The notes beneath the pieces are model-generated. The model was given only the letters and a program-made list of their open reading frames with translations. It had not been told where the DNA came from and made no database searches. A stretch of 64,000 bases of DNA from Promethearchaeota archaeon (GTDB taxonomy: Archaea; Asgardarchaeota; Lokiarchaeia; Sigyniarchaeales; SOKP01), in NCBI GenBank assembly GCA_048938895.1, contig JBHLLU010000018.1:1-64000 (forward strand). The letters are read 5' to 3'. The translations under genes and the position numbers were made by a program. Shown piece after piece: positions 1 to 64,000 of this stretch. Position 1 is the first letter of the stretch. The number at the start of each line of letters is the position of its first letter.

Positions 1-335
1 GGTTCATCCGCCATTTTTTGAACAGATATCTTTTTTTCAGTTTGGGCGGGAATCTTCATAAGTTCATCATAAGCTTCTTCAACTTCTTCTTTAGTTTTTA
101 AATTTAATTTAACTGCACCCGTATCGGATTTATGTACAATATCTTCAGCCATAAGTTTTAATACCACAGGAAAACCAATTTTTTCAGCAGAAGATATTGT
201 TTCATCTTTTGAGGTCGTTAAATCTTGACCTGGAATTTTTATTCCAATTTCTTGTAGAAGCTCCTTTGATTCAAACTCGGTTAAAACTGTTTGATTTGTA
301 TCAATCTTATTTTTTAAAACTTCAGCAATGTTCAT
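1..335 (-). CDS. ADP-forming acetate/acyl-CoA ligase beta-subunit-like ATP-grasp protein (partial, runs off the window start)
   Basis: Not in the ORF track. My translation from ATG at 335 is MNIAEVLKNKIDTNQTVLTEFESKELLQEIGIKIPGQ...AEKIGFPVVLKLMAEDIVHKSDTGAVKLNL...ISVQKM. The LTEFESKELL, GFPVVLK and HKSDxGxV motifs are typical of the ACD beta ATP-grasp domain. Confidence 0.85.
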   Translation of the reverse strand, partial: MNIAEVLKNKIDTNQTVLTEFESKELLQEIGIKIPGQDLTTSKDETISSAEKIGFPVVLKLMAEDIVHKSDTGAVKLNLKTKEEVEEAYDELMKIPAQTEKKISVQKMADE

Positions 336-482
336 TACTATTATCTCTTTTACGGATATTGAACTTTTTAGTTCTAATTAATTAATAGAATTATAAAAAA
401 AATATAAAATTAATTAAAAAGTATTGAAATCTTAGGATTAGAATTAAAATTAGAAAATAAAAAATAATAATAAATTGAATTA

Positions 483-3332
483 TTACACATTTCTAAACGT
501 CATTCTTCTCTTTTTCCGCATTCTATATTTTCTTACCTCATCAACTACAGATACACTAAATGCCCCTAAAAGAACAGCAATCCAATAATAAGGATGGAGC
601 AAAGGTATAACATGAAAAGCTAATCCCATTGGTGTGTATAATATAAGTAATTGTAAACCCAAAGAAAGGCCAGTTGCCCAGAACAGATGCTTATTTGGAA
701 ATAGATAAAATGGCTTTATGTTTGAGGTACAAGTGTAAACGAACATTAATTCACATAGTACTAAATTAGAAAATAATATTGTTTGGGCAAGTGAAACGGC
801 ATAAAAATTCGCATCTGGCCAAAAATCCGGATTAGAGATAGTTGGATTAAACCCCACTAATTTGGGATCTACTCCTGTAGTTGACCATATAGGGATAAGT
901 ACACCCCATAGTAGCAAATACAATGAAATATCTGTAATTGATGTGTAAATTCCCAAAAGTAGAACAGGACCTTTTATTTCAGGTAACAATGTAAATCCTT
1001 GTCTAGGTTTATCCTTCATTACATCTGGATCTGTGGGAGTTAGGCCAAGCACCATTGCAGGGATTCCATCTGTAGCAATATTTAACCATAAAATCTGAAT
1101 AGGTGCGACTGGAATAGCCAAAAATACATTTGAAAAGAGTTTAATCACGATATATGCAACAAGAATTAAAAAAATTTCATCAAAATTAGTACTTAACATA
1201 TATCTAAAGAAACCTTTAGTAGTTTCAAAAATACCTCTTCCCTCTTCAATAGCATTAACAATTGTAGCATAATTGTCATCAATTAATATCATCTCAGATG
1301 CTTCTTGAGTCACTTCGGTTCCCTTTAGTCCCATCGCAACACCCACATGTGCACCTTTCACCGCAGGTGCATCATTTACACCATCACCTGTCATTGAAAC
1401 TATCAAATCTAATTCTTTCAATCTACGTAATATCCTTAGTTTATGTGTAGAGGTCACTCTCGCAAAGACATCAACGGTCTTTACTCTTTCACGGAGTTCA
1501 TCATCACTCATTCCCTCTAATTCAATTCCAGTGATAGCTTCACTTGATTCTGTTAATCCTATTTCATGAGCAATTGCAATGGCGGTAATCTTATGATCTC
1601 CAGTTATCATTATAGTTCTAATACCTGCTTGACGAGCTTCTTCAATCGCATCTTTAACCTCATCTCTTGCTGGATCAATAATCCCAACCAATCCTAGATA
1701 AACATAGTCAGTTTCAATTTCTTCTTCCTTATAACCTTCTTTTATAGGTTTGTATGCTAAGCCTAATACGCGAAGTGCATTTTTAGCATAATCTTCATTT
1801 TTTTGGAGGATAATACTTTTTACTTCCTCTATAGGCTTTTCTTGTCCATTTATAAGTCCTCTGCTAGCATTTTCTAATAATACATCTGGAGCTCCTTTAA
1901 TCAAGGCAAACAATTGATTATCTATTTTTGATACTACTGACATCATCTTTCTATCAGAACTGAAAGGAATCTCATCAATCTTTTCAGATTTTGTGTCTAA
2001 GTCCATTTTCATTGCTAATACTTTCATTGAGATTTCTGTTGGATCACCAACTACATTTGTATTATTTGTTCCATCATTTTTTGGAGATACGTTTGAATTA
2101 TTACAAAACATGCAGATTTCAAGAAATTTTCTTAAGTAATCATTATTTTCTATTAAAACCTGTTTTTCTGTATCATCTATAATCTTTCCTTCGAGAGCAT
2201 ACCCTACTCCTTCAACATTATACTCTTTTCCTCCTAAAAACACTTTTACTACAGTCATTTCATTTTTAGTTAAAGTACCTGTTTTATCTGAGCAAATAAC
2301 ATTAACCCTCCCTAAAGTCTCGACTGCAGTCAATTTACGTACCAATGCATTGCGATCTGCCATTTTACGCATCCCTAAAGACATCACTACTGTAATTACA
2401 ACTATTAAACCTTCAGGTACGGCCGAAACGGCTAGACTTATTGATATTTCAAAGGCTTCTATAATATCTTCAAGACTTCCCCCTGGAAGGGCTATAACTA
2501 TTATTAACTCTGTTAAAAAGACAACGCCACATATTATCAGTATTACAACACCAAGAAGCTTTCCAAATCTGTTTACTTCTTTCTGAAATGGACTAAGTTC
2601 AATTTCTTCTTCTTGAAGGCTCTCTGCTATTTTACCAATCTCAGTACTCATACCTGTTCCTATAGCGATTCCTTCCCCATTACCACGAGTGATTATGGTA
2701 TTCATATATCCAAGATTTGTTCTATCAGCTAGAATCATTTTCTCATCAACAGGTTTTAAATGCTTCTTTACTGGCTTTGATTCTCCCGTCAAAATTGCTT
2801 CATCAACATAAAGAGAAAATTCTTTAAAAAGCCTAAGATCCGCAGGAAATTTATCACCTTGTTCAAAGAGTATAATATCTCCCGGAACAACTTCCTCTAC
2901 ACCTATTTCTATAACTTGTCCATCTCTTCTAACTTTAGCAAAATGAGGAGCAAGTTTTTTAAGGCTTTCTAAGGATCTTTCAGCTTGATACTCCTGATAA
3001 AAGCCTAATATTGCATTTACAATTAAAATGGCTGCAATTACGATAGCATCTGTATATTCGGAAGGCCAAATATGACCAGTTTTATTCGATTCATAAACTC
3101 CAATCAGAATTGAAATTACTATCGCGAACATCAAAAGATATATTAGAAAATCTTTAAACTGCCCTATGAAAATCTCCCAAGCAGTTTTACCTTTTTCTCT
3201 TTTTAGTTCATTTCTTCCATATTTTTCAAGACGATTTAGTGCCTCGTTTTCAGTCAAACCATTTTCTATAGATGTATTCAGTTTGGTTGCTACTTCAGTA
3301 AAATCAATCGCGTGTGATTGAATATTTTCCAT
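483..3332 (-). CDS. P-type cation-transporting ATPase (P2A, Ca2+-type)
   Basis: TGES, PEGL, DKTGT phosphorylation site, KGAP, MITGD, TGDGVNDAPA and WLNIATDG motifs, about 10 TM helices. Confidence 0.95.
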   Translation of the reverse strand: MENIQSHAIDFTEVATKLNTSIENGLTENEALNRLEKYGRNELKREKGKTAWEIFIGQFKDFLIYLLMFAIVISILIGVYESNKTGHIWPSEYTDAIVIAAILIVNAILGFYQEYQAERSLESLKKLAPHFAKVRRDGQVIEIGVEEVVPGDIILFEQGDKFPADLRLFKEFSLYVDEAILTGESKPVKKHLKPVDEKMILADRTNLGYMNTIITRGNGEGIAIGTGMSTEIGKIAESLQEEEIELSPFQKEVNRFGKLLGVVILIICGVVFLTELIIVIALPGGSLEDIIEAFEISISLAVSAVPEGLIVVITVVMSLGMRKMADRNALVRKLTAVETLGRVNVICSDKTGTLTKNEMTVVKVFLGGKEYNVEGVGYALEGKIIDDTEKQVLIENNDYLRKFLEICMFCNNSNVSPKNDGTNNTNVVGDPTEISMKVLAMKMDLDTKSEKIDEIPFSSDRKMMSVVSKIDNQLFALIKGAPDVLLENASRGLINGQEKPIEEVKSIILQKNEDYAKNALRVLGLAYKPIKEGYKEEEIETDYVYLGLVGIIDPARDEVKDAIEEARQAGIRTIMITGDHKITAIAIAHEIGLTESSEAITGIELEGMSDDELRERVKTVDVFARVTSTHKLRILRRLKELDLIVSMTGDGVNDAPAVKGAHVGVAMGLKGTEVTQEASEMILIDDNYATIVNAIEEGRGIFETTKGFFRYMLSTNFDEIFLILVAYIVIKLFSNVFLAIPVAPIQILWLNIATDGIPAMVLGLTPTDPDVMKDKPRQGFTLLPEIKGPVLLLGIYTSITDISLYLLLWGVLIPIWSTTGVDPKLVGFNPTISNPDFWPDANFYAVSLAQTILFSNLVLCELMFVYTCTSNIKPFYLFPNKHLFWATGLSLGLQLLILYTPMGLAFHVIPLLHPYYWIAVLLGAFSVSVVDEVRKYRMRKKRRMTFRNV

Positions 3333-3618
3333 TTTTATAACACAAATTTTTGTTTATCCTATGATGTTTATTTAAAAGAAATATAAACATTTAAGGTCAT
3401 TATTTGATTTAATAAATTTAAATTCTCTTATAGGTTTTTACAAAAGAAATACTAATAAGTATACAACGTTTAAGTATCAGAAATCTTAATGAGAACTTTT
3501 TGACATTTTATTAAAATTTGAAGACCTTAAGAATTAAAAATGTAAAATTTATAAAGATCTTAATAGTAAAAATAATAGTTATAATAAAAAACATAAACTT
3601 CTCCCAAATTAGATTAAT

Positions 3619-4203
3619 ATGAGACCATCTAGAATTTTTAGATTATTAATTCGCATATTTATCTTATTACTAACTATATCTGTATCGATTGTTGCTTTTC
3701 TAGGTGGATTATCTGCTGTTATGATTCTATCAAATCCAGATAACTTTGGAATTGATACAGGTAACGCAGAATTCAATATCGATTTTAATAACTCTACTCT
3801 CAAAATTGAAAATATTAACTTTACTTTACCTTTTAACATTACTAATGCGGGATATTTCGATTTGGAAAATCTTCAACTAGATCTTCAATTAGGATTAAAT
3901 TATAGTCATATAGATGGAGGAGGTCCGGGAGTGAATGAAACTAGAATTGTCAAAATTCTTGATAGATCACAATATTTTGGTGATATTGCTAAAGGAATAA
4001 CAGGAAACTTTACTTTTTACGGAGATAATAGCAGTTTCATATATTCAAATTTTCCAGATCCACTCACTGAAATAGATTGGTTTAGGGGACCCCCACCATT
4101 AGAATTTTATGCCAATTTTACCATAAGCTTAGATTATTCTATAGGTATGCAATCTATATCTATTACAGCAATAAATGTCTTTGTTGGCGATTTTACACCT
4201 TAG
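3619..4203 (+). CDS. Membrane-anchored extracellular protein (N-terminal TM plus beta-rich, possibly LEA_2/Ig-like domain), many N-glycosylation sequons
   Basis: N-terminal hydrophobic helix, beta-strand pattern NFTLPFNITNAG, about 9 N-x-S/T sequons. Confidence 0.7.
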   Translation: MRPSRIFRLLIRIFILLLTISVSIVAFLGGLSAVMILSNPDNFGIDTGNAEFNIDFNNSTLKIENINFTLPFNITNAGYFDLENLQLDLQLGLNYSHIDGGGPGVNETRIVKILDRSQYFGDIAKGITGNFTFYGDNSSFIYSNFPDPLTEIDWFRGPPPLEFYANFTISLDYSIGMQSISITAINVFVGDFTP

Positions 4204-4215
4204 GAGGTTTTTAAA

Positions 4216-4689
4216 TTGGGCGCTGTTAAAAATATGGTAAAAGGTTTTGTTTTTACGGGTATTTATGTGGTATTTACAATTATTCTTCCATTATTATTAT
4301 TTACATTGATTTTTAGTATTGAAAATTTACCCTTAGAATGGGAACAGCAAGATCAAACAAATATAAAATTCTGGTTAGTTGCTTTTGGATTATTGGTAAG
4401 TGGATTGGCATTTTTTAAATATTCTAGCCCAAAACAATCTATAAGAAAAGCAGTGTTTGCGTTAATTCAAGTTATTGTAAATTGTTTGTATATCTGGAGT
4501 TATAGCTATTCTGGTGCTACTGAAATAACATTTATAATCTTTGATTTCGGTTTTTTTACTTTAGATCTAACACAGATGATTTTAATATACATGGGAATTT
4601 ATTTTCTGACTATTATTTTAAAGGTATATGATGTTATTGATTTTACATTAAATAGAGAGAAAATTCGACAAGACCGGATGAAAAAATAA
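4216..4689 (+). CDS. Hypothetical 4-TM membrane protein
   Basis: Four hydrophobic segments; GGAGG just upstream of the TTG start; operonic with neighbours. Confidence 0.75.
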   Translation: MGAVKNMVKGFVFTGIYVVFTIILPLLLFTLIFSIENLPLEWEQQDQTNIKFWLVAFGLLVSGLAFFKYSSPKQSIRKAVFALIQVIVNCLYIWSYSYSGATEITFIIFDFGFFTLDLTQMILIYMGIYFLTIILKVYDVIDFTLNREKIRQDRMKK

Positions 4690-4707
4690 TAGAGGTGGAA
4701 TATAAAA

Positions 4708-5091
4708 ATGGACTTTTTAGAAATATTAGCAGAAATAGTCGGTTCAATAATGACGTTTTTAAAACCAATTATATCCCCGATAGGTGCCTTTATAGTTGAT
4801 TTAACGGTTGCAGCTACGCAATTTTTCAAGGATAACCTTGGTTCGAGTCTTGTATTTTATATTGTAATCTGTGTCATACTAGTAACCTCTGCTATTATTG
4901 TTAATATTATTTGGCCAGGAGATAGACCCGGGACTATCTTCTCTAAAGGGGTAGGAAAACTTGATGATTTTGATGATAAAATCGATATTTCTGATGATGA
5001 TTTCATTGATGAAATAAAGAGATGTAAGGATTGTGGAAATCCTGTTGGTGATTCAGAAATCTGTCCTTTATGTGGAGCCCGCCAGATTTAA
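4708..5091 (+). CDS. Membrane protein with C-terminal zinc ribbon
   Basis: TM segment, acidic linker, CKDC...CPLC; GAGGTG upstream. Confidence 0.75.
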   Translation: MDFLEILAEIVGSIMTFLKPIISPIGAFIVDLTVAATQFFKDNLGSSLVFYIVICVILVTSAIIVNIIWPGDRPGTIFSKGVGKLDDFDDKIDISDDDFIDEIKRCKDCGNPVGDSEICPLCGARQI

Positions 5092-5312
5092 CCAAAACTA
5101 TTCTCTAAATTTTATTTTTTGAAATAATTTAATTTATTATTCTTTTCACCTGTTCCTAATACCATAATTTGAAGATATTATTTATAATTTGATGCAATAA
5201 GAAGAGAGAACTCGAAAATCAATAAACTATAATTAAGATAAACAACTAGTCTTTTAAAATGGATATTATCTAAATGTAGATATTATAAAAATAAATTAAG
5301 TGTGATAAGATA

Positions 5313-6467
5313 ATGGATTTTTCTTTGACTGAAAATCAAGAAATGTTAAAAAAGATTACAAGAGAATTTGCTGAAACATATCTGGTACCTGTTGCAAGAG
5401 AAAGTGATGAAAAACAAGAATTGGATCAAACAGCTTTTCAAAAAATGAAAGAAATGAAATATTTTGGAGCTTGTATTCCTGAAGAGTATGGAGGAGCTGG
5501 TCTTCATAATGATACTATTGGTTATTGTATAATAATTGAGGAGATTGGTCGTGCTGATGCCGCTTGGGGTCTTTCAATTGCAGTTCATAATAGTCTTGCT
5601 ACTTACCCGATCTATAAGTTTGGAACAGAAGACCAGAAAAAAAAATTTCTATCAGATCTTGCTAAGGGTAATAAAGTGGGTGCTTTCTGCCTTACAGAAC
5701 CAGATGCAGGTTCAGATGCAGCTGGAGTTCAACTAGTAGCAGAAAAAGATGGCAATGATTACATATTAAATGGAACTAAGATTTTTTCTACAAACGGTGG
5801 GATTGCTAATACTCTCCTTGTGATTGCAAAAACAGGTGAAAAAGATGGTAGGAAGCAACTAACTGTTTTTATTGTTGATACTGATACATCAGGTTATTCT
5901 GTTGGTGCAAAAGAAGATAAAATGGGAGTTCGTGGATCCAATACATCTGAACTAATATTTGAAAACGTCAGAGTTCCTGAAGAGAATATTTTGGGTGGAA
6001 TTGGAAACGGATTTAAACTTGCTATGCAAATTCTTGGATATGGAAGAATCGGAATCGCTGCTCAATCTGTAGGTTTAGGACAAGCGGCATTAGAAGCTTC
6101 AATTAAATATGCAAATGAAAGAGTCCAATTTGGGCAACCAATCGGAAGATTTCAAGCAATACAATGGAAAATTGCGGATATGGCTTGCGCAGTAGAAGCT
6201 GGACGGTATTTCACCCTTAAAGCAGCGTATATGTATGATAATCAAATGGATTATGGACATGTTAGTTCAATGGCAAAATTAGTTGCATCTGAAGCAGCAA
6301 TGCAAGCAGCACACAGTGCAGTTCAAATTCACGGAGGATATGGGTTAATGAAAGCATATCCTGTAGAAAGATATTTCAGAGATGCAAAGATGGGAGAGAT
6401 TTATGAAGGAACAAGTGAGATTCAGCGAATGGTAATTGCTAACCAATTACTACGTAAAGGAGTTTAG
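5313..6467 (+). CDS. Acyl-CoA dehydrogenase (short-chain/butyryl-CoA type)
   Basis: IPEEYGG, FCLTEPDAGSD, LNGTKIF, RVQFGQPI, QIHGGYG, IYEGTSEIQR. Confidence 0.96.
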   Translation: MDFSLTENQEMLKKITREFAETYLVPVARESDEKQELDQTAFQKMKEMKYFGACIPEEYGGAGLHNDTIGYCIIIEEIGRADAAWGLSIAVHNSLATYPIYKFGTEDQKKKFLSDLAKGNKVGAFCLTEPDAGSDAAGVQLVAEKDGNDYILNGTKIFSTNGGIANTLLVIAKTGEKDGRKQLTVFIVDTDTSGYSVGAKEDKMGVRGSNTSELIFENVRVPEENILGGIGNGFKLAMQILGYGRIGIAAQSVGLGQAALEASIKYANERVQFGQPIGRFQAIQWKIADMACAVEAGRYFTLKAAYMYDNQMDYGHVSSMAKLVASEAAMQAAHSAVQIHGGYGLMKAYPVERYFRDAKMGEIYEGTSEIQRMVIANQLLRKGV

Positions 6468-6676
6468 TTTAGATTATAAAAAGTTATATAAATGACCATT
6501 TAATTCAATTCCTAATTTTTTTATTAAAATTTCCAAATTTCTACTTTATTTCTTTTTAAAAGCGGTTAACATATTTTTTAAGATATTTATTAATTAACTA
6601 CTGCTAAGTTTAAATGTGTAATTGATCTATTTAATATGTAATAAGAATATTTATTTTCATTTTTGTCAACTAGATT

Positions 6677-7426
6677 ATGAATTTCAATAATAATCTTGAA
6701 AGCTACAAGAATAAAAAAGATCTTGTTGAAGAACTTAATTTTTATAAATCAGCTATTCTTAAGAAAGTAAAAAGTGGAGATTATAATTCAGCATTGGTAA
6801 AGGTAAGATCCGCTCTAGTGTTGCTTGAAGAACATAAAAGAGATTTTAGACTAGAGAAAGAATTTATTGATTTCTATGAATTAAAAGAACAAGTAAAGAA
6901 AGAGTTATATTCTCATCGAATGAAATATGAACGTCGGTTTAATAATCTTTTAAGGGAAAAACTTAATGAATCAAACATTGAAAATTTTTCACGACTTTTA
7001 GCTATGCTTAAAGCTGAAGTTGATCAAAATTTAGATAAATATAATCTGGAAGATATTAGCATAAATATAACTAAGTATTTCAAATTCATAAAGAAGTTAT
7101 ATGAGATTCTTAGTTGCTATAAAGTACTGAATTATCATGATGCTTCTGGAAAGATATTTGATTTTGTTAAAGATATAAAAACAGAAAATTTTCCTAATTT
7201 AAAATTGCTCATCTCATTAATATATCAAAACTTATTAAAATATAAATTATCAGAATATTCAAAGGAATATGATAAACTCTCTCTCTCCTTTCTCTCTAAT
7301 AGATTAGCAATAAATGAGGGAAAATTAGCTGATTTTATAACAATTATTATGAAGCAACCCAAAAGCCCCATAAAAAGTTATCTTTTAGACACAGGTGAAA
7401 TTTACTTTAGAAAGCAAGGATTTTAA
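6677..7426 (+). CDS. Helical protein with C-terminal PCI-like winged-helix domain
   Basis: Helical N-terminal region; the C-terminus YSKEYDKLSLSFLSNRLAINEGKLADFITIIM...SYLLDTGEIYF follows the PCI pattern (YxxIsLxxLAxxLxL...idxxxgxVxF). Confidence 0.6.
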   Translation: MNFNNNLESYKNKKDLVEELNFYKSAILKKVKSGDYNSALVKVRSALVLLEEHKRDFRLEKEFIDFYELKEQVKKELYSHRMKYERRFNNLLREKLNESNIENFSRLLAMLKAEVDQNLDKYNLEDISINITKYFKFIKKLYEILSCYKVLNYHDASGKIFDFVKDIKTENFPNLKLLISLIYQNLLKYKLSEYSKEYDKLSLSFLSNRLAINEGKLADFITIIMKQPKSPIKSYLLDTGEIYFRKQGF

Positions 7427-7430
7427 ATTT

Positions 7431-8108
7431 TTATTCATCCTCATCTTCGACATCATCAGGTTTCTTTGGACAAGAGTTTAAATGTCTTCCGAGTCTTACA
7501 AATTCTCTTCCACAATATGGACATTTCTGTTTTTCTTCACTCTTATCATCAGAACTTTCTACTTTAGATGTAGACTTTTTCTTTTTTTTTTTATGTGTAG
7601 GCAAAATATCATCAACTGTAACATCATCAGGAGCAAATTCACAGTTTTGTACATGCGCTGGAAGGTCATCAAACAATTCACCGCAGAATGGGCATTCTAC
7701 TTCAGCAAATTCCTCTGAATCCTCAAGATCCTCTTTACCCGCTTTTCTTTTTTCGAATTTTAATGGAACCTCATCATCTTCTTCCTCAAATTCGTCGATT
7801 GATAAATCGATTTCCTCATCAGTTTTAATGGCAGCAAGTTCAAATTCTTCCAATTTTATTTGTTTCTCTCTAATTTTTTGTTCCGCTTTGTTTTTGCTCT
7901 CTTCATATACGTCTGAAAATCTTCGGTTATTTTTCACTGGATCATAAATGTTACAAACCTGACATACATATGCTCGAGTCCCTAAAACTAAATTTCTTGG
8001 AGGACAGTATGCTAATGATTGCAAGCTATTCCCAATATCACCTTTTGGTTCAAGATATTTACAAACTATTTTTCTGGAATATTTTATTTTCTGTTTTCGT
8101 CGAGGGAT
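7431..8108 (-). CDS. Zinc-finger protein with two C2HC (UBZ-like) fingers, acidic linker and poly-Lys tract
   Basis: CPFC..x8..HVQNC and CPYC..x8..HLNSC. The frame stays open 28 codons upstream of the TTG at 8024, to ATC at 8108 preceded by GGTGA, which adds a further Cys to an N-terminal C..C..CxxC cluster. The start position is inferred. Confidence 0.7.
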   Translation of the reverse strand: MPRRKQKIKYSRKIVCKYLEPKGDIGNSLQSLAYCPPRNLVLGTRAYVCQVCNIYDPVKNNRRFSDVYEESKNKAEQKIREKQIKLEEFELAAIKTDEEIDLSIDEFEEEDDEVPLKFEKRKAGKEDLEDSEEFAEVECPFCGELFDDLPAHVQNCEFAPDDVTVDDILPTHKKKKKKSTSKVESSDDKSEEKQKCPYCGREFVRLGRHLNSCPKKPDDVEDEDE

Positions 8109-8184
8109 TTTTCCATCACCAAAAAGAAGTAGTTAAGATAGTGTTTCTTAAAATATATTTTTTTTGAATTTATTAGTAAAATCA

Positions 8185-9741
8185 TTAAAAATTATAGCTA
8201 ATGCTTTTGAGATCATTAATTAATTTCTTTTTAATCCCAACATTATCGAGGCTGGGTAATAATTCTTCGACTATATCTCTTAATTCAACAATTTTTTGTA
8301 TAAGTAAATCTGGTTTATTCCAAAAAGATGTCCGTAAAGGATGCATTCTTGCAATTGCCTTATTATAATTTTCAATAGCAGCTCGATAAAATAAACAGGC
8401 ATTTTCCAATTTGTTTAACCTTGTTTGATAAATATTACCAATCTTATTAAAACACATTCCTGCTCCTGCATAATCACCTTCATTTTCAAAATCAACTGCT
8501 GCATCTTGAATTTTAATCAAGCCTTCCTCCAAAACATCATTACTCCCCTTCTTTAATAAAATATATCCTAATATATAATTTGAAACACCTTTATAAAATA
8601 GATTTTTATGTTTTTTTGCAATTTTGAATAAATCTTCACCAAATTCTCCTGCGAATACTAAATGATCATTAGCAATACATTTTTGGGATACAGTTCTTAA
8701 TAAATCCATGACTTTTTCTAAATTCTTTAATTCTTTGTAATGATTGATCCCCTGTCGGAATTTTTCTATACCACCAAAAGCATCCTTATTATTGAAAGCT
8801 TGATTTCCCTCGTATATCAATCTTTCAGCAAGTTCCTTTTTTGTTCTATCCTTTTGTCTTTGTTCTTCTTTTTGTGCTATGTCATCAACTTTGAAGTTTA
8901 TATCTTCTTCCATGGGGATTTCGGTTAAGAGGTTATCATTAGAAGCACTGCCGATGTTAAAGTCAAAAGGTGAAAGGTTTTCTGCTTTTATTTGGTTTTC
9001 CCCATAGGCTGCTTGTAAAGGCTTTCCTTCAGAAACGAGTGCCGATAATTCTGATAGTACATTAGCAAAGAAATATTTGTTCAATCCATCAACAATATAA
9101 TCTACTTTATGATAATTATTACTATATTCAGGAGCGTTTATATCCATAGTAGTATCTGTAATTCTATAGATTTCAAAACCAGTGTCATATTTTGTGATTA
9201 TAAATTCTGAATTTTCTTGTCTTTCCTGTTTTTTCTTTCCTAATAACGTATGATCAAACACTAAACCTATTCCATCTTCATGGGTTTGAAAAAAAACTTG
9301 ATTTCTAAGATCTATATCTGAAAAAAAAAGCCCTAAACCGGGATGGGAATGAAACCAACCTACAATGTAAAGATTTTCTCCTTGCGAATCTAACTTATCT
9401 TGTATTTCAGCTATGAATACATAATGCCTATTATCTAAGATAACATCTGTATCATGCCCAAATGTTAAAGCCTCTGCCCCTACTACATGAACAAAATCAT
9501 CATCAGTAAAACCTATTAAAACACCATAAATTTCTTTCCAATTCTCAGGTGGAATTGATCTGTTAGAATATCTACTTGCATATAGAATAATAGTTTTATA
9601 TGCCTTAGCAGAAAGTATTACAGGCTTACCTGGCATTCGCTTTTGTTCTTCTTCTGCTGGATTGATCTCTTCTTCTTCGTTTTCATATTTTTCTTCTTTT
9701 TCTTCATCGTTTTCTTTTGGATTTTTAATTTCTTCCGACAT
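8185..9741 (-). CDS. MPN+/JAMM metalloprotease (Rpn11/CSN5-like) fused to C-terminal TPR/alpha-SNAP-like helical repeats
   Basis: KEIYGVLIG (catalytic Glu) and VGWFHSHPGLGLFFSDID (intact HxH-x7-S-x2-D); TPR-like C-terminal half. Confidence 0.88.
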   Translation of the reverse strand: MSEEIKNPKENDEEKEEKYENEEEEINPAEEEQKRMPGKPVILSAKAYKTIILYASRYSNRSIPPENWKEIYGVLIGFTDDDFVHVVGAEALTFGHDTDVILDNRHYVFIAEIQDKLDSQGENLYIVGWFHSHPGLGLFFSDIDLRNQVFFQTHEDGIGLVFDHTLLGKKKQERQENSEFIITKYDTGFEIYRITDTTMDINAPEYSNNYHKVDYIVDGLNKYFFANVLSELSALVSEGKPLQAAYGENQIKAENLSPFDFNIGSASNDNLLTEIPMEEDINFKVDDIAQKEEQRQKDRTKKELAERLIYEGNQAFNNKDAFGGIEKFRQGINHYKELKNLEKVMDLLRTVSQKCIANDHLVFAGEFGEDLFKIAKKHKNLFYKGVSNYILGYILLKKGSNDVLEEGLIKIQDAAVDFENEGDYAGAGMCFNKIGNIYQTRLNKLENACLFYRAAIENYNKAIARMHPLRTSFWNKPDLLIQKIVELRDIVEELLPSLDNVGIKKKLINDLKSISYNF

Positions 9742-9852
9742 TTTAGATTTTCTCTTTATTTATTATGTAATTCCTCAAAAAATTAATAGTTCTTTGCGTA
9801 AATAAAATTTTGCATGTCATTTAAAACCATTTTTCACCCCTAATTCATTTAA

Positions 9853-10419
9853 TCATTTTGAGATGGTTTTAATAAACCTGGTCTTAAGTTGTTCCGGTTT
9901 TAATGGTACATTTTCTACTTGAGCATTACCTGGTAGAGTGTTGATTTTCACAAAATGACATCCTTTACCCAAATTTTTTAATAAGGGGATAATCTTGTCT
10001 TCATTAGAAATAGTAATTATAGATTTAAATCCTGCGCCTTTAGCTATAGTTTCTAAAGAAGTATTTTTGCTGGTATAGGTTTTCTGATTTCCAGTTGATC
10101 CATAAACCCCATTATCAATTACTATCAAAGTTAAATTATTAGGTTTGTTATTTGCTATGGTGCTTAGACTACCTAAGTTCATAAGTAAAGAACCATCACC
10201 ATCAATACACCACACCACTTTATTTGGTTTTGAAATTGCAATACCAAACGCAATGGATGATACTAATCCCATTGAGCCTAGCATATAAAAATTTTCATTT
10301 CTATCTTTAATGTGAAATAATTCTCTGGAGGGAGCACCAAGATTACAAACTAGAATTTCATCTCTAACAGACTCAACAATCCTACTAATTGCTTCAAACC
10401 TTTTCATACTATCTCCCAC
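9853..10419 (-). CDS. comE: Sulfopyruvate decarboxylase beta subunit (ThDP-binding)
   Basis: NLGAPSRELF, NFYMLGSMG, DGDGSLLMNLG...DNG ThDP motif; overlaps the alpha subunit gene. Confidence 0.85.
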   Translation of the reverse strand: MGDSMKRFEAISRIVESVRDEILVCNLGAPSRELFHIKDRNENFYMLGSMGLVSSIAFGIAISKPNKVVWCIDGDGSLLMNLGSLSTIANNKPNNLTLIVIDNGVYGSTGNQKTYTSKNTSLETIAKGAGFKSIITISNEDKIIPLLKNLGKGCHFVKINTLPGNAQVENVPLKPEQLKTRFIKTISK

Positions 10420-10922
10420 AATGTCTTCTTTAAAAGAATTCCTATAGGCATTTCAGATGATAAACTTTTATCTACTCCATTTTGTATCTCTGTTAAATCA
10501 TCTTTTGAATTAATGACAAATTTTTCAATTTTCAATAAATCAAGTAGATCTGGTGTTAGTTCCCCCATAGGTTTTTGTGCCAATATTTTCTCACCCTCAG
10601 CGCCTCTGTGACTCATAATAAAAATTACAGGAATTTTATATAATTGTAAAAGTGACTTAATCGCATTTATTGAATTGCCAAGACCTGAGTTTTGCATTAA
10701 AATTGCTGGAATTTTTCCTCCTAAATATGCACCAGCTGCTATGCCTACACCTTCTTCTTCTCTTGTAACAGCAATATGGTCAATTTCTTTCTTTTCTTCT
10801 ATGAGTTGTAATACTCCCTTGAGCATAATGCAAGGTACTGATAGAATTAAATCAATTTTTGTTTTTTTAATAGCTTCATATAAAAATATATCTGCATTCA
10901 TTATGCATTTTAATGATTTCAT
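10404..10922 (-). CDS. comD: Sulfopyruvate decarboxylase alpha subunit
   Basis: SVPC, TREEEGVGIAAGAYLGG, MQNSGLGNSINA, SHRG..GE. Confidence 0.85.
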   Translation of the reverse strand: MKSLKCIMNADIFLYEAIKKTKIDLILSVPCIMLKGVLQLIEEKKEIDHIAVTREEEGVGIAAGAYLGGKIPAILMQNSGLGNSINAIKSLLQLYKIPVIFIMSHRGAEGEKILAQKPMGELTPDLLDLLKIEKFVINSKDDLTEIQNGVDKSLSSEMPIGILLKKTLWEIV

Positions 10923-11002
10923 AATTTTAAGAAGCTAGATTTTTTCATAAAACTACCAACCATTAAAAAAATTTAATTAGACTTAGTGATTACAAATTTT
11001 AT

Positions 11003-11392
11003 GTGATTATATCTTTTAAGGTGATTATTACCATTATCGAAATAATAGCATCAATATATACCATTATAATCGGAATAGCAATGCTTTGCATGTGGATTTT
11101 TTTATTAGGGAAGAAAGAGGTGCCAGAACTCTCAACTAAGCCAACACAAATAACTTTTCATCTTATCGCTGAATTTCTGACCTCAATTATTCTAATAATC
11201 GGGGGATTTGGGATGTTCACTAATCAACCCTGGGGATCTGTATTATTCTTTATTTCTATAGGGATGATAATTTATTCTACTATCAATGCTGCGGGATTTT
11301 ATGGAGAGTTAAAAGATTGGCCGATGTTTATTATGCTTCTAGTATTTACAATTGTTTCACTTTTATTTGCTATATTATTAGTATTTATCTAA
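11003..11392 (+). CDS. Hypothetical 4-TM membrane protein
   Basis: Four hydrophobic helices, FHLIAEF motif; the true start may lie a few codons downstream, after the GGTGA at about 11020. Confidence 0.7.
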   Translation: MIISFKVIITIIEIIASIYTIIIGIAMLCMWIFLLGKKEVPELSTKPTQITFHLIAEFLTSIILIIGGFGMFTNQPWGSVLFFISIGMIIYSTINAAGFYGELKDWPMFIMLLVFTIVSLLFAILLVFI

Positions 11393-11414
11393 TATCAAAT
11401 TCTATAAGAAAGCA

Positions 11415-12620
11415 TTAAAATACATCGCGTTTTTTAAAATCTCGAATATTTTGATCACTATACCCAAGATTTCTTAGAATCTCTTCATTATTTTGACCTG
11501 GTTTAGGTGCGATACTTCTGGGTTTTAATGGCGTCCGAGAATATTTTATAGGTGAGGCTACATATTGTATTTTTCCAAATTTAGGATGAGGCATTTCTAT
11601 TACCATTTTACGAGCTTTTATTTGAGGATCCTCGCAAGCTTCTGCGAAAGATTTTACAGGCATTACACAAGCATCAAGATTTATAAAAATATTCATCCAT
11701 TCCTTTTGTGTTTTCTTTGAGATTTCATTTTGGATTTCTAGAAAAACTTGTTCTTTTCCTTCCCCTTGCTCAAATTGTCTTGGTAATAAATCTTCACGTC
11801 CCAACCCTTTGCAAAACTCTCTCCAAAATTTTACTTCTATAATTCCAACAGATAAAAACTTATCATCTTTGGTTTTATAAACATTATAAAAAGGAAAATC
11901 TCCATGTAAAACATTTATACCCTCTCCTTGATCTTTAGCAAAATAATATGATGCAACAAGAGGCATAAAGGAAAAAACAGAATCTGTCATTGATATATCT
12001 ATAAATTGACCTTTTTTATCACTATTGTTATCTCTTTCTATTATTGCACCTAATATACCTATTGCTGTTACCAGTGCACCTCCAATATCTGCAGCTTGAA
12101 CTCCTGGATTTATGGGTGTTCTTATTTGTCCTTCTCTTCCATAGACTTTTCTTTCCTTTGTCATGTCCAAAATACCACAAATACCTATATAATTAAGATC
12201 ATGACCAGCTATTTGTTCATAGGGGCCATTTTGCCCATAACCAGTTAAAGAGCAACAGATTATTGAGGGATTAATTGAGGCTAAAGTCTTATAATCTATA
12301 CATAATTTTTCCATTACTTTCGGTCGAAAAGTATCAAGTACAACATCGGCTTTTTTAACTAGCTTATAGAAAATTTCTCTTGCTTCAGGTTTTTTCAGAT
12401 TTAGAGTTATAGATTTTTTGTTTCTCATCAAAATAGAATGAAACGCACTTTCACGATAACTTCCTTTTTGGTAAAAAGGAGGAGGATTATCATAAACATA
12501 ATTAGGCATTTCTACACGGATAACTTCAGCCCCAAGATCACCTAAAATCATAGAACAATAAGGACCGGGTAACATTCGGCTTAAATCAATAATAACTTTA
12601 CCTTCTAAAGGCAATGACAT
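11415..12620 (-). CDS. Class III CoA-transferase (CaiB/BaiF, AMACR-like)
   Basis: DLSRMLPGPY, LGDLGAEVIRVE, RNKKS, FRP, TGYGQNGPY, GHDLNY, AD catalytic Asp. Confidence 0.93.
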   Translation of the reverse strand: MSLPLEGKVIIDLSRMLPGPYCSMILGDLGAEVIRVEMPNYVYDNPPPFYQKGSYRESAFHSILMRNKKSITLNLKKPEAREIFYKLVKKADVVLDTFRPKVMEKLCIDYKTLASINPSIICCSLTGYGQNGPYEQIAGHDLNYIGICGILDMTKERKVYGREGQIRTPINPGVQAADIGGALVTAIGILGAIIERDNNSDKKGQFIDISMTDSVFSFMPLVASYYFAKDQGEGINVLHGDFPFYNVYKTKDDKFLSVGIIEVKFWREFCKGLGREDLLPRQFEQGEGKEQVFLEIQNEISKKTQKEWMNIFINLDACVMPVKSFAEACEDPQIKARKMVIEMPHPKFGKIQYVASPIKYSRTPLKPRSIAPKPGQNNEEILRNLGYSDQNIRDFKKRDVF

Positions 12621-12690
12621 AATAAATTAAAATTAGGAATTCATAATTAAATGTTTTCGATAAAATTTGAGAAAAAAAAAATTTAATTAA

Positions 12691-14115
12691 TTAAGAGAAA
12701 ACCTGTCTCCTCCTTCTTTCAATCCATGATATCTTTCCAGATTTACTCAATAGAAATATTTCAAATTCATTATTTTTCCAAATTATAATCCAAGAAGACT
12801 TTGCAAAAAAATTTATTGGATTCTTAATTAATTTCAAATCTTTAAGTACAGTCTGAGATTTAAAAAATTCAGGCATGAATTTGATATCTATTAAATCGGT
12901 TTGGTTTTTACCAATTGAGTTCTTTTGTGATTTGTAACTGTAGAAGAAGTCGAAAGGTGTGTTTGACAAATTATTATTTTCAACGTTAAAAAATTCAATG
13001 TTATTTAAATTCTCTATATTTTCTTTAATTGAAATTCTATTGAATCCAAGATACAAATGCTCTAATTGATTTAATATTTTTAATTGTTTAATTGCTGTTA
13101 TTTTATTGTTCCGAAGATCTAAAAATTTTAATTTTTTTAGGTGATCTAGCCCATTAATTTCAGAAATTTGATTATGACTTAGATCCAAAAATTCTAGATT
13201 AGTGAGATTATCAAGTCCTTTAATTTTAACTATTCTATTATTACTTAAATCTAATCTTTTTAAATTTTTAAGACTGTCCAGCCCTTTAATTTCTTTAATT
13301 TCGTTATTCCGCAGATTTAAAATTTCTAATTTTGATAGGTGATCTAAATTTTGTATTTCAGTAAGGCGATTATCATAAATCATCAGTGATTTCAAATTAG
13401 AAAGATTTTTAATTCCTTTAATCTCATGAATTTCATTATTATTAAGGTATAAGTATTCTAGATTTCTTAGATTTTCTAATCCTTTAATTTCTCTAATTTT
13501 ATTCCATTGAAGTTGTAAAGAATTTAGATTATTTAATTTATCCAAACCCTCTATTTCTGTTATTCTGTTAAAGTTTAAATTAAGTTTCCTTAAATTTGTT
13601 AAATTTTTCAAACCTTTAATTTTTAATATATTATCAATACTTCTACTGCTTAAATTAATAATTTGATAAACTCCAAAAGGAAAAAACAGCTTACCCTCAA
13701 AATTTATATATTCGATGGACTTCAATAATGATTTTAATTCAGGATTACCGGATTTTTCCAATGCTTTTATTATTAAAATATTACAAGATTCTGATTTTTC
13801 ATGTTTTAAAGCCCATTTAATGGGTTTTATTGCTTGCTCAGGGAAGTTTTTAATAATAATAGAGGCTGCGTTTCCTCTTACTAGTTCATTAAAATCAGAA
13901 ATTAACAGATTCTCAAGGAAGAAGTATATATTTTGGTCTTTAGAACCAATCAAACCTAAGAATTTAACACTCGAAATCCTACTATGAATATTTTTTTCAA
14001 TAGGATTTTCAATAACAGAAATTAATAGATCTGAAGCTTCACTTTTATCCAAATTCTTTTGTTTATAATTTTCATAAATTTCTTTTGGTGATATGGCTGA
14101 CATTCTATAGCTCAA
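12691..14115 (-). CDS. HEAT-like N-terminus plus SDS22-class leucine-rich repeat protein
   Basis: About 10 tandem 22-aa repeats LxxLxxLxLxxNxIxxIxGL; HEAT/PBS-like helices at the N-terminus. Confidence 0.9.
   Translation of the reverse strand: MSYRMSAISPKEIYENYKQKNLDKSEASDLLISVIENPIEKNIHSRISSVKFLGLIGSKDQNIYFFLENLLISDFNELVRGNAASIIIKNFPEQAIKPIKWALKHEKSESCNILIIKALEKSGNPELKSLLKSIEYINFEGKLFFPFGVYQIINLSSRSIDNILKIKGLKNLTNLRKLNLNFNRITEIEGLDKLNNLNSLQLQWNKIREIKGLENLRNLEYLYLNNNEIHEIKGIKNLSNLKSLMIYDNRLTEIQNLDHLSKLEILNLRNNEIKEIKGLDSLKNLKRLDLSNNRIVKIKGLDNLTNLEFLDLSHNQISEINGLDHLKKLKFLDLRNNKITAIKQLKILNQLEHLYLGFNRISIKENIENLNNIEFFNVENNNLSNTPFDFFYSYKSQKNSIGKNQTDLIDIKFMPEFFKSQTVLKDLKLIKNPINFFAKSSWIIIWKNNEFEIFLLSKSGKISWIERRRRQVFS
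12965..13625 (-). repeat. Degenerate 66-bp coding tandem repeat (LRR units)
   Basis: 22-aa periodicity in the translation, with recurring cctttaat/ttctagatt words; boundaries approximate. Confidence 0.75.
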
Positions 14116-14626
14116 TTATCTCTGCTTCCATTTTATCTGTATCTATAATAGCAAATGTCGATTTTCCTGTCAAATAACCACATAATTCTCCAGGATTTAA
14201 TACTATAACACCATTCTTATTTTTCTTATTAACTAAACTATGAGTGTGTCCAGTTAATATAATATCAAACGCCCCAGAATTAGCTAATGCGTTTATTGTT
14301 TCTTGTTTTGGCATATGAGATACAAATATTTTCTTTCCTCCTAATTCTAAAATTAATTCGTTTCCATTTTGAGCAAATGTACATATTTGACCTAAATTTT
14401 GCTTTAAAAATAGACGTTCCCCATCATTATTCCCAAATACCCCAAAAAAATTGCTCTTAACAACATCATCTAGTTGATCAAACCATTTTTTAACAAATGG
14501 AGCAACATAATCCCCACAATGTATAAGGGCGCCGGCTTTTTTTTCGTTTATAATTGAAACTGCTTTTAGAATATTATCCATATGATCATGACTGTCTGAT
14601 ATACATGCTATTTTCATCCTTAACAT
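14105..14626 (-). CDS. Calcineurin-like metallophosphoesterase, YfcE/MJ0936/Vps29 family
   Basis: SDSHD, HCGD, GNND, GHTH and NPG motifs. Confidence 0.92.
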   Translation of the reverse strand: MLRMKIACISDSHDHMDNILKAVSIINEKKAGALIHCGDYVAPFVKKWFDQLDDVVKSNFFGVFGNNDGERLFLKQNLGQICTFAQNGNELILELGGKKIFVSHMPKQETINALANSGAFDIILTGHTHSLVNKKNKNGVIVLNPGELCGYLTGKSTFAIIDTDKMEAEIIEL

Positions 14627-14715
14627 TCTCCTATAGTATAAAAATAATAGGAATTAGATATAATTAAATTCAATTATTATATGTTTTATATTAATACTAT
14701 TAATATGATTTTAAA

Positions 14716-15792
14716 ATGATAGAGGAATTCTTTAAAACCGAGAAAGCTCTTATTGACGGAGAACTAGAGAAATACTTTAATCAATTAAATAAAATTGAAA
14801 AAGATATTCTTCTCAAAGATTTTATTACTCAACTAAAAGAATTTATTTTAAATGCGAAGGCAAAAAGAATTCATCCTATTTTATTGAATGCTGCTTTTTC
14901 TGGCATTGTAAATCCAATGTATTGGGGAGATCAGATCGAGCAAATTCGAGAAGTTTCTATTGCGGTTGAGTTATTACATAGTGGGCATTTAATACATGAT
15001 GATCTATTAGATAATGATACAATGAGAAGAGAAAAACCCACTTTTCATATGCAGCTAAAAAATGAATTAAATCAAATATATAGGGATGTGAATGTTCCAA
15101 ATAAGGACGAGATTGTGAATCTATATGGAAGAGATATGTCAATTTTAGGTGGAATGCAAGGATATCTATTAGGATTAGATATATTGAAATCAGGTAAATT
15201 CCCAGAGCAAATTAAATTACTAGCTATCAACGAATATACACAAGCAATGGACTATTTAATGAAAGGGCAATTAATTGAAGAATACATGAATTATAATAAT
15301 ATTACAATGACTTTGGAACAATATCTAAATATTGCTGAATACCAAAGAGCAAGATTGTTTGAGAAATCCGCTAAAATTGGTGCAATCTTAGCTAAAGGTA
15401 ATATTCATTATCAGATTAAACCTTTAAGTGATGCATTATTAAGTATTGGGCAAGCTCATGCAATCAGAGATGATATTATAGATTTAGAAGATGATATTCG
15501 AGCAAAAAATAGATCCAAAATAGTGTATATTTTAGCAGTTCATAATACAGATGAGGAACAATCAAAAATTCTAAATGAATTATATCATAAGGAAACGCTA
15601 ACTAAAACTGATGTTAAAAATGTAAAAGATATTTTTACTCAAACAAATGCATTAATCATTGCAGAACATTTGGCTAAAAATTTAGTTGAACAAGCAAAAA
15701 ATAATTTAAAGGATATATATCCTGATCTTAATAAGAAACAAAAGATATTTTTTAATCAATTTTCTGATTTCGTCTATGAGAGAGAATTCTAA
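14716..15792 (+). CDS. Polyprenyl diphosphate synthase family protein (divergent)
   Basis: ELLH..HLIHDDLLDND..RR (FARM), GQ, RDDIID (SARM). Confidence 0.85.
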   Translation: MIEEFFKTEKALIDGELEKYFNQLNKIEKDILLKDFITQLKEFILNAKAKRIHPILLNAAFSGIVNPMYWGDQIEQIREVSIAVELLHSGHLIHDDLLDNDTMRREKPTFHMQLKNELNQIYRDVNVPNKDEIVNLYGRDMSILGGMQGYLLGLDILKSGKFPEQIKLLAINEYTQAMDYLMKGQLIEEYMNYNNITMTLEQYLNIAEYQRARLFEKSAKIGAILAKGNIHYQIKPLSDALLSIGQAHAIRDDIIDLEDDIRAKNRSKIVYILAVHNTDEEQSKILNELYHKETLTKTDVKNVKDIFTQTNALIIAEHLAKNLVEQAKNNLKDIYPDLNKKQKIFFNQFSDFVYEREF

Positions 15793-15809
15793 ATCATTCT
15801 CCTATTCCT

Positions 15810-16406
15810 TTAAGCAACAACATAAGGAATATGGAGTTTTCTTAACATTATATCATTTAATTCTTTAAAAACTTCTAAAACATTATAGTTTTCTAATGAT
15901 GATGTTCTATAAAATCCATCTAATTTATGAGCTTTTCTATATTCTTGAATTAAGGAATTTGGTACAATTTCTGAATTAGTCGTCTTATCAAGTAAATCAC
16001 TTTTACTCCCTACTAGAAGAATTGGTATTTCAGGATTCGATGCATATTTAATGATTTGATCATACCAAAAATCTAACTGATTGAACGTTAATCTCTTCAC
16101 TAAATCAAATACTAATAATGCTCCGTTAGCACCTTCTATGAATCTAGGAAGTAAGGGTTTGAAACGTTCTTGACCACCAAAATCAAAAATAGAATTAACA
16201 ACAAAATTTTCCTTTTGTTGGTTTGGATTTTCTTTTAGGTTAATTTTTATATGAACTGAATGAAAATTTATTCCAATTGTAGGTGATGTATCAAAATCAA
16301 ATGAATTAAAACAGTATCGATTGAAAAGGCACGTTTTTCCAACAGCATTTGCTCCACATATCACTATTTTAAAGCTATAAATAACATCTCTTCCATTATA
16401 TCCCAT
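15810..16406 (-). CDS. Rab-like small GTPase
   Basis: G1 GANAVGKT, G2 PTIG, G3 DFGGQERF, G4 SKSD, G5 TSSL. Start placed at ATG 16406, downstream of GGAGG (the ORF track extends to 16505). Confidence 0.9.
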   Translation of the reverse strand: MGYNGRDVIYSFKIVICGANAVGKTCLFNRYCFNSFDFDTSPTIGINFHSVHIKINLKENPNQQKENFVVNSIFDFGGQERFKPLLPRFIEGANGALLVFDLVKRLTFNQLDFWYDQIIKYASNPEIPILLVGSKSDLLDKTTNSEIVPNSLIQEYRKAHKLDGFYRTSSLENYNVLEVFKELNDIMLRKLHIPYVVA

Positions 16407-16532
16407 TGGTTTAAATCCTCCCATAAAAGTGAAAACGATATATTGATTTATTTGAAAAATTATTCCAAATTTAAATATATTATTTGAATAATCAAAACTG
16501 ACCACTATTAAAATATTAGAAACGCTATTATT

Positions 16533-18143
16533 TTAAAAACCTACAGCTTGACCATCCTTACGCCAATCTGATGCTCCCAAATAACCATTATCTAGCTGAT
16601 AAATAATTTGACCTCCACCGAATCTTGTATAATCTTTTTCAGATAATTTATGGCCTAATTGAGATAATTTAGAAATAACCTCCTTCTTGTGCCCCACTTC
16701 GAGATAGACATTTAACCCATGAGAAATCCGCCATCGTAGAGCATCAAGTGCCGTTTGGGGATTCTGATGATAATCGAAGAGACGAACCATTAATTGACAA
16801 TGTCCCTGTGGTTGCATAGATCCTCCCATAACTCCAAAGCTCATTAAAGGTTTACCCTTGCAAGTTACAAATGCAGGGATTATTGTATGGAAGGGGCGTT
16901 TATTTGGTCCAACTTGATTAGGATGTCCTTCTTCTAAAGAAAAGCCATTTCCTCTATTTTGAAGGCTAATTCCCGTTTTGGGAATAACAATACAAGATCC
17001 AAAACCAACATAATTTGATTGAATATAAGATACCATCATACCATCAGAATCTGCTGAGGTTAAATATACGGTGTCTTCCATCCTAGGAGATTTAACTTCA
17101 AAATTTTTGGCTTTGTTTAAATTAATCTCATCTGCTCTTTTTTTTAGGTAATTGGGATCTAAGAAATCTAAAGGGTCAAATTCTAACTCCTTTGGATCTG
17201 CAATATATTTATATCCATCAATAAACGCTATTTTCATTGCTTCAATTTCAAGGTGCATTAATTCACAGGAATCTAATTCTAATGAAACTAAATCGAAATT
17301 GTTGAGGATGCCAAGCATAATTAAAGCAGTTAGACCTTGACCATTCGGGGGGAGTTCGTGTAATGATACATTTCTATAATTCAATGAAAGTGGATCTTCC
17401 CATGTTGCTTCATGCTTCTCTAAATCTTCTTGTGATAAACTTCCTCCTGTGTTATTAGCATGTCTAATAATTTTTTTAGCTATTTCTCCATGATAAAAAG
17501 CATTACCCTCTGTTTCTGCAATTAATCTGAGTGTGTTTGCTTGATCGGGAGCTTTAAATAATGTTCCAGATTTTGGTGCTTTCCCATTTGGAAAAAATGT
17601 CTTGTAAAAATCAGAAAATCTTTCTTTAAAATTTGAAATGAATCGTTCGTACGAATCGAGTTGAGATTGCCATATTTTAGATGTTATCGGAGAAACTAGA
17701 AATCCTTTTTCAGCATACTTGATTGCGGGTTTAAATAACTCGCTAAAAGAAAGTCTACCATACTTTTTTGATAATTCAACCCATGCAGATACGGCTCCTG
17801 GAACAGTCACAGAGTCCCACCCAATTAATGGCATTTCTTTTCGATTAGAGAACCTTTTTGGATTCCAGGACTTTGGAGATCTTCCTGATGCATTTAATCC
17901 TATAAGCTTTTTTCCATCCCATAATAACGCAAAAGCATCACTACCAATTCCATTCATTGTGGGTTCAACGACTGTTAATGTTATTGCTGCAGCGATCGTA
18001 GCATCAATTGCATTTCCTCCTTTAAGGAGCATTTGAAGACCTGCCTGAGAAGCTAAAGGTTGAGATGTAGATACAATATTTTTAGCCAAAATTGGCATTC
18101 TTTGAGAGGGATACTTAAACTCCCATTTGAATTGTGGATTCAA
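16533..18143 (-). CDS. ggt: Gamma-glutamyltransferase family Ntn-hydrolase
   Basis: GGNAIDA, EPTMNGIGSD, TVPG, PPNGQG, DTVY catalytic Thr, LQNRG, RPFHTIIP, GVMGG.MQPQG. Confidence 0.93.
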   Translation of the reverse strand: MNPQFKWEFKYPSQRMPILAKNIVSTSQPLASQAGLQMLLKGGNAIDATIAAAITLTVVEPTMNGIGSDAFALLWDGKKLIGLNASGRSPKSWNPKRFSNRKEMPLIGWDSVTVPGAVSAWVELSKKYGRLSFSELFKPAIKYAEKGFLVSPITSKIWQSQLDSYERFISNFKERFSDFYKTFFPNGKAPKSGTLFKAPDQANTLRLIAETEGNAFYHGEIAKKIIRHANNTGGSLSQEDLEKHEATWEDPLSLNYRNVSLHELPPNGQGLTALIMLGILNNFDLVSLELDSCELMHLEIEAMKIAFIDGYKYIADPKELEFDPLDFLDPNYLKKRADEINLNKAKNFEVKSPRMEDTVYLTSADSDGMMVSYIQSNYVGFGSCIVIPKTGISLQNRGNGFSLEEGHPNQVGPNKRPFHTIIPAFVTCKGKPLMSFGVMGGSMQPQGHCQLMVRLFDYHQNPQTALDALRWRISHGLNVYLEVGHKKEVISKLSQLGHKLSEKDYTRFGGGQIIYQLDNGYLGASDWRKDGQAVGF

Positions 18144-18248
18144 AATAATGTCCTAATTTTCAAATAATTGTAATTTATAATAATAATATCTAAAAATTTA
18201 TCTTTTTTTTATTAATCTATATCCCACATAACTTTCTTATCAATAAAA

Positions 18249-19157
18249 ATGTATGAAACATCCCCTCCAGAGCAAATTATTATAAGACCTCCAGTTGAAG
18301 CTTATTCCGTTCATATTGCAGTTACAGGAGGATGTTCATGGAATAAATGTAGATTTTGTGGGACTTACAAGGGAATGTATGGATTTATCCAAGAATATTC
18401 ATTACGATCTTTGGAGGATATTAAAAAAGATATTGATCAAGCAGCTAAATATAATTATCATGGCTTCCCTGTATTTTTAGCGGGAGGAAATCCCACCTCA
18501 GCTCCCACGGATTATTTAGTTGATATTCTTAAGTATGTAAAAGTTAAACTAAAAAATATTCCACAAATAAGTTGTTATTCAAAAGCATTAGACATTTTAA
18601 GAAAATCCGATGAAGAATTACAAATATTAGCCGAAGCTGGATTAGATATTGTATATATGGGATTAGAAAGTGGTTCTAATACTATATTACGGTTAATGAA
18701 AAAGGGGACTAACGCTGAATCCTTCATAAAAGCGGGTAAAAGACTATTAAGTGCAGGAATTAAATTATCTCTTTATATCATTCTCGGTTTAGGAGGACAT
18801 AAGTATTCTGAAGAACATGTCAGAGAAACAGCTAGAGTTTTGACCGAAATAAATCCAACTATTTTTCGATTTCGAACATTAAATATTTCCCCTAGCATGC
18901 CACTTTGGGAAGATTTAGAGTCAGGAGAATTCACTTTATTAAGTCCTCTTGAAAACTTGAAGGAAGAAAGAGATATAATCGCAAATTTAGGAGAAAATGT
19001 CACTTCCCAAGTATTTAATGACCATATAAGCAATTATTGTTCAATAGAATCATCGAATATAAAAAAAGACAGAGAAATGTTTATTAGAACGTTAGACTCA
19101 TATTTAAATGACCCAATTATCAAAAACATGCCGCGTAAGAACCTAACGCGTATGTAA
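18249..19157 (+). CDS. Radical SAM protein
   Basis: RPPxEA..., CSWNKCRFC (CxxxCxxC), YMGLESG, ILGLGG. Confidence 0.92.
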   Translation: MYETSPPEQIIIRPPVEAYSVHIAVTGGCSWNKCRFCGTYKGMYGFIQEYSLRSLEDIKKDIDQAAKYNYHGFPVFLAGGNPTSAPTDYLVDILKYVKVKLKNIPQISCYSKALDILRKSDEELQILAEAGLDIVYMGLESGSNTILRLMKKGTNAESFIKAGKRLLSAGIKLSLYIILGLGGHKYSEEHVRETARVLTEINPTIFRFRTLNISPSMPLWEDLESGEFTLLSPLENLKEERDIIANLGENVTSQVFNDHISNYCSIESSNIKKDREMFIRTLDSYLNDPIIKNMPRKNLTRM

Positions 19158-19158
19158 A

Positions 19159-19656
19159 TCATTTAATTTCATCATCAATGGCTTTGAAAGATTTTTTATA
19201 TTGCATAACAGCATCTGCAAAATAATTATATAATTTTACAAGTTGATTATAACCCTTTTCATTTTCCAGAATTTCCTTATTCTTTTCCAATTCTTCCCGT
19301 AATTCTACCAATTCTTCTTCCCATTTAATCATCCTACTCAAAATACTTTTACTGAACTTAAGTAGTATCAAACCCGCAGATTCAGCAGTATATATTAATT
19401 TACCTTTTTCAGAAATCTTCTCTTTTTCTATTAATTTCATTTCCAAAAATCGATTTAATTCCTCTGAAACTTTCCCTGCTGATAATCCCGTTATCCTTTG
19501 AAGTGTTTTTTGAGTTAAGTGTTTTCTAGTCATAAATAAACCTAAAATCTTAATAAAATATGGATCTCGGCCAGCGAACATGGGTGTTGATTCGAGTAGG
19601 TTTAAAATCTCATCCTCTATTAAAAATACTTCAGGATCAAATACAATTTCACTCAT
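19159..19656 (-). CDS. GbsR/MarR-like winged-helix transcriptional regulator
   Basis: LTQKTLQRITGLSAGKVSEEL HTH plus wing, then C-terminal helices. Confidence 0.8.
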   Translation of the reverse strand: MSEIVFDPEVFLIEDEILNLLESTPMFAGRDPYFIKILGLFMTRKHLTQKTLQRITGLSAGKVSEELNRFLEMKLIEKEKISEKGKLIYTAESAGLILLKFSKSILSRMIKWEEELVELREELEKNKEILENEKGYNQLVKLYNYFADAVMQYKKSFKAIDDEIK

Positions 19657-19676
19657 TTTTTTTCTCTTAATTATAA

Positions 19677-20216
19677 TTACGTTTGTGGTAATGTTTTCTT
19701 ATAAAATCCTGGAAATACTTCCTTATAAAACTCAAATATCTCCAATAATTCACCTATTCTCTGAGCAAGGTGTTCAGCACCTTTTTTATTCAGTGATTTT
19801 AAATCTAAAAGTTGCTTTTTTTTGTTTTCCAAATAGACACCCATAGAAGTAAGACTATTCATCATCACATCTATGCCTCTTATTGTTAGTTCTGCAAGGT
19901 CTCCATAATATGAATACCGATATGTATGAGTTTTTGGAATTTTTTCTTTTTGAAGTCTACCCATACCTAGCATTACTGACAAAATTGTAGATATGGTACC
20001 CATTGATAAACCTGTAAGCTTTTTTAATTCTTTTTGTGTCAGAGAGCCATGGATTAATAAATAAGAGGATAATTGGAGCATATTGTTGTTCACTCTTTTA
20101 CGTGTACCGATATCTACAAAAAATTCTGCTAATTTATCTTCATATTTTTTTAATTTCTCACTAAAAAGGTATATCTTGCCCTTTGTCTCCTCTGTGTTAT
20201 CTTTATTCTCAGTCAT
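19677..20216 (-). CDS. GbsR/MarR-like winged-helix transcriptional regulator
   Basis: LTQKELKKLTGLSMGTISTIL HTH; paralog of the adjacent gene. Confidence 0.8.
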   Translation of the reverse strand: MTENKDNTEETKGKIYLFSEKLKKYEDKLAEFFVDIGTRKRVNNNMLQLSSYLLIHGSLTQKELKKLTGLSMGTISTILSVMLGMGRLQKEKIPKTHTYRYSYYGDLAELTIRGIDVMMNSLTSMGVYLENKKKQLLDLKSLNKKGAEHLAQRIGELLEIFEFYKEVFPGFYKKTLPQT

Positions 20217-20272
20217 TTCATATATATATAATATTCAAACAAAAATAAATATTTTCTCATTTCGAGCTTTGT

Positions 20273-20342
20273 GAAAAAACATTTAAATAGGTAGTTTCAT
20301 ATATTGTGTATGGTTTCATAAATTTCATGAGATGTGAAACCA
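20273..20342 (+). promoter_or_regulatory. Putative BRE/TATA (gaaaaaaca-TTTAAATA) followed by an inverted-repeat operator TGGTTTCA-N16-TGAAACCA
   Basis: TTTAAATA at 20282-20289; perfect 8-bp arms at 20311-20318 and 20335-20342; lies between divergent regulators and the ABC operon. Confidence 0.55.
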
Positions 20343-20348
20343 AAAGTT

Positions 20349-20374
20349 AATAAATTAGGTTTGCCTAATTTATT
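20349..20374. repeat. Perfect 11-bp inverted repeat AATAAATTAGG-TTTG-CCTAATTTATT
   Basis: Read directly from the sequence; in the putative 5' UTR of the ABC operon. Confidence 0.7.
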
Positions 20375-20450
20375 GTGAATAAAATTAAATTTAACAAAAA
20401 AAAATATATAATTCTGAATAAATATTGGTGTAAAAAAACTGTCCAAAGAA

Positions 20451-21398
20451 ATGGTAATTCAAACAAAGAATTTAACGAAATATTATGGAAAAAGTAGAGG
20501 AATAGAGAATTTAAACTTAGAAATCTTTAAAGGGGAAATCTTCGGATTACTTGGACCCAATGGTGCTGGAAAAACTACAACTATTAGAGTTTTACTAGAT
20601 TTTCTTAGGAAGACTTCCGGAGGAGCAAAAATCTTTAATCTCGATGTTCATCTCGATTCTGTAGCAATTAGACAAAGAACTGCTTATTTACCAGGGGAAT
20701 TGGGATTGTTTCAAGAAAAAACTGCTCGCCGGAATATCGAGTATCTCCTTGGATTATATCAGAATGATATTCCAGACCGACGTATAGATGAATTGGCAGT
20801 AGTATTTGGATTAGAGCTTGATAGAAAAGTGAAGGAACTAAGTAAGGGCAATAAACAAAAAATAGGGATAATACTTGCACTTGCTCCAGAAGTAGAACTT
20901 TTAGTACTTGATGAACCTACTTCTGGCTTAGATCCTCTTATTACAGCAGAATTTTATAATATCCTTCATAAACAACAAGAAGAAACAGGTTCTACTGTGT
21001 TATTAAGTTCTCATCTTTTAGGTGAAGTTGAAAGAGTAGCTCATAGAGTTGGGATTATCCGTGAAGGTACGATAGTCGAAGTAGCAACCATTCAACAATT
21101 AAAACGTATGGCTATGAAAGAGATCAATGTTGAATTTAAATCTGCAAGTGATTTGGAGAAATTTTCAGAAAAACTTCCAAGTGAGAAAGTAGAGAAGGTT
21201 GTACTAAATGATACTCACGCTTCCTTTTTAGTATCTAGAGAAGAATTATCAAAAGTGCTTAATCTTCTTTCAGAAGTGGATATAATTGATACTGATATTA
21301 CAAGTCCCGCATTAGAGGATATTTTTTTGAAGTATTATACTGTATCCCCTATAAAGAGTAAAAATAACATTAAGATAAAGGAGGAGGTGGGATCATAA
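20451..21398 (+). CDS. ABC-2 type exporter, ATP-binding subunit
   Basis: GPNGAGKTT, LSKGNKQK, LDEPTSGLDP, SSH. Confidence 0.95.
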   Translation: MVIQTKNLTKYYGKSRGIENLNLEIFKGEIFGLLGPNGAGKTTTIRVLLDFLRKTSGGAKIFNLDVHLDSVAIRQRTAYLPGELGLFQEKTARRNIEYLLGLYQNDIPDRRIDELAVVFGLELDRKVKELSKGNKQKIGIILALAPEVELLVLDEPTSGLDPLITAEFYNILHKQQEETGSTVLLSSHLLGEVERVAHRVGIIREGTIVEVATIQQLKRMAMKEINVEFKSASDLEKFSEKLPSEKVEKVVLNDTHASFLVSREELSKVLNLLSEVDIIDTDITSPALEDIFLKYYTVSPIKSKNNIKIKEEVGS

Positions 21399-22220
21399 AT
21401 GAAACAGTTTGTTACAAGCATAAAAGAATATCTCCTGTCTAAAAAATACATCATATTAATATTAGGAGGGATAATAGGTCTTTTAAGCTATTTCATAATA
21501 TATATGGTCGAAGATATGGATCTTAGTGCAATACAAGATATCATATCTGCTTGGCCAGAAGGGATGCTGGAATTTTTCGGTGATGTTGAAATTTTCTCCA
21601 ATGTTTATGGATTTTGGAGTTTAGAAATTTTAGCTTTTATATGGTTATATGCAGGAATTTACATCATATACATGGCTAGCGGACTTCTTTCACAAGAAGT
21701 CGAAGAAAAAACTATAGATCTTACACTCTCAAAACCAATCACTCGTTATAACTTCCTCGGGGGAAAAATTGCATTTCTTTATATATTTATAATTTCCACA
21801 ATGGGAATATGCTTCCTTATAACTATGGGAGGAATGAGCTTTTCTTCCGTATTTCATGAGGAAGGATTATTCTTTGATAGACTATGGCTTACTTATATAA
21901 TTGTTGTTCTTTTCTTAGGTGTTCTCGCAATGTTTGCCAAGTTTTTTTCTACAATTTTTCTTACATCTCGAAAATCAATGGCATTTGGTGTGGTAGTATT
22001 ATTCTTAATGTTCTTTCTTGGTGAATTCTATATTTACATGGATGAATCAATCCAAAGTATTAAATACATGTCAGCTTTTTATTATTTTAATCCTGCTGAA
22101 TATTTGGTTCACTCAGACTTCCCCCTTTACATAAGGGATCTTATTGTATTAGGTTCAGTGAATGCCTGCTTGATAACAGCAAGCCTACTTGTCTTTAATA
22201 AAAAAGATATACCTATTTAA
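21399..22220 (+). CDS. ABC-2 type exporter, permease subunit
   Basis: Six TM helices, EVEEKTIDLTLSKPITR, C-terminal FNKKDI; directly abuts the ATPase gene. Confidence 0.9.
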   Translation: MKQFVTSIKEYLLSKKYIILILGGIIGLLSYFIIYMVEDMDLSAIQDIISAWPEGMLEFFGDVEIFSNVYGFWSLEILAFIWLYAGIYIIYMASGLLSQEVEEKTIDLTLSKPITRYNFLGGKIAFLYIFIISTMGICFLITMGGMSFSSVFHEEGLFFDRLWLTYIIVVLFLGVLAMFAKFFSTIFLTSRKSMAFGVVVLFLMFFLGEFYIYMDESIQSIKYMSAFYYFNPAEYLVHSDFPLYIRDLIVLGSVNACLITASLLVFNKKDIPI

Positions 22221-22223
22221 CCC

Positions 22224-22241
22224 ATTTTTTTCCTATTTTTC
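22224..22241 (+). terminator. Oligo-T archaeal terminator candidate
   Basis: T-tracts immediately after the permease stop codon. Confidence 0.35.
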
Positions 22242-22373
22242 TAGAGAAAACACACAAAGTTTTATATACTAAATTTTCTTTAATAATAAAATTCAAAATT
22301 TTTTACTTTTTAAATCGAAAATTCATGAGTTCCTCGATTAAATAGTAAAATCTTTCAGAACTGGTGATTTCTC

Positions 22374-23846
22374 ATGTCAGATTATTATAGAAAAAAAGTT
22401 CACTCAAGTAAGCTTATTGCAACATTTGATGATGTTCTAATACTACCTGGTTTTACCAATTTTTCCCCAAGTCATGTAGATTTATCTTCGAATTTGGGAG
22501 GAAAGTATCATTTTAATCTTCCTATAATTTCATCTGCGATGGACACAGTTACGGAACAAAATATGGCAATAAGTATGGCATTACATGGAGGTCTTGGTGT
22601 TTTACATCGGAATTGTCCTTTTGAAAGGCAACTTGAAATGGTTCGAATAGTAAAAAGAGCTAGATCTTTTGTTATTGATGATGTTGCAACCATTAGTCCA
22701 AACGCTAAAGTTTCAAAAGCAAAATTTATGATGGAAAATTACAACATTAGCGGAATTGTTGTTACAGATGATGAGAATAAGGTTTGTGGAATCTTTACAA
22801 AAAGAGATATCCCTTTTCTTGAACATGATATTAAAAATGGAGCTATCAAGGATTATATGACTAAGGATGTTATTTCTATTAAACCAGGTGCTTCACGAGA
22901 AGATGCCTTAAAGATATTATACGAATCACGCAAAGAGAAGCTTCCAATTATTGATGAAAAAGGATTTTTAAAGGGATTAATTACTAAGAAAGATTTAGCA
23001 CCAGAATTTCCATTCGCCTCCAAGGATGAAGAAGGGCATTTATTATGTGGATTAGCGTTATCTCCTAGGTTTCCAGAATCTTCTCATGCTCAAACCTTAC
23101 TTAAAGAAATAGATAAATATGTAGATATATTTTTTATTGATGTCGCTGATTTTTATAAGAAAGATGACATTGAAGGTACTGTAAAACTAATGAAATTTTT
23201 GGAATCTGATTTTGTGTTAGGTAACATAGGCACATATCAAGCAGCAGAATATTTAATATCCAAAGTCGATTTTGTTGAAGAAAAATTTATTGGATTAAAA
23301 GTTGGAATGGGTTCAGGTTCAATTTGCACCACTTCTCAACAAACTGGGGTAGGAGCACCGACTCTTTTTGCTACTGCCCAAGTTGCTGATGCGATTCAGG
23401 ATTATAGACCAAATCTATCACTCATTGCTGACGGTGGATTTAAGAATCCTGGTGATTTACCAAAAGCATTTGCAGCAGGTGCGGATTTAATTATGTCTGG
23501 ACATTTTTTTGCTGGCACTGACGAGTCTCCTGGTTTTATAGATACCATAGCAGGAAGAAAGGTAAAAGTTTATAGAGGAATGGGTTCAAAAGAAGCACGA
23601 ACATCAGGATACATTTCAGATCGATATGTAGAGGGATCAAAAATGCTCACTGAAGGTGTATCTAATTACGTACCTTATGTAGGTGATGTTCTTGGTGTAT
23701 TAGCAACTTTAAAAGAGGGTTTAGCTAATGGTATGATTTACGCAGGAGCAGAATCAATTAATAAAATGAAAGAAGCTCCTTTAGGTATTGTTTCAGTTGT
23801 AGGCCAGCGTGAAACTGCACCCCATGATCTCATCGGAAAATTTTAA
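22374..23846 (+). CDS. guaB: Inosine-5'-monophosphate dehydrogenase with CBS pair
   Basis: [29 protein letters not shown] domains, [22 protein letters not shown]. Confidence 0.95.
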
Positions 23847-23962
23847 ATCCCTTCTTATGTTCATTTAAGAGAATTATTATTAAATCTCTATTAATAAGTT
23901 TTAAACCACAATAAACTTTAGTTTGTTATTATCATTAATATAATCAATTAAGAGTAAATAAA

Positions 23963-25576
23963 TTGATTGATATGAAGAGAATTGAAAGAGCAATTGTAAG
24001 TGTTTTTGACAAAAAAGATATGTTAGATTTTGTTAAAGTACTAGTTAATGAATTCGATGTAGAAATCCTCTCAACAGGAGGAACAGGTACTCTATTAAAA
24101 GAAAATGGAATAAATTTTCAAAAGATATCTGAATTTACCGAATCACCTGAATTGTTTGATGGAAGAATAAAGACATTGCACCCTAAAATAGAAGGAGGAT
24201 TATTATATCGTAGACATATGCAGAAAGATATTGATGAGGCTACTAAATATAACATTAAACCAATTGATATGGTTGTTTGTAATTTATATCAATTTAAAGA
24301 AGCTATTGAAAAACCGGGAACTAATATTGAGGAGGCATTAGAAATGATAGATATTGGTGGACCAACAATGATACGTTCCGCAGCAAAGAATTTTCCTGAT
24401 GTTATAGTAGTTCCAGGACCAGAACACTATAGTAATATCATTGATGAACTTAGAAATAATAACGGAGAGATATCTGAGAAAACTCGGCTTTATCTTGCCC
24501 AAAAGGTGTTTTCAATCATGGCTGACTATAATGGTACAATAGCAAATTATCTTCAGCATTATTACAACCCTGGAGCTATTTTACCAGAAACAATTACTAA
24601 GGTTTATACTAAAGTCCAAGATTGTAGGTATGGAGAAAATTGGGACCAATCAGCCGCGTACTATAGAGATCTTTCAGTTAAACTAGGATTACATAACTTC
24701 AGGCAATTAGGCGGTAAGGAAATTTCATTTAATAATTTTCTAGATATTGATTCTTGTGTTCAAATGTTACTAGATTTTGATAAAGAAAACTATGTAACCG
24801 CAATTTTAAAGCACACATCTCCTAATGGAATAGCTATTGACAAGAAGGACCAATTAAGATGTGTTCAAATGGCTTTTAAATGTGATCCAATGTCTGCATT
24901 TGGAGGAGTCTGGGGTGTAAATAAAGAATTAACTGTTGATGTGGCAGATTTTATCATTAATAGGGAAAAAATCTTAACAGACGTTATTTTAGCACCTTCA
25001 TTTGATCCTGAAGCTCTTGAAATACTTAAACAGAAAAAAAATATCAGAATCCTTGAAATAGGTGATTTTCTTGAACATAAAAAGGAAATTTATAGAAATT
25101 TAGAATTACGTTCAGTTCTGGGTGGAGTTTTAATTCAGGAATATGATAACAAATCTATCATTAAAGAATGGAATGTCGTAAGTAAAAAGAAAGTAACCGA
25201 AAGGGAGAAGGAAGCACTAATTTTTGCTTATAGAGTGTCGAAATGGGCAAAATCAAATTCAGCCTGTTTTGCACAAGAAAACAAAGACGGATTTTTTACA
25301 ATCGGAATTGGTGCGGGACAACAAAGTAGAGTACATGTGGTTAAATTAGCGGCCCAAAAGGCGATTGAGTTTGGCCATGAAGAGGAATTGAAAGACTCAG
25401 TAATGGGTACTGACTCTTTCATGCCTTTTCCTGATGCATTAGAAGCTGCAGTAAAAGTAGGGACCAAAGCAATTATTCATCCTGGTGGGAGTATAAATGA
25501 TGAATCCGTTATTAGCCGTGCTGATGAATTAGGGTGTGCATTAGTATTTTGTGGTAAAAGAGTATTCCGACATTAA
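23963..25576 (+). CDS. purH: Bifunctional AICAR transformylase/IMP cyclohydrolase (bacterial/eukaryotic type)
   Basis: SVFDK, STGGT, GRIKTLHP, IDIGGPTMIRSAAKN, RYGEN, SAFGG, GAGQQSRV, PGGS, RVFRH; start probably ATG at 23972. Confidence 0.95.
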   Translation: MIDMKRIERAIVSVFDKKDMLDFVKVLVNEFDVEILSTGGTGTLLKENGINFQKISEFTESPELFDGRIKTLHPKIEGGLLYRRHMQKDIDEATKYNIKPIDMVVCNLYQFKEAIEKPGTNIEEALEMIDIGGPTMIRSAAKNFPDVIVVPGPEHYSNIIDELRNNNGEISEKTRLYLAQKVFSIMADYNGTIANYLQHYYNPGAILPETITKVYTKVQDCRYGENWDQSAAYYRDLSVKLGLHNFRQLGGKEISFNNFLDIDSCVQMLLDFDKENYVTAILKHTSPNGIAIDKKDQLRCVQMAFKCDPMSAFGGVWGVNKELTVDVADFIINREKILTDVILAPSFDPEALEILKQKKNIRILEIGDFLEHKKEIYRNLELRSVLGGVLIQEYDNKSIIKEWNVVSKKKVTEREKEALIFAYRVSKWAKSNSACFAQENKDGFFTIGIGAGQQSRVHVVKLAAQKAIEFGHEEELKDSVMGTDSFMPFPDALEAAVKVGTKAIIHPGGSINDESVISRADELGCALVFCGKRVFRH

Positions 25577-25780
25577 AGAATTTTTAGCCATAACTAATTT
25601 CTCCTTTAATATTTTGATGAAATCATGCTTTCGGGCAATTATTTTCTGGAATAAACAAAGTTTAAAAAGATGTTTGCATAATTTTATAATACTCAAAAAA
25701 TCAATTTTACTTTTTAATTTTATAATTTAAATGAGGAGAGAATAAGTAATTAGTTTCTTTTAAGAGGCGCTCTAGTAAAA

Positions 25781-26068
25781 ATGGACTTTTTTATGAACAA
25801 CTTGAAAGACACACTTGATGCGATAAATAAATTAATTGATAACAAGATATATATTGTAAACACGAAAAGAATCAGAAGATGTTTTAACATTAAGTCATCA
25901 GAACGCTCTAAGATCAATTTTATATGGAGATCCTTGAAATTCCTTGAACAAGAAGGAATATTATCATTAAATGGTATTACAAATCCAAAAACTTATAAAA
26001 TTTTGGCGGATCAAAAAATTGATATTAACAAATTTCTAAATCAGATAGAAAAAGATAAAAAGCGCTGA
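25781..26068 (+). CDS. Small basic protein, probable winged-helix DNA-binding protein
   Basis: IWRSLKFLEQEGIL followed by a beta-wing (PKTYKI). Confidence 0.55.
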   Translation: MDFFMNNLKDTLDAINKLIDNKIYIVNTKRIRRCFNIKSSERSKINFIWRSLKFLEQEGILSLNGITNPKTYKILADQKIDINKFLNQIEKDKKR

Positions 26069-26070
26069 TT

Positions 26071-28800
26071 TTATACTAATTTTAATTCACGTGATAATTC
26101 CAATAATTTTTCTTGTGAATCTTTGTCATCTGGATTGTTAATTAGACGTTTTTGATAGAAAATAATATTTGAGTATTTAACTTCAATTCGATTAAACAGT
26201 TTCACCCATGAATCAAAAAGGTTGACAAGCTCATATACTTCAGGATCTTCTTCAAATGATTTTAATTCGTTTTTATCAATGGATGAAAAAAGTTCTTTAT
26301 AACTTTTTGTACTTACCCCTTGGTCTCTTAAGAATTTTTTATTAAATTTACGAACAAAAGCATCCAGCCCACTACGCCATTTTACATATTTCCTATTTAT
26401 TTTATCAATAATTTCTTGTATGAGCTTTATCTCCTGAGGAAAAATAGTTTCTTCCTTTTTAGAAAGTATTTTTTTAATTCGTTCAAATTCCAATTCAAAT
26501 ATATTTATATAATTATTGACATTTTTCTCAAATTCAAATAAAACTGTATTATAATCTTTAGCAAACAAGATCTCCTCGCTTGAAAAAGTTAAGGTTGCTT
26601 CATCAAATGTTCCCTTCAATTTTTTTGTCTTCACTAATTCATCAAAAACTATTCTCAAAAAATCAATTTCGTCTTGTCCTAATTCCTTTTCATAGAATAA
26701 ATCATTAAATGAGAAAATAAGACTATTTTCTAACATCAGATTTCGAATTCCTCTTTCAGTATAAAATAATATATCCCCTTCATATTCATAAAATATTCCT
26801 TTCAGTTTTCCATCTTTTTGTAAATCTTTTATAAGTTCTTCAATTAACTCAGATTTGATGTCCAAATTTCCTAACGTAATAAAATCTTCTGATTTTGATT
26901 TATCTAACAACATATATTTAATATCATTTTTAGCCTCTTCGATTTTCGATAGATTGAAAATAAACCAATCATCCTTCTTAAAATAAGTAATACCGATCTC
27001 ATCAATATACTTCATAAATGAATTCATATCCATACCAGTTTTCTCGAGGTATGTACTCGCTCTGATTTGGTCCTTATTTTTAATTTCTTCAGCAATTGAT
27101 CTTAAGTTCTCATCAATATTTGTAGTTATTAAATTTTCTTCAATTTTTAATTCATTTGCTAATAATTTAATTCGATTCGATTTTTCTACTTCATCGGTTA
27201 TCTGTTTAATATCTTCAATTTTCTTCGTTATGTAATTTGAATAATAGAAAATCTCTCTTTTCTTATCCCAAATCCCACTTCTCTGATCAATAATTTGGTC
27301 AAATACATCTAATAGCAGAATCTGATTGATATTCAATTTTCTTGAAATTTTGTTAACATCGAAAAAACCAAACACTTTTGAGTTTTGAATTTCATTTGAT
27401 ATTTTAAGAGTTCCTAAGTTGGTTAACCATTGAGTTCCTTTATGATATCTGGTCAAAAAATCATTAGGTACATTCTTAATTAAATTAAGAAAGTCATTTT
27501 CTGTAAGTCTTTCTCTGTAAGATTTAAGATCTATTACGTTATTTTTAGCAGCTTCTATATTTATTTGTTCAATTATTTTTTTTTGTGAATAAAATGATTG
27601 CTTTTCCTTTCCCATTAATAATGAGTCTTTTTGATTCGTCTTAATATCATTTATGATATTTACCATAAACTCAGGTGGTAGATAATTATATTTTCTGATA
27701 TTAATAATACCCTTTTGGATTAAATCATCTTCTAATTCTGATTTAATGTGTTTATATGAGTAGAAAATTCCTAAATCTGAGTAATATCCATTAATTATTT
27801 TAAACTTTATTAAAGTATCAATTAAAAGTTTTAACTCTGAATCGGTGTGAATTATTTGAGAAAATGATTTTTGAATTTTTTCATTAGATATTTTCAAGGC
27901 TTCCTTGAATAATTTTAGTAGTTTTAATTTTTCGAGTTCGTAAATGAAAATTAAATTATTTTTATTCTTTGTATAGAAAATTATCTTTTTATCATTCAAA
28001 CCTAAATTTTCAATTTGTTTTATATAATCCCTTAGCTTTATATTAGATTTAGATGATATCTCTGAAAAATTGGTTTTTTTCATAAGACTTTGTTTATCTA
28101 ATAATTCCAACAATTCTTTTTCATTAGTTGCATCAACGTTAATTTCTTTTAAATCGGGAAAATATTTAGAAAGGACTTCCAATAAATTAGGAATGATATC
28201 TGATTTAAAATCATTAAAAAATGATGAAATTAATGATTTTGAAATTTCTCTTAGAGAATATAGCTGGTTAAAATTCAATTCTTTACAGAAACCAAGCAAA
28301 GAAATCAATGATTGCAAATTGTCTTTACTTACTTCCTTAGAAAGACTTTGTAATAAAAGATCTTTAATATTTTTAACCAAATCTGGCTCTTTCTTTACTA
28401 ATTCCTGTAAGAAGAAATGAACATTATCTCTAACGTCAACAGATTTGTCTTTTAAGAATTTTGCAAGTTTTTCAAAATATTCTTTTACATAATCATGATT
28501 TGATAAGAGTTTGAATCCTATAATAATAATTGAATTAACTCGCAGTTTGGGATCATTAGATTTGAGTAAATTCTGAATCTTTTTAAATATTCGCTCAGTT
28601 AAAATATTTGAATCATATTCTGCTAGAACACTTAATATATATGTTGTAGCTACAACACTTTCAGGTGCATCTAATAACTGCTCCAATTTTTCTACAACAG
28701 TAACCACTTTTTGAGATTTATTTTTACTAAGAAATTTGTTTAGTTTATCAACTAGTGGTACAAGAACCAAATCGTTTTCAAAATCCTTTAGATTAAACAT
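26071..28800 (-). CDS. Large protein with N-terminal HEAT/ARM repeats and tandem winged-helix (PCI/UFL1-like) domains
   Basis: HEAT pattern (DPKLRVNSIIIIG, SVDVRDNV); repeated YS/YT..I..EI...G.I...wH units; LVKTKKLKGTFD PCI-like end. Confidence 0.6.
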   Translation of the reverse strand: MFNLKDFENDLVLVPLVDKLNKFLSKNKSQKVVTVVEKLEQLLDAPESVVATTYILSVLAEYDSNILTERIFKKIQNLLKSNDPKLRVNSIIIIGFKLLSNHDYVKEYFEKLAKFLKDKSVDVRDNVHFFLQELVKKEPDLVKNIKDLLLQSLSKEVSKDNLQSLISLLGFCKELNFNQLYSLREISKSLISSFFNDFKSDIIPNLLEVLSKYFPDLKEINVDATNEKELLELLDKQSLMKKTNFSEISSKSNIKLRDYIKQIENLGLNDKKIIFYTKNKNNLIFIYELEKLKLLKLFKEALKISNEKIQKSFSQIIHTDSELKLLIDTLIKFKIINGYYSDLGIFYSYKHIKSELEDDLIQKGIINIRKYNYLPPEFMVNIINDIKTNQKDSLLMGKEKQSFYSQKKIIEQINIEAAKNNVIDLKSYRERLTENDFLNLIKNVPNDFLTRYHKGTQWLTNLGTLKISNEIQNSKVFGFFDVNKISRKLNINQILLLDVFDQIIDQRSGIWDKKREIFYYSNYITKKIEDIKQITDEVEKSNRIKLLANELKIEENLITTNIDENLRSIAEEIKNKDQIRASTYLEKTGMDMNSFMKYIDEIGITYFKKDDWFIFNLSKIEEAKNDIKYMLLDKSKSEDFITLGNLDIKSELIEELIKDLQKDGKLKGIFYEYEGDILFYTERGIRNLMLENSLIFSFNDLFYEKELGQDEIDFLRIVFDELVKTKKLKGTFDEATLTFSSEEILFAKDYNTVLFEFEKNVNNYINIFELEFERIKKILSKKEETIFPQEIKLIQEIIDKINRKYVKWRSGLDAFVRKFNKKFLRDQGVSTKSYKELFSSIDKNELKSFEEDPEVYELVNLFDSWVKLFNRIEVKYSNIIFYQKRLINNPDDKDSQEKLLELSRELKLV

Positions 28801-28839
28801 TTTTTTTAAAAAATAAACAACTATAATGGAAGGTAATTT

Positions 28840-29565
28840 TTAATCTAATAAGAATTTTTTGAATGGTTGAATTTCTAATATATCCTTCATGTCTTTAATA
28901 ATAAAGGTAGGATTTGAATTCTCTAGACTTTTCCTAGAACCATGGCCAGAAAGTATAGCTATGCTCTTAATTTCAGCGTTCTTTGCGCACTCAATGTCTG
29001 GGGGAAGATCACCGACATAGTACACATTGGTTTTATCAATTGAAATATTAAGATTTTTCTTTATTCTCTTCAAAGCAGCATATATTGGATAAGCATCTGG
29101 TTTTCTAAAGGGGGTATCGTCTCGAGAAATAAATACAGAAAAATATTTAGTTAAATCAAATTTCTCTGTAAAATAATTTAGGCGACTTCTGCTTGTATTT
29201 GAAACAATCCCTAAAATAAAATCCCCTTCTTGAAATTTAGTTAAAACAAATTCAAGATTCGGTCTTAAAGTATCATATATCTCATATTTGGGATATGTTT
29301 TCCTAAATTTAATAAAAAAAAGACATCTCTTCCATAAACTTGGAATATATTTCTTGTATACTTTATTAACTCTTAATAAAGCTTTTATTCTATTTTTTGA
29401 ATCTGCTTCTTCAAACATTCGAGCTAAATCTATTAACCGCAAGTTTTCAATGTTTTTCCAATTGTAAAAGCTCTTTTTCAAAAATATAGATGCTGTATAC
29501 TCTAAGGCTTTTTGTGTAATAATAACTCCGTCAAAATCAAAGAGTATTATTGGTTGATGAGTCAT
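28840..29565 (-). CDS. HAD-superfamily hydrolase (phosphoglycolate phosphatase-like)
   Basis: FDFDGV, VSN, RKPD, YVGD..D..CAKNA. Confidence 0.9.
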   Translation of the reverse strand: MTHQPIILFDFDGVIITQKALEYTASIFLKKSFYNWKNIENLRLIDLARMFEEADSKNRIKALLRVNKVYKKYIPSLWKRCLFFIKFRKTYPKYEIYDTLRPNLEFVLTKFQEGDFILGIVSNTSRSRLNYFTEKFDLTKYFSVFISRDDTPFRKPDAYPIYAALKRIKKNLNISIDKTNVYYVGDLPPDIECAKNAEIKSIAILSGHGSRKSLENSNPTFIIKDMKDILEIQPFKKFLLD

Positions 29566-29668
29566 ATGTGTGTTTTAAAATAAGATTTAACACTTAAATT
29601 TATTCATGTAGATTAAATAATTAAAGGTAAAATATTAAAAAAAATGAATTAATTTGTATTTAATTCTT

Positions 29669-30346
29669 TTATGAATCTATCTCATCTGGTTCAACTGACA
29701 CATGGGAAAGCAACCAATCAAGTTGTCTCTCTTTTTTGTTGACATTGAGAACTGTAGGTAAGATCATGACCTCATCAGCCTTACCGGGCATTATTGTGAA
29801 CTTTCCGGCCCTAAGCATAAAGAATTCAAAAACATCCGGAATTTCCTTCTTAAATCTTAAACTTTTTGCAGGGAATCTCTCAGCTGAAGTGAAAATACCT
29901 GATTTATGGAAAATTTCGTTTCTTTCGATTTTATAGTATTCAAATCTTGTACTAAGTACCACTATCCCCAGTATAAACGCCAAGATTACTGACATAACCA
30001 TATAGAATTGCCACGGTAATCCAAGATCTATTTTAATTCCTGTAAGATCAACTGAAAAATTTGGTAAAACTAAGAAAATTACAAGCAAAAGAATTATAAG
30101 AACAGCCAGAATTAAAAGGAAGAATTTGGTTGATGAAAAATCAAAGGCAGTTACGAAAATATTAATAAAGAAGACAATGAACCAAACATATCCTAATGCT
30201 GAAGAATGTTCTCCCTCATTAAGAGTAATAAGTACCTGAATTAACCATAGTATTAACGAAGTTACCAGCAAAGGCCAATAAAAAATTACCTTAGGATAAC
30301 TCCTCAAATATATTTCAGTTGGACGTTCACTTTTTTTTTCAGACAT
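29669..30346 (-). CDS. Conserved hypothetical membrane protein (4 TM plus soluble C-terminus)
   Basis: RSYPK N-terminus, four TM helices, IPDVFEF motif. Confidence 0.75.
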   Translation of the reverse strand: MSEKKSERPTEIYLRSYPKVIFYWPLLVTSLILWLIQVLITLNEGEHSSALGYVWFIVFFINIFVTAFDFSSTKFFLLILAVLIILLLVIFLVLPNFSVDLTGIKIDLGLPWQFYMVMSVILAFILGIVVLSTRFEYYKIERNEIFHKSGIFTSAERFPAKSLRFKKEIPDVFEFFMLRAGKFTIMPGKADEVMILPTVLNVNKKERQLDWLLSHVSVEPDEIDS

Positions 30347-30480
30347 AATAATTCTTCTCTACGTCTTTTATTTTTTAATTTAAAGAGGATTATTAAAATA
30401 ATAGATAGATGTGTTATTTAAATATTAGTATATTATTGATTAACCTAAAAAGCACCCCAAAAAATGTTACTAAAATTTGG

Positions 30481-31230
30481 TTAATAATAAGTTCCCATTG
30501 ATTTTACCATTCTATATGAGAGTTCGACAGATCTATTCCCATTTTCACTTATTCCCATATGACCTGGTAATAAATACTTGATGTTTAAGGTATTTACAAA
30601 CTTTATCGATTTTATTAAGGTTGGGAGTGAACCACCTGGAAAATCATACCTTCCAAAATTCCCTCCTACAAAAACTAAGTCTCCAGGAATTAAAATTTTT
30701 TTCTCTGACTCGTAATAACAAATAGAACCTGGTGAATGACCCGGAGTATGGTAAATTTTAAAATTAAATTCAGGAGTTATTTGAATTTCTTTCATATTTT
30801 GTAAATCAAGAATTTTTAGAGGTCTAATCTCAATTCCGAATTTTTTTGAGGTTAGACCAAACATACCAGGTAAGATCTTTCTTTCTTCTCCCCTTTCTAA
30901 AATTCTAGCAGCCTCACCGTAAGCGTAGATTTCAGGAGGATTATCCTTCAAAATATCTAGTAATTTGTAGATCCCTAAGACATGATCAACATGTTCGTGG
31001 GTCAAAAATACTTTTGTAATGTTATCATATTTTAGATTAAATTTTTGCATTCCCTTGAATAATCCATCAAGTGAGATTGCATTTCCAGCGTCAAATAAGC
31101 TTAACTCGCTTGTATTCCCATTTACTATAATATATTGATTGCAATCAAGCATTTGATTTTCTGAAAAGTAATAGATGTTGTTTAATATTTTTCTTCCTAA
31201 TTTCTCAGAATCATCTTTAGAAAAAAACAT
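30481..31230 (-). CDS. MBL-fold metallo-hydrolase
   Basis: THEHVDH, HTPGHSPG, GD, GRYD, PGH. Confidence 0.93.
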   Translation of the reverse strand: MFFSKDDSEKLGRKILNNIYYFSENQMLDCNQYIIVNGNTSELSLFDAGNAISLDGLFKGMQKFNLKYDNITKVFLTHEHVDHVLGIYKLLDILKDNPPEIYAYGEAARILERGEERKILPGMFGLTSKKFGIEIRPLKILDLQNMKEIQITPEFNFKIYHTPGHSPGSICYYESEKKILIPGDLVFVGGNFGRYDFPGGSLPTLIKSIKFVNTLNIKYLLPGHMGISENGNRSVELSYRMVKSMGTYY

Positions 31231-31335
31231 TGTAAATTAATTTTGATCCTTTTTTAAACAAATAAACTCAGCTTGATTTTAATTTTTTTCTTTTAAAAGC
31301 TATAATTATTAATATTCAAAAAACCAATAATAATT

Positions 31336-31716
31336 ATGATTAAAGAACCCAAAATTGAGGATTTAAAACGTAAAATCAATTTTGGTATCAAATTTTGGCT
31401 TCAATTTGAAAATAAGAGTATTTTGGGTAGTGGATGGGCAAATTTATTAAAATGTATTGAAAAAAATAAAGAAGGGTCTTTAACTCAGGCAGCTAGAGAG
31501 TGTAATTATTCCTATAAATATGCTTGGAATATTTTAAAGAGAATTGAGAAAAGAACAGGGATGTCAGTTGTAATCACAGGCAAAGGAGGTCCCGGAGGAG
31601 GTGGATGGATTAAACTCAATGAATGGGGGGAATACCTTTTAAATACTTATATTAAGTATTATAAAGAAATTAGTAAAATTGAACAAAATCTTGAAGGAAC
31701 TATGAAATCTACTTAA
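31336..31716 (+). CDS. ModE N-terminal-like winged-helix regulator (no TOBE domains)
   Basis: GSLTQAARECNYSYKYAW, GGPGGG wing. Confidence 0.85.
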   Translation: MIKEPKIEDLKRKINFGIKFWLQFENKSILGSGWANLLKCIEKNKEGSLTQAARECNYSYKYAWNILKRIEKRTGMSVVITGKGGPGGGGWIKLNEWGEYLLNTYIKYYKEISKIEQNLEGTMKST

Positions 31717-31823
31717 TAAATAAATTTTAATTTAAAAAATGATTAATTTCATTAAGATTAGTGCAATGATATAGATTTTTTTTGAAAAGGGGTTTGAAAG
31801 AATTAGAGGTATGAGGTTTTAAT

Positions 31824-32252
31824 ATGGGTGAAGATCGTTTGCAAAAATTTGGTAAAGTCAGAGTATCTCAGATTATGATTAAAGATCCCTTGTCTATTAC
31901 CCCAAATGAGAAAATCAGTGCAACAGAGCTTTTAATGCTAAGGAAAAAGGTGGGTGGCTTACCTGTAGTTAAAGATCAGAGAAATAAGGAATTAGTTGGA
32001 ATTATAACTCAACGCGATATACGTCTGGCTAGGTTTGCTATGAACCTGGAATCACCAAATACCTCTGTTAAAGATTTAATGACCTCTGAGCCTTTTACTG
32101 TCAAAGAATATGACACAATAGAGAAAGTTTTAGAATTAATGTTTGATAAAAATGTACAACGTTTACCTGTGGTAAATGATTTCAACCAATTGATTGGTTT
32201 AATAGTACAAAACCAAATCTTAAAAAAACTATTTGATTATATGAAAACATAA
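31824..32252 (+). CDS. CBS-pair protein
   Basis: GLPVV..LVGIITQRD and RLPVV..LIGLI. Confidence 0.9.
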   Translation: MGEDRLQKFGKVRVSQIMIKDPLSITPNEKISATELLMLRKKVGGLPVVKDQRNKELVGIITQRDIRLARFAMNLESPNTSVKDLMTSEPFTVKEYDTIEKVLELMFDKNVQRLPVVNDFNQLIGLIVQNQILKKLFDYMKT

Positions 32253-32330
32253 TAAATTTATATAAACTATTAGATCATAATTTTTGTAAAACAATTTAGA
32301 TCACTTAAAAAAAATAATCACTGATTTATA

Positions 32331-33854
32331 ATGGCATTACCCTTACCTGGTACACCAATTATAATTGATATTGGATCTGCTTATGTGAAGGTCGGATTTG
32401 CAGGGGAACCAAGCCCCAGGTTTGTCTTTCCATGTATAACAGGTACTGAGAAATATAAAGCTGTAATGGTTGATGTGAGTGCAAGGAGCATATACGTTGG
32501 TAATGATGTTTCAAGGATGAGGGGTGTGCTTAAGATCAAACATCCCATCGAACGTGGCGCAATTATGGATTGGGATAGCTTCTACGAAATCCTTAATTAT
32601 ATATTCTACAGTCTGCTTAGAATAGAAAATTTAGCTGAGTATCCCGTATTTTATTGTGAACCCCCTTTCATGAATAAAGAAACTAAAGAATACATCGCCA
32701 GACTTCTATTTGAAACTCATAGAGTTAGAAGTCTAATTATGATGCCAACACCCTTGCTATCTCTCTTCAGTGTAGGACTGACAACAGGATTAGTCGTTGA
32801 AAGTGGTGATGGATTAACTTGGGTATGTCCTATTATAAATGGTCAAATGGTTCAACATTCTGTACAAAAACTTTCTTTAGCAGGAGTCGATGTTAATCAC
32901 AATTTAAAAAACCTTCTAATGCGAGAAGGAATAAATATAGCCTCCAGTGCCGCAGATGAAATTATTCAAGAAATAAAAGAAAAAAATTGTTATTTCGTTC
33001 TAGATCCAAGAAATCAACCAAGAACGAATGATATGTTTAACGTTCCTATGCCAGATGGTTCAACCATAAATATTCCTAATTATATTCTTTCTCAAGCTCC
33101 AGAAGTACTTTTTGAACCGAGTATGTTAGGATATAGTACCGTTATGAACATACCCGATGCTATTATTGCCAGCTTAAGAGTCATAGATAATAATTATTGG
33201 CATGAACTATTATCTCATATAGTAATTTCAGGAGGAAACCTCTCTTATAGTGGATTCGAACAAAGATTTGAATCGGAATTAAATAATGTTCTACCTCAAC
33301 TTGGTTCAATCCCGAGACCAAAACCAACATTATCAGTAGTAAAGAACGAATTAATTCAACTTCAAGTAGCAGAAATGTCGAAGAAAAAGCATGATACATG
33401 TAGTCATTGTGGAGCGTTTATAGATCTTTCTTCAGGCATTGAACATTGTCCTTCATGTGGAGGTAGATTAGCCTTACCTGAAATAAAAATAGGGTTAACT
33501 TCTCAAAATGGAAAACCAAAACCTAAAAGTGGAATCTGTCCTTTTTGTAAAAAAGAAATTGCTGATATATCATCTCTTTTTTGTCCGTATTGTGGAAGAT
33601 CAATAGAAAGTTTAGAGGATTCGGAACTTAAAGAAGCTAAAAAGAAAAAAACACAAGTAGAGGAATTTACTGAATATATGGAAGCTTCAAGCAAAATTTC
33701 AAAATTTTTTGTACCTGACAATCTGCAATTTACAATTTTTAATGGAGCAGCTATACTAGGAAGTTTACCATCGTTTCAGAATCTTTTTATTACCTATGAG
33801 CAATTTCAATCTAATAGAGATTTATTATATAGAGACATTAGCGAAATCCTTTAA
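32331..33854 (+). CDS. Asgard actin-family protein with internal double zinc-ribbon insertion
   Basis: IIIDIGSAYVKVGFAGEPSPRFVFP, HPIERG..DWD, TGLVVESGDG, PEVLFEP, IVISGG, GAAILGSL; insertion carrying CSHC/CPSC/CPFC/CPYC. Confidence 0.93.
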   Translation: MALPLPGTPIIIDIGSAYVKVGFAGEPSPRFVFPCITGTEKYKAVMVDVSARSIYVGNDVSRMRGVLKIKHPIERGAIMDWDSFYEILNYIFYSLLRIENLAEYPVFYCEPPFMNKETKEYIARLLFETHRVRSLIMMPTPLLSLFSVGLTTGLVVESGDGLTWVCPIINGQMVQHSVQKLSLAGVDVNHNLKNLLMREGINIASSAADEIIQEIKEKNCYFVLDPRNQPRTNDMFNVPMPDGSTINIPNYILSQAPEVLFEPSMLGYSTVMNIPDAIIASLRVIDNNYWHELLSHIVISGGNLSYSGFEQRFESELNNVLPQLGSIPRPKPTLSVVKNELIQLQVAEMSKKKHDTCSHCGAFIDLSSGIEHCPSCGGRLALPEIKIGLTSQNGKPKPKSGICPFCKKEIADISSLFCPYCGRSIESLEDSELKEAKKKKTQVEEFTEYMEASSKISKFFVPDNLQFTIFNGAAILGSLPSFQNLFITYEQFQSNRDLLYRDISEIL

Positions 33855-34003
33855 AACTAAAATATTTCTATTTTAATTCTATAAAATAAATTTGTATCTA
33901 TTTTTAAGAATATCTTATTTAAATGTTCTATTTATAGATAATTTTTAATTCCAAGGTAAATTTAAACAATTAAAATTTTATTCATAAAGCCTAGGTTTTT
34001 TAT

Positions 34004-35098
34004 TTGAGGAACAAATTACGCTACTTTACCATAATTTTTCTTGTGTTTATTTTTACATTAAATGTAATTCCAATTGCATTGGCTAAAACACGAAAAATCT
34101 ATTTGACTGATTTTCTATATAACAATGAAATTAATGGTGAGGGATTTAAGAATGGGATAGATGGAACAAGTGTTCTAATTGAAGCAACAGCACAAGCATT
34201 AGAAATTTTAGATCAATATAATATGAATCCTCATGATATTGAGGATTTAGAGTCTAAACTAAAATCGGATTTAGAAGAAATGTTTGATAATGATGATGTA
34301 GTACTTTACGATTTATATTTCTTACTGAAAGCATTAAATATTTTAAAATATTCTATAGACGCACAGTTAATAGGTAGAATCTATGGATATTTAAACCAAA
34401 CTGAACAAATTGGAGGAGGTTTTTCATTTTCAAACAAATCTTCATTAGCAAGTCTAAGTTCTACATATTTTATTGTCCAAGTACATTCCTTTATAGATAA
34501 ACCTGTACCAAACGCAACAATTCATAGGGATTGGGTACTTTTATGTAATAATAGTGATGGCGGATATGGGGGGAATGAAAGTCTATCCTCAACTTTACTC
34601 AATACATACTACGCAGTTTCAATTTTAAACAATTTAGGTTTTATAACCGACTTAATTGACGAAAACCAAACTCTAACATATCTCAACACATTTTATATAC
34701 AGAATCCATCTGATAAAAACAACTATGGTGGTTATCTCCCTGATATAACAGCAAATTATGCTCTGTTAAGTAGTACATACTATTGTATAAAAGCAATTTC
34801 AATCATAGATGATACTCAACTCAATAACAATCCAACTACAAGGTGGGTGTTAAGCCGTCAAAATTTTCAAGATGGAGGTTTTGCTGATATATCTGTGGGA
34901 ACAGATCAAATGAGTTCTTCTGTAATCTCATCGTATTATGCTTTTAATACTTTAAAGATATTAGATCCTTCCTTATCCAAATTAGCTTCAGAAGTTTTTA
35001 TGGTGGAATTTAATTACTGGGTACTGGTAATTATAATGGCAACAATAGGATTAATTGCGGGATTAGGAGTTGTAATTTGGAGAAGAAGAAGAATTTAA
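34004..35098 (+). CDS. Exported, C-terminally anchored prenyltransferase/squalene-cyclase repeat (alpha/alpha barrel) protein
   Basis: Signal peptide ending in ALA; repeats GGGFS, NSDGGYG, YGGY and QNFQDGGF, each followed by S/NTYY; C-terminal TM plus RRRR. Confidence 0.75.
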   Translation: MRNKLRYFTIIFLVFIFTLNVIPIALAKTRKIYLTDFLYNNEINGEGFKNGIDGTSVLIEATAQALEILDQYNMNPHDIEDLESKLKSDLEEMFDNDDVVLYDLYFLLKALNILKYSIDAQLIGRIYGYLNQTEQIGGGFSFSNKSSLASLSSTYFIVQVHSFIDKPVPNATIHRDWVLLCNNSDGGYGGNESLSSTLLNTYYAVSILNNLGFITDLIDENQTLTYLNTFYIQNPSDKNNYGGYLPDITANYALLSSTYYCIKAISIIDDTQLNNNPTTRWVLSRQNFQDGGFADISVGTDQMSSSVISSYYAFNTLKILDPSLSKLASEVFMVEFNYWVLVIIMATIGLIAGLGVVIWRRRRI

Positions 35099-35173
35099 AT
35101 ATTAAGGCTACTTCAGGATGAAGAAAATTTATTATACCCTTTATTAATCTTGTTTTAAGGATAAACTAAAATC

Positions 35174-36037
35174 ATGACTGATAAAATTCTGGATGGAAAA
35201 GCTTTAGCAGATAAATTGAATTTAGAGCTTAGGGGAGAAATAACTCTTGCTGAAGAAAAAACGGGAATAAAACCCAAATTAGTTACTATTATAGTTGGCA
35301 AGGATCCTGCTTCAAAAGTATATATAAATATAAAAAAAAGAACCTGTGCTTTAATTGGGATGGATTCTGAAGTATTAGAACTTGATGAGGGAATCTCAAA
35401 GGATAAACTCTTAGATGAAATACAAAAGTATAATCAGGATCCTAATATCCACGGCATCTTACTCCAAAAACCCATTCCTAAAGCTTTATTTAATTATTCT
35501 TTAGAATTTTTCCAGAAAATTCTCCCACAAAAGGATGTAGATGGCTTGAATCCATATAATAAGGGGAAACTTTTTAATTATAACGAAGAATTAGCAGCTT
35601 GTACACCCAAAGGCATTATTGCTCTATTGGATCATTATAATATAACATTAAAAGGAAAGGAGGTTGTAATAATTAATCGCTCTGATCTCGTTGGAAAGCC
35701 CTTAATCTTTATGATGCTAAGACGAAATGCTACAGTTACAGTTTGTCATACTTCTACTGTTAACATTGAAAATCATATGAGAAGAGCAGATATACTAGTT
35801 GTCGCAATACGACAACCTAATTTTGTAACCCGTGATAAAATAAAGGAAGGTGTTATAATTATAGATGTAGGGACTAACAGAGTCAATGGAAAACTATGTG
35901 GAGATGTAGATTTTGATGATGTTTACGAGAAGTGTAGTTATATTACTCCATCTCCCGGAGGTATCGGTCCCCTTACGGTTCATTTTTTACTCCGCAACAG
36001 TTTTACAGCTTATAAAAACCAATTAGGATACATCTAG
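35174..36037 (+). CDS. folD: Bifunctional methylene-THF dehydrogenase/cyclohydrolase
   Basis: ILDGK, YxxxK, GILLQ.P, KDVDG, CTPKG, RS..VGKP, DVG, GDVDF, TP.PGG.GP.T. Confidence 0.95.
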   Translation: MTDKILDGKALADKLNLELRGEITLAEEKTGIKPKLVTIIVGKDPASKVYINIKKRTCALIGMDSEVLELDEGISKDKLLDEIQKYNQDPNIHGILLQKPIPKALFNYSLEFFQKILPQKDVDGLNPYNKGKLFNYNEELAACTPKGIIALLDHYNITLKGKEVVIINRSDLVGKPLIFMMLRRNATVTVCHTSTVNIENHMRRADILVVAIRQPNFVTRDKIKEGVIIIDVGTNRVNGKLCGDVDFDDVYEKCSYITPSPGGIGPLTVHFLLRNSFTAYKNQLGYI

Positions 36038-36202
36038 CTATAATATTTTTAGATATTAACTTTTTATAAATCTAAAAACCATTAAGATTATATCTAAATG
36101 AATTTTAAAAATAGATAGTAATAAAAACTTTCATTATTACTAATAAACAAACTAGCGAATTTTATTAATTATTTAATAATAGAAGAACGTTCTTAAGAAA
36201 TA

Positions 36203-36658
36203 ATGGCAATCTTAGAAGTTGGAATCAATATTGGTATGAAAAATCTAATCGAAATCAAGTACTATTCATCTTCTGATGATGTATTAGATCCTAATTTACG
36301 TGCTGGTTTTCTAACTGCATTAGAAAGCTTTACTAACGAAGTTTTTGGAGATGACATAAACGTTATATCTCTTGCTAGCTTTAAATTAGTCTGCTATTGC
36401 GAAATGATTCAAATACCTGGTGATGAAGCAGAAAATATGCAACCACTATTATCATTTGCCATTATAGAAAAAGGAACGGAAGTCCCAGTAGTTAAAGAAC
36501 AACTTAACGAGATTATAACTTATTTCTTAAACCGTTACTCATTAAATGACATTTTTTCTAAAAAACCCAAATATTTCATAGATTTTGAATCTCGAATCAA
36601 TGAAATTTTAGGTGACTTAAAATTAAAAACAGAGGATCGTTTTAGAAGTATTTTTTAA
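36203..36658 (+). CDS. Longin-like domain protein
   Basis: beta-beta-alpha pattern with DPNLRAGFLTALESFTNEVF, further strands and C-terminal helices, typical of Asgard longins. Confidence 0.7.
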   Translation: MAILEVGINIGMKNLIEIKYYSSSDDVLDPNLRAGFLTALESFTNEVFGDDINVISLASFKLVCYCEMIQIPGDEAENMQPLLSFAIIEKGTEVPVVKEQLNEIITYFLNRYSLNDIFSKKPKYFIDFESRINEILGDLKLKTEDRFRSIF

Positions 36659-36682
36659 ATAAATAATCATAGGGATTGATTT

Positions 36683-37879
36683 TTGAGTTCAAATATTGGA
36701 GCAGAAGCCAAAGTAAAATACCAAGAATATTTAGATGCAGGATCTTTAGAACAAAAAATTAAATTGTTAGAAGAATTCATCTCTTTAGTTCCTAAACATA
36801 AAGCAACAGAGAAAATCATAGCACTAAATAAATCTCGAGTTTCTAAGATGAAACGCGAACTTGAGGAACGAAAACAAAGACAAAAAACCACCCAAAAAGT
36901 TATTAGTCCTTTTTCAATAAAAAAAGAGGGGATTCAGATTGTTCTTATAAGTGCTTATTATACTCCAGGTACGGGCAAAACCTCCCTTTTAAATTATTTA
37001 ACTGGTGCTGCTGATGAAAAAATTGGAAAATTTACTGCTTTACCTGAAATAGGAATTTATCGATATCAAAAAATTCGATTTCAAATTGTAGAGATGCCTT
37101 CTATAATGAAAGGTGCAGCGGAAGGTATAGGAAATGGAAAAGAAATACTTTCTCAATTAAGATCATGTGATCTAATTTGTGTATGTATTGACCTATCAAG
37201 ATCAGTTGAAGAACAAATGAATTTACTTTTAGAAGAATTAGACAAAGCAGAAATCAGACTCAATGTAACTCCCCCCCCTATAAAAGTTCAAAAAACCGGC
37301 TCAAACAAGATACAAGTCTTATATCTAACGGGAGATGCTAAAAAAGTAGAAGATATTGAAGAGTTCACTGAAAAAGTAAAAGAAATTGTATCTGAAAATG
37401 GAATTAGAAATGCTATTGTGAAAATTCTAGGACCAATCTCGCTTAATGATCTTGTAGATGCTTTAACACCTTCTGTTGTTTATAAGCAAGCTCTCATCAT
37501 TGCTACGAAGGGTGATCTACCTCATACTGAAGAGCAGTTCGATAAATTAAAGGAAAAATATAGTAAAAATTTTACAAAAATAATCGGGATTAGTGTACAT
37601 ACGAAAAATTTCCCTCATGATTTTGGAGAACTAATTTTATCATATCTTAAGAAAATAAGAATATACACAATGAGCACAAATGGAAAAATTGCTGAAAAGC
37701 CACTTATTATGGATGAAAACTCGACAATAAAAGATGCAGCTATCAAAATACATAAAAGTTTTTTTGAGTCTTTTGATCATGCTGTAGTTATTAGAGAAGG
37801 TGCTCGTCAAAAACGTAAGAGAGTAGGATTAGATTATCATTTAAAAGATAAAGATATCATAGAAATTCATACGTTGTAA
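36683..37879 (+). CDS. DRG/Rbg (OBG-family) GTP-binding protein with TGS domain and degenerate G motifs
   Basis: PKHKATE, GKTSLL..LTG, GAAEG.G.GK, TKGD, C-terminal TGS domain (IH..F..A..RVGLDY.L.D.DIIEIH). Confidence 0.88.
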   Translation: MSSNIGAEAKVKYQEYLDAGSLEQKIKLLEEFISLVPKHKATEKIIALNKSRVSKMKRELEERKQRQKTTQKVISPFSIKKEGIQIVLISAYYTPGTGKTSLLNYLTGAADEKIGKFTALPEIGIYRYQKIRFQIVEMPSIMKGAAEGIGNGKEILSQLRSCDLICVCIDLSRSVEEQMNLLLEELDKAEIRLNVTPPPIKVQKTGSNKIQVLYLTGDAKKVEDIEEFTEKVKEIVSENGIRNAIVKILGPISLNDLVDALTPSVVYKQALIIATKGDLPHTEEQFDKLKEKYSKNFTKIIGISVHTKNFPHDFGELILSYLKKIRIYTMSTNGKIAEKPLIMDENSTIKDAAIKIHKSFFESFDHAVVIREGARQKRKRVGLDYHLKDKDIIEIHTL

Positions 37880-37897
37880 AATTAAAAATATCGATGA

Positions 37898-40567
37898 TCA
37901 ATACTTTATCTGATCGATTAAATTAGGAATATTTATTACCTCACTTTTATAATTTGTTCCTAAATCATAAATCCCTTCCAAAATACTTTTTATACTTTCT
38001 AAGCTATATATTAAATTCTCTAAATAGCCAATCAAATCTCCCTTGTGAATGATAATTTTATATTCTTTTTCAAAATAGTCACATATCTGTTCTATTGTTA
38101 ATTTCTGATTTATTCTTAAATCAATTATCATTTTTTCAAGGTTTAATCTTCCACAATCACAATATGGGGAATCTTTACAAGTGCATCTGAAAATATCCGT
38201 TATCCACTTTGATACGAAATCAATAAACTCTTGAGAAAATGTTTTCCTTTTTCGTACATATTCAGCATTCATTAATGACAGAACACTGCCGCTAAATAAA
38301 TTATTACTCCGATATCTCATATTAACATTTTTAGATAAATCCGCAACGATTCCCTTAGCTAGATAAACATTTTTAATAGGTTTAAGATCCAGTGCAACCT
38401 CTATTACAGATTTTTCTTTATCTTTTAAGTTTTCTACAATTTCTAAACATTCATCTATGGTTAAAAATGATTTTGCAATAGCTTGTCCTAAATGGGTTGG
38501 TTTGTAGATAAAAGTTTCTTTAATTCTTATTAGTTGCCTTTCTTGTAATTTTTTTAAAAATATATCTAATTCATAATTATTGTTAATTAAAAAACTAAAA
38601 AACTTCTCAATAACCTCTCTTTTTATGCCTTGATTGAACATTGAAATTAAAGCTAATAATTCTGTAAGACTTTTACTTTCATTAGGGATCAATTCAAAGT
38701 CTTTAATCTTCCCATTTAGTAATCTAATGGCAATTTCCTCTTCAGTCATTTTCATTTTAGGGGAGTAAACTTTTCCTGGTTCAACAAGAAGATATGCTAA
38801 TCCCTTTTCATGCTTTTTCAATCTTCCACATCGCCCTAGCATCTGCTCAAATTCAGCAACTGACAACCATTTTATACCCATTGCTAATGACTCAAAAATT
38901 ACTTGGCTCGCTGGAAGGTCTACTCCTGCTGCTAATGCTGCTGTAGCCACTACACCTGCAATCCTTTGAGATCGGAAATTCTCTTCAATAACTTGTCTTT
39001 CTTCATTTGTTAGCCCAGAATGATATGCAGACACATTTATTCCTTTTTCTTGCAGATTTGAAGTAATAGTTTCACACTTTTTCCTAGTATTTGTAAATAC
39101 TATCGTCTGTCCTTTAAATCCAAAATGTGATTTTTTAGTATAAGCAGCTTTAACTAATTTTGAAATTTGTTTGTATTTTTGAGCTTCAGTATTACATAAT
39201 AGGAGGTGTCGTTCAATGGGAACTGGTCTATTGTTATATCTTATCAATTCACAACCTAACTTATCCGCTAATATCTTTGGTTCCCCTAATGTTGCACTTA
39301 AATAAAGAAATTGGGCTTCTGTGTAAAACAATTTTAATCGAGTAATAAAACCATCTAATAAGTAACCTCTGTCAGAGTCTATTAAAGTCTGGATCTCGTC
39401 GATAATGATAGTGTTTATATTTCCCAAATAAGATATTTTTCCGCTCCTTAAAATGTAATCTATTGCTTCATAAGTAGCTATAATTACATCTGCATTGGTT
39501 AAATCCTCAAGAGTTATTTCTTCACTCTTTTCAAATAAAGATTGTCCTACCTTTTTTACAATCTTTAAATCCAAAGACTTATATTTTTCTTTAAATTCTT
39601 CATTTCTTAAATTTGCTAAAGCAACAATGGGTACAAGGTAAAGCATTTTATTATTTCGATTTTTTAATAATTTAGAGATCCCCGCTAATTCCCCAATTAA
39701 TGTTTTACCTCCTGATGTTGGTGCCATTATTAGTTGATTTGAGTAATCTTCTATTAATCCATGTTCAATAGAAATAGCTTGAATTGGTAACAAAACATTC
39801 AGCATTTGCTCTTTTAGAATAATTTTGAAAGCTTGAGGAAGCTCTAAATCTTCAAATTTTTGATTTAAATACCTTTTACTAACAGGAGATCTTTTTTCCA
39901 CATCATAAAGAGTAAGATTCTTATTAACTACTGGATTAAAGTCAACTTGGAATGCATTTATAACTCTTTTTATATCTTTGAACTTCAGTATCATATGTGT
40001 AAAAAAATTTTTCAATTTTGGATTTATCCGTGATTGATTTATAAACCCTCGAAGCTTTGCTTCCTTTATTATGATGTCATACGCACAATCAGAACATATC
40101 ATTTGACCTTTAAGAGACTTTATTTGAATTTTATCATCTAAAATTGTGAATTTTTGAGTTTTTAGACAAGAATAACAGAATGTTAAATTTTTTATTTTAT
40201 ACTCACTTATTTGGAAATTTTTGAGCATATCAATCATTGAAGTGAAATCCTCATTAGACGATTGATTTGAAAAAGCTATAAATTTATTATTAACTGATTG
40301 TAAAAATTTTTTAAAGAGACGAGGGTCAACTGGTGTAATAGAACTATTTTTTTCAATTTTATTAAACTGTAAGGGACGAATCCGATTTTTGAAATCTAAA
40401 CCTAAAAGTAATGAGCCTTTAAAAAAAGGTTCATTAATATAAGAGAATTTAAAATCTTTCTCTTTATATCTCTTTAAATAGAAAAAATTGATATTGAAAT
40501 TCAAATCTTTCTTAGATTTATGTTCTCTATCTATTACAATAAAAAAATTCCGTGAGGGTATGCTCAA
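37898..40567 (-). CDS. Archaeal Ski2-like SF2 helicase (MJ1401/DUF5814-type)
   Basis: APTSGGKT, DEIQ, LSAT, YHSGL, TAALAAGVDLPA, QMLGRCGR, C-terminal CTCKDSPYCDCG. Confidence 0.9.
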   Translation of the reverse strand: MSIPSRNFFIVIDREHKSKKDLNFNINFFYLKRYKEKDFKFSYINEPFFKGSLLLGLDFKNRIRPLQFNKIEKNSSITPVDPRLFKKFLQSVNNKFIAFSNQSSNEDFTSMIDMLKNFQISEYKIKNLTFCYSCLKTQKFTILDDKIQIKSLKGQMICSDCAYDIIIKEAKLRGFINQSRINPKLKNFFTHMILKFKDIKRVINAFQVDFNPVVNKNLTLYDVEKRSPVSKRYLNQKFEDLELPQAFKIILKEQMLNVLLPIQAISIEHGLIEDYSNQLIMAPTSGGKTLIGELAGISKLLKNRNNKMLYLVPIVALANLRNEEFKEKYKSLDLKIVKKVGQSLFEKSEEITLEDLTNADVIIATYEAIDYILRSGKISYLGNINTIIIDEIQTLIDSDRGYLLDGFITRLKLFYTEAQFLYLSATLGEPKILADKLGCELIRYNNRPVPIERHLLLCNTEAQKYKQISKLVKAAYTKKSHFGFKGQTIVFTNTRKKCETITSNLQEKGINVSAYHSGLTNEERQVIEENFRSQRIAGVVATAALAAGVDLPASQVIFESLAMGIKWLSVAEFEQMLGRCGRLKKHEKGLAYLLVEPGKVYSPKMKMTEEEIAIRLLNGKIKDFELIPNESKSLTELLALISMFNQGIKREVIEKFFSFLINNNYELDIFLKKLQERQLIRIKETFIYKPTHLGQAIAKSFLTIDECLEIVENLKDKEKSVIEVALDLKPIKNVYLAKGIVADLSKNVNMRYRSNNLFSGSVLSLMNAEYVRKRKTFSQEFIDFVSKWITDIFRCTCKDSPYCDCGRLNLEKMIIDLRINQKLTIEQICDYFEKEYKIIIHKGDLIGYLENLIYSLESIKSILEGIYDLGTNYKSEVINIPNLIDQIKY

Positions 40568-40684
40568 ATATGAAACCTTATAAAAAATTCATTTGCATTA
40601 AAGATTAATGAAAAAGTACACTTCAATTTTTCGAAATAGAATGAAAAGTGTCTTTAAAATTGCATAGTTTAAAAGAATAGGTGT

Positions 40685-40846
40685 TTAAAATCCAAAAACG
40701 CGTTTTATTTTATCATAGACTTCTTTTATCTGTTTAAGTTTTCCCTCATCCCCTTGATTTAAAAAGTGTTCAATCCATTGTCCAAACGCGCCACCTTTAA
40801 TCCATTCTAGAAAGTACTCAACTGATTGACGTTCCTCTGCTGACAT
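40685..40846 (-). CDS. Small 53-aa helical hypothetical protein (absent from the ORF track)
   Basis: ATG at 40846 to TAA at 40685: MSAEERQSVEYFLEWIKGGAFGQWIEHFLNQGDEGKLKQIKEVYDKIKRVFGF; fills an otherwise empty gap and has protein-like composition. Confidence 0.65.
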   Translation of the reverse strand: MSAEERQSVEYFLEWIKGGAFGQWIEHFLNQGDEGKLKQIKEVYDKIKRVFGF

Positions 40847-40996
40847 TTTTTATTCGGGTTCTTTCTAATTTAAGTTTTTGATACTAATTAACTTTTTATA
40901 AATATAATAAATTATACCAATTTATAATTTAATAATTCTAAATCAATTAAATAAAGTTATTGAAAATTTTAATAAAATGTTATATGTGATGATAAA

Positions 40997-41953
40997 ATGT
41001 CAGTAAGGATCAAAACACCTAATCTTGATGATATCTTCGAAAAATGGAAACAAAAAGCAGCAAGAATAGATCGGAAAAAGATGGAAAAACAGTTTGGAAC
41101 AAAAGGAGCAGTTTTCTCTTTAGATGCTATTAGTGCTGCTGAGTATGTTAAGGATACAATGAAGGAAGCAGCTATTTACTTTGCTGTTAAAAAATCTCTT
41201 GGACCCGCTCCTAAAGGGAAAGAAGAAAATATTGTTACAGCGCCTCGAGTGGGTAGAGAGCAATTCTATTCTTTTAAGGGTGCTACTAAAATAAATAAGG
41301 AAAATTGGAAAGGCAATGAAAAAGTTCCACAATATGAATCTATTCAAGCAGTTCCATGTAAGAATTGTAAAGGCAAAGGATATTTAGAAAATAAATGCAA
41401 AACATGTAAAGGGACTGGAAAAATTGAGGAAACTATTACTGTTTTAGTAGGCGAGGAACAAAATAAAGAAAAAAAAATATTTTCTTATTCTTGTGGTGCA
41501 TGTTATGGAACTGGAAACAGAACAGAGCCTTGTAAAGAATGTGGAGGACATAAAAGTATGTATAAATATGAGACACTTCCTGTTCCCTTCAAAACAGTAA
41601 TAACTGGAGTTCCAATACTTCATAGTAGTGCCCAAACAAAATATGAAAAAGAAATTGGGGATGATCTTCATAGCATGATTGAAGATGTTGAGGGCATTAG
41701 ATTTAGTGATTTCAAAGAATTAGAATCTAAAGCAGAAGCTTCATTAGGTTATATGAACAAAAATATAAGTAAAACCATTGGTGCTGCTAGAAGTGATTAT
41801 AAAAAACATGAGAAAGACAGTGACGCACAGATCACTACACAAATTTATTTGTTCCCAATGATACAGATGTTTTGCGAAACTAAAAAAGGCCAAAAATTTG
41901 AATTATATAGTTTGGGCTCAGGAAATAAATTTATGACTTATTCTAATTTCTAA
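40997..41953 (+). CDS. CxxCxGxG (DnaJ-type) zinc-finger protein without a J domain
   Basis: CKNCKGKG, CKTCKGTG, CGACYGTG, CKECGG; no HPD motif. Confidence 0.8.
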   Translation: MSVRIKTPNLDDIFEKWKQKAARIDRKKMEKQFGTKGAVFSLDAISAAEYVKDTMKEAAIYFAVKKSLGPAPKGKEENIVTAPRVGREQFYSFKGATKINKENWKGNEKVPQYESIQAVPCKNCKGKGYLENKCKTCKGTGKIEETITVLVGEEQNKEKKIFSYSCGACYGTGNRTEPCKECGGHKSMYKYETLPVPFKTVITGVPILHSSAQTKYEKEIGDDLHSMIEDVEGIRFSDFKELESKAEASLGYMNKNISKTIGAARSDYKKHEKDSDAQITTQIYLFPMIQMFCETKKGQKFELYSLGSGNKFMTYSNF

Positions 41954-41970
41954 ACATTTTTTCCTCTTTA

Positions 41971-42570
41971 TTAGAAAAAGATTTTATCAAAGACTTGAGG
42001 CAAATTTTCAATTATTTGTTTTCTTGTAGCAGCTATTAAAGTAATAGCGATAATTCCTCCTAACCCAAATTGGATGATTCCATTCAATATTAACTCGTAT
42101 ACAGCAGCAACTACTCCGTAGATGAAGATTTCATATAGGAAATATCCATATGCCATTAAAAAACCTCCAGCTATTACACCTAAAATGTCTCTGTAATTAA
42201 TTTTTTCAAAATTTTTTTTAGGATCAGCAATTAAACCTACTAAAAATCCTTCTAGACCTTTAATTACTAAAGTTCCAGGAGCATAAATAGGGTAGGCTAA
42301 TAGGATATCGGCAAGACAAGATCCGATTCCTCCAGATAACCCTCCTATCAATGGACCAAACATCAATCCACAAATCATGACTCCAGCATCACCGATGTTG
42401 ATGTAACCTTGAGTTGCAGGAATTGGAATTGAAATTACTATAGTTAATACACAAATCAATCCTGAAAACACACCAGTTATTGAAAGAGATATGATTATTC
42501 TTGGTGTAAGACGTTTTCCATGACTACCACTTCTTAATGAGTTATTACTTTCTACTATTATTATCGCCAT
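41971..42570 (-). CDS. ECF transporter S component
   Basis: IPIPATQGYINIGD, GGIGSCLAD, YAPGTLVIKGLEG. Confidence 0.9.
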   Translation of the reverse strand: MAIIIVESNNSLRSGSHGKRLTPRIIISLSITGVFSGLICVLTIVISIPIPATQGYINIGDAGVMICGLMFGPLIGGLSGGIGSCLADILLAYPIYAPGTLVIKGLEGFLVGLIADPKKNFEKINYRDILGVIAGGFLMAYGYFLYEIFIYGVVAAVYELILNGIIQFGLGGIIAITLIAATRKQIIENLPQVFDKIFF

Positions 42571-42757
42571 TGTATTTGTTATCTAATTTCTTGAATCTTT
42601 TAGTCTATATAAAATTAATTTACGCAATAAGGATATAAATAGATGAAGAATATCATTTGATTTTTTTTTCTATAAATAAAATTTAAATGGAATAATCTAT
42701 ATTTATTAACTGATTTACGATGGATCGTAAATTTAAGAAAAACTAATGTGATTTAAA

Positions 42758-43516
42758 ATTCTTATATGGGTTATTCTATTTGCCATTTTAGGAAGTGTTG
42801 GAGCAATAATGGCTGCTTCACTCTTTTTGGTCTTAAATGAAAATATTCAAAAAAAAATCATTCCCTCACTTTTATCATTTGCAACGGGTGTATTATTAAC
42901 TGCTTCTTTATTAGGATTAATTCCAGAAGCAATTGAAAGTTCAGGTGGAGAAGCCCACGTAATTACACCAACTGTTCTTATCTCAATATTCGTTTTCTTT
43001 TTCTTGGAAAAAATTATTGCGTGGAGAAATTGTCGTGATAACTCCTGTGAAGTTCATTCTCATGCTACAGGACCTATTATTCTTTTAGGTGATGGGATTC
43101 ATAATCTTACTGATGGTATTGTTATCGCTGCAGCATTTCTCACTGAATTTAATCTTGGAGTGATCGTTGGTATAACAATATTGTCTCATGAAATCCCACA
43201 GGAAACGGGAGATTTTGCAATTTTACTACATTCAGGTTATTCGAAAAAAAAGGCAATATTATTTAACTTGCTTTCTAGTTCCGCAACAATCCCCGCAGCA
43301 ATCCTTTCTTATTTCTTATTAAATGTTTTTGATGTATTTGTTCCTTTTTTACTTGCTGTATCAGCAGCTAGTTTCATATATATTGCTTTAACGGATTTAA
43401 CACCAGAATTACATAAAGATACTCAATTGAAATATACTATTCGCCAATTACTGCTTATAATACTAGGGATTGCATTAATGTGGTTTTTATTATCTTTGGG
43501 TATGCATGAACATTAA
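42758..43516 (+). CDS. ZIP-family metal transporter
   Basis: GDGIHNLTDG, SHEIPQETGDF, FIYIALTDL.PE. The frame extends 17 hydrophobic codons upstream of ATG 42809 to ATT 42758; the start is inferred. Confidence 0.9.
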   Translation: MLIWVILFAILGSVGAIMAASLFLVLNENIQKKIIPSLLSFATGVLLTASLLGLIPEAIESSGGEAHVITPTVLISIFVFFFLEKIIAWRNCRDNSCEVHSHATGPIILLGDGIHNLTDGIVIAAAFLTEFNLGVIVGITILSHEIPQETGDFAILLHSGYSKKKAILFNLLSSSATIPAAILSYFLLNVFDVFVPFLLAVSAASFIYIALTDLTPELHKDTQLKYTIRQLLLIILGIALMWFLLSLGMHEH

Positions 43517-43536
43517 CTAATAAAATTTATTTCAAA

Positions 43537-44001
43537 ATGATAGATATAGATTATATTGTATTAAAAACTCTTATGAGATCGGAAGGAGGATTAAAAATCG
43601 GGGAAATCAAAAAGATATTAGATAATGATTGTTTTTTAACCCATTTAGAAATCTTTCATGATAATGGTATCTCACATTCAACATTGGGAAGCTGTATTAA
43701 GAGACTTAAAAAAAAAGGTTATGTTGACTATGAACCCTATCATAAAGCAATTTTAACTCAATATGGTTTTGAGCTCGCAAAAGAATTAAATAGACACAGT
43801 CGTCTTCTTGAAGTTTTATTATTCAATGAATTGGGTTTAAGTTCAAAAAAATCTCATCAGGAAAGTGAAAAGTTAAGCTTTCTTTTATCATGTGAAATAA
43901 TAAATAAAATTTGTGAGAAATATGGTCATCCAAAAAAATGTCCTTGTGGAGAACCAATACTAAATTCACAAGTATGTGCTTGTTCTGAACGGGATCTATA
44001 A
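43537..44001 (+). CDS. DtxR/MntR-family metal-dependent regulator
   Basis: RLKKKGYVDYEPY...LT..G, RHSRLLE, GHPKKCPCGEPI; downstream of the ZIP transporter gene. Confidence 0.85.
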   Translation: MIDIDYIVLKTLMRSEGGLKIGEIKKILDNDCFLTHLEIFHDNGISHSTLGSCIKRLKKKGYVDYEPYHKAILTQYGFELAKELNRHSRLLEVLLFNELGLSSKKSHQESEKLSFLLSCEIINKICEKYGHPKKCPCGEPILNSQVCACSERDL

Positions 44002-44039
44002 ATCAAAAATAAAATATTTACCCTCTTTTAGAGCCAACC

Positions 44040-44199
44040 ATAATTTTGAAAAGTTCTGTTCCTTAAGTGGTGCCGACTAATTAGGTCCCCGAAAATAGTG
44101 CATCCATTTCTATATGGTTATGGATAAAATATTAGATAATTTTTTGCAAAATGTTGTTTTTACCACACTACTCATACCTATAACATTTATCTTTAACCC
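44040..44199 (-). pseudogene. Decayed fragment of an adenylate-kinase-like (FlaR/topology-modulation) P-loop kinase
   Basis: Minus strand reads LKINVIGMSSVVKTTFCKKLSNILSI, frameshift, HIEMDALF, frameshift, RGPN*SAPLKE, which compares with the family pattern IxVIGxSGSGKTTFAxxLxxxLxIPHIELDALFWxPNW. Confidence 0.6.
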
Positions 44200-44239
44200 T
44201 ATTCCAATATTTATCTCTCTCGATAGAACGATTTAAAAA

Positions 44240-44479
44240 TTATGGCTCAAATTTTTTGCCGCTAATCACTTTTTCAATTGCTACTAGACACGCTTCCTCC
44301 CAATCATCGTCAGGATCAATACTTTCACTACAATTAGGACACCAATCATCAGAATACCCTTCATCAAAATCATCATTTTCCATATCACCATTTAGGGTAC
44401 CACCACAATAAAAACAAACACCATCATCATATCTGTCTAATATTTCAGAAATTATGTCAATTTTTTTTTTTGCATTCAT
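44240..44479 (-). CDS. Small acidic zinc-binding protein
   Basis: CFYC...CPNC with Asp/Glu-rich loops. Confidence 0.7.
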   Translation of the reverse strand: MNAKKKIDIISEILDRYDDGVCFYCGGTLNGDMENDDFDEGYSDDWCPNCSESIDPDDDWEEACLVAIEKVISGKKFEP

Positions 44480-44553
44480 CTTTACAAAAGATTAATTATT
44501 TAAAATATAATAAAATAAGAAAAAAAACAATATAAGTATTAATTAACTAGATA

Positions 44554-45618
44554 TTAATAAACAAATGAACTGGCTTCTTTTAACCTCTTCTCAGCAATTG
44601 TAACAATATCACTAATTATTTTTTGCACACTATCTATAGAGTCAATAACTCCAATACTTTGTCCTAAAAGAACAGCACCCTCCTCTATATCACCATCATA
44701 TGTCATTTCATAATGCTTTTGGTCTTCCATTGCCATTTCAGGAGTGATCTGGGCCTCTAGAGCCATCTTTTCCTCTTTAGATGATACAACACCATGATTT
44801 AATGAATATTTATTTTTCCATAGACGAATTGGTCCTAGAACTCCTGTTACCCACGTTGTATCACTTGCTTTCGCGGGAGGTACAATATTTTTATATCTAT
44901 CATGAAATTCACTCTCCTTCGAAGCGATAAATCTGGATCCCATAGCAATTGCTCCCGCGCCCATAGCTAATGCGGAAGCCAGACCCTCCCCACTAGCGAA
45001 CCCACCACATGCTACGACAGGAAAATCTGGGTGCTTTTGCTTAACTTGTTGGAGAAGTACTAATGTACTTACTTTTTCATAGCTCTGGTGCCCACCACCT
45101 TCCCAACCTGTTACTACTAGACCATCCACCTCTGCCTCAACACACTTGTCCGCTAACCAAAGAGCTGGAGCTACATGAAAATGTTTGATTTGTGATCCAC
45201 TTTCTTTTAATTTCTGAAATGTCCTTGACTTAGGTAAAGTTCTTGACGAACCTGCGCTTGTGATGGCATATACACATTGTTCTCTGAGTTTTGGGTTATC
45301 CATAATAAATTTTGGGATTTGGCGACACAGATTTCCTGCATCAAGTTGTAACCTTGCTGTTCTGATGTTAAATCCAAAAGGTTTATTTGTATGTTCTATT
45401 ACAAACTCCATGTCTTTTTTCATTTCTTCGATACTATTCTTTCCAAACATATTTGTATGGCTTAAAACACCTAAACCTCCTGCTTCGGAAACAGCTACGG
45501 CTAACTCTTTAGTATAAAAAGGTCCCATCGGTGCGGAAATTATCGGATGCTTTATCCCCAACATTTCTGTGACTATCGTTTTTATACCCATTTTCCTTAC
45601 CACTTTTACTTCTATCAA
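44554..45618 (-). CDS. Nitronate monooxygenase / FabK-type enoyl reductase family flavoprotein
   Basis: LGIKHPIISAPM, AVSEAGGLG, PFGFN, G.EGGGH, GG...G.G, MGSRF; start probably about 45591. Confidence 0.9.
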   Translation of the reverse strand: MIEVKVVRKMGIKTIVTEMLGIKHPIISAPMGPFYTKELAVAVSEAGGLGVLSHTNMFGKNSIEEMKKDMEFVIEHTNKPFGFNIRTARLQLDAGNLCRQIPKFIMDNPKLREQCVYAITSAGSSRTLPKSRTFQKLKESGSQIKHFHVAPALWLADKCVEAEVDGLVVTGWEGGGHQSYEKVSTLVLLQQVKQKHPDFPVVACGGFASGEGLASALAMGAGAIAMGSRFIASKESEFHDRYKNIVPPAKASDTTWVTGVLGPIRLWKNKYSLNHGVVSSKEEKMALEAQITPEMAMEDQKHYEMTYDGDIEEGAVLLGQSIGVIDSIDSVQKIISDIVTIAEKRLKEASSFVY

Positions 45619-45915
45619 TTTTAAAACAAATTAGAATTTATAAGAATTGGAACTTATAAAAAGTTTTTAATTCTTTATAAAGAAAGCGTCGAAAAGATTT
45701 AGCACATAATAATTCAAAATTTCGAATATCTAAGTATTGACATAAATTGTTTATATTGATTCATTCTTAATTGAAACTAGGCTCGTTCTAAATAAGTTTA
45801 AATATCTGTATCCTATTTTGTTTTTAAGAATTAATTTGTATTTAATAATTTATATCAACCTTTTTTCAAATTTGAATCTGATAAATAAGAAATGCATTTT
45901 TAGGCGATTTTTAAA

Positions 45916-46953
45916 GTGGGAGACGTCATTAACTTAAAATTGATTGTTCTCGGGGAAGGAGACGTAGGGAAGACGTCAATAATAAACGCTTTTCTAGATG
46001 AGGAATTTTCTGAAAGCTATATGCCAACAATTGGGAGTGTGACGACTAGAAAGGAGTATCTCCTAAGCGAAAACGCTATGTCTATTAAATTAACGATATG
46101 GGATCTTGGAGGCCAAAAATCATTTAATCCCTATAATCCTGCTCATTATTCTAATGCTGATCTTGCTATATTGGTATTCGATTTAACGAAACCAGAAGAT
46201 ACACTAAAAAATCTCAAAAAGGAATTTGAAGAAAAATTAGGTAATTCTAAAGAAGAATGCATATCTCTTTTAGCTGGCAACAAATTGGATCTTTTTGAAG
46301 AGAATTCTACCATTAAAAAGACCTTACAAAATTTCCTTAAAGAAAGAGATAACTTCATTTTAATGTCAGCTAAAAATTCTATAAATGTTAATGATTGTTT
46401 TGAGCTTCTCCTATATACTTACTTAAAAAGAGCAGAATTATTAGCATCTGATCTGATTCAAGAGGGCACTGCGAACGATTTCTTAAAATTAATAGCTAAA
46501 GATGAAAAATTTTTACAAACAAAATTAACAAATATAAACACCATTGAAAGTGTCATAGAAAAAATGAGTTTAAAGTCTGAATCAAAAACAATCGATTTTA
46601 CTGAAGATGATACTAATGAATTGAAATATCAAGAATTTTTACAACAGGAAATCTATAAAGTTCGTAATCAGAAAAATGATATATTTGATCAATTTTTAAT
46701 AAATCTTTCTGAGTTTGAAAAAGCTCTAACTCATATAAAGAAGACCCATATCAAATCCACAGGAGAAATGGTTGATGCCTTACGAAATTTATTAATTACA
46801 TCTAAAAATGATTTTGAACAAAATATTAAGTTAATTCAAAAATTAAATCTAGAGGAGCATGAGTTAATGATTATCAACTCCAAGCTCAAAACTGAAAGTC
46901 AAGATATAAATAGTAAGGAAATTCTCCATCAAGATAATATATATAATATTTAA
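45916..46953 (+). CDS. Rab-like small GTPase with long C-terminal helical/coiled-coil extension
   Basis: GEGDVGKT, PTIG, WDLGGQ, NKLD, SAK, followed by about 175 aa of helical sequence. Confidence 0.9.
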   Translation: MGDVINLKLIVLGEGDVGKTSIINAFLDEEFSESYMPTIGSVTTRKEYLLSENAMSIKLTIWDLGGQKSFNPYNPAHYSNADLAILVFDLTKPEDTLKNLKKEFEEKLGNSKEECISLLAGNKLDLFEENSTIKKTLQNFLKERDNFILMSAKNSINVNDCFELLLYTYLKRAELLASDLIQEGTANDFLKLIAKDEKFLQTKLTNINTIESVIEKMSLKSESKTIDFTEDDTNELKYQEFLQQEIYKVRNQKNDIFDQFLINLSEFEKALTHIKKTHIKSTGEMVDALRNLLITSKNDFEQNIKLIQKLNLEEHELMIINSKLKTESQDINSKEILHQDNIYNI

Positions 46954-47015
46954 TTTAGAATGGGGGGATAAAAATATCAAATACAGAACCAATTTCAACA
47001 AAAGATTTACAAAAT

Positions 47016-47885
47016 TTGAAAGATCAAATGAAGAAAATTGATCAGAAATTAAATCAGCAAATAAAAGCACTTGATCAAAAAGCTCTTGATCAGATGAGTA
47101 AATCTGAAAAAAAATTAACTGATCAATTGAAGAAAATCGAACAAAAAATTGACGAGGATCTAAATAAACTTAATCAAACGTTAAGTAACCAGATCACTAA
47201 AGTTGAACAGAATTCATCTGAAAGGTTAGATAAACTTGAGAAGAGTTTAAACGAGCAAATTAACAGTATTAATAAAAAAATTGAAGATATTACTAATATT
47301 TTTGATCAAGAGTTAAAAGAAAAGTTTAATATCTTAAATGAAACAGTAGAAGGTAACTATAAAACATTAATCGAAGAATTAGAAAATTCTTCTAATAAGC
47401 TTGATACTGATATTAAATTTCAAGTCAGTAATGTTGAAGATAAAATAAAAATCATAATTGAAAGCATACAAGCTGTAAATGATGATTTCTCCCTAAAATT
47501 TCAAAGAATGAAAGAGGAATTTGATACTAAAGAGGAAGTTCTGAGAGATATGCTAAAGAAATTTGAAGATGATACGAAAGATTATAGAAATACTCTTAAA
47601 CCTGAGTTAGAGGAGATTAAAAGCCAACAAGATTTATTTAAAATAACTGTTGATGTACTAAAAAAGCAACTATTTGAAAGTGCTAAAGAATGGATTGAAG
47701 ATGAAATTAAGTTAGCATGTAAAAATAAAGAAAGAGAAATTTTGATGAATTTATGGGTTGATGAACTTAAAGATGTTATAAATAATTTAGATAAATTAAA
47801 AGAATCCAATCCTAAGGAGCTTAAACTTCATTTAAATGAAATCTCAAGCACCATTGAATCGTTTCGGCAGAAATTTATAAAATAA
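47016..47885 (+). CDS. Coiled-coil protein with 11-residue (apolipoprotein-like) repeats
   Basis: KKLTDQLKKIE/QKIDEDLNKLN/QTLSNQITKVE/QNSSERLDKLE/KSLNEQINSIN; possible ATA start at 46974. Confidence 0.75.
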   Translation: MKDQMKKIDQKLNQQIKALDQKALDQMSKSEKKLTDQLKKIEQKIDEDLNKLNQTLSNQITKVEQNSSERLDKLEKSLNEQINSINKKIEDITNIFDQELKEKFNILNETVEGNYKTLIEELENSSNKLDTDIKFQVSNVEDKIKIIIESIQAVNDDFSLKFQRMKEEFDTKEEVLRDMLKKFEDDTKDYRNTLKPELEEIKSQQDLFKITVDVLKKQLFESAKEWIEDEIKLACKNKEREILMNLWVDELKDVINNLDKLKESNPKELKLHLNEISSTIESFRQKFIK

Positions 47886-48013
47886 AACTATTCTTACCAT
47901 TGTTTTCTCATTTCCCCCTTATAATTCAATTGTCTTAGATACCATTAAAACAATAGACTTGTTTTTATTAATGTAGAAATTAATTAACAAATGAGGATTA
48001 AATATAAAATTTA

Positions 48014-48991
48014 GTGCCAGTGCTAATGACTCCAAATATTATTTCAATTGGTGAATTATTAGTAGAGATAATGCGAACAGAATTAGATATCCCACATGGA
48101 ATTACTGGTGAAAAATATCAAGGTCCATACCCTAGTGGAGCTCCAGCTATTTTTATTGATTCTGCTTCTCGAATGGGAAATCCCTTTAATTTGACTGCAG
48201 GCTTTATAGGAGTGGTAGGCAATGATGAATTTGGGGACTGCATAATTAACAAGCTAAAAAATGATGGAGTTGATGTATCCCAGATTAAAATATCTGACTC
48301 AGAAGCTACTGGAATTGCTTTTAACCAATATAACTCAGACGGTTCACGGAAATTTATATTTACTCCTGGAGCTGCCGGGAAAACCAATCCATCAGATGTA
48401 AACGATTTTTACTTTAAAGACATAAGATGTTTGCATATTACGGGAAGCGCTCTTTCAATTAGCAATACTTCACATGAAGCTTGTGAAAAAGCAATCAAAA
48501 TAGCGAGAAAAAAAAATCCTAAGGTAATCATCTCTTTTGATCCTAATTTAAGACCAGAAATGCTTAATTTAGATTTGATCCTTAAAATCTGCCAACCTGT
48601 TTTAAAAAAAACCGAAGTTTTACTTCCAAGTGGAGAAGAGGCAGAAATACTGGCAAATTCCAAAGGATCTTTTAAAGCCTGCCAAAATCTTTTGGAGATG
48701 GGACCGAATATCATAGTTTTAAAACAGGGAAAAGAAGGCTGTATAATATTTACAAAAGAAAATTATAATGGAATTAAAGTTAAAGGTCTAAAAGTTGATG
48801 AAATCGATCCAACAGGAGCTGGAGATTCATTTGGAGGAGCATTTTTAATTGGTTATTTAATGAGATGGGATTTAATTAAAATCGCTCGATTTGCCAATGC
48901 TGTAGGAGCGTTAAAAGTGCAAAGTTTTGGACCTATGCCAAATACTTCTTATAGAGAGGTTATCGAATTCGTAGAAAAGCACTATACCTAA
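48014..48991 (+). CDS. PfkB-family carbohydrate kinase
   Basis: GAPA, G.VGND.FG, FDPNLR, DPTGAGDSF. Confidence 0.93.
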   Translation: MPVLMTPNIISIGELLVEIMRTELDIPHGITGEKYQGPYPSGAPAIFIDSASRMGNPFNLTAGFIGVVGNDEFGDCIINKLKNDGVDVSQIKISDSEATGIAFNQYNSDGSRKFIFTPGAAGKTNPSDVNDFYFKDIRCLHITGSALSISNTSHEACEKAIKIARKKNPKVIISFDPNLRPEMLNLDLILKICQPVLKKTEVLLPSGEEAEILANSKGSFKACQNLLEMGPNIIVLKQGKEGCIIFTKENYNGIKVKGLKVDEIDPTGAGDSFGGAFLIGYLMRWDLIKIARFANAVGALKVQSFGPMPNTSYREVIEFVEKHYT

Positions 48992-49353
48992 ATGGATTAA
49001 ACAGATAGAAAGATTTTTTGATTCTTGAATATTGGAACATTAAATAATCCTTAAAATTGTTTGATAATGCCTTTTAAATAAATTTTATCCACATTTTGTT
49101 ATTTTAAATTCGATAAAGGATTGTAGGACATTGTTTTTACATCGGTAATATTTAAATTTAATCATTGGGTGTGTCCAAATTCCCAGAAAAAAAAAGCAAA
49201 AAATCAAAATTTAAATAGCAAAAATAAGTATTATTCATAAGAACAAATTGATGTGCAAAATAATGTTCTATTTATATCGAAAGCTATTTGAACAAAATAG
49301 ATATTTTTGCAATCACAATAATTAAATTTTATAGTTTCTAATCCTAATTCTAT

Positions 49354-50850
49354 ATGAATAAAGATATTTTATATCCAAAAAGTAATAGTATGACAGACGA
49401 GATCGAAGGAGAGGAAAAGGAAGATAAATCGGAAAAAGAAATTGAGAGAATAGATAAAGAATTTCTCTCAAAAGCTAAAAATTCAAGAGATATGATTGAT
49501 AAAAAGTTGAGAACATTCGAAGATACTATAGAAAATATATCAGAAACAATAACTAACGGCGAGAAAGAAGAAGATAAGGGAGAACGTGAGAAAGAAATAG
49601 AAGAAATTAGTGAAGAAATAAAAGAAGCACAACTTAAACTTGATTCAATATCAAAGAAAATTGATGATAAAGAAGAATACCTTGCTGCTATTGAAGATAC
49701 GATATCAGTGCTTGAAGATAAATACAATCGAAAAACAGAGGAAACGAAAAATTTAGAGGAAAGGTTTGAAATTACACAAGAAAGCAAGAACAATCTTGAT
49801 GAAGAATATAAAGAATTATTAAGAAATAATGAACAACTTGTAAAGACTTATGAAAGTAGACAAGTAGACCTAATTGTTCTTACAGACTCCGTTAAAGAAA
49901 AAGTTGCCACTCAAGATGAATTAAGAACTAAAATTTCAAAATTGAATCAAGAAATTTTGGAAAACGAATCAAAACTAGAAAAGCAAAGAGAAGAATCAGA
50001 AGCATTAGAAAAAAAGATAAAAAGCCAGAGTGCTGAAAATGAAACATTAAGATTTTATCTAAATAAGAATAAAGTTGAACTAGAGCATTCTAATTCCGAA
50101 ATTCAAGCAAAAGAAGAAGAAAAGAAACTTTTAACAGAACAGATTGAGAAAAAAGAAACAAGAATAAAAGAGATTGAACAAAGAATTGAGGACTATCACG
50201 ATGGGTTTCCAGAAATGGAAAAACAAAGGGAAACCTACGAAGAACTACTGGCTAAATATAAAATACAACTTGCAGACAAACAACAACAATTGATTGATAT
50301 GGAATCTCGAATTCAAGAATTAAAAGAATCTAATGAATCTTTAAATGAACAAATTACTACTAAGCAAAATTTAATAGAAGTAAATGAGAAGAGGATTGAA
50401 GATCTTAAGAAGGATATTGAGACCTCAAATATAGAATATCTTGAAAGAGAAGATCGACTTAATGCGTTAACTGAAAAATATAAGCGTATGGAATCAGATC
50501 ATGAAAAATTAAAGAAAGCTAAAGAGGCAATTGAAAGTAGTACGAATGATTCTCGTATTATACTACAACAATTGAAGGAAGAATTAGAAAATCAAGAAAA
50601 GGAGATTAGAGATAAAGAAAGCCGGATTCACAGATTAGAAATTTTATCAGCCATTTATAGAGCATCTAAATTTTTTGGTGGAATATTGATAGGAGTTGGA
50701 ATATTTTTTGCGATATGGATTATTGGAATATTCTTCAATATTATAGATGTAGGAGAAATAAATGTGAATACATTCTTAATGGTGATTTTTCTTTTAGTGG
50801 GATCTATTCTCTCAATAATATCTGGGATATTCCACCTTGAAAAATCATAG
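49354..50850 (+). CDS. Long coiled-coil protein with C-terminal two-TM anchor
   Basis: About 430 aa of E/K-rich heptads, then two hydrophobic helices; start may be ATG at 49390. Confidence 0.8.
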   Translation: MNKDILYPKSNSMTDEIEGEEKEDKSEKEIERIDKEFLSKAKNSRDMIDKKLRTFEDTIENISETITNGEKEEDKGEREKEIEEISEEIKEAQLKLDSISKKIDDKEEYLAAIEDTISVLEDKYNRKTEETKNLEERFEITQESKNNLDEEYKELLRNNEQLVKTYESRQVDLIVLTDSVKEKVATQDELRTKISKLNQEILENESKLEKQREESEALEKKIKSQSAENETLRFYLNKNKVELEHSNSEIQAKEEEKKLLTEQIEKKETRIKEIEQRIEDYHDGFPEMEKQRETYEELLAKYKIQLADKQQQLIDMESRIQELKESNESLNEQITTKQNLIEVNEKRIEDLKKDIETSNIEYLEREDRLNALTEKYKRMESDHEKLKKAKEAIESSTNDSRIILQQLKEELENQEKEIRDKESRIHRLEILSAIYRASKFFGGILIGVGIFFAIWIIGIFFNIIDVGEINVNTFLMVIFLLVGSILSIISGIFHLEKS

Positions 50851-52774
50851 TTTAGAATTATATTATAAAACTCTAAAATTTAATAATTTAAAATTGACTG
50901 AAAAAGAACAAGAAGGAATTACTCCCTCAAAATCGATAAGCTTATCATCAGGAATTCTTTATGGAATAGGTTGTGGAATTGGGGGATCAGTATTTATATT
51001 ATTAGGAACAGCTATAGATCAAGCACAATCTGGTGTTTTGATTAGTTTGATTTTGGGAGGCATTTTAATTTTTATCACTGCTTTAAATATTAGTGAATTA
51101 TCAACTAGCTTACCTATCTCTGGGGGCACCTATAACTTTAGTAAGGAAGCTTTAGGTGGATTTTTAGCATTTATAATTGGATTTTTTTTATGGATCGCTA
51201 ATATCGGAACATTTTCTTTTTCTGCTCAAGCTTTTATAGTTGTTCTAGAAGGATTTTTTCCATTACCTGTAATGAAAAATATTTTTATTATCATAGCAAT
51301 TTTATCAATTTTTTTTACAGTTTTAATTATATATAGAACTCAAAAATTAGCTATGAAGACATTTATAAGTTTAACTATAGTTTTGTTAATCTTATTCAGC
51401 ATTTTTATCGTATCTGGTCTTTTTATCGCCCCTTTTAGTAATTCTTCAAATTATGATACAAAATTTTTAACTTCAAATACAGATTTAATAAGCGTCGTTC
51501 TTATGTTCTCTCTTCTCTTTATCTTTTTTGCCAGTATCATTACAAATTTAGCTTATTTAACTGTTAATCTGAAAAATCCTTCAAAGAATATCCCAAAAAC
51601 AAATATTTTTGCAGTCCTTATAACACTTGGTATCTATTTACTCATTACAATTGTGTCATTGATTAATATTGGTAGTAATTCTGGAGACTCCCCAATATTT
51701 TTAGCTTTGATTCTTAATGATATATTGGGATTTTTCGGATACTTATTAATGGGTATAGCTTTCACGATTTCGATCTTTATTGCAATGAATGCCGCTTTAG
51801 GATCAGCTGTGAGTGTATTACATGCTTTAGCGAGAGATCACTATGTATCCCAAAAACTATTGAAAAAAAATGAGAAAACAGGTATTCATACGTTAGCATT
51901 AATAATTACTTCAGGAATTGCCTTTTTTTTCACTATTTTAGCAATAGTCTTCGCTGATGTAGGTTTTACAGCTAACATTACAACTTTTATTTACTTTTTT
52001 GGATTAGCTTTTGTTAATTTTGCGGCAGTGAATCTTAGATATAAGAGAAAAGAGTTAGATCGCCCATTTAAAGCCCCTTTTTTTCCATATTTACCATTAA
52101 TTGTAGGTTTTGCTTGTTTGATTTTAGCTTTTGTTCTGAGTATTAATGCAGTTCTTTTAGGATTAATTATTTTTGTAGTGGGTATCACATATTATTTATT
52201 GACAATTGCAGATCGACATTCAGTAATTTTTACCTTAGCAGGTATGAAATTTTTCGCATTTATTATTGTAGGAATTTTTATCTGGATTGTTAATAATCAA
52301 AGTATATTGATATCTCCTTCAAGAGGATTTGTGAATATTTTTTCTTTTGTTCTATTACGTATTCTTATTTTCATCTGCATATTTTCAATCGCAACGATAT
52401 TTCTAGATATATTTCCACTTAAAGAATTAGTATTTTTCTTTATAAAAAGAGTAAATAAGAAGGAAGTAGCTATAGATGTAGGTGTTGGTAGGATTATTGA
52501 ACTAAAGAAACTTAAATCAAAATTAATATATTACATCAATTTAATTATAGCCCTTATCCAGATAGCCTCTTCAATTTTTATTTTTACTTTAATTTCTTTA
52601 TTTTCTTTAGAAATTATTTCTATAGATAGTGTTACTTTTGGTACCACTGAAATTCCTCAGAACACAGCTGAATTCCTTTTCAATGCAATTCTATTGTTTT
52701 TTGGTACAACTTTATTACTTGGCGGTGTTTTTAGTATATTTCTAAATCGAGAAACAAAATCCCTTGGCATTTAG
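50837..52774 (+). CDS. APC-family amino acid permease with extra C-terminal TM segments
   Basis: IGGSVF, ELST.LP.SGG.Y, KNP.KNIP, RPFKAP..P; additional TMs after the core. Confidence 0.85.
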   Translation: MKNHSLELYYKTLKFNNLKLTEKEQEGITPSKSISLSSGILYGIGCGIGGSVFILLGTAIDQAQSGVLISLILGGILIFITALNISELSTSLPISGGTYNFSKEALGGFLAFIIGFFLWIANIGTFSFSAQAFIVVLEGFFPLPVMKNIFIIIAILSIFFTVLIIYRTQKLAMKTFISLTIVLLILFSIFIVSGLFIAPFSNSSNYDTKFLTSNTDLISVVLMFSLLFIFFASIITNLAYLTVNLKNPSKNIPKTNIFAVLITLGIYLLITIVSLINIGSNSGDSPIFLALILNDILGFFGYLLMGIAFTISIFIAMNAALGSAVSVLHALARDHYVSQKLLKKNEKTGIHTLALIITSGIAFFFTILAIVFADVGFTANITTFIYFFGLAFVNFAAVNLRYKRKELDRPFKAPFFPYLPLIVGFACLILAFVLSINAVLLGLIIFVVGITYYLLTIADRHSVIFTLAGMKFFAFIIVGIFIWIVNNQSILISPSRGFVNIFSFVLLRILIFICIFSIATIFLDIFPLKELVFFFIKRVNKKEVAIDVGVGRIIELKKLKSKLIYYINLIIALIQIASSIFIFTLISLFSLEIISIDSVTFGTTEIPQNTAEFLFNAILLFFGTTLLLGGVFSIFLNRETKSLGI

Positions 52775-53564
52775 ACCATCACCGATCTATTCCACAAAGG
52801 AGAAGTTATATATGAAAAAATTCCCTAAAATTAACCTCCATATTCATTCCGATTTCTCTGATGGAAAAAATAGCATAATGCAAATAGTCCAAAGTGCATT
52901 AAAATCAGATTTAGAATATATTGCGGTAACAGATCATTTCACTGATTCTTGGAAAGAATGGGTGTCAAGTTTAAAGAACGAAGAAAAAGTTTCAGAATAT
53001 TTAAGAGAATTATTTCAAGCCCAAAATTTCTTAAAATTTAAAAAGAAGAAATTAATGCTTCTTAAAGGTCTTGAAATAGATCTTTCAAGCTCTGAAAATT
53101 TTATAAGAAAGATTCACCCTTCCAGATTTGATCTAATCTTATTTGAGTACCTTGAAAATGTTGAAACCTTAGCTTTTTTAAAGAATATTCTTACTTTTTG
53201 GAAGAAAAAATCAAGTAATATGGTGAATTTTCCAATTTTAGGATTAGCACATTTCGATCCATCCTTTTTTATCTACGACAACTTAGACATATTAATTTAC
53301 TTTCTTAAGGATAATAATATATATTTTGAATTCAACCCAAGGTACCCCAATTATTATTCACGTAGAAATTTAAGATTCTTCGAAGAAATAAAAGATGCTA
53401 ATATCCCTGTTGGAATAGGATGTGACTCTCATAAGAATATTAATTTAGATCATATACAGGAACCGCTAGAGATGATTTCTTATTATAATTTAGAAAATAA
53501 CTTTCAGATACTTTTAGATATTTTGAGAAATAAATTTAATGTTTTTGCTGAGAATAGTAGCTAA
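52764..53564 (+). CDS. PHP-domain phosphoesterase
   Basis: NLHIHSDFSDG, TDH, GLE, AH, CDSH; start probably ATG at 52812. Confidence 0.88.
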   Translation: MAFRPSPIYSTKEKLYMKKFPKINLHIHSDFSDGKNSIMQIVQSALKSDLEYIAVTDHFTDSWKEWVSSLKNEEKVSEYLRELFQAQNFLKFKKKKLMLLKGLEIDLSSSENFIRKIHPSRFDLILFEYLENVETLAFLKNILTFWKKKSSNMVNFPILGLAHFDPSFFIYDNLDILIYFLKDNNIYFEFNPRYPNYYSRRNLRFFEEIKDANIPVGIGCDSHKNINLDHIQEPLEMISYYNLENNFQILLDILRNKFNVFAENSS

Positions 53565-53940
53565 GAAAGAACCTAAACGCTCTTTCAAATGAAATATCAA
53601 TCAGATTTTCATCTTTATCTTTAGGATTTGATACAATATCCTTTATAAATCCTTTACCGATACTAAATATTTCTTTTATCGCATTTAATCTTTTACTGAT
53701 TGGCATAACTGCTATTTTTTCTATACTATTATTATATAAAGATTCCCATTCTCTCAAAGCTTTCAAAGCGATACCTTTCATTGCTAACTCAGGAATATCT
53801 ATAAACTCACAGATAATTTTGGATAATCCCCGAATTAGTTTTGAATAAGTACCTGAAAATAGATCCCTCTTATAATCTTGCTCAATACTCTTAAGTGCAA
53901 TTTGATCAAATTTTACTGCTTGAGAGATTATAATCCCCAA
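53536..53940 (-). CDS. Hypothetical helical protein
   Basis: 134-aa ORF with protein-like composition, convergent with the PHP gene; no motif recognised. Confidence 0.55.
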   Translation of the reverse strand: MGIIISQAVKFDQIALKSIEQDYKRDLFSGTYSKLIRGLSKIICEFIDIPELAMKGIALKALREWESLYNNSIEKIAVMPISKRLNAIKEIFSIGKGFIKDIVSNPKDKDENLIDISFERAFRFFLSYYSQQKH

Positions 53941-54088
53941 CTCCTAATTATCTAAATATATAATCTGTGACTACAGAGATATAAATCTGCTGATTTTTTA
54001 TTTATATCAATATATTTAAACCACTTTCTTTTCATAGTTCAAATAGCTTTGAAGCATTTCAAAAATCTTTTTAAATCCTTTTTATTTA

Positions 54089-54856
54089 ATGTTTTTTATG
54101 AGTTTAGAAGAAAAAATTGATCTAGCATCAAAATGGATCATAGAGTCAGAACGGTTAGTTGTCTTTACTGGGGCAGGGTGCTCAACTGGAAGCGGTATCC
54201 CCGATTTTCGTGGTCCAGATGGATTATGGACTAGAAGAGATAAAGGATTACCCCCTCCAAAACCAAAAGTTCCTTGGGATCTGGCGGAACCTAATGCTAA
54301 TCATTTTTCAATAGTAGAGTTATTGGAAATGGGAAAATTAGATTATCTTATCTCCCAAAATATTGATGGGTTTCATGCTAAATCGGGTATTCCCTTTGAG
54401 ATTATGAGTGAACTTCATGGTAATCGGTTTTTCATGAAATGCCTTTCATGTAATAAGAAAATGTTATTTGAAGAAGCGGGATGGGATAAAGATGTTTGGG
54501 GTCGTGGAATGAGGAAGGATCCTGTCCGAGAAGGGCAACCAAAATGTCCGCATTGTGAAGGAAGGTTAATTAACAGTATTGTAGACTTTGGCGATCCTTT
54601 ACCCTACGATGAGCTTCAAGAAGCTATTGTACGTTCTCAAAACTCTGATGTGTTTTTTGTAGTAGGATCATCGTTAGTAGTTAACCCCGCAGCCAGTATG
54701 CCAGGAATTGCTAAACAAAACGGGGCAAGACTGATTATCATTAATAAGGGTGATACGCCTTATGATATGGTTGCAGACATCAAATTTGATGAAAAAATCG
54801 AAGATGTTCTTCCAGGGATAATGGAACGAGTAAGAAGTGCTGTAGAAAAAAATTAA
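54089..54856 (+). CDS. NAD-dependent sirtuin deacylase (SIRT6/7-like architecture)
   Basis: GAG.ST.SGIPDFRGP.G.WT, SQNIDG.H, ELHGN, CxxC...CxxC, FGD.LP, GSSL.V.PAA. Confidence 0.93.
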   Translation: MFFMSLEEKIDLASKWIIESERLVVFTGAGCSTGSGIPDFRGPDGLWTRRDKGLPPPKPKVPWDLAEPNANHFSIVELLEMGKLDYLISQNIDGFHAKSGIPFEIMSELHGNRFFMKCLSCNKKMLFEEAGWDKDVWGRGMRKDPVREGQPKCPHCEGRLINSIVDFGDPLPYDELQEAIVRSQNSDVFFVVGSSLVVNPAASMPGIAKQNGARLIIINKGDTPYDMVADIKFDEKIEDVLPGIMERVRSAVEKN

Positions 54857-54879
54857 TATTCCTTACTAAAATATTTAAT

Positions 54880-55713
54880 GTGCTATTTTTGATGAGATCC
54901 CTCGAGAAAAATCAAGGCAAAAAGATAAAAAAGTTTATTTATAACAACGGGAGACTTCTTGAAAGAAAACTATTTTCATATTTTTTCGAAAATGGAAAAA
55001 AGATTGATGTTATCAATGCGTTAGTGGCATATCAGAATAATGATGGAGGTTTTGGGAATGGAATTGAACCAGATATATTATGCCCAGATAGCACTGCTAT
55101 TGGAGCTGAGATCGCTATGTATATTCTTGATCTTCTTGAATGGAAAGACAATGATATTACAGATAAATTAATTAATTGGATTATTACCAAACAGAATGAA
55201 AAGGGATATATTAATCATCCTCCTAAGAATATGTATAATTATCCCTATCAAGAATGGTGGGGTGGTCCTGATGATATTAGAATACTCGCTATATCTGGAT
55301 ATCTTAAAAAATGGGATTTGAATATCCCTGATTTCTTCGGAAAAGTTAAAACTTTTTATTCTAAATGCTCTATTCCCGAAGAATTTAAACTCTATGATTA
55401 TCCTTACTTTATATATCTAAAATACTTAGGGAAGGGTAAAGAGGAGAAAGAGACATTTCAAACGCTTATTACCCAAATTCCCAGTATTCTTGAAAAAAAT
55501 AAAGAACATTATCTTTTATTTAGTAAACATTGGTATGATTCCCTTGAATTTTTAGATAACGAAGTAATAGAAATTGAAGTAAATAATTTCTTTAATGGTC
55601 TTCAAGACGATGGTGGTCTTAAAATAGTTTACCAGAACTTACCTTGGTGGAGACCTATATGGACTTTAGACGGGTTAATATTATTAAAGAAGTCAGGTAT
55701 GATTGAATTTTAA
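54880..55713 (+). CDS. Conserved hypothetical alpha/alpha-barrel (terpene-cyclase-like repeat) protein
   Basis: GRLLE...F..G, YQN.DGGFG.G.EPD, LQDDGG...W. Confidence 0.7.
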   Translation: MLFLMRSLEKNQGKKIKKFIYNNGRLLERKLFSYFFENGKKIDVINALVAYQNNDGGFGNGIEPDILCPDSTAIGAEIAMYILDLLEWKDNDITDKLINWIITKQNEKGYINHPPKNMYNYPYQEWWGGPDDIRILAISGYLKKWDLNIPDFFGKVKTFYSKCSIPEEFKLYDYPYFIYLKYLGKGKEEKETFQTLITQIPSILEKNKEHYLLFSKHWYDSLEFLDNEVIEIEVNNFFNGLQDDGGLKIVYQNLPWWRPIWTLDGLILLKKSGMIEF

Positions 55714-55847
55714 CTTATAATTAATTTTATTTTAATTTAGCAAATATATCATACCTTTCAATAATAAATACTTTTTATGAACCAATTAATCAATGGAATT
55801 TTCAGATTTCCTACAAAAATATATAAACAACTATAATAATAATTATT

Positions 55848-55985
55848 TTAATACTAAGAAATTCAATTTACAAAAAAAAATGATTAGACTATGACTAAAA
55901 GTTTTCAATTTGCATGAAGAAAATGATTAGATCATGACTTAACATTTCCATTTAACATAAAAAAAATGATTAGAACATGATTAAA
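55848..55985 (+). repeat. Imperfect tandem direct repeat with 43-bp period, three copies of aaaaTGATTAGAnnATGAnT plus a partial upstream copy
   Basis: TGATTAGA at 55881, 55924 and 55967; ATG at 55891, 55934 and 55977, the last being the gene start. Confidence 0.8.
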
Positions 55986-58607
55986 AACAAACTTTTGATT
56001 AGTATATTGACATTTTTGTTAATAGGCAGTATTATTATCCAAATTGTATCACTTCCAACAAATAATTATATGCAAACTAAGATTAAAGAGAAAGATGACA
56101 TTCCGATAAATGAAATTGAACCAATAGACCTTGGGATTCTCCAACGAAATTATAAAGCTGACGGATCAATTATGGAGGTAGAAGAAGGTATTAATCAAGC
56201 AGATTCAACAACCCCCGGTGTTGAATTGGGAGATCATCCATTAGGGATAGATCAAATTCGATTTATTCCTAATAATGAATTAGCATTTGTTTGTCCAGGA
56301 TTACCAGATTTTGTTAATCTAAATGATGTAAAGATCAAGCTACTTGAAAATGGAATTGCTTCACCCCCTTATCAGAATATGTTGGATATACCTTGTAGTT
56401 ATGAAGCCACAGGAGGACAAGTTGTGGATGCAACAAGTGGAGATGTTGATGGTGATATGAAAGATGAACTTGTAATAATTGATGAATACGGAAGAGTCCG
56501 GATTTATAAATACAATTCGACTTTAAAGAAGTTTAACATTACTCAATATGATCTAGATATAAGTGAAGAACATTATTTTTATAGTCTTTCTCTGAATCAA
56601 TTTAATACAGATCTAGGTTTAGAAATAGTAATTGGATGTGGTTATGGAGAAAAAATCCAAATCTGGGATCCAGTGAATGCTGTAGGCAATTATTATAGCC
56701 CAGGTGTACAAACAACTATAAATGGAGAATACGGTGGTATTGCTGAATTCCATATTACTGAAAATACAAACCTTATGGATTTAGAAACTGGAGATTTTAA
56801 TGGAAATGGGTTCCCTGATATTGTTACTCTCGCAATGGATGGAGATTTATTAGCATTTGAATTTAACTCAGGAGTTATAAACCAATTATGTGGAGTCGAA
56901 TTGAGTAGTGGTGATTGGCAAGGTTATCCCCATAATTTCCCAATGGGTCTAGCTACCGGAGATTTTAATGGAGATTCTCGGTTAGATATAGCTGTTATGG
57001 TGTGTGATGTTGCAGGTAGTCCTGAGGATATATATCATTGTGAATATTATTACGTTCAAACTGTTTATTGGAAAGGATTTTCAGCAGGAGGTGAGGACTT
57101 TGTGGATTTAGGTGAGATGGATATGGCACTTTACAATGTCTTTTTTCCTTCAATTGGAGCGGGTGATATTGATGGGGATGGACTATCTGAAACAGTATTA
57201 GTTGGGAAAAGTGGATATGGTATAGAAGGGGAGTCATGGGTCGTGTTGATTTTTGATGATTGGGCTATTCCCCAAACATCTCCAATAGTAACCTTTTCTG
57301 GTGAATCACAATGTCCTTGGGCTGCAAAATCCTTCTCTTTTTCTGATGTAGATTTGGATGGGATTGATGAAATTTGTTTTTCAAGTGTCGAGAAATATGG
57401 AAATATTTACGAGGAAAAATATTTAGAACAATTAGAAGGAAGAAATACATCTGTAGTTAAAATTAATACAGAAACAAATCCATGGACTGCTACGGTGTTA
57501 TTTTCAAGTACAGATATAATCGGATATCCCGTTCCAGGAGATTATGATGGGGATGCGGTTGTAATAGAATATTCTGGTCAACATTTCCCTCGAATAACAC
57601 CTCAAATCCCTATTTTTGTTTTGGCAGCACCACCTAATTATTTTGATCTAAATGGTGACGGTAGTGGTACTGCTGTATCAAAAGAAGAAACCACTTCAAT
57701 GGATGTGACCGAAAGATTTAGTGTTATGGCGGGAATGAGAGTTTCTTTTGAAACCGGATTTGAATTATTTGGCACAGGGTTAAAATTTAAAACTAGTTTA
57801 GAGGTCAATTATCAATTTTCTCAAACTCAAACTACTACACAAACTGAAACGATAGGTGTACGATATTCATCTGGTCATATGGAAAATCAGATCATTTGTA
57901 ATGCAATTGATTATGAATCTTATTTATATGTGGTAACAAAGCATCCAAAGTCAGAAATGATAGGAAAAAATATGTCAATAGATGTACCTATAAAAGCATC
58001 TATCTATAGTATTACAGAGTCTTTATATAATAGTGGTAATTCTACAAATTATATTGGTTCTGAAACTTATACACATACACCAGGAAAACCTGAAACTTAT
58101 CCTACCCGAGAAGAAGTAAATGCATTAGTAGGTGTTGTGAAGATTATTGACAAAATAGAAGTACCCCAGGGGACTGGTACCAGCTGTGGAAGTACATTAA
58201 AATATACAAGGGAAAATGCGAAATCTGTTGAAAAGGAACGTGCAATGCAACTAATTTTCTCAGCGGGTATGGAAGCAGGAGGCTTTGGGCTTGATATAAG
58301 TGTAGGTTTTGGTCTTTCTAGGGCTAATAAAGTCACTTATGGTGAAAGTATGACATATGAGGGTACAGTTGCATGTATCTCCGATGCTAATGATTGGATG
58401 AACCATAAATATTCATGGGGTCTCTTTATACAAAATATTGAACCAGATGAAGGTTTTTCATATCAATTGGTCCACTATTATGTAGAAGATGTTCTTAGTG
58501 ATGGTACTCCTTCCGAAGCAGTTCCAGGTTACAATCCAATTTTAGTTATTGGAGTATTGATCATTTCACTTATTGTCCTAATATATTTTAAAAAACCGAA
58601 AAAGTAA
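55977..58607 (+). CDS. Cell-surface FG-GAP/VCBS repeat protein with a Ser/Thr-rich beta-hairpin domain and Loki-CTERM anchor
   Basis: N-terminal signal; repeats GDVDGD..DEL, GDFNGNG..DI, GDFNGDS..DI, GDIDGDG..E, DVDLDG.DE, GDYDGD; C-terminal VPGY + TM + KKPKK. Confidence 0.85.
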   Translation: MIKNKLLISILTFLLIGSIIIQIVSLPTNNYMQTKIKEKDDIPINEIEPIDLGILQRNYKADGSIMEVEEGINQADSTTPGVELGDHPLGIDQIRFIPNNELAFVCPGLPDFVNLNDVKIKLLENGIASPPYQNMLDIPCSYEATGGQVVDATSGDVDGDMKDELVIIDEYGRVRIYKYNSTLKKFNITQYDLDISEEHYFYSLSLNQFNTDLGLEIVIGCGYGEKIQIWDPVNAVGNYYSPGVQTTINGEYGGIAEFHITENTNLMDLETGDFNGNGFPDIVTLAMDGDLLAFEFNSGVINQLCGVELSSGDWQGYPHNFPMGLATGDFNGDSRLDIAVMVCDVAGSPEDIYHCEYYYVQTVYWKGFSAGGEDFVDLGEMDMALYNVFFPSIGAGDIDGDGLSETVLVGKSGYGIEGESWVVLIFDDWAIPQTSPIVTFSGESQCPWAAKSFSFSDVDLDGIDEICFSSVEKYGNIYEEKYLEQLEGRNTSVVKINTETNPWTATVLFSSTDIIGYPVPGDYDGDAVVIEYSGQHFPRITPQIPIFVLAAPPNYFDLNGDGSGTAVSKEETTSMDVTERFSVMAGMRVSFETGFELFGTGLKFKTSLEVNYQFSQTQTTTQTETIGVRYSSGHMENQIICNAIDYESYLYVVTKHPKSEMIGKNMSIDVPIKASIYSITESLYNSGNSTNYIGSETYTHTPGKPETYPTREEVNALVGVVKIIDKIEVPQGTGTSCGSTLKYTRENAKSVEKERAMQLIFSAGMEAGGFGLDISVGFGLSRANKVTYGESMTYEGTVACISDANDWMNHKYSWGLFIQNIEPDEGFSYQLVHYYVEDVLSDGTPSEAVPGYNPILVIGVLIISLIVLIYFKKPKK

Positions 58608-58618
58608 AATCTATTAAC

Positions 58619-58665
58619 TTTTAATTCTTTTTTTCTTCTTTTTTTGTTGGATTATTTTTATTTTC
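58619..58665 (+). terminator. Oligo-T terminator candidate
   Basis: Long T-rich tract directly after the stop codon. Confidence 0.45.
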
Positions 58666-58896
58666 CCTTCATAAAGAAGAATATTCAAAATAAAATTCAC
58701 TAAATTATTCCTTATTAAATTTATTGGTAATTTAATTAATAGACACTAAATTTTAAAGAAATTTGGAGGAAAAATTTTAGAAATAGGATTTTTAATAATA
58801 ATATATTAGCAAATTCAAATAAAAACTTAGGGTTAATTATGGTAGTCTATTTTGCAATTATTGCAAAAATAAATGGAATAATAGATTTTAAATAAA

Positions 58897-64000: not shown

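Follow-up and report, generated by a model that had tools for sequence, protein, structure and literature searches.

Three genes lie between positions 6677 and 9741 of the window, which denotes here the whole analysed stretch of 64,000 nucleotides. A helical 249-aa protein is encoded on the plus strand (6677..7426). It is followed on the minus strand by an open reading frame (ORF) for a zinc-finger protein (7431..8024, 197 aa as called) and by one for a 518-aa protein with a JAMM protease domain and a TPR domain, referred to as JAMM-TPR (8185..9741). The ORF list places all three genes where the first-pass annotation had described them, and two further details of that description hold: the stop codons of the first two genes converge with a spacer of 4 bp (7427-7430), and the zinc-finger gene lies downstream of the JAMM gene on the same strand. 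For each gene, more than 100 homologous clusters with 56-86% identity were found among the matches listed, and the three are therefore real genes and not chance ORFs. A consensus scan, based on a bacterial model and applied to an archaeal host, yielded 14 promoter-like sites (19.9 expected) and no terminators, an uninformative outcome. A look-up of RNA runs containing the locus listed none.

JAMM-TPR comprises an Rpn11/CSN5-type MPN+ domain, a disordered linker of roughly 55 residues, and a TPR domain. The MPN domain (residues 39-237; 9031..9627, minus strand) was assigned from the Pfam JAB family, the AF2 model, and Foldseek. The JAB profile (PF01398) scored 49.2 bits over residues 39-153 (cut-off 22.5, E 5.6e-13), and the AF2 model contains strands and helices over residues 41-237. 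The JAMM motif VGWFHSHPGLGLFFSDID covers residues 127-144. Its metal-binding part, H131-x-H133...S141..D144 (9310..9351, minus strand), aligns with the Rpn11 motif, and the catalytic glutamate was located at E70 (9532-9534, minus strand) from the sequence and the orthologue alignment. The complete MPN+/JAMM signature E...H-x-H-x7-S-x2-D is thus present, combined with an MPN fold and a profile score above the curated cut-off. None of the five residues E70, H131, H133, S141, and D144 is substituted in the 35 aligned JAMM-TPR orthologues. A sequence search of the PDB with JAMM-TPR retrieved Rpn11, CsRpn11, CSN5, and BRCC36, the best match being yeast Rpn11 (2.9e-11). Rpn11 was also at the top of the 222 Foldseek matches in the PDB at E<=1e-3 (E 1.4e-9) and gave the best fold score for the MPN domain (4o8x_B; Z 19.6, rmsd 3.5, 162 aligned), compared with 18.6 for CsRpn11 and 17.9 for CSN5.

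The TPR-like domain (residues 290-513; 8203..8874, minus strand) is modeled by AF2 as ten helices without any strand, mostly at pLDDT 86-96, and contains no winged helix. The stacked helix-turn-helix solenoid expected of TPR proteins is seen in the model and in the fold matches, which include TSK/BRU1 (7t7t_B, VIA fold match; Z 17.4, rmsd 5.7, 185 aligned), LGN (Z 16.7), PlcR (15.2), Rap (13.4), and KLC1 (13.0). Pfam listed no TPR family for JAMM-TPR at E<=1; weak matches to Rgg_C and SNAP were obtained instead. A likeness of the TPR tail to alpha-SNAP was considered and rejected (Pfam SNAP E 0.042; Sec17 with Z 13.5 amid many TPR proteins), the resemblance being generic repeat similarity. The profile score, the invariant residues, the ten-helix model, and the fold matches support the reading of JAMM-TPR as an MPN+ domain of the Rpn11/CSN5 type, intact and joined to TPR repeats, in agreement with the initial proposal of a JAMM protein that has an intact catalytic motif and is fused to TPR-like helices. 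CsRpn11 from Candidatus Caldiarchaeum subterraneum (PDB 6fju, 6fjv, 6fnn; available text of PMC6043591), eukaryotic Rpn11/PSMD14, and CSN5 have the MPN+ fold and the full E...HxH...S..D site in common with JAMM-TPR. In contrast to these, JAMM-TPR carries the disordered linker and the fused TPR domain, and its protease activity is a predicted one. Its gene is located outside any Ub-E1-E2 operon and is not accompanied by an Rpn8-like MPN- neighbor.

The ORF called for the zinc-finger protein starts at TTG, and the reading frame is open up to position 8132. Upstream of the called ORF, about 29 further N-terminal residues (IPRRKQKIKYSRK...C...) are encoded and conserved in the homologues, which are 225-235 aa long and begin with M..(I)PRRKQKIKYSRK. 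As judged from the homologue alignment and the ORF list, the zinc-finger gene extends beyond the ORF that was called, the conserved coding region being about 226 aa long (7431..8111, minus strand). No canonical in-frame start was found in this genome between the stop codon at 8133-8135 and position 8024. The protein is mostly disordered and highly charged, with an acidic IDLSIDEFEEEE stretch, a poly-lysine linker, and two C2HC fingers. Its best-conserved part is an N-terminal Cys module, C17...C34-x-C36...C50-x2-C53 in the numbering of alignment A3 (7953..8063, minus strand), defined by its invariant columns. In the 22 aligned sequences, C36, C50, and C53 are invariant, as are Q31, L33, R39, L41, L43, G44, A47, V49, and V52; a Pfam scan of 22 family members gave no match for the module. 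The Cys module went unmentioned in the first reading.

Both fingers follow the pattern C-x2-C-x9-H-x3-C. Finger 1 (CPFCGELFDDLPAHVQNC; 7641..7694, minus strand) was identified from sequence and alignment and is absent from both homologues of family f2 (L031 and L032). Finger 2 (CPYCGREFVRLGRHLNSC; 7470..7523, minus strand) has invariant ligands in the alignment (C197, C200, H210, and C214) and is additionally marked by the Pfam families zf-C2HC_2 (24.3 bits, under the cut-off of 27) and PF28519.1. The number of fingers had been given correctly at first, the spacer had not: it is x9 and not x8 in both. UBZ4-type CCHC zinc fingers bind ubiquitin and are known from Rad18, Pol kappa, and FAAP20. 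They have the ligand order with a terminal H-x3-C in common with the fingers described here, which differ by their nine-residue spacer and by the lack of a UBZ Pfam match. Across the 22 members of the zinc-finger family, no UBZ family was matched at E<=0.01; the Pfam matches in the family were to zinc ribbons of a generic kind, to zf-Di19, and to zf-C2HC_2, the last of these under its cut-off. Among the matches listed, a precomputed assignment to PF28519.1 (MTNAP1_ZnF) was present for 112 of 120 homologues, and the Atlas names the same family. The designation UBZ-like is not supported; the assignment obtained is MTNAP1_ZnF. The N-terminal CCHC finger of MTNAP1 (C17orf80) displays the identical Cys-X2-Cys-X9-His-X3-Cys spacing according to the available text of PMC10445727. 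MTNAP1 itself belongs to the mitochondrial nucleoid of vertebrates and combines a single finger with a C-terminus resembling ATP synthase f, whereas the protein described here is charged and disordered and has two fingers and the extra N-terminal Cys module.

The AF2 model of the 249-aa protein (pLDDT 93, pTM 0.81) shows a winged helix (residues ~173-244) preceded by seven helices (feature at 6677..7426, plus strand). In Foldseek, the best ~50 PDB matches of this model are all PCI subunits of the lid, the COP9 signalosome (CSN), or eIF3, with a best E of 6e-4 and TM values of only 0.25-0.41. The fold comparison with Rpn6 (5mpb_Q) gave Z 10.7 (rmsd 4.9, 168 aligned, model residues 76-249), the structural look-alikes in the Atlas are PCI clusters (PSMD11 and CSN2 at TM 0.51), and one homologue (P0042) bears the UniRef name 'PCI domain-containing p...'. 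The family profile matched the winged helix of eIF3c weakly (E 0.036). In a search independent of Foldseek, the PCI matches (Z 8.0-8.2) did not exceed unrelated helical ones, and the highest-scoring matches covered residues 6-80 and were three-helix, TPR, and MIT structures (Z ~9.5). The Pfam PCI family (PF01399) had no match at E<=1 in the single-protein profile search; at window positions 7190-7324 it reached 13.5 bits (E 0.31), below the cut-off of 22, so that membership is not supported at the sequence level. The PDB sequence search with the single protein returned chance-level matches to ParD and IscB (E 0.7). Many orthologues are named 'ParD family antitoxin' at NCBI; this name was rejected (17.5 bits, cut-off 21), the matched region being two helices in the model, without the ribbon strand of a ribbon-helix-helix protein. 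The model does contain the helical-repeat subdomain followed by a winged helix that defines the PCI fold. Several moderate lines of evidence thus indicate that the modeled 249-aa protein is of the PCI-type fold, which upholds the earlier description of a helical protein ending in a PCI-like winged helix. The order of helical repeat and winged helix is common to the lid, CSN, and eIF3 subunits (Rpn6/PSMD11, Rpn5, CSN1, CSN2, CSN4, eIF3a/c). In contrast to these, the PCI-fold protein is much shorter (249 aa vs 350-500 aa), stays below the Pfam PCI cut-off, has no helix after the winged helix, is present as a single copy, and belongs to a tiny group of homologues that only some genera within a single Lokiarchaeial family possess. 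A profile comparison with the JAMM-TPR family gave no sign of kinship with the TPR tail (probability 4.6%).

A profile search detected no ubiquitin, E1, or E2 match in window positions 1-64000, as noted at first. On the same contig, a ubiquitin-like gene follows 337 bp after the end of the window, and a gene of the ThiF/E1-like type lies ~7 kb beyond it. The host genome contains five ubiquitin-family, four E2, and five ThiF matches above the Pfam cut-offs, as well as seven JAB genes. One of these, encoding a separate 278-aa protein, is part of a JAB-E2-E1-Ub operon on another contig (C126). None of the six other JAB genes of the host has a TPR tail or is located at the locus.

Gene order was compared in 40 loci, taken from nine genera in family f1 and a single genus in f2. 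In 39 of them, the JAMM-TPR gene and the zinc-finger gene are direct neighbors on the same strand, and in the 40th they are separated by one gene; because genomes of one family are compared, this adjacency also partly reflects kinship. The JAMM-TPR query had a match in all 68 sampled f1 genomes (66 at orthologue level) and in two of seven f2 genomes. The PCI-fold query, a single protein, was matched in 49 of 68 f1 genomes and in none of 232 genomes from 29 other families, and the family amounts to 35 clusters at E<=1e-3 among 1.84 billion representatives. Its profile gave only weak matches in the genera g2, g5, and g7, to the winged helix of proteins of ~790 aa, and none in the eight genomes of genus g6. 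Where the PCI-fold gene exists, it is usually situated beyond a radical-SAM gene and always on the other strand than the pair; its distance from the zinc-finger gene does not exceed 2.4 kb in 74 of 82 genomes, the orientation being always convergent, and this close placement makes a functional tie possible. It is kept next to the protease gene in 24 of the 40 loci. Unrelated neighbors are retained in 25-29 of them (a CoA-transferase gene in 29, three membrane-protein genes in 25-27). Since the PCI-fold gene is part of a block of frozen gene order, its linkage does not demonstrate a partnership with the protease. In G343 and G336, it is unlinked and located deep within large contigs. The linkage that is conserved is that of the JAMM-TPR/zinc-finger pair, and the PCI-fold gene is bound to it no more tightly than unrelated neighbors.

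The evidence favors a deubiquitinase-type pair of an ordinary kind, specific to the lineage, with a neighbor that is optional. A protease and a zinc-finger adaptor or substrate, with the PCI-fold protein as an optional addition, are probably what the locus encodes, rather than a minimal lid or COP9 signalosome. The conserved functional unit would then be the gene pair and not the trio, and the PCI-fold gene would be young and limited to some genera. JAMM-TPR would act as a soluble Rpn11/CSN5-type MPN+ metalloprotease, which most likely cuts the isopeptide or C-terminal peptide bond after a host ubiquitin-like protein. The TPR arm of the protease probably determines which substrates it selects, and the zinc-finger protein most likely docks on this arm as adaptor or substrate, as suggested by the adjacency of the genes.

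It is conceivable, at rather low probability, that the PCI-fold protein is independent of the protease, either as a winged-helix nucleic-acid-binding or regulatory protein or as the last member of an upstream three-gene set (small membrane/zinc-ribbon proteins, window 3619-5091). Winged helices, including those of PCI proteins, commonly bind nucleic acid, in line with the former role. The gene is located on the same strand as ORF3619, ORF4216, and ORF4708 and directly after them in most loci (e.g. L034, L036, L037), as expected for the latter. However, the upstream set is retained in g2, g5, and g6 also where the PCI-fold gene is missing, and the latter is set apart from the three genes by gaps of 0.3-0.8 kb and, here, by a gene for an acyl-CoA dehydrogenase. 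Neither was any DNA-binding family matched by the protein, apart from the weak ParD match on two helices without a strand.

The zinc-finger family was detected in 120 of 126 f1 genomes, 12 of 13 f2 genomes, all three genomes of f31, and the single genome of f32, and in none of seven genomes of the remaining families of the class. It spans the whole order, whereas JAMM-TPR orthologues do not. Six distant loci were retrieved around the zinc-finger gene; within the retrieved stretches, five contain an orthologue of the radical-SAM gene (44-48% identity), one contains the protease gene, and none the PCI-fold gene. In most f1 loci, the JAMM-TPR, zinc-finger, and radical-SAM genes follow each other in this order on one strand. 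The oldest pairing, read from these gene neighborhoods, is that of zinc finger and radical SAM; across the order, the zinc-finger gene would be the older one, paired with a small radical-SAM gene, and the protease gene would have joined later. This older pairing suggests that the primary job of the zinc-finger protein may be unrelated to ubiquitin-like tags. The protein could be the substrate or a nucleic-acid- or protein-targeting subunit of the radical-SAM enzyme, with the JAMM-TPR gene inserted upstream and the adjacency reflecting operonic history without direct interaction. We consider this unlikely: the pair stays together in the 39 loci mentioned above, and also in the window genome and its nearest relative, G243, which has the same gene order without a radical-SAM slot. 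In the window genome no radical-SAM orthologue was found at the locus, and the best match of the genome (44% identity) is on another contig. In these two genomes, the locus appears to have lost the radical-SAM gene, which is why the PCI-fold gene and the zinc-finger gene are direct neighbors in the window.

The first-pass annotation had regarded the trio as a candidate minimal lid- or COP9-like module, a proposal that the comparison does not support, as the PCI-fold gene is patchy, on the opposite strand, and not preferentially retained. PCI complexes contain several PCI subunits and an MPN+/MPN- heterodimer; the genome has one PCI-fold and one JAMM-TPR gene, and no Rpn8-like MPN- partner was found beside the locus. 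C-terminal bundle helices after the winged helix are missing from the 249-aa model, which ends with a winged-helix strand (241-244) and the C-terminus at residue 249, and the JAMM protein terminates in the TPR domain instead of lid-type helices (AF2). In the three-chain prediction with JAMM-TPR (residues 37-518), the zinc-finger protein, and, as partner, the PCI-fold protein, scores of 0.51, 0.35, and 0.00 were obtained, against 0.56 for the control with chain 1 replaced; this outcome weighs neither for nor against a complex. A minimal MPN-PCI particle, in which the PCI-fold protein serves as scaffold, the fingers read a ubiquitin-like tag, and the JAMM domain cuts, is improbable, and so is its being a forerunner or counterpart, specific to this lineage, of the lid, CSN, or eIF3: both folds, MPN+ and PCI, are correct, the placement within 2.4 kb is frequent, and, according to the available text of PMC6043591, archaea are not known to have PCI complexes, so that there is no competing known role, but g2, g5, g6, g7, f2, and f32 keep JAMM-TPR and the zinc finger while a PCI-fold orthologue was not found there, and the strand, the intervening radical-SAM gene, the retention counts, the unlinked copies, the missing subunits and helices, and the lack of a UBZ match all stand against it.

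The literature search found no published description of the JAMM-TPR/zinc-finger/PCI-fold cluster; the supplementary tables of PMC10936438 and of the Asgard orthologous-group catalogues may list the families. According to the available text of PMC10936438, further archaeal proteins contain winged helices of a PCI-like kind. For the gene pair favored here, the relevance lies in what the archaea closest to eukaryotes already possess. They have two pieces: an Rpn11-like protease whose TPR docking arm is part of the same chain and whose gene has a constant zinc-finger partner, and a small PCI-fold protein encoded close to the protease in some genera. Rpn11, CSN5, and their PCI scaffolds characterize the machines of protein turnover in eukaryotes. 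The question raised is whether the pieces interact or whether MPN and PCI folds long coexisted before joining. Docking of the PCI-fold protein on the JAMM-TPR/zinc-finger pair, perhaps via the zinc-finger protein, to give a two- or three-subunit MPN-PCI particle in the Lokiarchaeial genera that carry the PCI-fold gene, is a slim prospect. If true, archaea would thereby gain their first PCI complex, which would be either a present-day model of a stage before the lid or its independent re-evolution.

The source genome is an Asgard assembly of 4.65 Mb in 174 contigs, and the window lies on its contig C123. The three open reading frames of the first-pass annotation were recovered unchanged in position: 6677-7426 (+), encoding a 249-aa PCI-fold protein, 7431-8024 (-), called as a 197-aa zinc-finger protein, and 8185-9741 (-), encoding the 518-aa protease JAMM-TPR. 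The stop codons of the first two genes are convergent and 4 bp apart, as described. At E ≤1e-3, homologous clusters numbered 148 for the PCI-fold protein (1115 candidates scored), 373 for JAMM-TPR (7999 candidates), and 357 for the zinc-finger protein (601 candidates), with 56-100% identity to the query among the 120 matches listed per gene. Public homologues carry the labels Promethearchaeota or Lokiarchaeia. Judged by this sequence conservation, all three reading frames are genuine conserved genes.

JAMM-TPR belongs to the MPN+ family; its variant feature is the attached TPR domain. Pfam JAB matched residues 39-153 with 49.2 bits (cut-off 22.5), and yeast Rpn11 (2.9e-11) was among the best solved sequence relatives, together with a Caldiarchaeum Rpn11 homologue, PSMD14, CSN5, and BRCC36. 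Residues E70, H131, H133, S141, and D144 did not vary in 35 aligned orthologues. The AF2 model (mean pLDDT 74.5) comprises three parts: an MPN domain (residues 41-237), a disordered stretch with pLDDT below 50 (residues 237-291), and a TPR domain (residues 290-513) of ten helices and no strand, for which pLDDT is mostly 86-96. In the fold search, the first domain matched Rpn11 (Z 19.6, rmsd 3.5, 162 aligned residues), CsRpn11 (Z 18.6), and CSN5 (Z 17.9), and the second matched ordinary TPR domains (TSK, Z 17.4; LGN, 16.7; PlcR, 15.2). The C-terminal domain lacks a winged helix and is therefore not itself a PCI domain; a profile comparison detected no similarity between it and the 249-aa protein.

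In the zinc-finger protein, the two-finger pattern proposed earlier stands except for its spacer, which was read from the sequence as C-x2-C-x9-H-x3-C in both fingers. The assignment to the UBZ type was not borne out, as none of 22 members matched a UBZ family at E ≤0.01. Pfam zf-C2HC_2 scored 24.3, slightly short of its cut-off of 27, and the newer family PF28519.1, named MTNAP1_ZnF in the Atlas, was present, by our count, on 112 of the 120 listed homologues. The finger of human MTNAP1/C17orf80 has exactly the same spacing and is not known to bind a ligand (PMC10445727). The called 197-aa frame is too short: it is open to 8132, and the added residues (IPRRKQKIKYSRK..C..) are conserved. The N-terminal cysteine module is the best-conserved region of the protein (C36, C50, and C53 invariant); in the alignment, it is followed by an acidic IDLSIDEFEEEE stretch and then by the two fingers, with a poly-lysine linker between them. 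Finger 1 is missing from both homologues of family f2. The gene is single-copy in the window genome.

For this conserved N-terminus, positions 8024-8135 (-) offer no in-frame ATG, GTG, or TTG. An ATG and a GTG are located just upstream, across five consecutive A, and are shifted by one base relative to the frame. Where other genomes have the Met of MPRRK, IPRRK has an Ile codon (ATC in the window, ATA at L033, the locus of the nearest relative), and covering contigs from two other samples contain no insertion or deletion in the start region. A near-cognate start, a ribosomal slip, and a shorter protein from the TTG at 8024 are each possible.

Sequence by itself did not identify the 249-aa protein as a PCI protein: Pfam PCI had no match at E ≤1 in the Pfam search and reached only 13.5 bits (cut-off 22) in the genome scan. 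The family profile gave weak, coherent matches to winged helices, those of eIF3c (E 0.036-0.06), PSMD3 (E 0.74), and a plant lid subunit (E 1.2), all at profile positions 176-246. AF2 modelled the protein with confidence (pLDDT 93, pTM 0.81) as seven helices followed by strand-helix-helix-strand-strand. Using this model in Foldseek, the first ~50 PDB matches were all PCI subunits (CSN1/2/3/4, PSMD3/6/11/12, eIF3a/c), with a best E of 6e-4 and TM of only 0.25-0.41. After re-alignment of this list, Rpn6 reached Z 10.7 (rmsd 4.9, 168 aligned residues, model residues 76-249), and many lid, CSN, eIF3c, and TREX-2 entries had Z 8.3-10; in a search independent of Foldseek, PCI entries (Z 8.0-8.2) did not rise above generic helical matches. 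In the Atlas, all but one of the ten top-ranked named look-alikes are PCI clusters (scores 0.80-0.83, a lead only), and the PSMD11 and CSN2 models had a TM of 0.51. Several independent lines of evidence, each moderate, lead us to accept a PCI-type fold, in agreement with the first-pass annotation. The protein is PCI-like in fold only; it does not pass the sequence test. Its gene is single-copy in the window genome. In public records, many orthologues of 6677-7426 bear the name "type II toxin-antitoxin system ParD family antitoxin"; the ParD match scores under the cut-off and coincides with two helices of the PCI-fold protein, so that the name has probably spread between records as a misannotation.

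Winged helices of PCI-like type are also on record for other archaeal proteins (PMC10936438). Elsewhere in the window genome, contig C85 (61037-63454, +) encodes an 806-aa protein whose winged-helix repeats, three or four in number, exceed the Pfam PCI cut-off. Its Atlas look-alike is a 788-aa Promethearchaeota cluster with the families E3_UFM1_ligase, DDRGK, and PCI. The C85 protein is a possible Lokiarchaeial scaffold of the UFL1/DDRGK1 type.

Of 301 genomes sampled from the whole phylum, 50 had the PCI-fold gene when a single protein was the query: the window genome and 49 of the 68 others in family f1, and none of the 232 genomes in the remaining 29 families. Among 1.84 billion, just 35 cluster representatives matched at E ≤1e-3. 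A profile search covering 151 genomes of the class detected orthologues in genera g1 (47/49), g3 (5/5), and g4 (34/40 at E ≤0.01, a few as contig-end fragments only), and also in g8, g9, and g71. In genera g2, g5, and g7, the only profile matches were weak (E 1e-5 to 1e-2) and fell on the winged helix of proteins of ~790 aa; the eight g6 genomes covered had none. JAMM-TPR was matched in all 68 f1 genomes, in 66 at orthologue level, and outside f1 in two of seven f2 genomes (E about 1e-107) and at one locus of family f32. Across the order, the zinc-finger family occurred in 120 of 126 f1, 12 of 13 f2, all three f31 genomes, and the single f32 genome; none was found in seven genomes of other families of the class.

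Gene order was compared at 40 JAMM-TPR-centred loci, 20 from genera or genomes without a PCI-fold match and 20 from genomes with one, which are therefore not a random sample. In 39 loci, the zinc-finger gene came directly after the protease gene in the same orientation; in the remaining one, a nitroreductase-like gene separated the two. In most loci, a radical-SAM gene of 305-310 aa (Pfam Radical_SAM, 4.2e-16; no specific NCBIfam match) was located downstream on the same strand, and beyond it the convergent PCI-fold gene, sometimes with a further membrane-protein gene between. The whole gene block is frozen: of the 40 loci, 24 retained the PCI-fold gene, compared with 29 for a CoA-transferase and 25-27 for three small membrane-protein genes. 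In the window, three small genes without a Pfam family (3619-5091, +), two membrane-like and the third with a terminal CxxC...CxxC ribbon, accompany the block across genera, even where the PCI-fold gene is absent.

A near-full-length PCI-fold match was present in 82 genomes. In 74 of them, this gene lay no more than 2.4 kb from the zinc-finger gene and was invariably on the opposite strand, at a distance of 0.9-1.2 kb (59 genomes), ≤300 bp (11, including the window), or 2.0-2.4 kb (4). The two genes were on separate contigs in six genomes (deep within large contigs in genomes G343 and G336), and a zinc-finger match was absent in two. The usual radical-SAM protein has ~307 aa and a CxxxCxxC motif (e.g., 7494-8417 at locus L034). 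Its orthologue is absent from the window locus (between 7426 and 7431), the best match elsewhere in the genome being 44% identical, and the nearest relative (genome G243) shares this gap-free gene order, again without it. The 4-bp abutment of the PCI-fold and zinc-finger genes therefore results from the loss of the radical-SAM gene. At six distant zinc-finger-centred loci, a radical-SAM orthologue was found in five (divergent at about 0.25 kb in two, directly upstream in one), JAMM-TPR in one, and the PCI-fold gene in none; even where distant families lack the protease, the radical-SAM gene lies close to that for the zinc-finger protein. The likely order of events is an association of zinc finger and radical SAM, joined by the protease and then, in part of f1, by the PCI-fold gene.

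The window genome contains five ubiquitin-family, four E2, and five ThiF matches over the Pfam cut-offs, along with seven JAB genes. Contig C126 has a JAB-E2-E1-Ub operon and C15 a JAB-E1-E2 set; no ubiquitin-family, E2, or ThiF match and neither of these gene sets lies inside the window. JAMM-TPR is therefore one specialised paralogue among several. Contig C88 (81466-86320) carries another, distinct cluster of MPN paralogues, in which JAB-domain genes of 333, 523, and 457 aa stand side by side. On C123, 337 bp beyond the window end, an orphan gene (64337-64594, -) encodes an 84-aa ubiquitin-family protein, which ends in ...GG-A and would therefore need C-terminal processing; a ThiF/E1-like gene follows about 7 kb further (71402-72100). 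The same contig encodes two large leucine-rich-repeat proteins (12691-14115, -, in the window, and 66327-67931).

The proposal of a minimal lid- or COP9-like module failed on architecture, the locus having a single PCI gene and neither an MPN- partner nor bundle helices. No description of this cluster was found in the literature searched. The locus combines an intact MPN+ site with a TPR arm, and its zinc-finger gene has a fixed place downstream. JAMM-TPR may remove or process a host ubiquitin-like tag, and its TPR arm would bring in the charged zinc-finger protein, either as an adaptor or as a substrate, with the acidic motif and the poly-lysine linker as candidate contact and acceptor sites.

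Follow-up and report, generated by a model that had tools for sequence, protein, structure and literature searches.

The gene at positions 32331..33854 (+ strand) of the window, by which we mean the whole 64,000-nucleotide stretch of DNA analysed here, encodes a zinc-ribbon actin-related protein (ARP) of 507 aa plus stop codon. This assignment draws on the ORF list and its translation, on matches to Pfam Actin and to zinc-ribbon families, and on orthologs of 501–510 aa. The actin core lies in two parts. The N-terminal part (residues 1–322; 32331..33296, +) comprises subdomains 1, 2, 4 and most of 3, with pLDDT mostly >80, and matched Pfam Actin (PF00022) across residues 9–322, well above the curated cut-off of 27 (E = 5.4e-67, 226.6 bits). 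PDB actins aligned by phmmer to residues 6–324 and 457–495, the best match being 9wc4_A, ‘HC1 actin’ (2.7e-70). The C-terminal part (residues 457–507; 33699..33851, +; pLDDT 87–92), in which residues 457–495 align to actin 327–364, ends in a changed C-terminus (…YRDISEIL vs …HRKCF in actin). The AlphaFold2 (AF2) model had a mean pLDDT of 77.5, with much of the core >90, and its comparison with actins in Foldseek (E about 1e-32, TM 0.84–0.88 on target length) recovered the four-subdomain actin fold. Together, Pfam, the PDB alignment, AF2 and Foldseek bear out the full actin fold proposed in a first-pass annotation of this DNA, and all the strings it had quoted were present, namely GTEKYKAVMVDVSARSIYVG (residues 38–57), FESELNNVLP (313–322), FFVPDNLQF (459–467) and GAAILGSL (472–479).

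Judged by its sequence, the protein is a divergent, order-specific actin paralogue of Loki-type Asgard archaea. Its identity to the genome's own Lokiactin was 36% over 356 mapped positions, and its best identities to actin-like representatives were 33–38%; the same genome's Lokiactin was 55–61% identical to eukaryotic actins. The family formed a separate clade outside the Lokiactin clade (SH-aLRT 100, stem 0.73). Both the low identity and the separate clade agree with the earlier description of the protein as Arp-like rather than Lokiactin-type. Support was <80, or unstarred, at the forks that connect the family with centractin, actin and the 373-aa paralogue of this genome, and the tree contained neither Arp2 nor Arp3, which were also missing from the names of the 20 actin-like representative matches. 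At this support, and on a tree of this composition, we do not place the family with any eukaryotic Arp subfamily. With Lokiactin and eukaryotic actin the protein shares the fold, the phosphate-binding loops and the residues of the adenosine pocket, and its D-loop sequence is similar to theirs. Unlike these, the family lacks Q137 and H73, has a changed C-terminus and carries a 134-aa insertion at loop 323–326.

This insertion was delimited from the two aligned stretches. The phmmer/PDB alignment matches P322 of the query to actin P322 and S457 to about I327, which leaves residues 323–456 (33297..33698, +) as the insertion. These 134 residues stand in for the four-residue actin loop S323–K326, located in subdomain 3 at the barbed-end face, where canonical actin has an intact SD3 loop 322–325 engaged in longitudinal contacts. 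The insertion of ~130 aa with four CxxC motifs previously drawn at 33305–33695 was thus correctly recognised, and only its boundaries required correction. It was 135–142 aa long in 119 orthologs, and the insertion site was identical in all distant members examined. The four CxxC pairs (C357/C360, C373/C376, C403/C406, C418/C421) fall into two units. Zinc ribbon 1 (residues 354–380, with C357, C360, C373 and C376; 33390..33470, +; pLDDT about 67–72) matched Zn_ribbon_3 on residues 356–380, and zinc ribbon 2 (residues 401–426, with C403, C406, C418 and C421; 33531..33608, +), which is missing in some lineages, matched DUF7575/Zn_Ribbon_1 on residues 403–425. Within residues 356–425, Zn_ribbon_3 scored 36.1 bits (cut-off 27) and DZR a marginal 27.4 (cut-off 27.3), such that the two CxxC…CxxC units reach the curated cut-off of double zinc ribbon families (PF12773 DZR/PF13248). 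With these families (PF12773, PF13248, DUF7575), to which no function is assigned, the protein shares its two CxxC-(12–13 residues)-CxxC units, but here the module sits inside an actin fold. The ribbons are predicted to bind zinc.

In the AF2 model, proposed earlier as a means of placing the insertion, it appeared as a flexible module. Linkers 333–350, 383–398 and 430–446 had pLDDT <50 and the ribbons 67–74, which indicates a tethered module, not a packed domain. An acidic-aromatic tail motif, QVEEF (residues 442–446; 33654..33668, +; pLDDT <50), follows the ribbons. Its family consensus is P-A-x-E-F, with E445 and F446 nearly invariant in alignment A1, and it was present in all lineages listed. 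Searching the insertion against the ESM Atlas gave no usable match, and the only similar double ribbon elsewhere in the same genome (E = 7e-4) forms the cytosolic tail of a membrane protein with two TM segments. In the literature searched, we found no paper describing the insertion or a ribbon module within an actin fold. Arp2 and Arp3 have extra residues at the same loop (between helix K and strand 15), their inserts being about 10–20 residues long and without metal sites.

Zinc ribbons are common in nucleic-acid-binding proteins, and nuclear Arp5 and Arp8 use their insertions to contact DNA or nucleosomes. The module could likewise act as a tether, its ribbons and basic linkers binding DNA or RNA and linking it to the actin system. 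Besides the frequency of zinc ribbons among nucleic-acid binders, this reading draws on the basic linker 1 (median net charge +4, pI 10.1) and on one relative that a single source names ‘RNA polymerase subunit RPABC4/Spt4’-like. The ribbons themselves, however, are acidic to neutral (ribbon 1, median pI 4.6; ribbon 2, 6.3; 119 orthologs), which speaks weakly against nucleic-acid binding. Across these orthologs the whole insertion also varied in net charge from −6 to +10 (median +2), ribbon 2 is dispensable in several lineages, and the Pfam matches were to generic DZR/Zn_ribbon families only. Nucleic-acid binding, as raised in the first-pass annotation, gained no support from these values and we regard it as improbable.

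We further determined the occurrence and conservation of the family. Within the window's own order, 142/153 other genomes contained full-length relatives, against 0/7 genomes from other orders of the class and 0/239 from the rest of the phylum. The same architecture recurred in 134 species-level genomes, which rules out a chimeric assembly, and the persistence of the insertion in orthologs disposes of the concern, voiced at the outset, that it might be absent from them. The family is spread order-wide and under strong purifying selection. All eight ribbon cysteines were invariant in 119/119 close orthologs, and only the four of ribbon 1 stayed invariant across alignments A1 and A3. Among 48 sequences (P0001 plus 47 distant members), 39 had four CxxC motifs, eight had two and one had three. 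As far as the 119 aligned orthologs can tell, the conservation of these cysteines and of the substitutions described below is more than chance. Two genomes without the gene were checked (G147 and G232), and the neighbouring gene was also missing in 2/2; either the assembly does not cover the locus in these genomes or the whole locus has been lost. A block of HTH, (CBS), ARP, membrane alpha/alpha-toroid protein and FolD genes was kept in most of 80 loci, and likewise in sister families. Given that synteny ran from −6 to +8 kb and mixed unrelated functions, we read it as general synteny and discarded the gene neighbourhood as a functional clue.

Family members also occur among the database records of both cultured Lokiarchaeia. 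These are P0277, ‘zinc ribbon domain-containing protein [Promethearchaeum syntrophicum]’ (557 aa, 37% identical), and P0299, ‘hypothetical protein [Ca. Lokiarchaeum ossiferum]’ (499 aa, 38% identical). Three non-Lokiactin actin homologues (‘ARPs’) are reported for Ca. L. ossiferum (Rodrigues-Oliveira et al., PMC9834061). In the portion of that paper covered here, the three are unnamed and figure only as tree leaves and RT-qPCR targets, and the word ‘insertion’ refers only to insertion-sequence elements.

Four catalytic-site substitutions were apparent in HMMER and MAFFT alignments, on which the actin residue numbering was anchored: Q137→T140, H161→W164, D154→E157 and H73→R75. R75 (32553..32555, +) was Arg in 119/119 close orthologs and 47/47 distant members. 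T140 (32748..32750, +) was Thr in 115 and Ser in four of the 119 close orthologs, and Ser (29), Thr (16) or Ala (2) in the 47 distant members. Gln, which at position 137 positions the hydrolytic water in F-actin, occurred in 0/119 and 0/47, respectively. In the phosphate-2 loop ESGDGLTW (residues 157–164; 32799..32822, +), where the alignments put E157 for D154 and W164 for H161, the close orthologs kept G159 (119/119), D160 (108/119), W164 (119/119) and E157 (117/119). The H161 position was more variable in the 47 distant members (T21, H11, S6, F4, W3, Y1, N1). All four substitutions had been listed in the first-pass annotation and all hold in the window's protein; only Q137→T/S/A and H73→R are family-wide, and H161→W, invariant as it is among close orthologs, marks just the family-level group to which the window belongs.

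The nucleotide-binding loops (actin D11, G13, S14, K18; G156, D157; K213, E214; G302) were kept: D13, G15, S16, K20 and G159 of the protein recurred in 119/119 close orthologs and D160 in 108/119, and K216, E217 and G302 persisted in distant members. In actin numbering, the retained positions are D11, K18, G156, K213, E214 and G302. The S14 and D157 positions varied in more distant members, so in those even nucleotide binding is uncertain. In place of the catalytic Q137 and H161 of canonical filament-forming actin, the protein has T140 and W164. With the hydrolysis-activating Gln missing and the nucleotide-holding loops retained, the protein is predicted to hold ATP, probably with little or no turnover.

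To describe the two filament faces, residues were provisionally assigned to pointed- and barbed-face sets on the basis of the actin literature. In entropies from a 64-sequence alignment of the family, not controlled for burial, the pointed-face set (n = 36) stood at 0.55 and the barbed-face set (n = 51) at 1.00, against a core of 0.84 (permutation, p = 0.003 and p = 0.04, respectively), and the two faces differed from each other (Mann–Whitney, p = 0.001). Across 43 Lokiactins, again with burial uncontrolled, the order was reversed: pointed 0.81, barbed 0.43 (n = 42, as the C-terminal 367–375 segment was not mapped there) and core 0.56. The same reversal was seen in individual elements, comparing the family with Lokiactin: W-loop, 1.32 vs 0.26; residues 283–294, 1.46 vs 0.59; D-loop, 0.59 vs 0.96; residues 61–65, 0.05 vs 0.81. 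Family entropies of the W-loop, residues 283–294, the Pro-rich loop and the plug were 1.12–1.46 vs a core of 0.85. The D-loop region (residues 38–57, GTEKYKAVMVDVSARSIYVG; 32442..32501, +) consists of nearly invariant columns in alignment A1; the conservation of the D-loop set was 0.87 (core 0.80), and its entropy of 0.59 compares with 0.85 for the core. It was modelled as flexible (pLDDT <50) and resembles Lokiactin's own D-loop (K-Y..[VI]M.DV), with 6/15 residues identical. The D-loop, W-loop, Pro-rich loop, plug and 322–325/243–245 pair are filament contacts as given in a review (PMC7247010), where a figure legend describes residues 322–325 of SD3 as touching residues 243–245 of SD4 of the adjacent F-actin subunit.

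The explanation we tentatively prefer, with somewhat less than even confidence, is that of a slow- or non-hydrolysing actin-fold subunit that docks on the barbed end of Lokiactin, or on another actin-fold partner, and offers its ribbons to a partner. The pointed-end face (D-loop, residues 61–65, subdomain-4 loops) appears to be under strong constraint and the barbed-end face relaxed, and the loop that touches the next subunit in F-actin is swapped for a 134-residue flexible module with two putative Cys4 zinc ribbons. In this mechanism, the protein would dock through its pointed-end face, its target being either the barbed end of a Lokiactin filament or the barbed face of some other protein with an actin fold. 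Once docked, the protein could not easily take on a further subunit, and the tethered ribbons and acidic-aromatic tail motif would be held out to a putative partner. A ribbon loop on the filament-growth face, combined with the loss of a key ATP-splitting residue, suggests that the protein probably ends or anchors filaments and does not build them. A capper-like role had been among the earlier suggestions and is in keeping with one filament face being more conserved than the other. In eukaryotes, Arp11 sits at the pointed end of the Arp1 filament in dynactin, and Arp2/3 template filaments. These filament-ending or templating Arps use one filament face and have the other altered; the present protein may resemble them, although in its case the alteration would lie on the barbed face.

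Two observations from Ca. L. ossiferum count against this explanation. Lokiactin co-immunoprecipitation in this species significantly enriched Lokiactin, one profilin, five gelsolin homologues and an ARF GTPase, and no ARP is among the enriched proteins named in the main text (PMC13716822). P0299, the family member of this same species, has a single ribbon and still has His where actin has H161. The variation at S14 and D157 in more distant members also weighs against it, as do two points taken up below, namely the conservation of the cleft-lining barbed elements and the chance that a polymer tolerates an insertion at this site.

Alternatively, the protein could be a decorated filament subunit, which polymerises alone or copolymerises with Lokiactin while the insertion loops out and the ribbons serve as sites for bundling, membrane attachment or cargo. 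The long disordered linkers and the conserved D-loop would suit such a subunit, and so would the conservation of the cleft-lining barbed elements (residues 135–146, 0.87; residues 346–355, 0.85), through which the cleft may still bind something. The adjacent K326 and K328 of actin lie on the filament surface, exposed to solvent in F-actin, and a flexible insertion at loop 323–326 might be tolerated in a polymer. Polymerisation is difficult to reconcile with a Q137 position that is never Gln and with a W-loop, residues 283–294, Pro-rich loop and plug that are less conserved than the core, the opposite of Lokiactin. In addition, the three non-Lokiactin homologues of Ca. L. ossiferum, a set expected to include this family's member, were several-fold less transcribed than Lokiactin in the data reported in the covered portion of PMC9834061. 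We consider a decorated subunit unlikely.

A role outside filaments was given similarly low weight. Here, the protein would be a scaffold that works alone or paired with the 373-aa paralogue (G000:C37) in a heterodimer, like Arp pairs in larger complexes, and the ribbons would serve to bring it to a membrane protein or complex. The paralogue shares the order-restricted spread, with orthologs (E ≤ 1e-118) in 36/40 sampled genomes of the group labelled f1 and 3/3 of f3, and only Lokiactin-level matches (near 1e-91 to 1e-96) outside f1/f3. It is also without Q137 and H161, reading D and R at these positions, and the location of the genome's only similar double ribbon on a membrane protein points in the same direction. 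Nevertheless, co-distribution of two paralogues in one clade amounts to a single evolutionary event and gives no sign of partnership, and a D-loop so similar to that of Lokiactin fits filament-type contacts at least as well.

The last possibility considered was a nucleator that seeds Lokiactin filaments, e.g. by dimerising via the ribbons or, in sister lineages, through a monomer held by an LKKT-type tail motif. Sister-family members share a conserved ‘KLDRKEKKL[LI]KKT…EL…VESEYG’ after the ribbons, which by eye recalls beta-thymosin/WH2 motifs, and WH2-like motifs have already been reported in Asgard gelsolins (preprint on Lokiactin, cf. PMC13716822, as far as covered). The L[LIM]KK[TV] string, however, occurred in only 8/132 family sequences and is missing from the window's protein. 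We looked for a WH2/thymosin motif in the sister-lineage tails and rejected it: Pfam WH2 and Thymosin gave no match at E ≤ 10 in six proteins (a search in which HMMER filters drop most weak matches), and the stretch was undocked in the AF2 model with pLDDT <50. A template also requires a usable barbed face, which here is the relaxed one. Nucleation had been another of the first-pass suggestions; through the protein's own barbed face it is disfavoured on the very grounds that speak for capping, and we hold a nucleator to be very doubtful.

Taking the preferred filament-end reading further, it is conceivable, albeit unlikely in this full form, that Lokiarchaeales evolved their own actin-fold end-binder. 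Its conserved pointed face would plug or anchor the Lokiactin barbed end, and its ribbons and tail would couple that end to the membrane or another cellular partner. Such a protein would be an archaeal parallel, arisen independently, to the control of filament ends by eukaryotic Arps. The sister family to which the cultured species belong may, in addition, carry a thymosin/WH2-like monomer-binding motif in its tail. The family is conserved order-wide and clearly unusual in structure at a loop that makes filament contacts. Both cultured Lokiarchaeia checked have members of it, and antibodies, proteomics and live imaging are available for them. The long-standing question whether filament-end regulation by actin-fold proteins arose before eukaryotes or independently of them thereby becomes directly testable.

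The gene at 32331–33854 (+), within a window of ~30% G+C, encodes a 507-aa protein (P0001; the zinc-ribbon ARP) in which an actin fold is interrupted by a long insertion. Pfam matched residues 9–322 to the Actin family (E = 5.4e-67); residues 356–425 contained matches to generic zinc-ribbon families, among them Zn_ribbon_3 (36.1 bits) and DZR (27.4 bits, barely at its cut-off); to our knowledge, the zinc-ribbon families matched have no known function. A sequence search of the PDB returned two aligned stretches, residues 6–324 and 457–495. As P322 aligned with actin P322 and S457 with about I327, the insertion (residues 323–456) occupies the place of actin S323–K326. The actin residue numbers were anchored on the alignments. 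Four substitutions read by eye in the first-pass annotation (T140/Q137, W164/H161, E157/D154 and R75/H73) were borne out in these alignments. The top PDB match was 9wc4 'HC1 actin' (2.7e-70); eukaryotic actins came next, at ~1e-63. The name HC1 denotes a cultured strain of Hodarchaeales (PMC13716822), and 9wc4 is presumably its actin.

AlphaFold2 modelling from 64 sequences of the family gave a mean pLDDT of 77.5. Much of the actin core was above 90, both ribbons (residues 354–380 and 401–426) scored 67–74, and the linkers (333–350, 383–398 and 430–446) and the D-loop fell below 50. This pattern indicates that the insertion is a tethered module rather than a domain packed against the core. Foldseek returned only actins among the matches listed (TM 0.84–0.88 on target length).

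The observation that started this analysis, a zinc-ribbon insertion in an actin homolog, proved right and robust, and the protein belongs to a genuine, conserved family. Protein-level searching recovered 120 clusters at 64–96% identity, 117 of which were 490–510 aa; the remaining three (422, 429 and 498 aa) appear partial. Precomputed Pfam lists placed a zinc-ribbon family in every cluster sequence except one partial. Across 119 aligned orthologs, the eight ribbon cysteines, W164 and R75 were invariant, the T140 position was occupied by T (115) or S (4), and the insertion measured 135–142 aa.

The family was confined to one order. A family profile was run on 400 genomes of the phylum, counting matches with E ≤ 1e-150 that reached into or through the insertion. 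Such matches occurred in 127/134 genomes of the window's own family-level group (f1), 1/1 of a second family of the order (f2), 10/14 of a third (f3) and 4/4 of a fourth (f4), where the alignment ended at about position 390. None were found in the other orders of the class (0/7) or the rest of the phylum (0/239), where the best E values were ~1e-92 to 1e-108; the six listed matches outside the order ended at query positions 322–325 and hence represent the Lokiactin core only. Two checked genomes without the gene also lacked the neighbouring gene, so the whole locus is missing from those assemblies. A further genome of the genus held an ortholog (G195:C12:3309-4412) that matched only positions 80–446 and carried five in-frame stops (3 TAG, 2 TAA); this copy may be a pseudogene or reflect poor assembly.

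Representatives at 38–59% identity carried the insertion at the same site. Named members came from Promethearchaeum syntrophicum (557 aa, 37% identical, annotated 'zinc ribbon domain-containing protein') and Ca. Lokiarchaeum ossiferum (499 aa, 38% identical, annotated 'hypothetical protein'). Among 48 sequences (P0001 and 47 distant members), 39 had four CxxC motifs, one had three and eight, including the L. ossiferum form, had two, corresponding to one ribbon. At the Q137 position, the 47 distant members carried S (29), T (16) or A (2), and at the H73 position always R (47/47), so the family is defined by the lack of Gln at 137 together with Arg at 73. The H161 position varied (T21, H11, S6, F4, W3, Y1, N1), making Trp at 161 a mark of the window's own group only; the S14 and D157 positions drifted too. 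A small-x-E-F acidic-aromatic motif on the C-terminal side of the ribbons was common to all lineages. A sister family (loci L086, L087 and L088; proteins P0127, P0130, P0277 and P0299) had a conserved 'KLDRKEKKL[LI]KKT…EL…VESEYG' stretch after the ribbons. By eye, this stretch, modelled as disordered, resembles beta-thymosin/WH2 motifs; it had no Pfam support and was absent from the window's zinc-ribbon ARP.

The window's genome yielded five actin-family matches, the zinc-ribbon ARP included. C99 is a Lokiactin, with eukaryotic actin matches 55–61% identical. A second Lokiactin-like gene, C58 (L002 1474–2367, +, outside the window), is cut by a contig end and may represent either a genuine extra copy or DNA of a second strain (estimated contamination 7.5%). 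The other two were a divergent 396-aa paralogue (C85) and a 373-aa paralogue (C37; L003 1492–2613, +, outside the window). C37 also lacks Q137 and H161, with D and R aligned there, and is restricted to the same order (36/40 and 3/3 sampled genomes of two families); outside those families only Lokiactin-level matches were found. Because of this shared order-restricted distribution, C37 is a possible partner of the zinc-ribbon ARP. In a maximum-likelihood tree of 47 rows (quick IQ-TREE with SH-aLRT support only), the zinc-ribbon ARP family had a support of 100 and a long stem, and two one-ribbon forms (P0126 and the member from f4) were its first branches; the tree supported none of the forks that would link the family to Lokiactin, actin, centractin or the 373-aa paralogue. 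The tree held no Arp2 or Arp3 rows, so the earlier description 'specialised Arp-like protein' holds in the loose sense of a divergent actin paralogue and not as membership of a eukaryotic Arp subfamily.

All genes from 31336 to 37879 lie on the + strand, in the order HTH protein, CBS pair, zinc-ribbon ARP, toroid protein, FolD, 151-aa protein and DRG-like GTPase. The toroid protein (34004–35098, +; 364 aa), directly downstream of the zinc-ribbon ARP, combines a prenyltransferase-like alpha/alpha toroid with a signal peptide and a C-terminal TM helix, and it faintly matches the N-terminal family of Ribophorin II (E = 4.4e-4). Scanning one genome per species located 134 stretches that encode the protein. 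In the 80 loci retained, each neighbour was present in 56–77 across −6 to +8 kb, and the toroid gene followed the zinc-ribbon ARP gene in 77/80 and in 6/7 distant loci. Three distant loci (L086–L088) had HTH, ARP, toroid protein and FolD, two (L090, L091) lacked the HTH, one (L092) lacked FolD, and the fourth-family locus L089 had none of these three beside the ARP. The 151-aa protein (36203–36658, +), with no Pfam match, was highly conserved (median 78% identity, 72/80 loci) and lies 24 bp upstream of the DRG/Obg-like GTPase with a TGS domain (36683–37879, +), of which it may be a partner. We take this neighbourhood to be deep synteny that carries no clear functional signal. Elsewhere, the window holds other eukaryote-like or signalling-type genes: a 518-aa JAB/MPN protein (8185–9741, −), an LRR protein (12691–14115, −), a 909-aa protein that includes a Cnd1/HEAT-like region (26071–28800, −), a C-terminally extended small GTPase of the Ras/Roc family (345 aa; 45916–46953, +) and an 876-aa FG-GAP repeat protein (55977–58607, +).

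Nucleic-acid binding through the ribbons had been proposed. Across the 119 orthologs, ribbon 1 had a median pI of 4.6 and ribbon 2 one of 6.3, the first linker alone was basic (+4), and insertion net charge ranged from −6 to +10; these values fit a dedicated nucleic-acid binder poorly, and a tethering role of this kind appears improbable. Elsewhere in the genome, a single module resembled the insertion (E = 7e-4): the C-terminal double zinc ribbon of C1 (L094 220–1710, +, outside the window; 496 aa). C1 is a membrane protein with RGG repeats at its N-terminus, followed by two TM helices and the cytosolic tail that bears the double ribbon.

Full-text searches on Asgard actins and ARPs, covering mainly open-access papers, found no description of the zinc-ribbon ARP. 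Ca. L. ossiferum is reported to have four actin homologues; three of them group with ARPs, and their transcript levels are several-fold lower than that of Lokiactin (Rodrigues-Oliveira et al., PMC9834061). A Lokiactin co-immunoprecipitation in a 2026 motility paper enriched Lokiactin, one profilin, five gelsolin homologues and an ARF GTPase; its main text names no ARP, and its supplementary tables may bear on the point (PMC13716822).

In F-actin, subdomain 3 residues 322–325 touch subdomain 4 residues 243–245 of the adjacent subunit, and the D-loop contacts the C-terminus, Pro-rich loop and W-loop (PMC7247010). The insertion stands exactly in place of this subdomain-3 contact loop. We compared column entropy per contact set between the zinc-ribbon ARP family (64 sequences) and Lokiactin (43 sequences), as raw values irrespective of burial and from related, hence non-independent, sequences. 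The face sets are presumed to represent the contacts. Core entropy was 0.84 in the family and 0.56 in Lokiactin. The pointed-face set (38–52, 61–65, 200–208, 241–247) gave 0.55 in the family (P = 0.003 versus random core sets) and 0.81 in Lokiactin, and the barbed-face set (135–146, 165–172, 283–294, 346–355, 367–375) gave 1.00 (P = 0.04) and 0.43, the latter over 42 positions with 367–375 unmapped. The two cleft helices remain conserved in the family (0.85–0.87). Among the roles first suggested, nucleation seems as improbable as nucleic-acid binding, and capping fared best. A decorated subunit of a polymer and a scaffold acting outside filaments both rank lower and are rather unlikely. Judged from sequence, the zinc-ribbon ARP would best fit a capper or anchor, a tentative assignment that is nonetheless the leading one of those proposed.
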